This document shows positions 1 to 33,689 of a DNA stretch of 33,689 nucleotides, in pieces. The translations under genes and the position numbers were made by a program. Location: the IMG/VR virus record IMGVR_UViG_3300035187_003302, positions 1 to 33,689 of that record. One strand, 5' to 3'. Numbering within the stretch: the stretch's first letter is position 1; the number at the start of each line of letters is the position of its first letter. Below the pieces are notes generated by a model. The model was not told where the DNA came from and did no database searches. It saw nothing but the letters and a program-made list of their open reading frames with translations. The stretch comes from a virus. Lineage: Duplodnaviria; Caudoviricetes.

Positions 1-127
1 CGGTTGGAAAGCGCGTCTACGGGCGGGCTTTCGCTGGCCGATGCCGAGCGGGCGTTGTCGCTCTTCTCCCGCGCCGCCGGGTGACTTGTCAAGCGTATGT
101 CAACCGCTTGACGGGCGCGGGGTGCGA
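1..127 (+). repeat. Terminal overlap copy 1 (identical to 32664-32790); 3' end of terL plus early promoter -35
   Basis: Bases 1-127 match 32664-32790 exactly; first mismatch at 128/32791. Confidence 0.95.
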
Positions 128-136
128 ACATATGGT
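86..136 (+). promoter_or_regulatory. Sigma70-type early promoter, allele A, with upstream TGTCA repeats
   Basis: TTGACG (108-113), 17-bp spacer, TATGGT (131-136); upstream TTGTCA-N6-TGTCAACCGC also present at the minus-strand promoter 23789-23816; followed by a hairpin and AACAGGAG SD. Confidence 0.8.
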
Positions 137-179
137 GTTCGTGTTCGGGGCGGTGCGCCCCGGCGAACAGGAGCCGACC

Positions 180-368
180 ATGACTAACACCAACCTCCGC
201 ACCCTCGCCATTGAAGCCGGCGGCGCCGGCGACTACGCCACCGTGGCCCTCTGTTTGCTGGCCATCGGCCGCCGCCGCGCCGACATGCCGGCCCACATCC
301 GCGCCGCCTGCCCCCCGCGCATCCGCGCGGCCGGCGCCCGTCGCGCGCTGAAAGCGAACCGCGCATGA
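180..368 (+). CDS. Small early hypothetical protein (cassette allele A, 62 aa)
   Basis: AACAGGAG SD before ATG 180; stop overlaps the yqaJ-like start (ATGA). Confidence 0.7.
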   Translation: MTNTNLRTLAIEAGGAGDYATVALCLLAIGRRRADMPAHIRAACPPRIRAAGARRALKANRA

Positions 369-1330
369 GCCTTCGCATCTACCAGACCCGCGCCGAATGG
401 GCCGCCGACCGCCGCAGCGGCGCCCCCGCCTTCGAGGTGGGCGCATCGGACGCGGCGGGGCTCCTTGGCCTCTCCCCGTGGGCGTCCCCGTGGGATTCGT
501 GGACCTCCGGCGCCGTCGGTGGGGGCAACCCGCCGGCAGAGGCCGACGCCCGGCGCGGGCACCTTGTCGAAGCGACCGCCGCCGCGCTTTGGGCGGCAGA
601 GGCCGGGGTGCATCTTTGGGGCTCGGACGGTCTTTGGGCGCCCGACGAAGACACCGTTCCCCGGCTTCCGCTTCTCCGGGCCCGCGCCGGTTGGCTCGCC
701 GTCACGCCCGATGCGCTCGGCATCGAGCCCGACGGCCGCCGCGTCGCCATCGAGACGAAGGCGCCACGCACCCTTGACGCTTGGCCCGACGAAGACGCGG
801 TGGTGCGCGACCCCGACGCAGAGGGCGTGCCCGTCCCGCCGCAGTACGCCGTGCAAGCTGCGTGCCAGATGTACGCGCTTCACGCCGTCGGCATCACCGT
901 GGCCGCCGTCGTTCTCGTGGCTTCGTCCGGGTGGGCGTGGCGTCGGGCGGTGCGCATCGAGGCGACACCCGCCGGCCTTCGCTGGGCTACGCGCGTTGTG
1001 GCCCACGTCGGCGCGGCCCGCCGCCGCATCCTCTTGGAGCGCCGGGAGCCCGACCCGGACGTAAGCGCGGCGTGCCTTGCCGAGCTTCGTTCCCGGCTTC
1101 CGCCCCGGCCGGCCACCATCGATGGCACCGACGAAGACGCCGCGTTGGTCGCGGCTTTCGCGGAAGCCAGGGCGCAAGAGTCCGAGGCCGCCGCCGCGAT
1201 TGCCGACCTCCGCCCCCGCATCCTCGCACGCTTGACGGGCGCGGGGGCCAATGCTATCCTAACCCCGTCGCACCGGTTGTCCGCCGACCGCCGGGGCGCA
1301 CTCAAAGTCCAGAACAGGAGCACCGAATGA
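365..1330 (+). CDS. YqaJ-like / lambda-exonuclease family recombination nuclease
   Basis: Motifs VGASDAAGLLGLSPWASP, RRGHLVE, AVTPDAL, IETKA, YAVQAACQM; adjacent to a RecT-like gene. Confidence 0.88.
   Translation: MSLRIYQTRAEWAADRRSGAPAFEVGASDAAGLLGLSPWASPWDSWTSGAVGGGNPPAEADARRGHLVEATAAALWAAEAGVHLWGSDGLWAPDEDTVPRLPLLRARAGWLAVTPDALGIEPDGRRVAIETKAPRTLDAWPDEDAVVRDPDAEGVPVPPQYAVQAACQMYALHAVGITVAAVVLVASSGWAWRRAVRIEATPAGLRWATRVVAHVGAARRRILLERREPDPDVSAACLAELRSRLPPRPATIDGTDEDAALVAAFAEARAQESEAAAAIADLRPRILARLTGAGANAILTPSHRLSADRRGALKVQNRSTE
1232..1260 (+). promoter_or_regulatory. Promoter for recT-like gene embedded in the yqaJ 3' end
   Basis: TTGACG-17-TATCCT with extended TG; shares 18 bp (1229-1246) with the early promoter (105-122). 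Confidence 0.7.
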
Positions 1331-2154
1331 GCGAAGTCCAGAACAGGCCACCGGCCGCCATCTTCCGCGCGCAGGTGGAGTCCGCCGCCCGCGCCATCCT
1401 CGCCCATCACCCGCGCGCCACCGAGGCCGCCGCCCGCGTCGGTCTGGCCTTCGCCGCCGCCGCCCGCGCCGCCCGCGACCCGTCGGCACTCTACGGCTGC
1501 ACCCCGGCTTCGGTTGCCGGCGCCATCGCCCAATGCGCCCTCGCCGACCTCTACCCCGGTGGCCACGCGCCCGCGGTCTACTTGGTCCCGCAGGCCGCGC
1601 GCCGCGACGAAGCGCCCGAACTCCAATGGCGCCTGACACACCGGGGCATGAGCATCATCGCCGCCCGCGCCGGATGGGGCGTGCACACGGTCCCCGTGTC
1701 CCGCGCCGACCTCCCCGGCCTCCGCGTCGATTTCGGCGAAGTCCTGTCGTGCCCGCCCTCGGACCCGACGGCCGCCGTCACGTCTTGGGATGACCTCGCT
1801 GGCGTGGTGGTGGTCATCCGCCCGCCCGCGCCCGCGCAGCGCGTCGCGCTTTGGGTGCCGGTCGGGACCATCGCCGCCCGCCGCCGCGCGTCCCGGATGG
1901 CCGGCGGTGGGCCGTGGCAAGCGTGGCCGGTGCAGATGGCGCAAGGCGCCGCGATTCGGGAGGTGGTGGCCCGCGGCGCGCTCCCGCTCGACCTCCCCGA
2001 CGACACGGAGACGGCGGAAGCCGAGGTGCAGCCCGCCGCCGTGGCCGCGCCGCCGGCACAGCGGATGCTGCCGGAGCTTCCCCCGGACTTCGCCCCCGAT
2101 GACCTCCCGGCCGGCGACCTCGCCCGCGTGGTGGACGAAGGGGAAGCCAAGTAA
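1327..2154 (+). CDS. recT: RecT-family single-strand annealing protein
   Basis: AACAGGAG SD, ATG 1327; ALYGCTPASVAGAIAQCALADL, VYLVP, LQWRLTHRGM, W..WPVQMA motifs; acidic C-terminal tail; paired with the exonuclease. Confidence 0.8.
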   Translation: MSEVQNRPPAAIFRAQVESAARAILAHHPRATEAAARVGLAFAAAARAARDPSALYGCTPASVAGAIAQCALADLYPGGHAPAVYLVPQAARRDEAPELQWRLTHRGMSIIAARAGWGVHTVPVSRADLPGLRVDFGEVLSCPPSDPTAAVTSWDDLAGVVVVIRPPAPAQRVALWVPVGTIAARRRASRMAGGGPWQAWPVQMAQGAAIREVVARGALPLDLPDDTETAEAEVQPAAVAAPPAQRMLPELPPDFAPDDLPAGDLARVVDEGEAK

Positions 2155-2161
2155 CCGCGGC

Positions 2162-2190
2162 TTGCGGCCGGGGGCCGCGCGTGGTAGCCT
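2162..2190 (+). promoter_or_regulatory. Promoter for portal (predicted leaderless mRNA)
   Basis: TTGCGG-17-TAGCCT with extended TG; ATG 2197 begins 7 nt after the -10. Confidence 0.6.
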
Positions 2191-2196
2191 CCGGCC

Positions 2197-3474
2197 ATGC
2201 GCGGCCCTGCCGACATTTCCCCCGCCCGGCTTGATTGGACGTTGGCCGTCCGTTCGCTTTTCGCGTGGGTTGGCGGCGCGATGCGTCCGCAAAAGCAACT
2301 GCCGGCAAAGCCCGGGGCGCCCGGCGTTCCCGCGGCCATCCCCGCCGACTACTACGCGGCCGGGCCCTACGTCGCCACGCGGTCGCAGCAAACGGACGCG
2401 CTCCGGCTTGCCATTCTCGCCAACCCGGATGCGCTGGCCGCCGTCGCCGGCATCGCCCGTGAAATCGCGGCGCGGCCCGTCATTGTGCGCACCGAGGCCG
2501 ACCCGACGCCGCGGGAACACCCCGTCTTCGCGCTTCTGGATTCTGCCCCCGGATTCACCCGGGAGCAGCTTGTGGAGCGCCTAATCGCGGACGTGCTCTT
2601 GACGGGCAACGCGCTTGTCGAGGTTTTGGGCCGTCCTACCCCGGTCACCCCGCGCGCGGGCGTGCTGGTCTTGCGGGATGCGACGGACCTTTACGCCGAA
2701 CTCGACCGCGCGGAAGCCACGGTCACAGCCTACCGCTACGAGGGGCCCGACGGGACGCGGTACATCGCGCCGTCGAACGTGCTTCACGCGGCGGTCAACC
2801 GCTACGGAACAGGCCAGGATGGCGTTTTCGGCGTCTCTCCGCTGGCGCCGCTTTACCCCGACTTCGAGCGCGCGGCCCGTGACGCGGCGTATCTCCGCGA
2901 CCGGCCCCGCGGCCCGATTGCCTCGATTGGCCTTCGCTGGCCGGGAGAAACCCCGCCGGATGAGGTGGCCGGTTCTCTCCGGCTTATGCGTCGGTTCTAC
3001 GAGACGACCGGCTATCACGTCGCCTTGCGCGGCGCCGAATTCGAGTCTTTGCCGGAAAGCAAAGAGCAAACCGACGTATTGGCGCTGCAAAACGCCATGC
3101 TGGACAGCATTATCCGCGCGTTGGGCCTCGCCCCGGTTCTCTGGAATCGCAGCGTGACCAACGATTCGGCCGCGAAAGAGCAGCACCGCGCATATCGGGC
3201 GATGCTTCATGCGTTGTCCGGCGTGGTCTGGACGGCGTTTCAGCCGCTAATGGACCGGCTTGGTTCGACCGACCTTTACCTTGCCTCGGATTGGTCCGGC
3301 GATGCGGCGGATGCCGAAATCGAAGACCAAGAGCGGCGGGCCAAGCTTGCAGAAATTCACGTGCGCAACGGGCTACCCGTGGCGACGGCCTATCAACTTG
3401 CCGGGATTGATATTCCGGCCGGGGTAACCGATGCGACGCAATCCCAGGGGCCGCGCCTGCTTCTCGCTCGCTGA
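2197..3474 (+). CDS. Portal protein (HK97-like)
   Basis: HPVFALL, DVLLTGNALVEV, VLHA, FGVSPL, IIRALGLAPVL motifs; 425 aa; precedes protease and capsid. Confidence 0.85.
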   Translation: MRGPADISPARLDWTLAVRSLFAWVGGAMRPQKQLPAKPGAPGVPAAIPADYYAAGPYVATRSQQTDALRLAILANPDALAAVAGIAREIAARPVIVRTEADPTPREHPVFALLDSAPGFTREQLVERLIADVLLTGNALVEVLGRPTPVTPRAGVLVLRDATDLYAELDRAEATVTAYRYEGPDGTRYIAPSNVLHAAVNRYGTGQDGVFGVSPLAPLYPDFERAARDAAYLRDRPRGPIASIGLRWPGETPPDEVAGSLRLMRRFYETTGYHVALRGAEFESLPESKEQTDVLALQNAMLDSIIRALGLAPVLWNRSVTNDSAAKEQHRAYRAMLHALSGVVWTAFQPLMDRLGSTDLYLASDWSGDAADAEIEDQERRAKLAEIHVRNGLPVATAYQLAGIDIPAGVTDATQSQGPRLLLAR

Positions 3475-4534
3475 TAACGGCGGCGGGCGCTACATCCTCA
3501 ACTCCGGCAAGGCGTATGATGGCGCGCTTGTCGTGGACTTCGAGGGCGCCCGCGTCCGCATGAGCGCCGCCGGGGAAATGCCGGTGCTGCGGGAGCATGA
3601 CCGCGCCCGGGTTGTCGGCGCGTGGACCGACCTCCGCATCGAAGACGGCGTGATGTCGGCCGGTGGAATTCGTTGGGCGCCCACGCCCGACGCCGAAGAG
3701 GCGAAGGCGCTTGTAGACGGCGGCTTTCTTTGGGGCGTCTCCATCGGCTTCTCCGCGAAGTGGGAAGAGAAATCCGGTAAGACCTTCGCGCGGGAATTGG
3801 AAGTCTACGAGGCGTCCTTGGTTTCCGTCGCAGCGGACGCCGATTCCCGCGTGTCGGGAATGACGCTCGGTATGGACGAAGACGACAGCGACGAAGACAC
3901 GGCGGGCGCCTCCCTGTTTCGCGCCCTCGTCTCGCATTTGCACCTTGCGCATGGGATGGACCTCCCCGCGGCGGTGGTCCAGGCGCACCGGGAAATCGAA
4001 TACAACCCGCTTCGGGCGCTCTTGGAGGGGATGCCCGCCGCGCCCGCGCCGGAAGAGCCCGCCGAAGAGCCCGCCGAAGAGGCCGCGACCCTCGCCCCGG
4101 CTTACCCCGGCATCGACTTCTCGCCCCCGGAGGGCGTCCGCGAAGAACTCCGCCGGGGCCTCGAATGGCACGAAGCGGGAGAATCCGGGGACGGGTTGCA
4201 GCCGGAAACTGTGGCATGGGCGCGCCGCATGGCCGACGGGGAGGATATTTCCCCGGAGAAAGCCCGCGCGATGAAAGCGTGGTTTGCCCGGCACGCCGCC
4301 GACAAAGAGGGCGAAGGCTTCCGGCCCGACGAGCCCGGCTATCCCTCGCCCGGCCGCGTGGCGTGGGCGTTGTGGGGCGGTGACCCGGCCGTGGCTTGGT
4401 CCGATTCGCTGGTTACGTCCATGGATTCCGCCGATGCAGAAACCAAGGGCGAGCAGACCGCCCCCGATGCGCTGGCCGCGTGGCTTGGCGCCTCTCCGAT
4501 TGATCACCTCGCCGCGTGGATGCGGCGTCCTTGA
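3431..4534 (+). CDS. HK97-type prohead protease with acidic linker and extra C-terminal domain
   Basis: PVLREHD...VVGAW, GVSIGF, LEVYEASLVSVAAD motifs; C-terminal PSPGRVAWALWGGD domain. Confidence 0.85.
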   Translation: MRRNPRGRACFSLADNGGGRYILNSGKAYDGALVVDFEGARVRMSAAGEMPVLREHDRARVVGAWTDLRIEDGVMSAGGIRWAPTPDAEEAKALVDGGFLWGVSIGFSAKWEEKSGKTFARELEVYEASLVSVAADADSRVSGMTLGMDEDDSDEDTAGASLFRALVSHLHLAHGMDLPAAVVQAHREIEYNPLRALLEGMPAAPAPEEPAEEPAEEAATLAPAYPGIDFSPPEGVREELRRGLEWHEAGESGDGLQPETVAWARRMADGEDISPEKARAMKAWFARHAADKEGEGFRPDEPGYPSPGRVAWALWGGDPAVAWSDSLVTSMDSADAETKGEQTAPDALAAWLGASPIDHLAAWMRRP

Positions 4535-4559
4535 CACGCGGCTTTTGTGCCGCTACCCT
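4531..4559 (+). promoter_or_regulatory. Promoter for major capsid gene
   Basis: TTGACA-17-TACCCT; the TGA in TTGACA is the protease stop codon; AGGAG SD downstream. Confidence 0.75.
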
Positions 4560-4581
4560 GCCCAACGATAGGAGTCCGCAA

Positions 4582-6225
4582 ATGCCGCTCGACCTCGCGA
4601 CCCCGGACGGCGTGCGCGCCGCCATCACCGAAATCGCCGCCAAGCTGGACACCACGTCCACGCAGACGGCCGACCTCGCCGCTTCCGTGCAGGCCGCCCT
4701 TGCCGGCGGCGCCGCCCCCGCGGCCAAGGCCGGCGGGCTGGACGCCTTCCGCAACGCCGACGGCTCGCTGTCCCTCGCCCCGGTGACCACCGACACCGAA
4801 ATCCGCGTCGGCGATATGCCCGCCCTCCTGCGGGTTTCCAAGCCCGGCCTTCTCGACAAGTCCGCCGCCGGCCTTCTCCCGGAGCCGGAGGCCAAGGCCG
4901 CCGCCGCCGCGCGGAAGCCGCTTGGCCGTCTGGCCGCCCTCGCCCGCGTCGGCTACCGCGGCGGGCTCGCCCCGCTCTCCCGCGAAATTGGCGAGGCTTC
5001 GGCCGCCGTCCGCAGCGCCCCGGCGTCCATCCGGCCGGCCTTGGAGTCCGCGCTTTCCGGCGTGCTCGCCAACATCGGCCACCGCGCCGCCGGCACCCTG
5101 GCTTCGTCCTCCGCGGCGACCTCCGGCGCGTGGCTTGACTGGGTTGCGGAGGACATCATGGCCGACGTGATGGACCTCACGGCGACCGCTTCGCAGGCCG
5201 GCCTTGGCCTCTCCATCCCCGTCATGGGCGGCAGCCTGCACGCCACCGAGAACCTTTCGGTTCGCCTCCTGACCGGCATCGGCGGCTTCCGGCAGCAGGG
5301 CCGGCAGACCTCGAACGTCTTCGGCCAATACGCCCTTACCGACTTGGCCGTTTCGAAGGCCAGCGTGACGGGCGCCCGCGGCGTGCATTCGTCCATCATC
5401 GACGCCGTGGACCTCATCGACCCGCGCGTGACCTGGGATGTTCTCGAAACGCACCAGCGCGCCGCCATCCTGGCCGAGCTTGCGACCCGCGACCTCCTGT
5501 TCTTGCACGGCGAGTCCGAGTCGGCCCCCGCGTCGCACGTCTACGGCGCCGCCGGTCTGGCCCTCATCGGCCAGTCCACCGCCACCACCACCGCCGCCAT
5601 CGACGTGGACGGGCGCGTTCTGGCTGAGTCCGGCGGCACCGATGATATGCTCCTGACCTGCGATGGTCTTGTCGGCATGGCTTCGGACCAGTCGAACGAC
5701 CTCGACGACGCCACCTTCGGCATGGCCTCCGAGACGGAATGGCTGGCCACGGTCGCCGGTTTCGTGAAGTTCCACAACTTGGCGATGGCCAAAATCCGGG
5801 AGCAGTACCACTACCTCCCCGGCACCGGCTACGTGCTGGACTTCCAGGCCGCCCGCGCGCTCATGGCGCTGAACACCCTCACCGCCGGCGGTCAGGTGTT
5901 CGTCACCCCGGTTTCGGACCCCGCGAATCCGTGGCTTGTCGGCCGCCTCTACGACGGGACGCCCATCTACCGGCACGCCTTCGTCGGCTCCGGCAGCTAC
6001 TCCACCGCCGGCATCCCGAACGCGACGGGCGGCAAGAACGCCGCGTTCCTGGCCGCGATGTCCGCCATCGTCCGCGTCCAGGGCCCCGGCCACGGTTCGA
6101 CGAAGGTGGAGAACATCCCCGGCACCGACGCTGTGCAGGTGAGCCGCATCTACCACGAGCGGTTCTTCAACCCGGTTCCGAGCGCCCGAAAGACCGCCCT
6201 CCGCGTCTACGGCCTCGACATCTGA
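4582..6225 (+). CDS. Major capsid protein (probably with N-terminal scaffold segment)
   Basis: Position after protease; own promoter and AGGAG SD; strongly biased codons; LLFLHGES and GRLYDGTPIY resemble HK97-fold motifs; hairpin after stop. Confidence 0.8.
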   Translation: MPLDLATPDGVRAAITEIAAKLDTTSTQTADLAASVQAALAGGAAPAAKAGGLDAFRNADGSLSLAPVTTDTEIRVGDMPALLRVSKPGLLDKSAAGLLPEPEAKAAAAARKPLGRLAALARVGYRGGLAPLSREIGEASAAVRSAPASIRPALESALSGVLANIGHRAAGTLASSSAATSGAWLDWVAEDIMADVMDLTATASQAGLGLSIPVMGGSLHATENLSVRLLTGIGGFRQQGRQTSNVFGQYALTDLAVSKASVTGARGVHSSIIDAVDLIDPRVTWDVLETHQRAAILAELATRDLLFLHGESESAPASHVYGAAGLALIGQSTATTTAAIDVDGRVLAESGGTDDMLLTCDGLVGMASDQSNDLDDATFGMASETEWLATVAGFVKFHNLAMAKIREQYHYLPGTGYVLDFQAARALMALNTLTAGGQVFVTPVSDPANPWLVGRLYDGTPIYRHAFVGSGSYSTAGIPNATGGKNAAFLAAMSAIVRVQGPGHGSTKVENIPGTDAVQVSRIYHERFFNPVPSARKTALRVYGLDI

Positions 6226-6236
6226 CCCTGCCCCCG

Positions 6237-6266
6237 CCCGTCCCGGCTTATGCCGGGGCGGGTTTC
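6237..6266 (+). terminator. Hairpin after capsid gene (weak terminator or stabiliser)
   Basis: CCCGTCCCGGC-TTAT-GCCGGGGCGGG followed by TTTC. Confidence 0.55.
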
Positions 6267-6284
6267 CCCTTCGTGGAGAATCCA

Positions 6285-6641
6285 ATGCAGTACGCTTCTT
6301 TCACCTCCGGGACCGTGGTCACCAACGCGGCCGGCACCGCCGAAGTCGGCGTCGTCATCCCCTACCGCGCGCGCATCGTGGAGGTCCGCATCGTGGACTT
6401 CGACGGCATCGCCGCCGACAATACGGATTACGTGGACTCGGACGTTACCGGCACCACCGGCTACGATTCCCGCGCCGCGAATCAGGGCGCCCTCACGGCG
6501 GATACGTCGATTGCCCTCACCGTGGACCCGGCGAACGCCATCGTCGCCGCGGGTGGGAATCTGAAATTCGTCGTCGCCAAGGGCGGCAGCGGAAAGGCCA
6601 CCGAGGCCGCGGTTACGTGGTTCGTCCAGCCCATCAACTGA
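6285..6641 (+). CDS. Putative capsid decoration / structural beta-rich protein (118 aa)
   Basis: GGAGA SD, ATG 6285; directly after capsid; biased codon usage. Confidence 0.6.
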   Translation: MQYASFTSGTVVTNAAGTAEVGVVIPYRARIVEVRIVDFDGIAADNTDYVDSDVTGTTGYDSRAANQGALTADTSIALTVDPANAIVAAGGNLKFVVAKGGSGKATEAAVTWFVQPIN

Positions 6642-6700
6642 CGCCCTCCCCTTGACCGGCGGGGGCGGCATCTGTCGCCCCCGCGTGCTATGGTGCCCCT

Positions 6701-6991
6701 ATGGCTACGACCTTTGACGACGTGCCGAACCAGACGAAAACCGAAGCCAGCGTGGACGCCACCACCGGAACGGAAATCACCGTTTCCAAGCTGGCCTCCG
6801 CTCTGTTCGTGCTCTTCGAGCAACACAAAGGCGAAGTCCAGGGGCCCGGGTCTTCGGATTGGGTTCACGTCGCCGCCGATACGTGGACGCTGGTAGGCCA
6901 ATGGGGCGGCCCGCTTTCGGGTAGCCGCGTCATCAAGGCCCGTCGCCACGGCGGGAGCGGCACCGTCACCGTCAATTCGCGGCAATCGTGA
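6701..6991 (+). CDS. Small putative virion protein (96 aa), leaderless
   Basis: TGcTATGGT -10 at 6686-6694, ATG 7 nt later; beta-rich composition. Confidence 0.6.
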   Translation: MATTFDDVPNQTKTEASVDATTGTEITVSKLASALFVLFEQHKGEVQGPGSSDWVHVAADTWTLVGQWGGPLSGSRVIKARRHGGSGTVTVNSRQS

Positions 6992-8076
6992 TGAGCGTTT
7001 GCATCCCGTCCATGCTGGCGATGGCCGGCGGCGCGTCCGGCGGCGGTGGTGGCGGCGGTGGTCCCGACCTCACCCCGCCTTCGACCCCCACGCCGCAGGT
7101 TTTGGCCTCCGGCACAACGGCGCTTGGCAGCACGTCCATCGGCTCTTGGTCTGATTCGGTGACCGTGACCGCGACCGTCACGCCCTCCGCGGGCGGCGCT
7201 GTGACCGCGACCGTCACCGGCTCGGGCGCGGGGCCCTATTCCGTCTCGATTGCCTCCGGGCTTTCGGACGGCCGGTCCTACGCCGTCCGTCTCCGGGGTA
7301 CCGGAGCCGACGGGCAGGTGGCCGACGTGGTGCTGTCGGTGGGGGTCGGCACGGCCGCCCCCGCGCCGGGCTGGGGCACGCTCGCAGAGTATGACCTTAC
7401 GGCCGTGGACACGGCTACGGCGGTCACGGCGACCGGCGGCGACGTGGCCCTTACCGTGGGCGGCGCGGCGTTCCTGACGCTCAAAACCATCTTCGGGAGC
7501 GGGACTGGCTCTTTGACGCCCACTAACGGCTCCGGCGTTATCTTCGCCGGGTCCGGGGGGGGCATCCGGTCGGCGTTCGTAAACATCGACTGGGCCACGC
7601 TGGGCGCGGACCTGGACACGGAAACGCTGGCAATCCTGATCGAATTTGGCTTCACGAGCATCATCTCAGGCGGCACCATCCTCGCCACTGCTGCGACGGT
7701 GAACGCCAACGTCAACGCAAACCACAACTTCGGCGGCCGGTGGTCGCTCAGCGGAACCACCTACGCAATCGCCCCAAGGTATTACAACTCCGCCGCTACC
7801 ATCGGAACGGCGGTATCGTCGGGAACCACGGCCTTTTCGGGCAACTACTCGGCGGCGATGGTTGTCGGCCCCGGTGGACAGACTGTGTATATGAACGCCG
7901 GTTCGCTCCCGACCGACCCCTCGGGCTTCGGCTTTGGGCCGCGCAGGTACTCGCAGCCCGTCAGTACGTGGACTTCGGGCAGCCTGACCTACCCGGCCGG
8001 GCCGCCCAAACCGGCGTTCTGGGTCGAAGATGCTGTCTGTGTCTGGCGCAAAATCCGCATCATGCGTTGGAGTTAG
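6988..8076 (+). CDS. Putative fibre / receptor-binding virion protein
   Basis: Poly-Gly linker, Thr/Ser/Gly-rich Ig-like middle, compositionally distinct lower-GC C-terminal beta domain. Confidence 0.55.
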   Translation: MMSVCIPSMLAMAGGASGGGGGGGGPDLTPPSTPTPQVLASGTTALGSTSIGSWSDSVTVTATVTPSAGGAVTATVTGSGAGPYSVSIASGLSDGRSYAVRLRGTGADGQVADVVLSVGVGTAAPAPGWGTLAEYDLTAVDTATAVTATGGDVALTVGGAAFLTLKTIFGSGTGSLTPTNGSGVIFAGSGGGIRSAFVNIDWATLGADLDTETLAILIEFGFTSIISGGTILATAATVNANVNANHNFGGRWSLSGTTYAIAPRYYNSAATIGTAVSSGTTAFSGNYSAAMVVGPGGQTVYMNAGSLPTDPSGFGFGPRRYSQPVSTWTSGSLTYPAGPPKPAFWVEDAVCVWRKIRIMRWS

Positions 8077-8079
8077 CCC

Positions 8080-8283
8080 ATGCTGGTCTTTGACGTGCAG
8101 CGCGGCATTTACGACGATGCGGGCATCGAGCATATCGAATTTAGGGCACGCCTAACGGCTGCGCAGGCCGACGCCCTTGTGGCGAGCTATGACCCGGCCT
8201 CCGCGACCTCCCCGCCCGCCGCGGACTGTCGCGCCGTCGCCCGGCCGATTGCGGAAGCCGTGGCCGCGCTGGACCGGCCGTGA
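8080..8283 (+). CDS. Hypothetical protein (possible fibre-associated)
   Basis: 67-aa ORF packed between neighbours. Confidence 0.6.
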   Translation: MLVFDVQRGIYDDAGIEHIEFRARLTAAQADALVASYDPASATSPPAADCRAVARPIAEAVAALDRP

Positions 8284-8474
8284 AGCGGCTTACGCGGTCC
8301 ACGCGCCGCAAAATCGCGCGGTTTGTCGGCATGGTGGGGATGTCCCTTGTGGATGGCCGCTTGACGCCGGGCGAGATTTCGGCGCTTGTCGGCGCCGCCG
8401 CGCTTGTGCTGGACGCGCTGCGCTCCGAGCGTGACGGGACCGCCCCGGCCGACGAAGACGGGGACGCCGGATGA
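8280..8474 (+). CDS. Small basic/hydrophobic protein, holin candidate
   Basis: Basic N-terminus, two hydrophobic stretches, acidic tail; immediately upstream of endolysin; 4-bp overlaps at both ends. Confidence 0.4.
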   Translation: MKRLTRSTRRKIARFVGMVGMSLVDGRLTPGEISALVGAAALVLDALRSERDGTAPADEDGDAG

Positions 8475-8890
8475 ACGGCCCCCGCTACCAATGGGGCGCG
8501 CGGTCGCTTGGCCGGCTTGCGACGTGCCATCCGGCCCTCCGCGCCCTCTTCGAGCGGGTGATTCTGCGGCCCGATTTGCCCTCGGATTTGACCGTGCTTT
8601 GCGGCTTCCGGGGAAAGCCGGAGCAGGATGCCGCCTTCGCCGCCGGCACGTCCCGCCTTCGGTGGCCCACGTCGAAGCACAACGCGCAGCCGTCGCGCGC
8701 GGTTGACGTGGCGCCCCTTGTCGGCGGCGCGGTCACTTGGGATTGGCCGGCGTACCACGCCTTTGCCCCGCTTGTGAAAGCCGAATGGGCCGCGATGCAG
8801 CGGGAGGGGTTGTTCCCTGGCTTGCGCCTCGTTTGGGGCGGCGATTGGGTGCGCTTCCCCGATGGCCCGCATTGGGAGATTGCGGAATGA
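8471..8890 (+). CDS. Endolysin, M15-family L-Ala-D-Glu peptidase
   Basis: CGFRGKPEQ, SKHN...AVDVAP, WGGDW...DGPHWE zinc-peptidase motifs. Confidence 0.9.
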   Translation: MNGPRYQWGARSLGRLATCHPALRALFERVILRPDLPSDLTVLCGFRGKPEQDAAFAAGTSRLRWPTSKHNAQPSRAVDVAPLVGGAVTWDWPAYHAFAPLVKAEWAAMQREGLFPGLRLVWGGDWVRFPDGPHWEIAE

Positions 8891-9237
8891 TGCTGCTATT
8901 CTTGGCCTTGGCCTTCGCGCAGGATGCCGCCGCGCCGCCCGTTGTCGGTGGCCCACCTCCGGGCTCGGACCCGTGGGGATACCTTGGCGCCGCCCTGGCT
9001 GCCGGCGTTGCCGCGTGGACCGCGGAACACGTCCGTAATCGCCGGGCCGCCGGTCCAGACGCAGACCTTTCTCCCCTTGCCGCGCGCGGTCCCGATGGCG
9101 CGGTCATTCTCCTACGCCGAATGGAGGCCATCGAAGATGCCGTCCATGATCTTGCGCTCTCCGTCGCCGCCCTCGCACGCGCCCACGCTGACGGCACCAC
9201 CTCCGCAGCCCATCCACGCAGGAGGCGCACCGATTGA
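8887..9237 (+). CDS. Membrane protein of lysis module (signal peptide, TM helix, coiled coil)
   Basis: MMLLFLALAFA|QD signal-like N-terminus, WGYLGAALAAGVAAW TM segment, helical C-terminus; ATGA overlap with endolysin. Confidence 0.6.
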   Translation: MMLLFLALAFAQDAAAPPVVGGPPPGSDPWGYLGAALAAGVAAWTAEHVRNRRAAGPDADLSPLAARGPDGAVILLRRMEAIEDAVHDLALSVAALARAHADGTTSAAHPRRRRTD

Positions 9238-9382
9238 CCCGGCGGTGCGCGTGGCGCGCGTGCGCTCCGCGGTCGCCGTGGCCGTTCTGGCGTGCGCTGA
9301 CGTAGTGCGCGACGTGCGAGGGGACGCAGAGGCCGACGCCCTTGTGGCTGCGGCGCATTCGACCTCCGCGCGCGGCGTCTGA
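9233..9382 (+). CDS. Possible 49-aa ORF with non-canonical ATT start
   Basis: AGGAGG at 9220-9225, 7 nt before ATT 9233, which overlaps the upstream TGA; fills the gap. Confidence 0.3.
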   Translation: MDPAVRVARVRSAVAVAVLACADVVRDVRGDAEADALVAAAHSTSARGV

Positions 9383-9383
9383 C

Positions 9384-9725
9384 GTGGAGCTTTTCGCCGT
9401 GGAGTCCGCGCTTGCTGTCGGCCGCCGTTGGCGCCTTGCATGGGGCTCGGCTGACTTAGGCCACCATTCGCACGCTGACCCGCTAACGGACCAAGAAGCC
9501 GCGGGCGTCGCGGACTTCGTGCGCGATATCGTGGGCTCCGGCGCGGGGTGGCAGGTGCGATGCACGCTCCCGACCGTCAAGGCGACCGCGGTTTCCGGCC
9601 TAAGCCAGACAGCGCCGCAGCTTGCCGCGCTTTTGTCCGCGTCGGCGCCGGCCGTCCAAGGCGGGCTTCTCCGGGCAATCTGCGCCGCCCCGGTGCCCGG
9701 CGCGGCCATCCCGGCGTTCCTCTAA
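9384..9725 (+). CDS. Hypothetical protein
   Basis: GTG 9384 just after the preceding stop; ORF in track 9342..9725; start uncertain. Confidence 0.5.
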   Translation: MELFAVESALAVGRRWRLAWGSADLGHHSHADPLTDQEAAGVADFVRDIVGSGAGWQVRCTLPTVKATAVSGLSQTAPQLAALLSASAPAVQGGLLRAICAAPVPGAAIPAFL

Positions 9726-9759
9726 GAGAAACCCCCGCCCGGACCATTCCGAGCGGGGG
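9724..9759 (-). terminator. Rho-independent terminator, minus strand
   Basis: CCCCCGCTCGGA-ATGG-TCCGGGCGGGGG then TTTCTCTT; the G-U pair works only on the minus strand. Confidence 0.65.
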
Positions 9760-9806
9760 CGGGTGCCATCCCTACGGACGACGCGCCTTAGATGTTCGCC
9801 GTCCGT
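9724..9806 (-). ncRNA. Candidate ~83-nt small RNA (5' hairpin plus intrinsic terminator)
   Basis: Minus-strand TTGACG-17-(TGC)TACGGC at 9841-9813; 10-bp stem starting at the predicted +1; 12-bp stem followed by UUUCUCUU. Confidence 0.55.
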
Positions 9807-9906
9807 GGGTAAGCCGTAGCACGGGGCCCCGCCCGCGTCAAAGCCGGACAAGCAACCCCGCGAAACACCTACGGGCGCCCGGCGCCGCGCCGTGGTAGGA
9901 TGCGCC

Positions 9907-10524
9907 ATGACCGTCCGCCTTGTCACCCTTGACACGTACCGCGCGCGATATCAGGGCTCCGGCCCCGTGGTCCCGCTTGACGATTCCGCCGTGCTGGCGC
10001 GGATTGACGCGCTGTCGGCGGCCATTCTTCACCACCTCGGCTTCCCCGCCGGGGGCGAGGATTGGGATTCGGCGTCGCGCGTCTGGACCTTCGGGCCCTA
10101 TGATTGGGCGTGGAATCCGTGGAGCGACGAATCCCGGCTTGTGCCGCAGTTCTCCCCGGTGGCGTCGGTGACCAGCATCGAGGAATCCGGCGACGGTTCG
10201 ACGTGGACAACCGTACAGGCCGATTACTACACCCTCCGCGACGGCTCGGACCCCGCCCGCGTGCGCATCGACGCCATCAAGGGCGCGCGCTGGTCGGCGG
10301 AATCGTGGTATCGAGTGACCTACGTTGCCGGCTGGACCACCGTTCCCGGCGCCGTGGAAGACGCGGCCGGGCGCCTGGTGGCTTTCTCCTTGGACGTGGA
10401 CCGGCGGCGCGGGCGGCAGGGGGAATCCGGGGTCGGGCAGCCCTCCGAGACGTACCGCCCGGAGACGTGGCCGGATGACCTCCGCGCGCAGCTTGCGCCG
10501 CACAAGCTCCCGTGGCGTCGCTGA
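9907..10524 (+). CDS. Head-tail connector / adaptor (gp6-like)
   Basis: PVASVTSI, YRVTYVAGW..VPGAVEDA motifs; TGGTAGGAT -10 shortly before ATG (leaderless). Confidence 0.8.
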   Translation: MTVRLVTLDTYRARYQGSGPVVPLDDSAVLARIDALSAAILHHLGFPAGGEDWDSASRVWTFGPYDWAWNPWSDESRLVPQFSPVASVTSIEESGDGSTWTTVQADYYTLRDGSDPARVRIDAIKGARWSAESWYRVTYVAGWTTVPGAVEDAAGRLVAFSLDVDRRRGRQGESGVGQPSETYRPETWPDDLRAQLAPHKLPWRR

Positions 10525-11093
10525 CGCTTGACGAATTGCCGGGGGCGCTCCTTGCCCTTGGCGAGCGGGCGCAAACCGCCCTCGGACAATACGCCGCGAA
10601 AGTCGCGCAGCGGATGGCGGCCGACGCGGCGACCTTCGCGCAAGCCAGGGTAGGCGGCTCGCTTGCCCGCTCCGTCGAACCCCTCGTAGAGTTTCACCCC
10701 GACGCCATCCGGGCGGGCTTCATCGCGGGGCGAACCGAGCCCGTCATCCGGTACGCCCGCGTCCAAGACGAGGGCAGCGGCTACCTTCCGGGCGGCGTCA
10801 TCCGTCCCCGCTTTATGGAATACCTGCGGATACCGGTGCCGGGCAGCCGCGCGCGGGAGCGGTTCCCGGGCGGGCCTCTCACGCTTTTACACGATTCCGA
10901 GGGGATGAAGTTCTTCCGCCTTCGCGCCCGTGACGGCTGGCTCATGGTCTATCGCGGTGAACCCTTGTGGATTCTTGTTCGCACCGTCCGCCTCCGCGCG
11001 ACGAATTACGGCCGGGACGCGCACGATGCCGAAGTGCGCCGCATCGACGGGGAAATCGCGGACGGCTTGCCAGGACTGCGCATTCCGGGGTAG
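10512..11093 (+). CDS. Neck / tail-completion protein (HK97 gp10-like)
   Basis: LARSV, YARVQDEG..G.IRPR...YLRIP motifs; basic; synteny. Confidence 0.65.
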   Translation: MASLTLDELPGALLALGERAQTALGQYAAKVAQRMAADAATFAQARVGGSLARSVEPLVEFHPDAIRAGFIAGRTEPVIRYARVQDEGSGYLPGGVIRPRFMEYLRIPVPGSRARERFPGGPLTLLHDSEGMKFFRLRARDGWLMVYRGEPLWILVRTVRLRATNYGRDAHDAEVRRIDGEIADGLPGLRIPG

Positions 11094-11102
11094 ACTCCGC
11101 GC

Positions 11103-11198
11103 ATGGGCCGCCACCGCATCGTCATGGTTTTTGCTTCCTGTTCGGCCGGGGACGGCGCGGATGGCGGCCCCATCTTCGCGCCCGCGGTGCGCGCTTGA
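11103..11198 (+). CDS. Possible 31-aa leaderless mini-ORF
   Basis: TTGCCA-18-TAGACT then ATG 7 nt later; stop overlaps the next TTG start. Confidence 0.3.
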   Translation: MGRHRIVMVFASCSAGDGADGGPIFAPAVRA

Positions 11199-11635
11199 CC
11201 CTGTACGCCGTCGAACGCTTGGCGGCCGTGCGCGTCCTTTTGGGCGGGCTCATGTTCGCCTTCGAGGGCGTGCCGGCGACCGGGCAGAAGCCAGAGGCGT
11301 ACACCGGGCGGCCGACGCGGTTGCAGCCCCCGGCGGGCCGCTCGGTTATCGCAGCGTGGCCCATCTCGCTGTCGGTTTCCCCGTCGCCCTCCGCGCTTGA
11401 CGAGACGGTTTCCGCCACCTACGAGGTCGCCGCAATCGTCGCCGTGGCCGCGGGCGCCGATATGGCCGCCGTCGCCTCCCGGGTCGCGGAAGCCATCGGG
11501 GTAGCTGTCCGGGATTCGACGCTTGACGCCACCTCCCCGGCGCCCTCGATTTCGCTGTCTATCGCTTACGAGGAAGGGCACGTCGCCGTCTTCGGCACGC
11601 TGTCCGCCGACTACCGTACACCCTTGGGGGCTTGA
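11195..11635 (+). CDS. Putative tail terminator / tail completion protein
   Basis: About 146 aa, alpha/beta pattern, synteny between neck and tail tube; TTG start inferred. Confidence 0.5.
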   Translation: MTLYAVERLAAVRVLLGGLMFAFEGVPATGQKPEAYTGRPTRLQPPAGRSVIAAWPISLSVSPSPSALDETVSATYEVAAIVAVAAGADMAAVASRVAEAIGVAVRDSTLDATSPAPSISLSIAYEEGHVAVFGTLSADYRTPLGA

Positions 11636-11636
11636 C

Positions 11637-12413
11637 TTGGCCTTCGCATTCTCCCCCGTCTCGTATTATCGGTGGCCCATCGCGGTTTCCCCGGGCGCCG
11701 CCGCGTCCACCGCCATCCGGGTACAGGTGTCGATTACCCCGGCCCTGCGCCGGTTCTGGTCCTCTGTCGATTCCAACGGGTACAGCGTCCGCTTCGCCGA
11801 TGCGACCGGCGGCCCGCTGGCCTTCAACCGGGCGTCATTCTCCTACGCCAACCAGACCGCCGAATATCGGGTCCAGTTCACGACGCCCTCCGGGGTCACC
11901 ACCAGCGACGTGCATGTGGTTTACATGTACGTCAAGAAAGCGGCCCCGGCCTTGGCGGATTCGTCCGTTGCCGACACCGCGGACACGATGTATGGCGGCG
12001 GGCTCTTCGCCTCCGAAACCATCGGCGACACCCCGACCCGGGCCGGCGTAGTCCAGGGCGATACCCTCGAATCCGTGGACCTCGCCTCCACCGACTATCG
12101 CCCGGTGGCCGTCTCGCTGACCGGCGCGCTCCAAGCGTTCGCGGCCGACGCCACGCTGAATGACAGCACCGAGAATGAGGCGCCCCGCCGGTTCCGCGTG
12201 GAAGTTCTCGACTCCGGCGGCACCGACGCCACAGCCCGGTATGTCCAGGCGCTCCATCGCATCATTCACGACGGCGCCGATTTCTACATCCTCCCGTGGA
12301 TTTCCGCCGGGGATACGAACACGTACCGGCTTCGCCTGACGGTCGAAACCGGCGGCACCCTGCGCCGGCTTATCCGGCTTGTCGCTCTTCGCTTCCGCCT
12401 CCCCTCTGCCTGA
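11637..12413 (+). CDS. Virion protein with DUF2341-like N-terminal domain
   Basis: YRWPIAV...IRVQVSI...FWSSVDSNGYSVRFAD..G.PL...VVYMY resembles DUF2341; TTG start inferred. Confidence 0.55.
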   Translation: MAFAFSPVSYYRWPIAVSPGAAASTAIRVQVSITPALRRFWSSVDSNGYSVRFADATGGPLAFNRASFSYANQTAEYRVQFTTPSGVTTSDVHVVYMYVKKAAPALADSSVADTADTMYGGGLFASETIGDTPTRAGVVQGDTLESVDLASTDYRPVAVSLTGALQAFAADATLNDSTENEAPRRFRVEVLDSGGTDATARYVQALHRIIHDGADFYILPWISAGDTNTYRLRLTVETGGTLRRLIRLVALRFRLPSA

Positions 12414-12425
12414 TTCGGAGTCACA

Positions 12426-13415
12426 ATGGCCCGCCTTGTCGGTCGCTCGCTTGCAATCGGCCTTTGCGCCGAATCCGCCTATGGGGACGGGGTTACCACG
12501 TCCGCCGCGCTCTACTGGACCACGCCTTCCGGCCTCTCCGCGCCCATCGTCCGCGCCGACGTGACGACCGTCCCTGACCTCGGTTTGGACGATTCGGGCC
12601 TCACCCGGCTTGATTTCGTCTCGAAGAAGTACGTGGACTTCGAGTTTAGCCAGCCGATGGACATGGACAACGACGGGATGCTTCTCCGCGCTGGCGTCGG
12701 CTCCGTCGCCACCACCGGCAGCGGCCCGTATACGCACACCTTCACCCTCGACATTGACCAGCCCGCGACCCTTGGCGGCGTTGTCGAGATGGCCGAAGAG
12801 GACGGCACCTTCTCCGAACTCGAATTCTCCGGCGGGCAGGTGGCGTCCATCCGCTGGGAAATCCAGGCGGGCGGCTACTGCGTCGAAACGATGCGCCTCT
12901 TCGGCAACGTCGAAACCGACTGGACCGGCACGCCGGTTCAGACGCCCGCTTCGTTCTCCCGGACGAAGGCCACCATCCCGTTCGCGAAGCAGGCGACCAC
13001 GGTTTCCATCCTCGGCAACACGTACAACGTCACGTCGGCCACCGTGGAATACAACCGGAATCTGAGCCCCGACCTCCAACACCTCGGAGAAGTCGGCATC
13101 GCACAGCAGTACCCGGGCCAGAACACCGGCGCCACCATCGAATTCGTGATGCCGATGCCGAGCTTTGCGCTTCTGACGGACCTTCTTGCGGAGACGCAGG
13201 GCACCGTCACTCTCACGCTGACGAACGGCGCGCGGTCGGTTTCGTGGGCCTTGGAGAATGCGCAGGTTATCGAGCATTCCGAGTCCATCAACGGCGTCGG
13301 CCTTGCCGAACTCCGCGTGCGCGTCGCGGCCCACGGCGGCGGCACCTACGGCGCGAAGTGCACCGTGATCAATGCGCTTTCGGCCGCCGTCCAGACGCAA
13401 GGCACCGCCGCGTGA
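12426..13415 (+). CDS. Major tail tube protein
   Basis: GGAG SD; ESAYG N-terminal motif, YTHTFTL, beta-rich acidic 329 aa; upstream of chaperone and tape measure. Confidence 0.8.
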   Translation: MARLVGRSLAIGLCAESAYGDGVTTSAALYWTTPSGLSAPIVRADVTTVPDLGLDDSGLTRLDFVSKKYVDFEFSQPMDMDNDGMLLRAGVGSVATTGSGPYTHTFTLDIDQPATLGGVVEMAEEDGTFSELEFSGGQVASIRWEIQAGGYCVETMRLFGNVETDWTGTPVQTPASFSRTKATIPFAKQATTVSILGNTYNVTSATVEYNRNLSPDLQHLGEVGIAQQYPGQNTGATIEFVMPMPSFALLTDLLAETQGTVTLTLTNGARSVSWALENAQVIEHSESINGVGLAELRVRVAAHGGGTYGAKCTVINALSAAVQTQGTAA

Positions 13416-14380
13416 CGTTGACGGACCCCCGGAGCGCCCGCCCGTGGCAAGTCCATCGGGCGGAATCCCTGACCCGGCTTGATTCGCGGGGTCTTTGGGA
13501 TGCGTGCTTCCGCTGCCTTCTCCCGTGGGAAGAGGCGGCGCACCGGGAGGCATTGGCGGCCGTGTTCCAGGGGAAGCCGGGTGACCTTGACGACGCCGTA
13601 ATCGAAGCCGTTGTCGGCGTTGTCGCGCGTGGCGAGGGCGGCGAACCGATGTTCCAGGCGGTGGACGCGGCGGCCGTCCCCGAACTGCAACAGCCCCGCG
13701 GCGGCCGTCCGCGCGCGCCGTGGGCGCTCTTGCTGCCCCGGCCGATTCGGGAGAAGGCCGCGCGTATGCTGGCCTTCGCCACGTTCCAAAAGGCCATCGC
13801 CGCGCGTCTCTGCGCCGCGTCGCCACCGCCCCCGGCACCGCCGACCGGGGAGGCCATCGCCACGGCCGCCGGGTGGGTTGGGGTGTGCGCCCTCGATTCG
13901 ATTGAGTTGGAAGGCGGCCTACCCCGCGCGCTTTCGACGGCCGCGTGGGATTACCTGCGCCGCGCGACGAAGGACGCCCCCGGCGAAGAGGCGCCCGCCC
14001 GGTGGGATATCCTCGCTGCGGATGCCGCCCGCGCGGTTCGGTGGCGCTGGGAAGCCGAGGGCGAAGAGCCGCCCGCGTGGCGCCCGGTCGCGGTGGCGGT
14101 GGACTGGCACGCGGAAGCCGGGGATGTATGGGTTGGCGAGATTGACTTGGCCGCGCTTGCCGAGGTGCTCCGCGTCGCGTACCGGGATGTTCTGGCCGCC
14201 GCCGATTTCCTTGGCCCGTGGATTTCGACGCCCTCTATTCTGGCCTTCGTCGGCGCGGACCTCCCGTTCGAGCACCGCCCGGATTATGCCGGCCTCACCC
14301 CGCCGGCGCGGGCGATGGTCGCCACGGCCTACCGCTTCGCCGCGGGCCACGCTGCCGCCGCCGCCCGGAGCCCGGTATGA
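13412..14380 (+). CDS. Putative tail assembly chaperone
   Basis: Between tail tube and tape measure; GTGA/ATGA overlaps on both sides. Confidence 0.5.
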   Translation: MTLTDPRSARPWQVHRAESLTRLDSRGLWDACFRCLLPWEEAAHREALAAVFQGKPGDLDDAVIEAVVGVVARGEGGEPMFQAVDAAAVPELQQPRGGRPRAPWALLLPRPIREKAARMLAFATFQKAIAARLCAASPPPPAPPTGEAIATAAGWVGVCALDSIELEGGLPRALSTAAWDYLRRATKDAPGEEAPARWDILAADAARAVRWRWEAEGEEPPAWRPVAVAVDWHAEAGDVWVGEIDLAALAEVLRVAYRDVLAAADFLGPWISTPSILAFVGADLPFEHRPDYAGLTPPARAMVATAYRFAAGHAAAAARSPV

Positions 14381-17121
14381 CGCCCGTCCGATACGTCATC
14401 GAATTCTCCGGGAAGACCGCCGCGCTTGGCGCCTTGGCCGACTCCGCGCACGAAGCCGCCGCGCAAGCCGCATCGTTGACGCGCGCCCTCTCGATTGCCG
14501 AGATGCAGGCGAACGGCGCCGACTCCGCGGCCCAACGCTTCCGGGCTTCGCTTGGCCGGGTGCAGGTGGGGGCCGACGGCGCGGGCGCATCGCTGGACGG
14601 CTACGCCCTCTCCGCGGACCAAGTGCGACGCCGGGCCTCCGAAGCCGCAAAGTCCGGGGAAGATTTGGCCTCCCGGATGCTGGCCGCCGCCGAAACCCTC
14701 GACACCGTGCGCGGCGCCGCCGGGTTGACCGCTGACCAAATCGCGACCCTCGCACAGCAGAGCGCGAAGCTTCGCGGCGAATCCGCCATCCTTGCCGCGC
14801 AGGGTCAACGGGAGGCGCAAACCCTCCGGGACGTGGCCGACCGGGTAGAGGCCCGGACGCGCGCCGAACAGGAGGCCGCCGCCGCCGTCAAAGAGTCGGC
14901 CAAAGAGCGGGCCGCAGCCGAGCGCGCCGCCGCCCGGGAAGTCGGCGGGCTCGAAAGGGAGCTTGCGAAGCAGCGCGACGCCGACGAACGGGTGCGCCTC
15001 GGGAACATCCGCGGGCGAGCAAACCAAGAAATCCGGGCGATTGACGCCCTAATCGCCAAGCTCCAAGAGCGGAACGACGTGGACGAAGAGGGCTTAGCCC
15101 TGCTCCAACGCCGCCGCGAACAGGTGGCCGCCGACGCCGACCGTCAGGAAGCGTCCATCCGCGCACGCGGCGTGACGCCCGATGCGTTCGGGGCGCGCGG
15201 AACCCGGACCACAACTATCGGAAGCGGTGTGCTGTCAAGCTACTTTGACCGCCTCTTCGCGATGGGCGGCGCGGGTGGTCCCGGTGGTGGCGGCGTCTCG
15301 CTCCAAGGCATCCAACAGGCCGCAGGCAAGGCCGATACCGCGCTGAAAGGTCTGGCCGGCGCCGTCGGCGTGTTCTCGCCCGGTGCCGAGCGCGCCGCAA
15401 GCGCCGCGGGTGACCTTGTGGGCGCCTTGGAGTTTGCCCTTACCCCCGCTGGCGCGACCGCCGCCGGGCTCTTGGGCGCCGCCGCCGCCGCAACCGTCTT
15501 TGTGGGCGGGGCCGTCGCCGCCGTCCGCGCGGCCGAAGACCTCGCTGCGACGCTTGGCGAAATCCCGGACGGGGTAGACCTTGGCTTCTCCGCCGCCGGG
15601 GTGGAACAAATCAAGGAGGCAAACCGCGCGCTCGAAGCGGCAAAGCTGGCCGTGTCCGCCGTGGTGGTCGCCGTCGCGGAAGACCTCGCCCCGGTGGTCG
15701 AAGACGGCGCGCGCCTCTTGGCCGGCCTTGGCGTGGTCGCCGCGCAAACCGCGGGCGCGGCCCTCGACAACATCGGCCAAATCGTGGACGCCACAATAGC
15801 CGGCATCGCAAGCGCGGCGGCGTCGCTCTTGACGGCGTTGGTCGCGCCCCTCCGTGTGCTGGCCTTGGCGGCCGAAGCGGCGGAAGCCGTGGCCGGTGTG
15901 ACCGGCGTAGGTGGCGGCGCCGCGGAGGCCCTTCGTTCCGCGGTGGACGGCATCCAAGACGCCATCCGCGGCGGCGTCTCCGGCGCCCTCTCCGGCGCGA
16001 TTGACGGATACCGGCTGCTCTTGCGCGACCTTGTGGCCGGCACGGAAGACGAGGTGGACGCGCTTGTTTCGCGGGCAACGGAATTGCGCGCGCGGCCCGG
16101 CGGCGGTGCAGGCGGCGCCGACCGGGCGGCCGAAGCGGCGGCGCCCCTCACCGATGATGCGCTGATTTCCGAACTCTTGACGGCCTATGAAGAGGGTGAA
16201 GACGCGCTTACCCGGTTGGGCGAAATCCAAGCCGACCTCGCCCGCGCGCAACTCACCGACGCCGAACGGGTCGCCCTGGCCTATGCCAACCAGCGCGCCG
16301 AAATCAACGCCCTTGCGGACGCCGCCCGCGCCGCGGGTGCCGAGCAGGCCGAAGCGCAGCGGGCCGCCGGGCTGGCCGCCGTTGACGCGGCAGAGGCCAT
16401 CGCCAAACAACGCGCGGAGACGGAGCGCGCCGAACGGGCGGCGGCGGAACGGGCCTCCCGCCGGCAGGGCATAATCCAAGCGGGTGCATCCTTCGCGGGC
16501 GGCGGCGGCACGGCGCTGGAATTCGCGGCGGCCGTCGCCCCTCCCGGCGCGAAGCAAATCCTGCAATCGGCCTCCGCGGTCGCCAACGGCTTAGCCGGGC
16601 TTGGCGAGCAAGGCGCCGCCGGGGTCCAGCGTGCGCAGGAAGCGCGCATCGAAAGCATCACAAAGGGCATCGAGGAGCTTCCCGAACTGCTTATCCGGGT
16701 TTTGCCCGCGCTCGGAAAGGCAATCGTTACCGAGCTTATCCCCGCGCTTCTCAAACTCCCGTTCGAGATTGCGCGCGAACTTGGCTCCGTGCTTCTCGAA
16801 TTCTTCGAGCGCATCAATCCGTTCGACCGGGAAAGCCGGGAAGACCGGCAGGAGCGCCGGGAGCGGCGGCGGCGGCGGCGGGGCCTTGCGTCGGGCGCGG
16901 CGTATGTCGCGGAAGACGGGTGGATGATGCTCCATCGCGGGGAAACCGTGGTGCCGGCGTCGGGCGCGACAACGCAGGCGGCAAGCGCGCGCACCGTCGA
17001 ACGGTTGGCCGGTGGCGACCGTGGGCCGTCTCTGGACTTCCCCTTCCGGCCCATCGGTGAATCGGCGCTTGTGCTCGCTGTCGAGCGCGGCCGGCGCCCA
17101 TTCGGCCGCGTTGTGGGTTAG
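14377..17121 (+). CDS. Tape measure protein (914 aa)
   Basis: Long Ala-rich helical protein; C-terminal LASG...MLHRGETVVP motif; ATG 14377 overlaps the upstream stop. Confidence 0.9.
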   Translation: MTPVRYVIEFSGKTAALGALADSAHEAAAQAASLTRALSIAEMQANGADSAAQRFRASLGRVQVGADGAGASLDGYALSADQVRRRASEAAKSGEDLASRMLAAAETLDTVRGAAGLTADQIATLAQQSAKLRGESAILAAQGQREAQTLRDVADRVEARTRAEQEAAAAVKESAKERAAAERAAAREVGGLERELAKQRDADERVRLGNIRGRANQEIRAIDALIAKLQERNDVDEEGLALLQRRREQVAADADRQEASIRARGVTPDAFGARGTRTTTIGSGVLSSYFDRLFAMGGAGGPGGGGVSLQGIQQAAGKADTALKGLAGAVGVFSPGAERAASAAGDLVGALEFALTPAGATAAGLLGAAAAATVFVGGAVAAVRAAEDLAATLGEIPDGVDLGFSAAGVEQIKEANRALEAAKLAVSAVVVAVAEDLAPVVEDGARLLAGLGVVAAQTAGAALDNIGQIVDATIAGIASAAASLLTALVAPLRVLALAAEAAEAVAGVTGVGGGAAEALRSAVDGIQDAIRGGVSGALSGAIDGYRLLLRDLVAGTEDEVDALVSRATELRARPGGGAGGADRAAEAAAPLTDDALISELLTAYEEGEDALTRLGEIQADLARAQLTDAERVALAYANQRAEINALADAARAAGAEQAEAQRAAGLAAVDAAEAIAKQRAETERAERAAAERASRRQGIIQAGASFAGGGGTALEFAAAVAPPGAKQILQSASAVANGLAGLGEQGAAGVQRAQEARIESITKGIEELPELLIRVLPALGKAIVTELIPALLKLPFEIARELGSVLLEFFERINPFDRESREDRQERRERRRRRRGLASGAAYVAEDGWMMLHRGETVVPASGATTQAASARTVERLAGGDRGPSLDFPFRPIGESALVLAVERGRRPFGRVVG

Positions 17122-17129
17122 GCTGTCGC

Positions 17130-17996
17130 ATGGCCGGCGCCCTCTGGTTCTACCCCGACCCCGCCTCCCCGGTGCGCAAGCTCTCCGCTTTCGTCGCGCC
17201 CAATGACTTGCAGGTGGATACGGTCTATGCGCGCTCTTCGGCCGTGTCCTTGGACGGCGGCGTAAAGACCGCCATCCATGCCGGGTATGAGCGTGTCCGG
17301 ATTGTAGTGGAGCGCCGTTCGGAGCGGGCGGCTGGCTCGACTTGGCGGGATGAAGCCGAGTCGCTTCTATGGCACCTCGAAAGCGGCGGCGCGGTCACCT
17401 TCGCGCTGGACGAGGCCGCCGCCTATGCCTACCCGGTGACGGGGACGGCGCCGTACAGCACCGGCCTAAGCCTGTTCGGGACGAACATCCTGTCCGGGCT
17501 CGCCCCGTCGGCCGCGCCCGCGGCGGATGACCGGGTGGTTCTGTCGAGCGCCCTCCCCGAATTCCGGCGGGAGGGCGGGACGGTCGCTTCGTTTAGCGCG
17601 CCGACCTTGACGCTTGACAACAAGGTGGCCTATGACCACCGGCTTAGGTCGCCCATCGTCCGGCATTGGGGATGCTTTCCCGCGCTCCGGCTCGCCCCCG
17701 AAGCGGCGCGGCCCCTATTCCAGTCCGAGCGCGGCTTCGTGTTCACCCTGGCCCTGGACCTTGTGCAGAGTCCGGCCGACTTGACGGCCTTGCATGACGC
17801 CTTTCAGGTGGGCGGCATTGTGCTCGCTGGGGTCGGCGTCACCCCGTCCGCCACGTCGGTAACCCTCGGGGACGTGTTCCGTCGGTTCCGCCCCGAAGGC
17901 GTGGGCGTCGCGCCCGGCGCGCTGGACGCCATCCAACGCAGCGCCTTCAACGCGCCGGCACAAGCCGGGGGACGAATCCCGCGGATGCGCCCGTGA
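17130..17996 (+). CDS. Putative distal tail protein
   Basis: Directly after tape measure; TAGGCT -10 (uses the TMP stop) shortly before ATG. Confidence 0.55.
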   Translation: MAGALWFYPDPASPVRKLSAFVAPNDLQVDTVYARSSAVSLDGGVKTAIHAGYERVRIVVERRSERAAGSTWRDEAESLLWHLESGGAVTFALDEAAAYAYPVTGTAPYSTGLSLFGTNILSGLAPSAAPAADDRVVLSSALPEFRREGGTVASFSAPTLTLDNKVAYDHRLRSPIVRHWGCFPALRLAPEAARPLFQSERGFVFTLALDLVQSPADLTALHDAFQVGGIVLAGVGVTPSATSVTLGDVFRRFRPEGVGVAPGALDAIQRSAFNAPAQAGGRIPRMRP

Positions 17997-19624
17997 GTTG
18001 GAGCCCGGCCTTCGTCGCCGCCATCGAAGCGGGCGAGTCCATCCGCATCCGGCTTTCGTGGGCCGGCGCGACCGTCGCCACCTCGGACGGCTCCGGCGGG
18101 TGGGCCATGACGCGGATGCCGGTGGTGTCCGGGTGGGGATTGCAGCTTCGGACGTGGCAATGCTCGCTGCCGGTGATGTCCTTCGAGATTGCCGCCACGC
18201 CCGCCGAATACCAAGCCATCACGGGCCAAGTAGTGCTCGGCTCTGTCGTCTCCGTGTTCGCGGAATTCTCCGGCGGCACGGAACGCATTTGGCGCGGGCG
18301 CATCCTCGACTATTCGATGGGCGGCCTTGGCGACCAAACCAGGGTCCGAATCGACGTTTCGGATTTGGTCGCCTACACCCTCGACCGCATCCCCACCGGG
18401 AGCACCTACCCGGCGCCGCTCTTCGACGGCGTGGGCCGGAAGGCGCCGCAGCGGGTCCGACTTGGAATGGTCCCGTTTGACGACTTCACGCTAACGACGG
18501 TCAAGGCCGAATATACAACGCTCGCATCCGGCTTCACCCCTGGCGTTTCGACTGAGCTTGACGTGGGGAGCACCACGTCTTTCACACTCGGCTATGACTT
18601 CGCGAATTCGACGCCGATTGCGGCGGCGGTGCTGGCGAAGGCCAATGGGACGGAGGGCTTCGTCTATTTCGCGGCGAAGACCAGCACCAAACTGCAAACC
18701 CTGACCTATCCGCAGATGCCGGGCGGGACGCCGGCCAATCCGCCGTTCGCCACGTCCTACGCCATCGCTTCCGAGGTCTACCCCGTCGCCGTGGTTGCCG
18801 GGCATCCCTTCACGGTCATCCAGTCCGTCTGGACTTCGACCGGCGTATCCCTGGCGAACGGGCCCTATGACCGCCTCCCGGCCGCGTGGGCGCAAGGCAT
18901 CCCCTACGGGGAGATTGACGCCACCGATGCGAACCGATGGTCGGCGCTTGTCTACACCTCTTCGGTTGGCTCGGACCCGTGGACCGCGATTCAGACCCGC
19001 GTGGAATGGGAGTCCGGCGCGGACCTTTACACATGGGCCGCGCCCCTCGGAATCTGGCCCGTCACGCGCCAAGGCCAATTGACCTTGCGGGCGGCCATCG
19101 TTCCGGCTTCCGCTGGCGCGACCGTCATAGCCGGCGTTGTCAACGACTCCAACATCGTCGCGCTCGGGAGGCACAAAATCCGGGCCGCCGGTTGCGACGC
19201 CGAATATCGGGCGCTGCCTTTCTCGCACGCCACGTACCACGCCGTCGGCGCCGCCGGGAATCCGACGGAAGTGTACGTCTTAGGCCGGTCCAACCTCCGG
19301 CCGGTCACGCGCCCCGCGCAGTATTCGCCCGCGCCGCTGGACCTAAACCAGCACGTCATTGGCGAAACCGCGCCCATCGCGCAAGACCTTGACCGCCGCG
19401 TGGCGCCGTGGGCGTGCCGCGTGGCCTTCGAGGTCGAAGGCGTGGAGCTTTGGGGCGCCGCCGTCGGTTGGGTGCCGGGCGATATCGTGCGCGTCACGTC
19501 GGCCGCCATCCCCATCGGGGGCGGCGCGACCGCGCAGGATACCCCGGCGGTCTGGATTCCCGAAGAGGTCGATTGGGGAAGCCGGACGGCGCGGGGTCGG
19601 TTGGTCTTCCTACCCGCGCAATGA
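17993..19624 (+). CDS. Putative tail tip / baseplate hub protein
   Basis: IWRGRI, RIDVSD, GWVPGDIVRV motifs; 543 aa; last plus-strand tail gene. Confidence 0.6.
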   Translation: MSWSPAFVAAIEAGESIRIRLSWAGATVATSDGSGGWAMTRMPVVSGWGLQLRTWQCSLPVMSFEIAATPAEYQAITGQVVLGSVVSVFAEFSGGTERIWRGRILDYSMGGLGDQTRVRIDVSDLVAYTLDRIPTGSTYPAPLFDGVGRKAPQRVRLGMVPFDDFTLTTVKAEYTTLASGFTPGVSTELDVGSTTSFTLGYDFANSTPIAAAVLAKANGTEGFVYFAAKTSTKLQTLTYPQMPGGTPANPPFATSYAIASEVYPVAVVAGHPFTVIQSVWTSTGVSLANGPYDRLPAAWAQGIPYGEIDATDANRWSALVYTSSVGSDPWTAIQTRVEWESGADLYTWAAPLGIWPVTRQGQLTLRAAIVPASAGATVIAGVVNDSNIVALGRHKIRAAGCDAEYRALPFSHATYHAVGAAGNPTEVYVLGRSNLRPVTRPAQYSPAPLDLNQHVIGETAPIAQDLDRRVAPWACRVAFEVEGVELWGAAVGWVPGDIVRVTSAAIPIGGGATAQDTPAVWIPEEVDWGSRTARGRLVFLPAQ

Positions 19625-19680
19625 CCGCTATCCCGCGCAATGACCGGCTATCCCGCGCAATCGCAATGACCGGCTATCCC
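19613..19680. repeat. About three tandem copies of a 19-20 bp unit at a convergent gene junction
   Basis: CCCGCGCAATGACC(G)GCTAT at 19613-19631 and 19632-19651, then an interrupted copy at 19652-19677. Confidence 0.9.
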
Positions 19681-20027
19681 GGCTTGATTCCGGTGAACGC
19701 TTCGAGTTCCGCGACGGAAACCAGACAGCGGACCACGGCTTCCGCGTATCCGGCCAGACCCGGGAGGTCGGCGGCGGTGCAGTAGGCTACGAGGTCCACG
19801 GCCTCTTGCAGCGCGTCCACGGCATGATTTCGCCCGTTCGAGCGTTGGAGCGGCACGCCGTACCGCGCGATTCCCTGCGCCCGACGTTCCACGTACAACG
19901 CGCGCAACCGCGGGTCCGAGGTCCGCGCGATGATTTCGGCCCAAACGTCGCCATCGGCGGGCACGGGGTCGGGCTCGGGCGCAAGCCGGGCGGCAAGGGC
20001 CGCAAGCTGTTCCCGGTCGGTGCTCAT
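19674..20027 (-). CDS. MazG-like all-alpha nucleotide pyrophosphohydrolase
   Basis: ERRAQGIARYGVPL...NGR...DALQEAVDLVAY, an ExxD helix typical of phage MazG-like proteins. Confidence 0.55.
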   Translation of the reverse strand: MSTDREQLAALAARLAPEPDPVPADGDVWAEIIARTSDPRLRALYVERRAQGIARYGVPLQRSNGRNHAVDALQEAVDLVAYCTAADLPGLAGYAEAVVRCLVSVAELEAFTGIKPG

Positions 20028-20191
20028 CCGAACCTCCGCATCCATTCGAAGAGGGCCGCTTCCGCCGCCTCCCGGGTGGGCGCCGTGGCGTGAACCTCGT
20101 AGGGCACGGGGTCACCATAGGCGAAATATCGGGCCGACCATTTCCACCGACCGCGGTATTCGGTGATGGACTGCCAGAGGCGCGGGGTCAT
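20024..20191 (-). CDS. Hypothetical protein (55 aa)
   Basis: ATG 20191; 4-bp overlaps at both ends. Confidence 0.6.
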   Translation of the reverse strand: MTPRLWQSITEYRGRWKWSARYFAYGDPVPYEVHATAPTREAAEAALFEWMRRFG

Positions 20192-20538
20192 GGGGCGGCC
20201 TCGATTTCGGCCAGCGCGGCGCGGATGGCGGCGAACACCTCCGCGCGGGCGGTGGCGCGGACGTGCGCGACGAAGGCGGCCACGGCGTCGGGAAGGGCCG
20301 CCGGGGCGGAAGCCGGGGTCGGGAAGAGCGGCGCGGGCTCCGCTTCGGTGGTGGCCACGTCGCGCAGCGGGGCGCCGGCCAGACGGAGGGCGTTCGCCAC
20401 GGCGCGCGCCGAACGGGGCGGGCGCCCGCGGGCGGTCATTTCGGCGGCGACTTTGGCCCACGGAAGCGACGTGTCCGCGGCGATTTCGAGGCCGACGCGG
20501 TAATCGGCGGAATCCCAATACTTGCGAGCGTAGGTCAT
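20188..20538 (-). CDS. Myb/SANT-like HTH protein, paralogue 1
   Basis: WDSADYRVGLEIAADTSLPWAKVAAEMTARG..R; AACAGGAG SD. Confidence 0.55.
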   Translation of the reverse strand: MTYARKYWDSADYRVGLEIAADTSLPWAKVAAEMTARGRPPRSARAVANALRLAGAPLRDVATTEAEPAPLFPTPASAPAALPDAVAAFVAHVRATARAEVFAAIRAALAEIEAAP

Positions 20539-20568
20539 CTGGCTTCTCCTGTTCTGGTTTGGCCGGGG

Positions 20569-21096
20569 TCAGACCGGCATTTCACGGGCGTACAAGGCGA
20601 TGCAGGCGGCATCAATGAGGCCGTCATGGTCGCCGACGAAATCCGCGACGCGCGGATGGCGGGAGCGAAGCCACGAAAGCCGAAGGGCGGTCAACGTGGT
20701 CTTGCGCGCGCCGGGCTCGCCATGCAAGCCAAGGTGGCGCGTCCACGCGGCGGGGTCAATGACTTCGTAGCGGTCGGCATCAAGGCCGAAAGCGAGGGCG
20801 GCGGCAATGCCGGCGTTCGCGCCCTGCGCAATCTGAGCTTGCCCCGGGCGGCCGGCGGCGGCCTCGACCGCGACGATAAGCGGCTCCGGGCTTGCGTTGA
20901 CGGCGGTGCGCGCCGCCCGGAAAACGTCGGCCAGCGCGCGCACCATTTCGGCTTGGCGCTCATGGGCGCGGGCACGGGGACGCGGGCGGTAGTGGTCCGA
21001 GAATCGGGCCGCATAAACCGGGAGGGCGAAGGGCCCATCCCAACGGAGCGCGACGGCGGCGCCGTCAACGCCGGGGTCAACGCCGACGGTTAGCAT
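20569..21096 (-). CDS. RuvC-like Holliday junction resolvase
   Basis: VGVDPGVDGAAV, VAVE, IDPAAW, HDGLIDAACIA motifs. Confidence 0.85.
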   Translation of the reverse strand: MLTVGVDPGVDGAAVALRWDGPFALPVYAARFSDHYRPRPRARAHERQAEMVRALADVFRAARTAVNASPEPLIVAVEAAAGRPGQAQIAQGANAGIAAALAFGLDADRYEVIDPAAWTRHLGLHGEPGARKTTLTALRLSWLRSRHPRVADFVGDHDGLIDAACIALYAREMPV

Positions 21097-21391
21097 GGGT
21101 TTCCTCGGGATGAAAATCGCGGGTGTACCGGCGCCCCTCTTCGATGGCTTCGGCGGCCTTTCCGAGATGCCGATGAACGTCGGCAAGGTCGGCGCCGGTG
21201 GATTCGGCGACAAGCGCAGACAGGGATGCGAAGCCGACTTCCGCGCGTTGGAATGCCGCCCTGGCTTGCCCCAAGTGTTCCGCCGCGTCGCCACGATGGC
21301 CCGCCACCATCGCGGAACGGGCCCGCCAACGGGACCAGCGGGCGAAGGCGAGGTCGAAAAGTAGAAGCTCGTAGATGCTGCGAACTTCCAT
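21077..21391 (-). CDS. Hypothetical helical protein
   Basis: ORF 21077..21427 in track; ATG 21391 chosen; start uncertain. Confidence 0.5.
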   Translation of the reverse strand: MEVRSIYELLLFDLAFARWSRWRARSAMVAGHRGDAAEHLGQARAAFQRAEVGFASLSALVAESTGADLADVHRHLGKAAEAIEEGRRYTRDFHPEETHANRRR

Positions 21392-21402
21392 CCGGCCCGG
21401 CG

Positions 21403-21627
21403 TCACAGCGTCACCCGCGTAAGCCACGCGGCCAAGCGTTCGGGCGGCATGTCATAGGCCGTCACGTTATCGACCGCGCGCGCCGGATACGCGCTCCATG
21501 CGCCGCCGCGCTCTTCTTCCAGATACCAGCGCACCGCCCCGCAAATCGAAAGCGCGACGATGCGCTTTTCCGCGGTCCCAACGTCCCGCCAAGTCCACGG
21601 CGGGAGCACCAACGAATCGAAGTCCAT
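21403..21627 (-). CDS. Hypothetical protein (74 aa)
   Basis: ATG 21627 downstream of the promoter at 21672-21644. Confidence 0.6.
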   Translation of the reverse strand: MDFDSLVLPPWTWRDVGTAEKRIVALSICGAVRWYLEEERGGAWSAYPARAVDNVTAYDMPPERLAAWLTRVTL

Positions 21628-21643
21628 ACTGCACCCTGAATGA

Positions 21644-21672
21644 ATGGTAGCACGGCGCCCGCCATAAGGCAA
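21644..21672 (-). promoter_or_regulatory. Sigma70-type promoter
   Basis: TTGCCT-17-TACCAT with extended TG, intergenic. Confidence 0.65.
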
Positions 21673-21682
21673 GCGCCGCGGG

Positions 21683-22012
21683 TTATTCGCCGCGGATGGG
21701 CCGAACATGCACTCGGATTCCGCCCGCGATGGCCGACACCGTGACGCGCGACGGTGCAGAGATGTCGAAGGACAACGTGCCGATGGGCTCCGCGCGCTTG
21801 GACGGCGCATCCTCCGGCGCCCGCTTACGGCGCACATCAGCACGAACCGGCGCCCCGGCGCGCACAAGCGTTTTGCGGACGGCTTGCGGCCCGCGCAGGG
21901 CGTAGCCCTCGGAGGCCATGACCGCGCCGACCTTGCGCCACGAAAGGGCGGTGTCGGCGGCGATTTCGAGCCCACGGCGAAGCTCTGCGGCGGTCCAGGC
22001 GGCCCACGTCAC
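21683..22012 (-). CDS. Myb/SANT-like HTH protein, paralogue 2
   Basis: WTAAELRRGLEIAADTALSWRKVGAVMASEG..R; clear similarity to 20188-20538. Confidence 0.6.
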   Translation of the reverse strand: MTWAAWTAAELRRGLEIAADTALSWRKVGAVMASEGYALRGPQAVRKTLVRAGAPVRADVRRKRAPEDAPSKRAEPIGTLSFDISAPSRVTVSAIAGGIRVHVRPIRGE

Positions 22013-22338
22013 GGGTCACCCCCGGGGCGATGCACGCCCGCCTCAATGGCGTCGGCCAGGGCGGAAACCGCGATGGCATTGGCGAGGTTCTGCCCCACCA
22101 ATCGCCCCGCCTCCCGACGGAGGAAGAGCACAACGGCCACCCGTTCGCCGACCCGCGCCGCCCGGTGCTCCCGCCGCGCATCGGCCGCGTTGGCTTCTGC
22201 GCGTTCGAGAGCCGCTTCGAGGTTGGCGACGCGCAGCCGCAGCCCGTGCGCCGACTTGGCGGCCGGTGTGACCGCCGCGTAGGGCACGGCCCCGGCCGGG
22301 TCGATCGGCACCTCGTCATTGGCCGTCCACGCCTTCAC
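22009..22338 (-). CDS. Hypothetical coiled-coil protein
   Basis: GGAGG SD, GTG 22338, 4-bp overlaps. Confidence 0.6.
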   Translation of the reverse strand: MKAWTANDEVPIDPAGAVPYAAVTPAAKSAHGLRLRVANLEAALERAEANAADARREHRAARVGERVAVVLFLRREAGRLVGQNLANAIAVSALADAIEAGVHRPGGDP

Positions 22339-22970
22339 GGCGTCACCTCCAAGGCGGCCAAGAGGTCGGCACGCTGGCGGCGGCGCTCGTCGGCCGGGTC
22401 GGCGCCAAGGACGGCGGCGGCGATGGCGGAGGCCAAGCCGGCGACGAGGTGGCGTTGGGAGGCCATGTAGGCGTCTGACGGGCGCTCGCCCCGGGCCGCG
22501 ACGGTCATCCACCAATCACGCGCCGCGCAGGCGTCGGCGAAGGTTTCGGCGGGGGGCCTCGGAAACTCCGGCCGCTCTTCGTCTTCGTCCGGCGGGACAT
22601 AGCGGGCCATGATGGCCTCCGCGGTGGCGACGGCGACGGCCAAGGCGCGCTCCGGGGGATGCGCCGCGCCAAGGGTACGGATGGCGCCCTCGACAGACAG
22701 CGAAGGCCAGAGGGCGGCCACGTCGAGTTCGTCTTCGGCGGCGCCGGCCGGGAGCGCGTCCCGGTCGGCCGGGAAGAATCCAAGCGCGGCACGAAGCTCC
22801 GCGCGCGTGGCGGTGAGGCGCGGCGCCTCTTCGGTTTCGGCTTCCGCGTCCGTCTCCGGCGCGCAATCCTGGCACGCGCCGCAGGGGCCATACTCGGTGG
22901 GGCGGCGGCAGAAGCGCGGGCGGGCGGGCCCGTCTTCGAGTTCGGGGGAGTAGTCGGGATGGTAGCGCAT
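22335..22970 (-). CDS. Hypothetical protein with N-terminal Cys cluster
   Basis: ATG 22970; C-x8-CxxCxxC; helical C-terminus ending ERRRQRADLLAALE. Confidence 0.6.
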   Translation of the reverse strand: MRYHPDYSPELEDGPARPRFCRRPTEYGPCGACQDCAPETDAEAETEEAPRLTATRAELRAALGFFPADRDALPAGAAEDELDVAALWPSLSVEGAIRTLGAAHPPERALAVAVATAEAIMARYVPPDEDEERPEFPRPPAETFADACAARDWWMTVAARGERPSDAYMASQRHLVAGLASAIAAAVLGADPADERRRQRADLLAALEVTP

Positions 22971-22975
22971 GGCGG

Positions 22976-23134
22976 TTAGTCCGGGAGGAAGGCGCCAAGA
23001 CCCCACGCGCCGACGATGGCGAGCGGAATCCAGGCAACGTGGTACGGGGCGGGCGCGATGGTGGCGCCGATGGCGGCGGCGAAGGCCAGGATGCCGAGGG
23101 CGGCGCGGGCGGGCGGGTAGGGAAGCGGCGTCAT
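22976..23134 (-). CDS. Small two-TM membrane protein (52 aa)
   Basis: Two hydrophobic segments; ATG overlaps upstream stop. Confidence 0.6.
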   Translation of the reverse strand: MTPLPYPPARAALGILAFAAAIGATIAPAPYHVAWIPLAIVGAWGLGAFLPD

Positions 23135-23358
23135 GCGTCGCGCCCTTCGCAGTCGCCGATGCCGGGGGCGTCGGTGTCGTGATCCTCGCAGGCCGACACG
23201 ATGGAGACGCCGAGGGCGGCGGCGGCGGTGTAAACGTCGGCGATGCTGGCGCCGGCGGCGCAAGCCACCTTGGCCGCGTCGTAGTCGGTGAGCTTGCCGC
23301 CGCGGGAGTACGTGGAGACGTAGCAGGAAAGAAGGTAGGTCGAACGGGTGAGTTCCAT
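23131..23358 (-). CDS. Small early hypothetical protein (75 aa)
   Basis: AACAGGAGCAAGCCATG start box, identical to that at 33092-33108. Confidence 0.7.
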   Translation of the reverse strand: MELTRSTYLLSCYVSTYSRGGKLTDYDAAKVACAAGASIADVYTAAAALGVSIVSACEDHDTDAPGIGDCEGRDA

Positions 23359-23444
23359 GGCTTGCTCCTGTTTGGTGGGCGTCGCGCCCCGTGATAGACC
23401 GGCGACCGGGCCATCACGGGGCGCCCCGTCCGGGGCGCGTGGCG

Positions 23445-23717
23445 TCAGGCGTTGAGGGTGGCGGCCATCGCCAACGCAGCGCGGTAGGCGCGGGCATAAG
23501 CCGTGCGGCCGGTGGTTTCCGCGTAGCGCCCGGCGTGGCAGCGTTCCCAGGTGGCGACGATGCGAGCAACGCCGCGGGCGCGGTCGCCGATGAACGCCGG
23601 GCGGCCGTCGAAGTCAGGCGAAAGTTCGACCACGGCCACGCGGCGGTAGCGGCCCCAGCAGGAGTTCGGCATCTTGGCGGCGGCGGTCATAACAACGTAG
23701 CGGTGAGAGGCGGTCAT
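23445..23717 (-). CDS. Small early hypothetical protein (90 aa)
   Basis: First gene after the promoter at 23794-23766; GGAG SD; ATG 23717. Confidence 0.7.
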   Translation of the reverse strand: MTASHRYVVMTAAAKMPNSCWGRYRRVAVVELSPDFDGRPAFIGDRARGVARIVATWERCHAGRYAETTGRTAYARAYRAALAMAATLNA

Positions 23718-23731
23718 GGGAGACTCCGGGG

Positions 23732-23816
23732 GAATGTCGCGGGCCCACCGCCCGCCGACATTCACACAGTATGGCGGCCCCCGTCCAGCGTCAAGCGGTT
23801 GACAATCTCCTGACAA
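23732..23816 (-). promoter_or_regulatory. Second early promoter with TGTCA repeats and 5' leader hairpin
   Basis: TTGTCA-N6-TGTCAACCGC-TTGACG-17-TACTGT, then GAATGTC-G-GCGGGC...GCCCGC-GACATTC stem. Confidence 0.8.
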
Positions 23817-25604
23817 CTAACCAGCCACGTCTTCGAGCACGGCCCGCGGGAAAACGTAGCATCGAGCCTGCAATCCCGCGATGCGCACGTTCCGCGTGGC
23901 GCGCCCTTGCGCGTCAGGCAGAAGCCAACCGCGCGCAAGCCATTCGCCGATGACGGCGCCACGGTCGGCGCTCGCCTCCGTTAGCCAGCGGTCCAGCACA
24001 TCCGGGCGCACGGCCACCTGCGCCCACGCCTCCGTGGCATCCCACGCGCCGGCCCACCCGTCCGGCGGCGGGTCCGCGGCGGCCGAATGCCAGAAGCGAT
24101 GGCGGGCGGCAACAGCGCGGGTCCAGACCGCCGCCAAGGTGGCGCGCGGCTTGTCGGCGTCCTGGCCGCTGCGCCGGGCGCCTTCGAGCGCGACAAGGAC
24201 CGCCGCGTATTCGCCGCCATCGGCAACGGGCACGGGGAAGCCGGCGTCCGTCATGGCCTCCGCAGCCAGCCGAAGAGACGCCACAGCCGCGCCCAAGCGC
24301 CCGGCGACGGCTCCCGCGTCCGCGGCAAGCTGCCCCGCGTAGTGGTCCCGGAGGTCGGCCCACCGCGCGCGCACGGCGTCCGCCCCGCGGGCGAGCGCCC
24401 ACCGGATGACCGCCGGCCCGGCGTGGCCGTAGTGGGGCGCGCGACACTCCGGCCCGATGATGCGCGCGATGGCGGCGGCGCGGGCGGCGCCGTCGGCCCC
24501 CAAGGGCTCGCCCCGGACTACGATGGTACGGGCGCGGGCGCCGTCGTCTTTCGGCGCGTAGCTGGTGATTTCGGCCTCCCCCGTCGAAAGCATCCACGAA
24601 CACCACGATGCCGAGCGTTGGACGCCGGTCACGGTCCCCCGGCCTTTGCCGATGCCGCTGGCGTGGACGTAGAGGGTGCTCCCGATGGTTGCTTCCCGCT
24701 CCCGTTCGGGGACTTTCTTGCTATCGTCCAGCATGACGGGAAGATGTTTGAGGGCGGCGGCGGCGCGCTCTTTGTATGTCGCGGTGCCGGTCCAGGGCAT
24801 GATGTAGCCCTGTTCACCGGGGCGCCCCCAAACCGACGCAGCGACGTTTAGCGCCGTCGTCTTTCCGCGCGAAGTGTAGCCGCAGATGTCGAGAATCCAT
24901 CCCACCTGCGAATAGACGGAGACGAGAGGGGACGCGGCGGAAGCCAGGATGGCAAGCCAAACGATGGGGAGGTCGGCCAGCACCGGCCCAAGCTGCCGCC
25001 ACCCGTCCGGGGTGCCGGCGCTCCCAACGGCGTGGACGGGCGCGGGGAGGTCGGGGGCGTAAAGCTCGACCGCTTCGCCCCCGGCTTCCCCGATGCATTC
25101 GCTCCCGAAAATGAAGCCCGCGAAATCAGGGCCGGTCCACCCGCAGCGGCGCGCGACCCGGCCAAGAGGCACTTCGTCAGACTCGGCATAGGCGCCGATG
25201 TATTCGACAACCCCGCGCGCGTTGACTGACGAGACGGGCAATCCGTCATCGGCCAGCGCCACAAGCTTGCGGCTGTCAAGGAACGCCGACCGGGGGCGCG
25301 TGATGCTGCGCCACCCGCGGCCATCGTGCCAGCACACTTCGAGCATCGCGGCGCCATCGTCAATGTCCACGATGCGCCGTTGGACGTGGACCGCGCGCGG
25401 GCAGACCATGAGGAAACGGGAGCCGTTCTCGTCTCTCGTCTCTTTCCAGACGCCCGATTCATCCACCGCCCACCCGCCGGGCGGCGGCGCGACGTGGCCG
25501 GGCGGGGCGAAGGTCGGCGGCGCCTCGCCCGCGGGCACAAGCCGGGGCCGGGTGACGGGCGCGGGCTCGTCTTCCACGAAGAAATCATCGATGCTGCTGC
25601 TCAT
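23817..25604 (-). CDS. DUF927-type replicative helicase / ATPase
   Basis: N-terminal W.VDESGVW...V.RRIVDID DUF927-like region; Walker A GYTSRGKTT, Walker B VMLDD, LSTGE, GARAR, HYGHAG; AACAGGAG SD. Confidence 0.85.
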   Translation of the reverse strand: MSSSIDDFFVEDEPAPVTRPRLVPAGEAPPTFAPPGHVAPPPGGWAVDESGVWKETRDENGSRFLMVCPRAVHVQRRIVDIDDGAAMLEVCWHDGRGWRSITRPRSAFLDSRKLVALADDGLPVSSVNARGVVEYIGAYAESDEVPLGRVARRCGWTGPDFAGFIFGSECIGEAGGEAVELYAPDLPAPVHAVGSAGTPDGWRQLGPVLADLPIVWLAILASAASPLVSVYSQVGWILDICGYTSRGKTTALNVAASVWGRPGEQGYIMPWTGTATYKERAAAALKHLPVMLDDSKKVPEREREATIGSTLYVHASGIGKGRGTVTGVQRSASWCSWMLSTGEAEITSYAPKDDGARARTIVVRGEPLGADGAARAAAIARIIGPECRAPHYGHAGPAVIRWALARGADAVRARWADLRDHYAGQLAADAGAVAGRLGAAVASLRLAAEAMTDAGFPVPVADGGEYAAVLVALEGARRSGQDADKPRATLAAVWTRAVAARHRFWHSAAADPPPDGWAGAWDATEAWAQVAVRPDVLDRWLTEASADRGAVIGEWLARGWLLPDAQGRATRNVRIAGLQARCYVFPRAVLEDVAG

Positions 25605-26821
25605 GGCTTTCTCCTGTTCGGGATGGTGAAGCGGTCCAGCGTCGCGGCGATGGCGGCGGCGTACTTCTCCCCCGGGCCGTCCGCGTCCGTCGAAATCTGA
25701 ACCAGCGTAGCGTGTCGGAGGGTCGCCGCGATGTCAAATCCGGGGCCGTCGGCGGGCCATGCGCCCTGCCAGACTCCGAAAACCGCGTCCACCTCGTAGA
25801 ACTCGCCCGACTTGGCGAGCCGCAGGCGGCCGTCGGCGGTGGCCGCCCGGAGGAAATCGGGGCCGCCCTCGACAATGACGGCGCGGCCAGACCAAACCAC
25901 GGAGCCCGGGGACCAATCCCGGCCGCAAAGCACGGGGTCACCGGGGCGGAAGGCGCCCCCGCCGCGAAGGACGGAGACGGCCGCGGGGTCGGCGTAGACC
26001 GCGCCCCGGCATCCGCCGCCGATGGGCGAGACTTCCTTGGCATCCGGGCCGGCGTAGGGAAGCCAAGAATCACCGCTCCAACGATGCGGCCCCCTCGGCT
26101 CGCCATCGGCCGTCCACGCGCACCGCCGCGCCCGGAGCGCCACAAGCTCCCCGCGCGCGTCGTAGACCGGGAGCAAGAGCGGCCACCCCTCGCCCCACGT
26201 CACCCGGCCTACCCGCGCCCAATCGGGCGGGGCGATGATGGTATCGCCCACCTCGCAGACGCCGGGCGGGCAGACCCGCGCCACCGAAAGTGACCGCGCC
26301 CGGGCGGCGCGCGCCACGGGGTCGCCGCGCCATCCGTCGCGGGCCGAACGGGCGGCCCACCACCCGGCGGCGGCGCCGGAGTCGCAGGGCCACGCGGCGT
26401 CCCACAGGGCGGCCACCTGGGACGCGGGAAGCCGTTCGGGCGGTGCCGGGGGCGGCTCGGGAGCGCGGGCGATTGTGGGGGCCTTCTTGGCCTCTCCCGG
26501 GGCGTGGGCGTATTCGCACAGGCCAAGGGATGCGCAGAGGTCGCGCAGGCGCGGCCAGTCCGCGGACCCGGCCCGGAGGTCGGCGCCGATGGACGCGGCG
26601 GCGACTTCGAGCGCGCCGCCCTTCGCTTGGCAGGCGTGGCAATGCCACGCGCGTCCGAGGTCGGCCACCGGGGGCCGCGGGTCCGCGCCGCCCCGCCGGG
26701 TTGCGCCGCAGGCCGGGCACGGGCCGAACGTCGTGCGGCCGTGCGCCGTTCGGGCGGGCAGTCCGAGCCCCGCCACCGCGCGCGCCACGGGCGCCTGTCG
26801 CACATCGTCAATCCATCCCAT
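25601..26821 (-). CDS. Primase (zinc finger plus TOPRIM)
   Basis: GPCPACG...WHCHAC..GG zinc-binding domain; IVEGGPDF and TDADGPG TOPRIM motifs; GAGGTG SD. Confidence 0.85.
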   Translation of the reverse strand: MGWIDDVRQAPVARAVAGLGLPARTAHGRTTFGPCPACGATRRGGADPRPPVADLGRAWHCHACQAKGGALEVAAASIGADLRAGSADWPRLRDLCASLGLCEYAHAPGEAKKAPTIARAPEPPPAPPERLPASQVAALWDAAWPCDSGAAAGWWAARSARDGWRGDPVARAARARSLSVARVCPPGVCEVGDTIIAPPDWARVGRVTWGEGWPLLLPVYDARGELVALRARRCAWTADGEPRGPHRWSGDSWLPYAGPDAKEVSPIGGGCRGAVYADPAAVSVLRGGGAFRPGDPVLCGRDWSPGSVVWSGRAVIVEGGPDFLRAATADGRLRLAKSGEFYEVDAVFGVWQGAWPADGPGFDIAATLRHATLVQISTDADGPGEKYAAAIAATLDRFTIPNRRKP

Positions 26822-26838
26822 ACGCACCTCACCGGGGA

Positions 26839-26867
26839 AGGGTAGCGCGGCGCCCGGCGCCCGTCAA
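26839..26867 (-). promoter_or_regulatory. Promoter for primase-helicase
   Basis: TTGACG-17-TACCCT; the -35 contains the methylase stop; shares 17 bp with the promoter at 27797-27825. Confidence 0.75.
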
Positions 26868-27790
26868 CCGAGCAGCGCCGTCACGAACTGCGCCGCGATT
26901 TGCGGGACGATGGCATTACCGTAGCCCCGTAATCGTCCCACGCGGGCGGGTATCCCATCAGCCAGCGGGAATGTTCCGGGTCCAACCGGCCGCCATTTCC
27001 CATCCCGGCATCCGAGCCAATCAGAATCCGCCCATCCGCTGTGAGTCGCGCGGGGCCTTTCGCCTCCCACGCCACCCGGCCGAGCAGCCCGTTCGGCGGC
27101 GCCGTCCCGTCCGCTGCGCCGTCCTTCCAGTCGCGCGTCGTGGGCGTCGGCCATCCCGCCGCCTGAGCTGCCGCCGCAAGCGTAAGCCCCGCCCCGTTCC
27201 CGTTGTGGTGCCGCTCTCGCATCCGGTCCCGGCGCGCTTGGTTCGCCTCCCACGGCTGGCCGTCGTTCATCGCCCCGGCGTCCGGCGTCGGCCACGGCGC
27301 CCCAGTAAAGGCGCTGTCGAAGATGCGGCGCACCGACCCCCGCAGCGCACAAATCGGCGGCCCCGACGGCATATCCCAGACCTTCCAAGTCAAGGCGTAC
27401 AGCGCAGAGCCAGTCAAGCCCGGCGCGGCCCGCAACCTGCTCTCCAAGGACGATTGCAGGGCGGCACTCCGCGACGAGGCGGCGCATTTCGGGCCAAAGG
27501 TGGCGCTCGTCGGCGGTGCCCCGGCCTTTCCCTGCAACGGAAAATGGCTGGCAGGGGCAGGAACCGGTCCAGACGGGCGCATCGTCGGGGATGCCGGCAA
27601 GTCGGAGGGCGAGGGGCCAGCCCCCAATTCCCGCGAAGAAGTGAGCTTGGCGGTATCCCACAAGGTCATCTGGACGGACATCGGCGATGCTCCTTTCGTC
27701 CACGTCGCCGGCCGGAAGGTGGCCGGCGGCAATCAGGGCGCGCAGCCAGGCGGCGGCGAAGGGGTCGTGTTCATTGTAGTAAGCGGGCAT
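26864..27790 (-). CDS. DNA cytosine-C5 methyltransferase, alpha chain
   Basis: FFAGIGG (I), GSCPCQPFSVAG (IV), EQV (VI), HLRQRLYW (VIII), GYGNAIVPQ (X); motif IX absent. Confidence 0.92.
   Translation of the reverse strand: MPAYYNEHDPFAAAWLRALIAAGHLPAGDVDERSIADVRPDDLVGYRQAHFFAGIGGWPLALRLAGIPDDAPVWTGSCPCQPFSVAGKGRGTADERHLWPEMRRLVAECRPAIVLGEQVAGRAGLDWLCAVRLDLEGLGYAVGAADLCAAGVGAPHLRQRLYWGAVADAGRRGDERRPAVGGEPSAPGPDARAAPQRERGGAYACGGSSGGGMADAHDARLEGRRSGRDGAAERAARPGGVGGERPRATHSGWADSDWLGCRDGKWRPVGPGTFPLADGIPARVGRLRGYGNAIVPQIAAQFVTALLG
26881..27681 (-). CDS. Overlapping-frame beta chain of the C5 methyltransferase (266 aa)
   Basis: AAAGGAG SD 8 nt before ATG 27681; two WPTP units and RLDPEHSRWLMGYPPAW (motif IX). 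Confidence 0.75.
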   Translation of the reverse strand: MSVQMTLWDTAKLTSSRELGAGPSPSDLPASPTMRPSGPVPAPASHFPLQGKAGAPPTSATFGPKCAASSRSAALQSSLESRLRAAPGLTGSALYALTWKVWDMPSGPPICALRGSVRRIFDSAFTGAPWPTPDAGAMNDGQPWEANQARRDRMRERHHNGNGAGLTLAAAAQAAGWPTPTTRDWKDGAADGTAPPNGLLGRVAWEAKGPARLTADGRILIGSDAGMGNGGRLDPEHSRWLMGYPPAWDDYGATVMPSSRKSRRSS

Positions 27791-27796
27791 GCTGGC

Positions 27797-27825
27797 AGGG
27801 TAGCGCGGCGCCCCGTAGCCGTCAA
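27797..27825 (-). promoter_or_regulatory. Promoter for C5 methylase (leaderless)
   Basis: TTGACG-17-TACCCT; ATG 27790 begins 7 nt after the -10. Confidence 0.75.
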
Positions 27826-27829
27826 GCGG

Positions 27830-28280
27830 TGTAGCAGGGCGCTACTACGTCTCGACGGGGCGTGAGATAGCGAAAGCCAAGGAACGACCGGCACGGCGCC
27901 GCGCAGCGGCACTCCCCTTCTCTCTCTCTTTCTCTATACCTTTTATGCTACTGCTACACTTGCTACGCGCATGCTACCAGGGGGACGGTAGCACGATACA
28001 CGTAGTCAAAGCGTCATTTTCGGCGCTGCTACACCTGCTACGCCAAAAACACATACCCCTTCGCGCGCGCGACCCCCGGGCCCCTCCTCACCCCTCCTTC
28101 TCCCCGTTACATATGTACCCTTTTCCGGTAGCGCGTAGCAGAGCGTATCTGCAACCAGCACCCTCCCGGATTACGCCGACCGTCCGCCGCGTTTCGGCCG
28201 GCCCAAGTGATACCGCGGGAGTGTAGCAACAAGGTAATACCCCTGTCGCCGCTACCTGTTTCTGGTAGCAGAGGCGCCCC
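27830..28280. other. Putative replication origin / divergent control region
   Basis: Non-coding, lower GC, pyrimidine tract 27912-27944, many TGCTAC/GTAGCA hexamers in both orientations, 18-bp near-repeat at 27951-27968 and 28026-28043. Confidence 0.6.
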
Positions 28281-28282
28281 GC

Positions 28283-28311
28283 TTGACGCGCCCGGGGCAC
28301 GGTGCTACGGT
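28283..28311 (+). promoter_or_regulatory. Promoter for HTH/terminase operon (leaderless)
   Basis: TTGACG-17-TACGGT with extended TG; ATG 28318 begins 7 nt after the -10. Confidence 0.75.
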
Positions 28312-28317
28312 AAGGCC

Positions 28318-28569
28318 ATGACCACGCTTCACGACCTTCACGCCCGCGGCCTCTCCGACGCCGAAATCGGCGCCGCCCTTGGCCTCTCCCTGCCGCGCGC
28401 CCGCGCCGCCCGTGTGCGCGCCGGGCTGCCAGCGAACCCCGCGCCACCGCCGCGCGCCCGTCTCCGCGTCTCGCTTGCGCCGGACGTGGCGGCCGCCATC
28501 GTGGACCGCGCCGCCATCGAGCGCCGGCCCGTCGCCGCCGTGGCGCGCGCCCTTCTGGTGGGCGCGTGA
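28318..28569 (+). CDS. HTH plus ribbon-helix-helix-like DNA-binding protein, paralogue 1
   Basis: GLSDAEIGAALGLS HTH; ANPAPP linker; LRVSL...AAIVDRA. Confidence 0.65.
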   Translation: MTTLHDLHARGLSDAEIGAALGLSLPRARAARVRAGLPANPAPPPRARLRVSLAPDVAAAIVDRAAIERRPVAAVARALLVGA

Positions 28570-28733
28570 GCCCCGGCGATATCGTCTGGCTGAGCGGTCC
28601 AGGCGGCGTGATGCGCGTCAACTTCCGCGGGCTCCACCCGGACGATTCCGGCCTCGCCATCGTTCTCTCGTGCGAGACGTGGATGCAGTTCACGGTCCAC
28701 GTTTCTGCGCTTTCGCGGGAAAAGCTGGAATGA
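28566..28733 (+). CDS. Small beta-rich hypothetical protein (55 aa)
   Basis: GTG 28566 and TGA 28733 both overlap neighbours by 4 bp; MSPGDIVWL start. Confidence 0.6.
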   Translation: MSPGDIVWLSGPGGVMRVNFRGLHPDDSGLAIVLSCETWMQFTVHVSALSREKLE

Positions 28734-29074
28734 GCGACACCGCCCGCGCCCACGCCGCAGCCGAGCTTGCGCGCGTCGCCGAAGTGTCGGCGCGCCGCGG
28801 GGGCGTTGACCCGGCCTCCGCTGACGCCTATCTCCGTCTCGCCCGCGAACTGCGGGAGGCCGCCGACCGCGCGCGACTCCCGGCCGACGCCGACCCGGCG
28901 ACCGTCTACGGCGCCGCCGTGGCCCGCGCCGTCCGCCTCGAACGCACCTTCGCCCGCCTGCGGCGCGAAGACCGCCGGGCGGAAATGGCGGCCGAAATCG
29001 CGGAAGCCAGGAAACAGGCCGACGCCGCCGCCCGCCTCATGCGCCGCCCCTCTCCCGCCCCGGTGAACCCATGA
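28730..29074 (+). CDS. Hypothetical helical protein
   Basis: ATG 28730, ATGA overlaps at both ends. Confidence 0.65.
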   Translation: MSDTARAHAAAELARVAEVSARRGGVDPASADAYLRLARELREAADRARLPADADPATVYGAAVARAVRLERTFARLRREDRRAEMAAEIAEARKQADAAARLMRRPSPAPVNP

Positions 29075-29379
29075 CCCTTCGCGACCTTCCCGATTCCGTA
29101 GACACCGCCCGCCGCGCGGACCATGCTTCCGGCCTCCGCGATTGCGACCTTGCCGCCCGGTGGGGCGTGTCTCGTCAAGCCGTGCGCATCTGGCGGGAGC
29201 GCCGCAGCCTTTCGGCCAACCCGGCGCCGCCCGCCGTCCGCGTGTCCGTTGACGTGCACCTTGACGCGGGCGAGATGGCCGCCATCGTGGACCGCGCCCG
29301 CGCCGCCGGCCAGCGCCCCGCCGTCTACGCCGCGTCCGCCATCGCCGCCGCCGTCGGCCGTCGGGATGGTGCCGCGTGA
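29071..29379 (+). CDS. HTH plus RHH-like DNA-binding protein, paralogue 2
   Basis: GLRDCDLAARWGVSRQAVRIWR HTH; ANPAPP; VDVHL...AAIVDRA. Confidence 0.7.
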   Translation: MTLRDLPDSVDTARRADHASGLRDCDLAARWGVSRQAVRIWRERRSLSANPAPPAVRVSVDVHLDAGEMAAIVDRARAAGQRPAVYAASAIAAAVGRRDGAA

Positions 29380-29708
29380 AGACCGCCGACGGCCCGACCT
29401 CCCGCATCGGGGAGGCGCAAGCCGAGGTGGCCGATGCCCTCGCCCTTCTGGATTCCGCCGGCATCCCCGGCCGTGACGAGGTGGGCGCCTTGCTCCGGCA
29501 GGCCGTCGCCAACGCGGCGCGGTCGCTTGCCGAATCGTCGGCGCCCGACCCTACCAAACTCGCCTCCGTGGCGAAACTTTGGGCTGATTATCCGCAGCTT
29601 TGGGGCGGGGCAGAGTCCGAGGCCGACCCCGCCGCCGCGACGATGGCCGCGCTTGTCGCCGAAGCGGCGCGGGCCGACTCCATCCGCCGCGTGATGGGGG
29701 AGTCGTGA
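29376..29708 (+). CDS. Hypothetical helical protein, possible terminase small subunit
   Basis: 110 aa, helical, upstream of terL; function inferred from position only. Confidence 0.4.
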   Translation: MKTADGPTSRIGEAQAEVADALALLDSAGIPGRDEVGALLRQAVANAARSLAESSAPDPTKLASVAKLWADYPQLWGGAESEADPAAATMAALVAEAARADSIRRVMGES

Positions 29709-29854
29709 CCACCGTTGCTACGTGCTGCCGCTGCGGGCAAACCTTCATGGCGCCCGCCGAATACTTCGCCGCGTGGTGCTCCCCGGATTGCGAGCTTGAC
29801 GCGCTCTCCGCGCCCGCGCCCGCGCCGGAACCGACGGGGGAAGTCAACGAATGA
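29705..29854 (+). CDS. Small zinc-finger protein (49 aa)
   Basis: CxxCG..F...WCSxxC motif; 4-bp overlaps. Confidence 0.6.
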   Translation: MTTVATCCRCGQTFMAPAEYFAAWCSPDCELDALSAPAPAPEPTGEVNE

Positions 29855-30933
29855 CCTGTCCCCTCTTTGTCGAGTTGTGCGCCGGCACCGCCGCGCTTAG
29901 CCTCCGGCTTCACCGCCGCCACGCCCGGCCGCCCGTCTCCCGCATGGGGGCGAAGACCGGGTACGCGGATGCCATCCTCCGGGTGCTCGGGCTTCGGCCA
30001 GGCCAAGGCGCGGCGCACTACCTCTGGTGTGAGCCTGACCCCGGGGTGCGGCTCTTGTTGGAGGCCTACCGTGACCCTGGCTTGGCTCAGGAGGCGGCCG
30101 CCATCATCCGCGGATGGGTTGACGAAGAGCCCCGGGCGCTGTGGGAGAGGCTACGGGCAGAGGGGCCGCCGCGGGGCGTGGAGGCCGGGGAGGTGGCGCG
30201 GTGGGCGCGGCTCATCACCGCGAACCGACTTATCCCCGGGCGGTGGGCCGACGATGGGCGCTGGGTCAACGCGGCACGCGATGGTGGCGAGCACACTATC
30301 GGCGGCGTGTCTTTCGGCGGGGATGAGTTCTGCACCCCGGCCGTGGACCTTGCGGCCAAGTTCGAGGCCAGCGTCGGCGACATGCCGGCGATCGTGGAGG
30401 CCGACGCCCGGCGCGTGGACCCGCGGGAGGTGGCGCGGTGGCTCAATATCGAAGCGTGGGTCAATAATGGTCGCTACATGGGTCCAGACAGGCCGGCGGC
30501 GCGGCGCGCGGTTGACCCGGGTTGGGTTGCGTCGCTTACCGGTGTCGGGCTTGCTTGTCGCACGGATGACCTCCCCACCCTCCCCGCCACCATCACCCCC
30601 GACGCCCGCGGCATCGAGCCCGGCCCCGACCTCCCGCCCGGAACGGTCGCCTACATGGACCCGCCTTACGTGGGGACGACTGGCTACGGTCACGACCTCC
30701 CGCGCTCGGAGGTGGTCGCCCTTGCCCGGCGGTGGGCGGACGCGGGGGCAACGGTCGCCATCTCCGAGGCTGAGCCCATCGCGGACCTCACCGCGGAGGG
30801 CTGGCACGCCGTCCGCGTGGACGGGGAGCGGGCAGGCAGCAAGCGCACCTTCTCGAAGCAGCAGGCGGAATGGGTCACGATGAACCGCCCGCCCGCATGG
30901 ACACCACCGGAACAGCGGGGGCTATTCGCATGA
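29851..30933 (+). CDS. Dam-like (D12-class) N6-adenine DNA methyltransferase
   Basis: FVELCAGTAA (I), RMGAK (X-like), YMDPPY (IV), VAISE. Confidence 0.8.
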   Translation: MTCPLFVELCAGTAALSLRLHRRHARPPVSRMGAKTGYADAILRVLGLRPGQGAAHYLWCEPDPGVRLLLEAYRDPGLAQEAAAIIRGWVDEEPRALWERLRAEGPPRGVEAGEVARWARLITANRLIPGRWADDGRWVNAARDGGEHTIGGVSFGGDEFCTPAVDLAAKFEASVGDMPAIVEADARRVDPREVARWLNIEAWVNNGRYMGPDRPAARRAVDPGWVASLTGVGLACRTDDLPTLPATITPDARGIEPGPDLPPGTVAYMDPPYVGTTGYGHDLPRSEVVALARRWADAGATVAISEAEPIADLTAEGWHAVRVDGERAGSKRTFSKQQAEWVTMNRPPAWTPPEQRGLFA

Positions 30934-32747
30934 CGCCCGCCGAAATCCTCCGGCTTCCGCTGGCCGACCTTGTGACGGCCGCCGCCGCGTCGGGCCCCGC
31001 CGGGCTGGCGTGGCTTCGGTTCCGCTGCGACCGCGACTTGGCCGCATACATGGCGCTTTGCTGGCCGGGGATTGCCGCCGCGCCCTTCGCCCCGTCGCAC
31101 CGTGCCATCTTGGCTTGGTTCGATTCTCTGCCGCCGTTCGACCTCCGCGCCGCGCAAGCCGGGGCCGATGCCGAGGCCGACCCCATCGCGCGGTCGGCGT
31201 GGGAGGCGCCGCGCGGGACCGGCAAAACCTCGGTTGCGATTGCTGCGCTTGACCGGGCGGTGCGTTCGGGCCGTGAACCTTACGTCGTCATCATCGGCCC
31301 GGAGTCCGCGCACGCATCCGCGCTTTCCGTCTCGCTCCAAGCGATGCTGAGCCCCGGCCACCCCGCCGCGTCGCCGATGCTGGCCGCGCTCTATGGCGAC
31401 GTGGGATGGACCGGCAACATGGGCGATGGCGCGGTCAAGCGTGGGGCCGTCCTTGGCTTCCCCGCGGGCGTCTCCTATGTCTCCGTCCGTTCGATTGGCG
31501 GCACCATCCGGGGCCTTCTTCGTGGGACGCACCGGCCAACGCTGGTTCTCCTTGACGACCTCGAAAAGCCAGACGACGTGGGCAGCATGGCCGCGCGCGA
31601 TGCGATGCACGAAAAGCTGAACTCGGACGTTCTAAACTTGGGGCCGCAGGGCGGCGGCTTGGCGGTCTGCCTCATGGCGACCCGGCTTCACCCCGACGCG
31701 GTGTCGGCGCGTCTCCAACGTGACCCGGCTTGGGATGGCGCGTCCTTCCGCGGGATTGTGCGTTGGCCCGTCGGCGTCGAATCGGGCGAAATCCAGGAGG
31801 GCAGCCGATGGGCGGAATGGCGGGCGCTCCTGACGGACCCGGCTTCACCCGCCCGGGAGCGCGAACGCGCCGCCCTCGACTTCTACCGGCAGCACCGCGA
31901 CGAAATGGACGCCGGGGCCGAAGTGCTCGACCCTCACCGGCTTCCGCTGTACCGGGCGATGCTCCGGCTTGTTTCGATTGGGCTCCCGAGCTTTCTGAAA
32001 GACGTACAGAACGCGCCGATTGCTTCGGGCGGCGGCGCATTCCGCCCCGATTCGTTCCGGTGGTGTACGCTGGACGGGCGGGATGTCGTCATTGGCTACG
32101 GAGACACCGCCCGGCGCATCCCCCTTCCGGCTTTCTCCCGCGCGGTGGTCCACCTCGACCCGACCACAAGCCGCAAGAAGGGCAGCACCGCCCGCGACTT
32201 CGCCGGCTTCGCCGTGGTGGCGATGCGAGACGACCGCGCGACGGGTGAACGGCTGTACGTGGTGCTCGAATGGTCGGCCGTCCGCGAAGAGCCCGAAGAC
32301 CAAGCCGAACGGGCGTGGGCCGCGTGGGCGCGGTGGCGGGCCGCCGGCATCCCCGCCGTGGAGGTCATCTACGAAAGCAACGGCGGCGGGGGCGCCTGTC
32401 TCCAAGGCGAATACCACGCCGATATGCGCCGCAAACGCAAAGCCGCCGGCCTCCCGTCCACGATGGAGCCCGTCGCCATCCACGAAACCCGGGCTAAGGA
32501 CGCCTGCATTTCCGGCGTGGTTCCGCTGCTGAATAACGGCGTGGCCGTGCTTTCGACCGCCATCCGCTCGCATGAGGGCGGCCGGGAAGCTCTCCGGCAG
32601 ACGGAGGCATGGCCCGGCGGCGCGCATGACGACGGCCCCGATGCGCTGGCGAAGGCGCTGCTTCGGTTGGAAAGCGCGTCTACGGGCGGGCTTTCGCTGG
32701 CCGATGCCGAGCGGGCGTTGTCGCTCTTCTCCCGCGCCGCCGGGTGA
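30930..32747 (+). CDS. terL: Terminase large subunit
   Basis: Walker A APRGTGKT, IRG, Walker B VLLDDLE, ATRLH.D, QN.P, nuclease HLDP and HDDGPDAL. Confidence 0.92.
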   Translation: MTPAEILRLPLADLVTAAAASGPAGLAWLRFRCDRDLAAYMALCWPGIAAAPFAPSHRAILAWFDSLPPFDLRAAQAGADAEADPIARSAWEAPRGTGKTSVAIAALDRAVRSGREPYVVIIGPESAHASALSVSLQAMLSPGHPAASPMLAALYGDVGWTGNMGDGAVKRGAVLGFPAGVSYVSVRSIGGTIRGLLRGTHRPTLVLLDDLEKPDDVGSMAARDAMHEKLNSDVLNLGPQGGGLAVCLMATRLHPDAVSARLQRDPAWDGASFRGIVRWPVGVESGEIQEGSRWAEWRALLTDPASPARERERAALDFYRQHRDEMDAGAEVLDPHRLPLYRAMLRLVSIGLPSFLKDVQNAPIASGGGAFRPDSFRWCTLDGRDVVIGYGDTARRIPLPAFSRAVVHLDPTTSRKKGSTARDFAGFAVVAMRDDRATGERLYVVLEWSAVREEPEDQAERAWAAWARWRAAGIPAVEVIYESNGGGGACLQGEYHADMRRKRKAAGLPSTMEPVAIHETRAKDACISGVVPLLNNGVAVLSTAIRSHEGGREALRQTEAWPGGAHDDGPDALAKALLRLESASTGGLSLADAERALSLFSRAAG

Positions 32748-32790
32748 CTTGTCAAGCGTATGTCAACCGCTTGACGGGCGCGGGGTGCGA
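32664..32790 (+). repeat. Terminal overlap copy 2 (identical to 1-127)
   Basis: Exact match with offset 32663. Confidence 0.95.
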
Positions 32791-32799
32791 GCATATGAT
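32749..32799 (+). promoter_or_regulatory. Early promoter, allele B
   Basis: TTGACG (32771-32776)-17-TATGAT (32794-32799). Confidence 0.8.
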
Positions 32800-32848
32800 G
32801 TTTGTGTCCGGGGGCGATGGAGCCGCCCGGCGAACAGGAGAAGCCACC

Positions 32849-33076
32849 ATGACCGCCACCCGCACCCTCGCCATCGAGCGCCTTCGCGTTGCCGCCGCCG
32901 CCCTCGCCGCCGCCGCCGCTTGGAAAGCCGCCGCCGACGCCGCCGCCGCCGCCGCCAAGGCCACCGCCGGGGGCGCCGCCGACGCCGCCGCCGACGCCGC
33001 CGCCTGGGCCGCCGCCGACGAGGCCAAGGCCGCCGCAGAGGTTGCCGCCGACGCCGCCGCCCGCGCCTCCGTCTGA
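32849..33076 (+). CDS. Ala-rich low-complexity early protein (cassette allele B, gene 1)
   Basis: AACAGGAG SD; begins MTATRTLAIE (allele A has RTLAIE); GCC-repeat rich. Confidence 0.65.
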   Translation: MTATRTLAIERLRVAAAALAAAAAWKAAADAAAAAAKATAGGAADAAADAAAWAAADEAKAAAEVAADAAARASV

Positions 33077-33105
33077 CCGCCCCCACCACCCAACAGGAGC
33101 AAGCC

Positions 33106-33510
33106 ATGACCGCCACCATCACCGACGCCTACTATCTCCGCTGCGACGCTTCCAACGTGCCCGATAACGTCAGGTTTGACGTTCCCCGCCGCTTCCAGGG
33201 GCATATTGTCGAGTATGCGTTCGCTGACGCGACCCCGGGCCGCGGGGAGGGCGACGTGGGGTCAGTCTGGAAGATGGCCACCGACCGCTCGGACCAGTCC
33301 GTTTGGTTCGCACAGCGCCACATCGAGCTTCGGACGGCGCGCGCGGTTCGCACCTTCGGCGATGGCTCGAACTGCCGCCGCTTCCGCGTGGCCCTCGGGA
33401 CGGGCACCGTCCAAGCGTGGGACGTGGTGGCCGACCATTGGACCACCTGCCACAGCCTGACGGCCCGTCAGATTGCCGCCCTGCGGGCCGCCGCTCGGGA
33501 TGCCGCATGA
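33106..33510 (+). CDS. Early hypothetical protein (cassette allele B, gene 2, 134 aa)
   Basis: AACAGGAGCAAGCCATG start box; stop overlaps the yqaJ ATG. Confidence 0.7.
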   Translation: MTATITDAYYLRCDASNVPDNVRFDVPRRFQGHIVEYAFADATPGRGEGDVGSVWKMATDRSDQSVWFAQRHIELRTARAVRTFGDGSNCRRFRVALGTGTVQAWDVVADHWTTCHSLTARQIAALRAAARDAA

Positions 33511-33689
33511 GCCTTCGCATCTACCAGACCCGCGCCGAATGGATGGCCGACCGCCGCAGCGGCGCCCCCGCCTTCGAGGTGGGCGCATCGGACGCGGCGG
33601 GCTTGGTTGGCCTCTCCCCGTGGGCGTCCCCGTGGGATTCGTGGACCTCCGGCGCCGTCGGTGGGGGCAACCCGCCGGCAGAGGCCGAC
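33507..33689 (+). CDS. Second allele of the YqaJ-like exonuclease 5' end (truncated by window)
   Basis: Matches 365-547 except clustered changes at 33543-33545 (A to M) and 33602-33606 (LL to LV). Confidence 0.9.
   Translation, partial: MSLRIYQTRAEWMADRRSGAPAFEVGASDAAGLVGLSPWASPWDSWTSGAVGGGNPPAEAD

Follow-up and report, generated by a model that had tools for sequence, protein, structure and literature searches.

A conserved and probably transcribed small-RNA unit beside a gene-exchange slot in an uncultured phage species

Most known phage small RNAs come from a few enteric and Pseudomonas phages, and for many, 38 of them listed in one survey, no function has been assigned; the examples in the survey include RNAs that act by base pairing (PMC12197685). 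As described, lambda OOP, P22 sar, PAK_P4as15 (PMC12197685), and STnc6030 of phage BTP1 (PMC7067206) lie opposite late genes by the lysis cassette and overlap a coding sequence or a translation start. Racrs, or solitary repeat units, are presented as small, non-coding, intergenic units placed directly behind a promoter and are defined by their likeness to CRISPR repeats (PMC10651486, which used a set of 17,823 repeats). Furthermore, variable accessory regions are reported often to carry host-interaction genes (10.1101/2023.04.06.535777). Here, we examined a putative small-RNA unit in an uncultured phage. Like the antisense RNAs named above, it lies opposite late genes by a lysis cassette, but it shares only 2 nt of a stop codon with coding sequence, and STnc6030 is about ten times as long. 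Like the solitary repeat units, it is small, non-coding, intergenic, and directly behind a promoter-like site, whereas no CRISPR-repeat likeness was seen against Rfam.

The analysed stretch (hereafter, the window) comprises an entire virus record, 33,689 bases long and with 70% G+C. Its genes include RecE/RecT-like genes and those for a portal, head protease, endolysin, primase/helicase, DNA methyltransferases, large terminase, and tail tube protein; a scan of 61 ORFs turned up no integrase. A plus-strand 547-aa gene in the capsid position (4582–6225) has three homolog clusters (97, 63, and 59%) and no PHROG or Pfam match; judged by its position, it encodes a divergent major capsid protein. 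At 7355–8167, the 3′ part of a 362-aa Gly/Ser/Thr-rich gene is replaced in three related records (G010, G011, and L137), and the replaced part is likely an exchangeable receptor-binding or decoration domain. The ends of the window repeat mutually (1–150 with 32664–32813 at 97%, and 362–547 with 33504–33689 at 96%), with differing small genes, each behind the same promoter, between the repeats; this represents either the assembly of a circular genome out of two strains or another swap slot, located ahead of the RecE-like gene. At the promoter-like sites at 27825 (minus strand) and 28283 (plus strand), the predicted +1 is the ATG itself, and leaderless mRNAs are thus predicted for a methyltransferase and a small gene. 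Short imperfect tandem repeats occupy 19620–19690, the junction between the tail arm on the plus strand and the early arm on the minus strand, and this junction varies among strains.

The unit lies on the minus strand in the lysis–neck interval, between a 113-aa orphan gene and a head-tail connector-like gene that are both encoded on the plus strand (Table 1). The first-pass annotation had placed it in the largest gap of the structural arm, which agrees with our measurement of 181 nt, the next largest of the 13 gaps from the portal to position 11093 being 59 nt. The orphan gene has a third-position bias of 0.25 as against 0.04–0.07, and one homolog cluster (96% identical). The connector-like gene has no Pfam or PHROG match, and the −10 of its promoter-like site is TAGGAT or TAGAAT, varying by strain.

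Table 1. Coordinates of the small-RNA unit, its neighbors, and the genes and units in the adjacent slot (window positions unless a record is named)
Feature	Position	Strand	Remarks
−35 box TTGACG, host sigma70-type promoter-like	9841–9836	−	Invariant in 7/7 aligned rows
Extended −10, TG-C-TACGGC	9821–9813	−	TG 9821–9820; TACGGC 9818–9813; final T missing; invariant
Spacer between −35 and −10	17 nt	−	From sequence
Predicted +1 (A9806)	9806	−	First base of stem 1
Hairpin 1	9806–9774	−	10-bp stem, 9806–9797 with 9783–9774; AU-rich loop of 13–14 nt
Linker, 14 nt	9773–9760	−	Invariant, weakly structured (3-bp hairpin at most); candidate pairing/binding segment
Terminator-like hairpin and tail	9724–9760	−	Stem 9759–9749 with 9742–9732; U-rich tail 9731–9724
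113-aa orphan gene	9384–9725	+	Converges on the RNA unit; stop codon overlaps the U-rich tail by 2 nt
Head-tail connector-like gene	9907–10524	+	Labelled from position and weak matches to distant phage proteins
Connector promoter-like site, extended −10 without −35	9893–9901	+	Divergent from the RNA unit
93-aa slot gene, 3′ remnant	9838–9863	−	About 277 bp missing in the window
PAPS-reductase/SspD-like slot gene, 297 aa	L008: 3017–3910; also in L006	−	Own promoter-like site
Second ORF-free promoter-hairpin-terminator unit	L003: 1320–1432	+	Divergent from the studied unit; fold z −2.5

All of the parts claimed for the unit in the first-pass annotation, namely the promoter, 5′ hairpin, linker, terminator, and tail, were found in place. 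The terminator was said to have a 12-bp stem; its hairpin and tail are present, but the stem has 11 bp when counted strictly and 12–13 when flanking G-U and A-U pairs are included. Its style is the same as that of the hairpin after the capsid gene at +6236. A generic scan found the terminator (one of three terminator-like sites, with 2.0 expected) and returned no promoter in the unit, because it demands the final T of the −10. When folded, the 83 nt of the minus strand reached −48.7 kcal/mol (z −4.41), a value that none of 200 shuffles equalled, and formed hairpin 1, a weak 3-bp linker hairpin, and the terminator hairpin; the same 83 nt of the plus strand reached −39.3 kcal/mol (z −3.45, one of 200 shuffles as good), with the stems broken. 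Stem 1 can be extended by three pairs (9809–9807 with 9772–9770); alternatively, the G's of this extension close a weak 3-bp hairpin with 9763–9761. The G-U pairs had been described as specific to the minus strand, and their plus-strand equivalents are indeed A-C mismatches; in all three alleles, the minus strand folds better than the plus strand, by 9–9.5 kcal/mol. As for coding capacity, no ORF is contained in the unit, as had been noted, but an AUG at 9769 opens a frame of 15 codons that ends past the U tail. This frame is shifted in L005 and has lost its stop in L003, L136, and L137, and a small-peptide product was rejected because the frame is not conserved among strains. On the plus strand, a six-codon frame (9792–9812), with its ATG in the copy of loop 1 and its stop before the −10, is found in all strains and is probably a by-product of the conserved RNA.

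Sites of the form TTGAC-17-TA are a recurring set before gene starts in the window. A promoter matrix was built from eight other phage sites, with the candidate left out. Because the training sites were picked by eye from a list of TTG..-17-TA matches, a choice that favors such a site, the score of the candidate is to be read with this in mind: 17.4 bits, within the leave-one-out range of 11.0–23.0, at rank nine of 67,320 and first of the non-training positions. Its extended −10 is of the same type as that of the site at +28283. The missing final T of the −10 had been named as a weakness; this is real but softened, since the promoter-like site of the SspD-like slot gene in L008 is of the same type, also lacks this T, and scores 14.2 bits. 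Both boxes are invariant among strains, whereas two sites in the spacer vary, and L003 keeps the −35 although the DNA directly upstream is wholly different. A 5′ hairpin also opens four of the nine other promoter-like sites, at −16.8 to −19.8 kcal/mol compared with −17.0 kcal/mol for hairpin 1.

Relatives of the phage were collected by searches with the connector and the left gene, and share 91–97% nucleotide identity over most blocks; further strains stand behind protein clusters of 47 and 79 members. The unit was present in all seven other records that span the site (L002, L003, L004, L005, L008, L136, and L137); L006 and L007 end before it and stand outside this count. Because L002 equals the window over 19.6 kb and L136 and L137 are identical over the element, these records yield six distinct rows and four stem-1 haplotypes. 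Among them, stem 1 varies at five of its 20 sites, about the neutral rate, and every variable site is still paired: two pairs show a double change and one a single change (pair 4 is G-C, G-U, or A-U; pair 5 is A-U, G-U, or G-C; pair 8 is G-U or G-C). Over the six distinct rows, 144 of 144 cells were paired, as compared with 36–56% in slid-partner controls. The double changes pass through G-U states that pair on the minus strand only. When five random substitutions were simulated as independent events (200,000 trials), all kept their pairs at a frequency of 0.002 stepwise and 0.007 in the end state. With regard to the covariation among relatives that the first-pass annotation had proposed to look for, pairs are kept at all five variable sites, in a small sample of four stem-1 haplotypes from one species, where 63 of 500 column shuffles reach the same double-change count. 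The center of loop 1 occurs as two alleles, distinguished by one transition and by an indel of 1 nt, between flanks that do not vary. The linker and terminator together vary at one of 45 sites, compared with 0.19–0.25 at third codon positions (binomial 1e−4), a deficit that is marginal against the all-site rate of about 0.10 (p 0.05). Terminators are generally conserved.

Directly upstream of the −35 lies a slot with four different contexts, in each of which the RNA unit is whole. In L004, L005, L136, and L137, the slot holds a minus-strand gene for 93 aa that belongs to no known family and has its stop codon inside the −35 box. This gene is deleted in the window and L002, and runs X1 and X2 likewise have contigs with the short allele; they are among four wastewater runs that were examined as contigs and are probably DNA. 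The 297-aa gene of L008 and L006 matched PAPS_reduct in Pfam (E 3e−22) and SspD in PADLOC (E 1e−26), and is possibly a DNA-modification or counter-defence gene. The replacement in L003 reaches precisely to the −35, and the second unit found there has a 16-nt promoter spacer, a short hairpin that opens at the predicted +1, and a terminator-like hairpin of 12 bp; its linker has a C-rich word in common with the studied unit, and the loop of its terminator is similar to the 3′ end that the 93-aa slot gene has in other strains. This second unit was seen in L003 only, being absent from the related records, and had no Rfam match at threshold. By their sequences, the slot neighbors look like accessory genes. 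In five of the seven records, a minus-strand gene ends 0–20 nt before the −35, and the terminator of the RNA unit likely also ends the slot genes of these other strains. In one more distant record (L138, connector 62% identical), the endolysin is joined directly to the connector and the whole 8890–9906 block is absent, suggesting that the block is an addition of the studied lineage; 3.4 kb of 10 kb was examined in a further distant contig (L139), and the 62% clade may hold the unit elsewhere.

Searches beyond these strains returned no homolog of the unit. The Infernal/Rfam search suggested at the outset matched no family: against Rfam 15, the window had no match at the gathering threshold, the best sub-threshold match being P15 (15 bits versus 70, E about 1). 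Only matches of E 8 were obtained by blastn against 50,697 phage records, and none of the five records with distant connectors matched the unit. Patterns for the loop alleles hit at least 119 loci each in viral contigs (18/64 and 33/64 parts), and the fold extended in none outside the species; the linker pattern hit 18 loci, five in the studied species and 13 unrelated, and the pattern scan of genome contigs hit five loci, all without the fold. With covariance model R1, searched against 28 and then 98 sources, full matches were confined to the studied phage species, 39 loci (L247–L285) being screened by script only. Patterns, blastn, and the covariance model revealed no paralog in the window, and there was no prophage relative or copy in genome contigs. 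Regarding the host, bins with homologs are labelled Acidobacteria and Verrucomicrobia, labels that conflict and may reflect mis-binning; terminase matches in cultured phages are at about 27%, and Atlas searches for a host taxon returned none. Word searches, which are weak for an unnamed element, found no published description of the unit.

The functions first suggested for the RNA, a protein decoy, an RNA anti-CRISPR or antitoxin mimic, or a trans regulator, were not confirmed in any case: no Rfam CRISPR-repeat family or other Rfam family matched, and target prediction for loop 1 in five phage records gave no target above shuffled loops (best −15.4 kcal/mol, in the window, versus −10.8 to −18.1 for 15 shuffled loops). 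A type I antitoxin layout was rejected, as the converging gene is the 113-aa orphan and the coding overlap is 2 nt. A kissing-hairpin switch was likewise rejected, as loop 1 and the terminator top form six pairs in one allele only and the terminator is invariant; the match between loop 1 and the linker comprises five and six pairs in the two alleles (shuffle p 0.11 and 0.036). The word YUNR is present in the plus-strand loop of both alleles, but was not accepted as a signal because 72–73% of shuffled loops have it. A sponge for CsrA was discarded: of the CsrA-type GGA words, one is conserved (in the linker), and that in stem 1 is lost in L004, L005, L008, L136, and L137. Mimicry of an anticodon loop was dropped because the two loop alleles fit the consensus inconsistently, and a 9-mer that the unit shares with early-gene leaders was attributed to chance (0.24).

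The original proposal of a self-contained minus-strand small-RNA gene is upheld at the level of sequence by the promoter rank, by the retention of the unit in 7/7 records and four contexts, and by pairing changes that work on the minus strand only. On these grounds, we consider it likely that the minus strand gives rise to an RNA whose fold is under selection, and the locus is probably a selected, transcribed small-RNA unit of an undescribed family, so far confined to a single species of uncultured phage. Bacterial small RNAs act most commonly by base pairing. As to function, we tentatively propose an independent accessory RNA of about 80 nt that may be trans-acting, with its invariant linker pairing to a host mRNA. 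Host RNA polymerase would transcribe the unit from its own promoter, from 9806 to about 9727, and because the recombination and replication genes have promoters of the same class, production of the RNA would begin early in infection. The two ends of the RNA would be shielded by hairpin 1 and by the terminator, respectively; 5′-end protection is a likely role for hairpin 1, given that it resembles other leader hairpins and that its letters drift while its pairs hold. The pairing segment would be the nearly unstructured linker, perhaps together with the invariant loop flanks, as this stretch between two strong hairpins appears to be the best candidate for an active single-stranded segment. The target is placed in the host because no phage target stands out. 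Counting against this reading, the −35 contains the stop codon of the 93-aa gene in four of the seven records and could be partly fixed by that gene; also, should the loop be the active part, the variation at its center would be awkward for a seed.

The same RNA might instead be a decoy or ligand for a host protein that binds RNA in defence or regulation; stem 1 would then be the scaffold on which the loop is presented. Stem letters that drift almost neutrally with pairing kept, beside invariant loop flanks, form the shape-first pattern that such a role predicts; the adjacent slot in L006 and L008 has a gene like defence-system DNA-modification enzymes, and phage RNA decoys such as the Racrs are on record (PMC10651486). 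Nevertheless, with no CRISPR-repeat or other Rfam match, a single conserved GGA of the CsrA type that sits in the linker, and an inconsistent likeness to the anticodon-loop consensus across the two loop alleles, we regard this role as unlikely. Much less likely still is an anti-defence decoy of a new structural class, for which the slot would exchange small RNAs and counter-defence proteins as equivalents (the studied RNA, the second unit of L003, and the SspD-like enzyme); the two loop alleles would then match variants of a host RNA-sensing or RNA-cutting protein. We are also doubtful that the RNA is a cis-antisense regulator of the late transcript for the phage's head and lysis genes, pairing with its 3′ end and trimming or dampening it as lambda OOP does cII. 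A generic scan detected no plus-strand terminator-like site in 8500–11000, so the late transcript would cross the unit and be fully complementary to it. Free change of loop letters is expected where an RNA and its target share the same DNA, as in type I systems (PMC6562991), the YUNR word is kept in both alleles, and RNAs against lysis or structural genes are described, such as PAK_P4as15 (PMC12197685) and STnc6030 (PMC7067206). However, the coding overlap of 2 nt covers no translation start, the connector has its own promoter-like site downstream, YUNR is as frequent in shuffled loops as noted above, the plus-strand copy does not keep the stem, and the converging gene, at 113 aa, is not a small toxin-like peptide.

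Another account dispenses with a separate RNA: hairpin 2 would end the swappable genes, hairpin 1 would either belong to their 3′ UTR or be what is left of a leader, and the match to a promoter would be incidental. The slot genes that end so close to the −35 in five of the seven records need a terminator, the final T is missing from the −10, leaders in this phage commonly have 5′ hairpins, and an AUG follows hairpin 1. Nonetheless, the unit is intact where there is no upstream gene (the window, L002, and L003), L003 keeps the −35 to the base beside replaced DNA, and both boxes are invariant while the spacer is not. Furthermore, compensating changes occur among strains that share one hairpin-terminator junction, which argues that selection on hairpin 1 continues, and we therefore find this account rather improbable. 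A DNA-level element, such as a cruciform, an origin, or a recombination signal, could mark the edge of the exchange slot, as the unit borders a replacement hot spot in a phage with RecE/RecT-like genes; with changes that pass through G-T states paired on one strand only and a layout that is that of a transcription unit, this is extremely unlikely.

The natural compensatory variants and the two loop alleles make the unit a ready-made object for structure-function work, and it indicates, within a reach limited to one phage species, that what looks like an empty, ORF-free gap of an uncultured phage can be a gene under selection next to a swap slot. Like phage morons as described (PMC3594210), the unit has been added within the structural arm and has promoter-like and terminator-like sites of its own, as judged from sequence, and is absent at the same place in one relative (L138); unlike them, it has no protein product and no compositional mark, its G+C being 0.67 compared with 0.70 for the genome. 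The trans-acting RNAs PreS, VpdS, and DicF, as they appear in the survey (PMC12197685), resemble it in layout only, being short and ORF-free with an intrinsic-terminator-like end and an accessory position; they differ in that the unit has no sequence or Rfam likeness to them, has a short U tail, and comes from a host that is apparently not enteric. In its intergenic position, the unit also resembles the unassigned phage small RNAs reported from long-read sequencing (PMC9163698).

Follow-up and report, generated by a model that had tools for sequence, protein, structure and literature searches.

Positions 26864 to 27790 (minus strand) of a 33,689-nt stretch of phage DNA, here called the window, hold two overlapping reading frames, both under purifying selection, that probably encode two separately translated chains (alpha and beta) of a single predicted phage C5 DNA cytosine methyltransferase. 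Among prokaryotes and prokaryotic viruses it is rare for one long gene to lie fully nested within another on the same strand and for selection to act on both products; here the arrangement is conserved in thousands of phage and prophage genes. The nested two-frame methyltransferase layout has been proven once before, for M.EcoHK31I, and is likely to be what is present here in thousands of phage genes.

The nested frames and the alpha chain

The two overlapping ORFs reported in the initial annotation were both found on the minus strand, and all of the motifs that it listed could be located. The beta frame is open from 27732, with its ATG at 27681, 109 nt downstream of the first ATG of alpha, and ends at 26881. 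The overlap is 801 nt, and beta covers 87% of alpha. In alpha the motifs are YYNEHDPF (residues 4–11), FFAGIGGW (51–58, motif I), PCQPFS (79–84, motif IV), GEQV (116–119, motif VI), APHLRQRLYW (154–163, motif VIII) and GNAIVPQ (motif X), the catalytic cysteine being Cys80 in the PCQ of motif IV; in beta they are two WPTP sequences (at residues 130 and 177) and RLDPEHSRWLMGYP.

Table 1. Features of the nested methyltransferase locus (positions in the window).
Feature	Positions	Strand	Remarks
Alpha CDS (frame A)	26864..27790	minus	308-aa ORF; predicted C5 DNA methyltransferase core, disordered middle
Alpha residues 1–165, predicted AdoMet-binding and catalytic domain	27296..27790	minus	pLDDT ~90; M.HhaI alignment
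Alpha residues 166–252, hypervariable linker, out-of-frame shadow of the beta WPTP region	27035..27295	minus	
Alpha residues 253–308, conserved W..DWL.CRDGKWRP..PGTFPL..G.P.RVGRLRGYGNAIVPQ, ending in the motif X helix	26867..27034	minus	Invariant columns
Alpha motif X, GNAIVPQ, residues 291–297	26900..26920	minus	G291 and N292 invariant; synonymous sites alpha-only from 291
Beta CDS (frame B)	26881..27681	minus	266 aa, +1 frame of alpha, entirely nested within alpha
Beta residues 1–47, translated leader without protein-level constraint	27541..27681	minus	pLDDT below 50
Beta residues 48–129, conserved N-domain (LQSSLESRLRA...LTWK...ICALRGS)	27295..27540	minus	Overprinted on alpha motifs IV–VIII
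Beta WPTP unit 1, residues 130–176	27154..27294	minus	Sequence
Beta WPTP unit 2, residues 177–231, reaching motif IX	26989..27153	minus	Sequence
Beta motif IX-like RLDPEHSRWLMGYP, residues 232–245	26947..26988	minus	Overlaps alpha P..PGTFPLADGIP
AAAGGAG, Shine-Dalgarno-like	27690..27696	minus	8 nt upstream of the beta ATG
Promoter-like TTGACGG-N16-TACCC	27798..27825	minus	Two exact copies in the window

Alpha matched phrog_363 of the PHROGs database with an E-value of 1.5e-82 (alpha 2–306 on profile positions 10–312 of 327), and its Pfam match to PF00145 covers residues 67–163 only (E 2.2e-14). M.HhaI 72–175 aligned with alpha 71–170 (E 2e-16), with PCQ and RxR paired and the (G)EQV of alpha set against ENV, and M.HhaI 3–33 aligned weakly with alpha 37–67 (7.5 bits), covering motif I. 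When the AlphaFold model of alpha was searched with Foldseek, M.HhaI chains were on top (E 1.3e-7), among 78 matches at E ≤ 1e-3. The model has the large-domain fold of a C5 DNA methyltransferase, and the sequence carries the motif I AdoMet loop (FxGxG, as FFAGIGGW, conserved among relatives) together with the motif IV catalytic Pro-Cys and the motifs VI and VIII that mark the PF00145 family. Modelled alone, alpha takes on the fold of the M.HhaI large domain, and its residues 175–253 are disordered.

Motifs I and IV of alpha are only ~20 residues apart, with no counterpart of M.HhaI 34–71 between them. As alpha 37–67 and 71–170 align to M.HhaI 3–33 and 72–175, respectively, the motif II/III segment is missing between motifs I and IV. 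In the AlphaFold model an extra strand-helix-strand-helix (residues 3–43) precedes the motif I strand and appears to take the place of this segment. An unusual motif order, with a motif II-like strand ahead of motif I, had been proposed; the missing segment and the extra unit ahead of motif I agree with that proposal, but likeness to motif II was not found by sequence, as alpha 1–39 gave no matches among PDB sequences (phmmer) and alpha 1–45 gave a BLASTP E-value of 11, with no motif II match, against a canonical-order relative. Residues 1–36 were separately noted as a motif II/III-like segment before motif I.

The middle of alpha had been described as shadow-like, and the description was borne out. 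Residues 166–252 have no conserved columns and a pLDDT of 32–50, and their entropy is highest at the third positions of beta codons; i.e., they show the codon periodicity of the beta frame. Against L082, a close relative of the window, this region differs at 67 positions and has 49 gap columns, with flanks that are ~96% identical. Order returns in the motif X helix (residues 296–307, pLDDT 80–95). A recognition domain, motif IX and motif X are not combined in the alpha chain. The claim that alpha lacks motif IX stood in part: the better motif IX pattern sits in beta, but alpha keeps a conserved FPLA.G.P (FPLADGIP in the window) at the motif IX position and might therefore retain part of motif IX function.

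Both frames are coding and conserved

Relatives were drawn from two alpha-seeded scans, the phage K1G locus and the window, which gave 160 sources with a complete alpha ORF; the analysed set comprised 152 relatives with an alpha of 240–380 aa and a G+C content of 0.49–0.70. A beta frame that is not kept open in homologues had been named in the initial annotation as an observation that would speak against its reading. The +1 frame was open in all 152 of these alpha-selected relatives, for 212–338 codons (0.69–1.0 of alpha). The longest open run in the +2 frame was 32–143 codons.

The window by itself proves nothing in this respect, as the probability of an open second frame is ~0.10: at 70% G+C, 10% of synonymous-codon shuffles of its alpha kept the +1 frame stop-free from codon 45 to 12 codons before the end. 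This figure, and a third long ORF on the opposite strand (26290–27834), would fit an ORF that is open by chance, as the shadow of a gene rich in G+C. Across the relatives, however, 109 of the 152 had no +1 stop in the same interval, compared with 5.4 predicted by synonymous shuffles, and the +1 frame was still open at 49–55% G+C, where P0 is ~0.002. None of the 152 was stop-free in the +2 frame. In 43 loci, one or two +1 stops fell within the fixed test interval, near its edges. The longest +1 run of each locus exceeded the maximum of 100 synonymous shuffles in only 86 of 152; the amino-acid make-up of alpha already disfavours +1 stops, and this comparison was therefore replaced by the stop-count test.

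The beta protein is itself conserved. Among 8000 scored sequences, 3355 were homologous to beta at E ≤ 1e-3, with E-values down to 1e-159, and a beta profile matched 25,529 cluster representatives at E ≤ 1e-3, 14,548 at ≤ 1e-10 and 8,698 at ≤ 1e-30. Alpha is intact end to end in the 152 relatives, which argues against a frameshifted pseudogene or an assembly error as the source of the second frame.

Selection on the shared codons is reciprocal. At conserved degenerate residues, the third positions of alpha carry 1.75–1.81 bits in residues 1–80 and 0.67–0.94 bits in residues 101–160; synonymous entropy is 0.57 bits in residues 261–280, 1.6–2.0 bits from residue 291 on and 1.98 bits after residue 300. 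Freezing of alpha synonymous sites coincides exactly with conservation of beta; examples under the beta N-domain are V119 (0.06 bits), L135 (0.0), G143 (0.14) and A150 (0.13). Conversely, the third positions of beta codons are unconstrained across the WPTP region (1.5–1.8 bits) and become frozen under the conserved parts of alpha (e.g., S255, 0.14 bits; R99, 0.0 bits). The second positions of beta codons 1–47, which are the wobble positions of alpha, carry 1.4–1.5 bits. The leader part of beta (residues 1–47) evolves as alpha only, and alpha 166–252 evolves as beta only. About 800 bp of real dual coding had been claimed; the overlap has that length, but selection acts on the two frames together along only ~360 nt of it, at about alpha 84–165 and 253–290.

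The open frame in relatives, the reciprocal freezing of synonymous sites, the codon periodicity of beta and the existence of a beta family together establish that both frames are coding and conserved, with selection divided region by region as described above. The open frame in 152 of 152 relatives, the stop-count null and the reciprocal synonymous constraint rule out a chance shadow ORF, an assembly error or a pseudogene, each of which is exceedingly improbable. The resulting map is a clean natural case of two proteins sharing codons.

Content of the beta chain

After its leader, beta consists of a conserved N-domain, two WPTP units and a motif IX-like end. The N-domain is modelled as a helix plus hairpin (pLDDT 72–87) with invariant L, G, T, W and R columns. 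The number of WPTP-like units per beta ranges from zero to nine among 329 proteins, and exchange of these cassettes between close relatives was seen: L082 carries two different WPTP units in place of unit 1 of the window. Typing the units by single-linkage BLASTP placed 714 of 799 in one cluster and yielded no cassette types.

In the motif IX-like segment, L, P, W, G, P and W are invariant and all three codon positions are low in entropy. A motif IX regular expression matched 140 of the 152 beta frames and missed 12. The C-terminal pattern L-x-P-x5-L-x-G-[YF]-P-x-x-W is the one found just before motif X in single-chain relatives. In profile comparison (hhalign) the beta segment matched EFYEWLMGLPRGW, which lies in frame in Mycobacterium phage Fushigi gp80, but weakly (E 0.0035, probability 9%), and the segment is best called motif IX-like, at the level of a short pattern. 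Of the content first proposed for beta, the two WPTP-initiated units were recovered and the motif IX pattern is present, although as a profile it pairs only weakly with a motif IX that lies in frame.

Beta (in a 283-aa form, residues 21–268) matched phrog_1008 at positions 9–281 of 329 (E 7e-26) and also matched phrog_31772 (E 2e-21); these families and phrog_363 are all annotated “DNA methyltransferase” in PHROGs. The beta of the window had no Pfam match, and 89 beta sequences gave only scattered and irrelevant Pfam matches at E-values of 0.005 or worse. The beta profile had no matches among PDB sequences at E ≤ 10, and a search of the ESM Atlas with beta returned no usable match. Beta alone was modelled poorly as a whole by AlphaFold (mean pLDDT 59.6), and its model matched none of 48,161 chains in VIA-align (best Z 2.9). 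In-frame fusions of beta with other real domains involve PF01555 (twice) and HNH.

A beta protein with no Pfam or PDB relative detected, and a best structural Z of 2.9, could be real without being a methyltransferase subunit, e.g., a regulator, an anti-restriction factor or another DNA-binding protein. Such a role is very unlikely given that beta occurs only within these methyltransferase genes, that alpha has no folded recognition domain in the very stretch where the cassettes of beta are conserved, and that beta ends in the pattern which precedes motif X in single-chain relatives. The PHROGs annotation of both beta families, the fusion of some beta proteins with a second DNA methyltransferase domain and the precedent of M.EcoHK31I also argue for a methyltransferase subunit.

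Initiation, known enzymes and a proposed mechanism

The Shine-Dalgarno-like AAAGGAG ahead of beta is built from the alpha codons GAA-AGG-AGC (E32, R33 and S34). The proposal that a rare AGG codon of alpha creates this site held, and the feature is recurrent: the Arg of the alpha DERS motif is AGG in 50 of 135 homologues, compared with 10.4% across all Arg codons, and the Ser is AGY in 94 of 135. In 119 of 156 loci, motif I is preceded by a Shine-Dalgarno-led ATG at a distance of 29–71 nt. Upstream of alpha, the promoter-like element has seven matches in the window at ≤2 mismatches, a number reached in none of 100 shuffles, and the same sequence precedes alpha in L082. Its −10-like TACCCT (TACCC plus the next T) ends 6 nt before the alpha ATG, and alpha may possibly be leaderless. 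A sigma-70 consensus scan around the gene returned no promoters.

An alternative to two chains is a single chain made by two programmed frameshifts, with a +1 slip after motif VIII and a return before motif X. The order of motifs would then be canonical (I–VIII, recognition domain, IX, X), only 6–7 codons separate the W of the beta motif IX from the GNA of alpha in the window, and in Fushigi gp80 a single frame holds both a motif IX like that of beta and a motif X like that of alpha. Several observations make this very unlikely, however. Upstream of any shift site there are ~80 codons over which the beta frame is both open and conserved and the synonymous sites of alpha are frozen; a Shine-Dalgarno-led ATG recurs in the +1 frame; and alpha 253–290, which would be untranslated in the alpha frame, is conserved and freezes the beta wobble positions. 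Gene callers moreover give a free-standing beta in at least 8,698 clusters, and PF00145 was found in only one of 53 longer beta relatives, an odd chimera. Separate translation of alpha and beta is therefore preferred.

The single-chain enzymes M.HhaI and M.HaeIII (PF00145) share the fold and motifs IV–VIII, including the catalytic PCQ, with alpha; they hold the recognition domain and motif IX in the same chain as the core, whereas the window pair is split. M.AquI is a natural heterodimeric C5 methyltransferase, but its subunits come from adjacent genes, not nested frames. M.EcoHK31I, from E. coli HK31 (YGGCCR), is according to PMC2836561 an alpha/beta C5 methyltransferase with beta nested in another frame of alpha; motif IX lies in its beta, and activity needs both chains. 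The same source describes the N-terminal part of its beta as partly dispensable and internal beta-frame AUGs as usable starts. The analogy with this enzyme drawn in the initial annotation agrees with that account. The pair in the window likewise has a beta ORF nested in another frame of alpha and maintained by selection, and it appears to be divided in the same way, with motifs I, IV–VIII and X in alpha and motif IX, at pattern level, in beta.

The two systems also differ. M.EcoHK31I is part of a restriction-modification system, whereas the gene in the window is a phage orphan. Translated primers place MKKKPLKQ at the start of the M.EcoHK31I alpha (Table S1 of PMC2836561), whereas window-type alpha chains start M.AYYNE; its beta starts MQNSS and ends NWTLIDSEQ, both different from the beta of the window in a comparison of primer-encoded ends only. 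On these ends, M.EcoHK31I is probably no close relative in sequence. The recognition domain of M.EcoHK31I is placed in alpha (PMC2836561), whereas here the conserved cassettes are in beta and their alpha counterpart is a disordered shadow. A further difference from M.EcoHK31I is the reach of beta in the window, 87% of alpha, and its conserved N-domain, which is encoded over the catalytic motifs. The variable WPTP units are reminiscent of the tandem recognition domains of multispecific C5 methyltransferases of Bacillus phages (PMC12707154), but those enzymes are single chains in one frame and the window uses two.

Separate initiation, assembly as a heterodimer, the role of the cassettes and the biological role are inferences, which may be summarized as follows. 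Alpha would be translated from its first ATG and carry motifs I, IV–VIII and X, its two ends joined by an unstructured linker. Beta would start at the internal Shine-Dalgarno-led ATG in the +1 frame of the same mRNA; its N-domain, following the leader, would lie atop alpha motifs IV–VIII, its two WPTP cassettes atop the alpha linker, and its motif IX-like helix atop the conserved segment before alpha motif X. On the model of M.EcoHK31I, the large domain would be made by alpha and the small domain, for DNA recognition, by beta, and neither chain would be active alone. The enzyme may methylate the phage's own DNA against host restriction, and exchange of WPTP cassettes may change or add target sequences.

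A broader reading is offered tentatively, at somewhat less than even likelihood: that this is possibly one member of the largest and longest same-strand double-coding gene family known from prokaryotic viruses, in which the recognition half moved to the +1 frame, gained a new N-domain for docking onto alpha and evolves as a train of exchangeable WPTP cassettes whose shadow is the alpha linker. Were it true, a phage could leave its catalytic chain as it is and still redirect or multiply its anti-restriction methylation. How phages change methylation specificity is a question that can be tested through the cassettes of beta.

Routine annotation often calls alpha alone, as in N15 gene 58 and E. 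coli genomes among the matches listed, so that the beta subunit family (25,529 cluster representatives with no Pfam model) is “hypothetical” or missed. Expressing alpha alone to find the target of the methylase would probably give an inactive enzyme. Description of an alpha/beta pairing or of double coding in the family was not found in the openly searchable literature.

The layout extends to low-G+C phages and to well-known phages. The alpha and beta of the window are members of phrog_363 and of phrog_1008/phrog_31772, and K1G has the same nested pair, with both ORFs annotated (ORF31, “C-specific methylase”; ORF30, “Mte8-like protein”). In Paenibacillus phage vB_PlaS-1/A, the gene matched phrog_363 (E 7e-88) and its +1 ORF matched phrog_1008 (E 8e-74). 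N15 gene 58 contains an unannotated 215-aa beta, whose frame opens only downstream of the part corresponding to the leader (beta 1–47); by blastn, the gene matched 63 of 5426 E. coli genomes, none over 80% of the query. The GenBank records of N15, Fushigi and vB_PlaS-1/A annotate alpha alone, and neither these records nor that of K1G present alpha and beta as parts of one enzyme. In Mycobacterium phage Fushigi the +1 frame holds no more than the first part of beta, and the part with motif IX is encoded in the alpha frame, which indicates that the assignment of segments to frames is plastic.

Second reading frame of the methyltransferase gene

The C5 DNA methyltransferase core (alpha, frame A) and the nested product of the +1 frame (beta, frame B) overlap by 801 nt in a linear IMG/VR record of 33,689 bp that is spanned entirely by the window and is approximately 35% complete (CheckV). 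The observations of the initial annotation were confirmed: motifs I, IV, VI, VIII and X were all found in frame A, two WPTP units and RLDPEHSRWLMGYP were found in frame B, and the proposed Shine-Dalgarno (SD) sequence, which makes use of an AGG codon of frame A, precedes the frame B ATG. The Pfam match to frame A was confined to residues 67-163 and a Pfam search with frame B returned no match. PHROGs profiles covered most of both products (frame A, phrog_363, E 1.5e-82; frame B, phrog_1008, E 7e-26, and phrog_31772, E 2e-21).

Features of the window around the overlapping frames
Feature	Position	Strand	Remarks
Primase/helicase gene	23817-25604	-	phrog_8841, E 3e-77
Gene next to alpha	25601-26827		
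Antisense ORF	26290-27834	+	514 aa; spans the entire locus; Arg/Pro-rich
TTGACGG-N16-TACCC, copy 2 (exact)	26840-26867	-	overlaps the alpha stop; precedes the gene at 25601-26827
Frame A (alpha)	26864-27790	-	308 aa
Frame B (beta)	open from 27732; ATG 27681; stop 26881	-	266 aa
AAAGGAG	27690-27696	-	8 nt 5' of the frame B ATG; frame A codons GAA-AGG-AGC
TTGACGG-N16-TACCC, copy 1	27798-27825	-	precedes alpha; TACCCT (-10-like, with the next T) ends 6 nt before the ATG
Methyltransferase-like ORF	29851-30933	+	360 aa; just 5' of the terminase gene
Large terminase gene	30870-32747	+	

Taken by itself, the window does not place the open frame B beyond chance: at 70% G+C, the +1 frame was stop-free in 10% of synonymous-codon shuffles of alpha. 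Relatives were therefore gathered for comparison, chosen on alpha similarity only, which left the sample unbiased towards an open beta frame. The 162 sources comprised 80 loci from genome contigs, 80 from viral contigs, the phage K1G locus and the window; 160 held a complete alpha ORF, and alpha was 240-380 aa long in 152. Eight loci were omitted, with truncated alpha ORFs (L143, L114, L073), an alpha of 233 aa (L032) or a long alpha (L020, L067, L133, L076).

The beta frame, on whose retention in homologues the initial annotation had made its reading depend, was open in all 152 loci, with +1 runs of 212-338 codons (0.69-1.0 of the alpha length) at G+C contents of 0.49-0.70; the longest +2 run was at most 143 codons. 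From alpha codon 45 to 12 codons before its end, 109 of the 152 loci had no +1 stop, against 5.4 expected from shuffles, and the +2 frame was stop-free over this interval in none. The remaining 43 had one or two +1 stops close to the edges of the fixed interval. The antisense ORF looks like a G+C-driven shadow.

Selection across the overlap

Two measures were used: the entropy of alpha wobble positions, taken at conserved residues with degenerate codons, and that of all three codon positions in a beta-based codon alignment. Beta numbering follows the 266-aa form; the codon and beta alignments start at an upstream TTG, and their numbers are 17 higher.

Codon-position entropy by region
Region	Entropy	Reading
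alpha 1-80	1.75-1.81 bits at alpha wobble sites	alpha only
alpha 101-160	0.67-0.94 bits at alpha wobble sites (V119 0.06, L135 0.0, G143 0.14, A150 0.13)	both frames
beta 124-223 (WPTP region; alpha linker)	highest at beta third positions; 1.5-1.8 bits in WPTP codons	beta only
alpha 261-280	0.57 bits at alpha wobble sites (0.0 for P271, L276 and A277)	both frames
alpha 281-300	1.16 bits at alpha wobble sites (1.6-1.8 within 291-299)	fading constraint
alpha 301 on	1.98 bits, one site	alpha only

Region by region, these entropies split the overlap into four regimes. Beta 1-47 is constrained for alpha only (in the first 40-odd residues, beta second positions, which are alpha wobble positions, stand at 1.4-1.5 bits), alpha 166-252 for beta only, and the sequence from motif X onward again for alpha only. 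Dual constraint occupies about alpha 84-165 and 253-290, and where alpha is conserved the beta wobble sites are frozen. The initial annotation had proposed about 800 bp of real dual coding; the extent of the overlap agrees with this, but dual constraint covers only some 360 nt of it. The constraint tracks codon phase and beta amino-acid conservation, a pattern not to be expected from RNA structure or an internal promoter. That each of the two frames codes for a protein under selection is nearly certain. The wobble entropies, together with the +1 frame open throughout the 152 loci, support the two-frame interpretation.

Beta as a protein family

A search with beta matched 3355 of 8000 scored proteins at E<=1e-3, those listed being without a Pfam domain and mostly unnamed. 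The corresponding alpha search was saturated, with at least 8000 relatives (all 8000 scored passed E<=1e-3) and PF00145 in all 120 matches listed. Among 1.84 billion cluster representatives, a profile of 89 beta sequences matched 25,529 at E<=1e-3, 14,548 at <=1e-10 and 8,698 at <=1e-30. Fifty-three beta matches were found among proteins longer than 467 aa, the majority being long betas with many WPTP units, and only one, an odd chimera, contained PF00145. In-frame fusions in this set carried PF01555 (N4/N6 DNA methylase) in two cases and HNH domains in several, which is hard to explain unless the beta frame is translated. The PF01555 proteins are P0249, a fusion with beta, and P0288; P0244, a seven-unit beta, has an HNH-like insert (HAHH...CVFCH) directly before its C-terminal tail.

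Units were counted with the pattern W[PASTNM]T[PT] in 329 beta-like proteins, long ones being deliberately included: 0, 1, 2, 3 and 4 units occurred in 15, 74, 110, 63 and 44 proteins, and 5, 6, 7, 8 and 9 units in 11, 3, 6, 2 and 1. The window and the homologous locus L082 are approximately 96% identical in the gene flanks and differ at 18 sites in the first 495 nt, with 67 differences and 49 gap columns across alpha 166-252. L082 has two different units in place of the first unit of the window and an identical last unit, which amounts to a cassette exchange. Each cassette may read a DNA target.

The nested pair recurs in named phages. Paenibacillus phage vB_PlaS-1/A, with low G+C and the canonical N-terminal order, has it as in the window (gene, phrog_363, E 7e-88; +1 ORF, phrog_1008, E 8e-74, and E 1.2e-11 against the beta profile by hhalign). 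Phage K1G carries an annotation for each of the two ORFs, "C-specific methylase" for one and "Mte8-like protein" for the other. Gene 58 of phage N15 (L164:575-1222) contains an unannotated 215-aa ORF in the +1 frame, clearly homologous to beta (LTWK, WNTP, LNPHHSRWLMGLP), its beta frame opening just before the constrained part. Mycobacterium phage Fushigi splits the two frames differently: in the alpha frame, residues 192-285 of the annotated gp80 chain (L162:991-2040) match phrog_1008 over its C-terminal portion (E 2e-31) and contain EFYEWLMGLPRGW followed by LGNGVVPQ, while a 104-aa +1 ORF (L162 1265-1579) with LLPTPLARDSKG corresponds to its N-terminal part (E 8e-14). The motif IX part of beta can thus occupy either frame, depending on lineage, which shows frame assignment to be evolutionarily plastic and ties the beta C-terminus to the position immediately before motif X.

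In L020:1500-2994, L067:1491-2982 and L133:1500-2847, alpha carries an in-frame insertion of 120-190 residues between FPLA.G and RVGRLRGYGNAI, beginning exactly at the beta stop and, in L020 and L067, with a CxxC-rich start. It may be a mobile insertion, as in the actinophage methylases with a hidden out-of-frame HNH described in PMC11855218.

A putative two-chain enzyme and its initiation signals

According to PMC2836561, the beta chain of M.EcoHK31I is wholly encoded in another frame of its alpha gene, alpha holds motifs I-VIII and X with the recognition domain, beta holds motif IX, activity requires both chains, and internal beta-frame AUGs are able to initiate. The initial annotation's account of an alternative-frame beta supplying motif IX agrees with that text. 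The window gene is predicted to work in the same way. The best explanation, and a likely one, is a single enzyme made of two chains, alpha and beta, in which beta is the half that recognises DNA. The primer-encoded alpha and beta ends in the same source are unlike those of the window, so the two genes do not seem to be close relatives, and the putative recognition cassettes lie in beta here, whereas M.EcoHK31I has its domain in alpha. A search of the openly accessible literature found no description of double coding in this family.

The alpha model (92 sequences) was confident at residues 1-175 (pLDDT ~90) and in the terminal helix, and fell below 50 at 175-253. Its top Foldseek match was the canonical single-chain M.HhaI (E 1.3e-7). 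Profile alignment paired alpha 37-67 with M.HhaI 3-33 and alpha 71-170 with M.HhaI 72-175 (E 2e-16), leaving M.HhaI 34-71 without a counterpart between motifs I and IV. A motif II-like element had been proposed ahead of motif I; the model has strand-helix-strand-helix before the motif I strand, in keeping with that proposal, but sequence comparison did not confirm the likeness of the alpha N-terminus to motif II. Modelled alone, beta had a mean pLDDT of 59.6, with residues 1-67 disordered and a helix and hairpin at 68-117 (pLDDT 72-87); comparison with solved structures gave no match (best Z 2.9).

Of 156 loci, 119 have an SD-led ATG 29-71 nt 5' of motif I, and in 71 it stands where it does in the window. 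In the conserved V-D-E-R-S-I of alpha, AGG encodes the Arg in 50 of 135 loci, compared with 10.4% among Arg codons overall, and AGY encodes the Ser in 94 of 135, compared with 45% overall; the two jointly spell GGAG, and the Asp-Val (GAT GTn) that comes after them in alpha provides the +1-frame ATG. Ahead of alpha itself, an SD-like site is present in 85 of 155 homologues and absent from the window, and a sigma-70 consensus scan around the gene found no promoter. TTGACGG-N16-TACCC, which also lies upstream of alpha in L082 (80% identical), may be a phage-specific promoter. A promoter-like element ending so close to the ATG, with no SD, makes a leaderless alpha plausible in this lineage. The methyltransferase-like ORF near the terminase gene, weakly matched at residues 261-354 to phrog_56 "DNA methyltransferase" (E 2.7e-4), may be a second methyltransferase of the contig.

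Follow-up and report, generated by a model that had tools for sequence, protein, structure and literature searches.

In this study, the interval between the terminase large subunit gene (terL) and the yqaJ exonuclease gene of a tailed phage was found to be a real accessory-gene hotspot, which is occupied, counting the window itself, by four gene contents in five arrangements. The window is the whole stretch of 33,689 nucleotides analysed here (record IMGVR_UViG_3300035187_003302). It carries two of these fillings, allele A near its first base and allele B near its last, and is best understood as a loop of 32,663 bp to which 899 nt of a minority genome are attached as a branch; the loop with allele A is likely one 32.7-kb phage genome, and B a dead-end branch of a co-existing minority genome. 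The whole account, which combines loop and B branch, a variable slot, homologous recombination during co-infection and an early action on the host, is in our judgement quite probable.

The window represents a tailed-phage genome of 70% GC that encodes YqaJ, RecT, portal, protease, endolysin, a RuvC-like resolvase, a primase-helicase, two methylase-like proteins and TerL. A weak helix-turn-helix gene was also noted at 28207-28569 (Pfam E 0.07). Cultured phages match the window TerL at only about 26-27%, and two scans of genome contigs for the host found nothing. The features discussed below are listed in Table 1.

Table 1. Features of the two variable slots, their flanks and the methylase site in the window
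Feature	Position	Strand	Evidence or comparison
Left anchor, copy 1: last terL codons, stop, -35 box TTGACG (108-113)	1..127	+	exact duplicate of 32664-32790
Allele A leader: -10 box TATGGT (131-136), predicted hairpin, SD AACAGGAG (166-173)	128..179	+	
Gene A, 62 aa, predicted four-helix, unnamed family	180..368	+	96% nt to G006 gene
yqaJ/RecE-like exonuclease, right flank, ATGA-coupled to slot gene	365..1330	+	PF09588, 25.6 bits (cut-off 22)
RecT single-strand annealing protein	1327..2154	+	PF03837, 31.5 bits (cut-off 24)
Fixed right-hand neighbour of slot 2: 75-aa gene preceded by AACAGGAG	23131..23358	-	
Slot-2 hairpin linker, after slot-2 gene	23374..23444	-	z -2.69 for 23356-23448
Slot-2 cargo, 90 aa	23445..23717	-	comparison with G002-G005
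Slot-2 stop-promoter-hairpin-SD module	23715..23824	-	homologous to slot-1 module, 63-66% nt; common 15-mer at -35 box
C5 DNA methylase (26864-27790), bordered on each side by an identical 16-nt promoter -10 segment	26839..27812	-	
terL, terminase large subunit, left flank	30870..32747	+	phrog_38, E 5e-49
Left anchor, copy 2, assembly-graph branch point	32664..32790	+	127 nt exact; contig depths
Allele B leader: -10 box TATGAT (32794-32799), predicted hairpin, SD AACAGGAG (32833-32840)	32791..32848	+	
Gene B1, 75 aa, Ala-rich	32849..33076	+	94% nt to gene of unrelated G008
B1-B2 stop-to-start linker with second AACAGGAG and 14-mer CCATGACCGCCACC	33072..33117	+	
Gene B2, 134 aa, fusion of two unnamed modules of about 60 aa, each also found alone	33106..33510	+	
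Right anchor on B branch: 5' end of second yqaJ haplotype, cut off by contig end	33504..33689	+	7 differences

Self-comparison of the window showed that bases 1-127 equal 32664-32790 exactly, with mismatches beginning at 128/32791, and that 362-547 agrees with 33504-33689 at 179 of 186 positions, the seven mismatches lying at 401-403, 460, 461, 463 and 464 and only the last 83 nt matching exactly. Both overlaps had been reported in a preliminary description (the second as near-identity of 365-547 to 33507-33689), together with a single 62-aa gene in A and an Ala-rich plus a 134-aa gene in a longer B, and all of this was borne out; between the anchors as drawn there, A comprises 237 nt and B 716 nt, a difference of 479 nt. 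A value of 127 is commonly used as the assembly k. The B arm ends 83 nt past its last mismatch and not 127, and therefore represents a dead-end branch, not a closed bubble; the earlier proposal that an assembler had joined co-existing alleles held, but the bubble did not.

A search of sequencing runs identified 20 from lakes or freshwater that contain part of 32300-33689, 11 of them with at least half of its words, and six were examined as contigs, allele depths being flat contig figures. In run X1 the shared node (depth 33.6) divides into A (23.8) and B (7.95 and 6.83), and 23.8 plus 7.95 adds up to about the node; since terL (about 30) and yqaJ (33) are level with the node, the anchors are single-copy, and the split of node depth points to different molecules for the two alleles. 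Pieces of A and B were likewise both present in runs X2 (A 34.5, B 4.4-7.1) and X3 (A 8.7, B 3), the ratio varying between samples with A roughly 3- to 8-fold deeper in these three; either X1 or X2 may be the source sample. A single contig of run X12 leads from 226 nt before the first base of the window through A into yqaJ with zero differences, and another from X6 (depth 16.4) links the end of B2 to the B-type yqaJ haplotype, while X11 diverges from the A sequence at 150 and agrees with the B type at 401-403. Within B1 the Ala-rich part was masked as a repeat, so that no single contig spans the whole of B.

That alleles A and B sit on separate molecules is accordingly something of which we are highly confident. 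The contig as assembled reads as one molecule with both, which might reflect an imperfect terminal redundancy or a tandem duplication, and tandem stacking is known in the family, as one metagenome locus (L013, described below) holds three cargo genes and a duplicated yqaJ start; this reading is nevertheless extremely improbable, for the anchors do not have double depth, the A and B depths are unequal and sum to the node in X1, the overlap is exactly 127 nt long, and all eight related records that reach the slot carry one filling, none having A and B together. B could instead be an assembly artefact, or come from an unrelated phage with only the flanks in common: B1 and B2 do occur in an unrelated phage, G008, and the B branch has its own yqaJ haplotype, which probably marks another strain with a collapsed backbone. 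The copies in G008 sit in other contexts, however, whereas G003, which has direct terminal repeats and 91-97% identity along the genome, carries B1 and B2 between terL and yqaJ, G005 carries B1 there, and in both X1 and X2 the B contig and the terL node have 30 nt in common. Artefact or foreign origin is thus largely refuted at the species level and hardly credible: contigs of three runs support each of the alleles, and B-type fillings recur in genomes 91-97% identical, neither of the two findings that the preliminary description had named as fatal to it being obtained.

Relatives were collected by searches with yqaJ, terL and the promoter, which yielded five viral records (G001-G005, mostly 91-97% identical to the window along their length) and three metagenome loci (L013-L015). 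An A-like gene behind a B-type leader was found in G001 and L014, and an A-type leader joined directly to B2 alone, within a shared 9-mer (AACAGGAGC), in G002 and G004. The same leader-A/B2 junction is present in the database protein P0006, and assemblers do not join sequences over as little as 9 nt. G003 contains B1 and B2, and G005 ends inside B1, behind a hybrid leader. In L013 and L015, which are apparently identical, the order is gene X (108 aa), a look-alike of the terL end (46 nt, 85%), B2, a copy of the yqaJ start, gene Y (85 aa) and yqaJ, such that the first 30 nt of yqaJ are duplicated around Y. Two slot scars were also noted in L013, a diverged terL 3' end (3430-3497) and the first ten yqaJ codons followed by a stop (3925-3967). 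Each leader type occurs with both A-type and B2-type cargo. The description of this slot as hypervariable is thus upheld by five arrangements between terL and yqaJ; it shows the most fillings in a small sample, yet is one of several variable sites.

Several features were said to be retained by both alleles. Among these, the promoter, the SD (AACAGGAG, at 166, 32833 and 33092) and the ATGA overlap of A and of B2 with the yqaJ start are indeed kept, as are the RTLAIE codons in A and B1 (16 of 18 nt identical). The -10 boxes differ (TATGGT in A, TATGAT in B), with the -35 box lying inside the identical anchor, and the hairpins to which both leaders are predicted to fold are not significant against shuffles (z -1.16 and -1.03); no two-sided compensatory changes were detected in them across six leaders. 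The B promoter scores 10 of 12, with one found against 0.0 in shuffled sequences; promoters of a similar sigma-70-like type stand before the capsid and methylase genes of the window as well. In slot 1 the hairpin follows the -10 box and lacks a U-tract, and no terminator-like site was found in 32400-33689. Cargo GC is 73%, against 70% for the genome.

A second slot, on the opposite strand, exists in three states: the 90-aa gene of the window, an unrelated 74-aa gene between identical flanks in G005, and an empty site in G002-G004, with the exchange breaking exactly at the start and stop codons. Over 66 nt, the hairpin linker of this slot agrees at 97% with one from the unrelated G008. An upstream motif in which GTCAA/TTGAC inverted boxes stand back to back is common to the two slot promoters (86-113, 32749-32776 and 23789-23822) and represents a candidate operator. 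At the methylase site, G003 and G005 have a single 16-nt copy and lack the gene, which makes the methylase with its 16-nt repeats the clearest indication here of short-homology insertion or excision; further indels break at ATGA or GTGA overlaps.

Some additional variation was noted along the genome. A site between two promoter-like elements is empty in the window (9856-9874) and holds a reverse-strand Ala-rich ORF in G003 (1228-1505) and G004 (3806-4083), a different 120-nt insert in G005 (21772-21891) and about 950 nt in G001 (12641-13594). More gene-sized indels or replacements among G001-G005 lie at 29856-30927, 28571-28731, 20202-20217, 19622-19782 and 7355-8167, and three of those inspected break at start/stop overlaps or shared gene ends. 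Short tandem TTGCGCGGGATAGCCGGTCA-like units follow the 19674-20045 gene at 19625-19690 (minus strand) and are fewer or absent in G001, G003 and G005.

Profile scans of viral contigs were employed to seek A and B2 elsewhere, and A was found in G006 and G007, B2 in G008 and G009. With ten window core proteins tried by tblastn, G006 and G008 gave no match and G007 and G009 matched the protease and lysin only. Gene A is 96% identical in nucleotides to its G006 counterpart (165 nt) and 77% to those of the conspecific G001 and L014; gene B1 is 94% identical to G008 over 233 columns; gene X is 95% identical to G006; and B2 is 81% identical to G008, its 5' half reaching 85% there against 63-69% in four conspecifics, whose 3' halves are 95-98% identical. 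These identities of A, B1, X and the B2 5' half to core-unrelated phages indicate horizontal transfer between unrelated phages, which presumably took place in a shared host. Homology with the donor phages begins at about the start codon and stops near the stop codon. G007 shares the B-type leader and the B1-B2 linker, the latter at 89% over 53 nt to the linker behind its A-like gene. The 14-mer CCATGACCGCCACC was counted 11 times across the window together with 20 other stretches compared, always where a gene of the slot or of a small-gene array begins, and is confined to cargo starts in four different phages, including G007 and G008.

The two core-unrelated phages contain arrays of small genes, in G006 (L038 15824-17408, L037 486-1091) with ArdA among them and in G008 at L041 2036-3120 and L042 13224-15148. 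The genes of these arrays are separated by repeated GC-rich hairpins, C-rich runs and GGAG, and the hairpins could be processing or stability signals. The order in G006 is ArdA (PF07275, 33.5 bits, cut-off 27), X and A. The same phage encodes Erf, and a stretch of it is 77% identical in nucleotides to 7363-8272 of the window.

Linkage was analysed in three sets of five genomes, with 439, 239 and 484 informative sites. Four-gamete incompatibility was 12-13% for sites less than 30 bp apart, climbed to 57-67% at 100-300 bp and levelled off beyond, a decay of linkage that could partly stem from mixed-strain consensus contigs, and the compatibility of adjacent sites was far above that in permutations (0 of 1000 reached the observed value). 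Taken at face value, these data support, without proving, that the species recombines genome-wide in short tracts, and whole fillings could therefore be swapped through terL and yqaJ without special sites. Swapping at short conserved boundaries, as first proposed, was right in that short shared sequence is present there, at SD, start and stop codons, and not in that such boundaries are needed, as the signal spans the whole genome. We consider it probable that whole fillings are exchanged within the species by crossovers anywhere in terL and yqaJ, and that single genes would be gained or dropped by crossovers in the SD/start repeat, as between an A-type leader and B2 within the shared 9-mer. 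With moderate confidence, new cargo would enter from unrelated phages of the same host through start or stop homologies of 10-30 nt or through homologous gene ends. Because the anchors are duplicated around Y and the methylase, short homology is suggested to matter for single-gene gain and loss and for import.

Whether the phage's own YqaJ/RecT pair may drive these exchanges is a question on which our judgement is evenly balanced. The preliminary description had drawn attention to the slot lying directly upstream of this pair; both genes were confirmed by Pfam, but a special link was not, as cargo and the second slot lie elsewhere as well. RecT and an exonuclease occur in the window, and Erf in G006. 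According to the accessible part of PMC3945230, recombination of DNA with 78% identity is about 100-fold more efficient with RecT and Erf than with RecA.

Cargo could also be brought in by non-homologous joining, with selection keeping those junctions that preserve promoter, SD and ATGA, so that the short shared sequences would simply be expression signals. Such selection for viable chimeras would also leave breakpoints at start and stop codons, where donor homology begins and ends here; MT starts are frequent in core genes too, other indels of the family likewise break at ATGA/GTGA overlaps, and in the portion of PMC3945230 at hand traces of homology are reported at only about one third of mosaics. 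The duplicated anchors (16 nt at the methylase, 30 nt at Y) are, on the contrary, what single crossovers in short homology leave, and the restriction of CCATGACCGCCACC to cargo starts in four phages also counts against it; we regard non-homologous joining as an improbable explanation, though a serious rival, and the two routes can both operate. Far less probable still is a dedicated system, either integron- or shufflon-like cassettes moved by a site-specific recombinase or a protein-level tag, RTLAIE. The idea of a boundary sequence exists for lambdoid phages, and internal proteins of T4 carry a capsid-targeting signal. Repeated hairpin-plus-SD units do separate small genes in G006 and G008, and RTLAIE is common to A and B1. 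However, no integrase or invertase was detected among the 73 ORFs scanned (43 with PHROGs and 30 more with Pfam, some ORFs shadowing identified genes being left out), and the junctions fall at differing motifs instead of one site; RTLAIE is missing from B2, X, Y and the slot-2 genes, and within the A family E alone is invariant, L and the first A being nearly so. Homologous exchange through the flanks and short shared sequences is our preferred reading.

The cargo was then considered for its possible role. A, B1 and B2 gave no family match in PHROGs, Pfam, NCBIfam or PADLOC, the X, Y and slot-2 genes gave only sub-threshold matches, for Y, and no homology to known anti-defence proteins was detected for A, B1, B2, X or Y. 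The A family comprises 20 clusters, and its model (pLDDT 89.9) has four short helices, for which no structural match was obtained (Foldseek E>1; best VIA Z 4.2). The B2 model is poor (pLDDT 41.7) and fold searches with it were uninformative; an AP2/Arm-type DNA-binding fold, which its three strands and helix resemble, was not supported. The two halves of B2 (33106-33324 and 33325-33510) are widespread unnamed modules, of the RFDVP...QGQIVE and VWDSVAGHYTTCH types, without a Pfam family. Among 150 of 239 matches to B2, 111 cover the N-half only, 28 the C-half only (4 of these being long repeat proteins) and 11 both, and the C-half alone forms a family of about 60 aa with at least 120 clusters.

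A WD40 assignment for the C-half, suggested by weak motif matches (51 members, also PDB), was rejected as a short DGTVRVWD-type coincidence in which no stretch is significant alone. One C-half relative (P0295), among 39 B2 relatives, is fused to a helix-turn-helix domain, and a homologue search with the C-half found no cultured phage with it. In a strict scan, 9 of 30 C-half family loci stand behind a sigma-70-like promoter, compared with 5.8% of random windows. Under a relaxed pattern, which was chosen after the strict-scan data had been seen and for which two starts were shifted by eye, the genes lie 42-64 nt behind such a promoter at 11 of 25 loci against 10 of 155 other SD-led starts, the 25 being left from 33 after three were dropped (two without a start, one near a contig end) and five near-duplicates removed. 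This placement fits a first-in-operon gene read by the host polymerase.

The cargo is rather likely to encode host-interaction proteins, which would be made early from a host sigma-70-type promoter. The preliminary proposals of a first-expressed slot and of a role in host takeover or anti-defence were not established. Promoters of a similar kind stand before late genes too, such as the capsid gene, and the sole named anti-defence neighbour is ArdA, two genes upstream of A in G006; 102 neighbours of the C-half family were scanned and no named anti-defence protein was found beyond one methylase. Anti-defence would be the single likeliest specific role, a tentative assignment that we hold with less than even confidence.

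The slot is ordinary in kind and plainly illustrates a type of gene shuffling already known in phages: their hotspots have been catalogued by the thousand, and T4-type phages are known to shuffle genes under the guidance of linkers. What makes it useful is that it offers a clean example from the wild, in which two alleles co-exist at ratios that vary from one lake run to another, three cargo genes can be traced to named donors among unrelated phages and the scars at the junctions can still be read; it also serves to recall that two genomes can be contained in a contig whose ends differ. Moreover, its unnamed small-protein families sit where anti-defence genes often occur and provide a short candidate list. 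Further attention is best given to the gene pool that spans these phages and to the unnamed families. A bolder possibility, which we think doubtful, is that unrelated lake phages of 25-35 kb with one host hold a common library of small early genes and modules, standardised by the promoter-hairpin-SD leader, the 'MTAT' start linker and stop-to-SD hairpin linkers, into which RecT/Erf annealing would plug genes. If true, this library (A, B1, the B2 halves, X, Y and the slot-2 genes) would be a candidate list of new anti-defence families travelling with ArdA.

Among known systems, the slot was compared with the promoter-early stem-loop (PeSL) cassettes of T4-type phages, insofar as the consulted parts of PMC2839356 and PMC4122927 describe them. 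An upstream stop, a sigma-70-like promoter, a predicted stem-loop, an SD and a start are arranged in an element of about 100 nt before ORFans in both, and neighbouring genes are gained, lost or replaced; PeSL crossovers are reported there between the SD and the -10 box, and the leader hybrids observed here match. In contrast to about 50 PeSL per genome in those parts, two modules exist here, about 9 kb apart on opposite strands; they do not flank the cargo as direct repeats, SD/start motifs alone flanking B1, they are GC-rich, and the hairpin lies past the -10 box without a U-tract, not between or over the promoter boxes as a terminator. The phage is also a 33-kb one with YqaJ/RecT and is not T4-like. 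As both the terminator placement and the many flanking copies fail, the modules are not classed as PeSL.

In the part of PMC2839356 that defines morons, likeness is limited to extra genes where relatives have adjacent or differently filled genes. Unlike such morons, the slot-1 cargo has no promoter or terminator of its own, given the -35 box in the shared anchor, the lack of a terminator and the ATGA coupling; it relies on the promoter already in place, is coupled to yqaJ and agrees with the genome in GC content. The methylase cassette resembles a moron more than the slot-1 cargo does. With the mosaicism driven by Rad52-like recombinases (Red-beta, RecT, Erf), as presented in the sections of PMC3945230 consulted, the present case shares a phage RecT with exonuclease, a partner phage with Erf and recent high-identity mosaics in unrelated genomes; those sections concern temperate coliphages and long diverged flanks, whereas here no integrase was found and the import homologies are 10-30 nt. 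The iLund4u survey (10.1101/2024.10.15.618418) gives, in the part available, 12.4K phage hotspots, with cargo proteins numbering about three in each island and 89.8% of groups lacking annotation; the present slot, in which fixed core genes enclose a variable set of one to three small genes without annotation, does not, on that part, differ in kind. The slot therefore works like the PeSL/linker shuffling of T4-type phages but is not PeSL, and what this case adds is the particular families and their traced sharing with unrelated phages.
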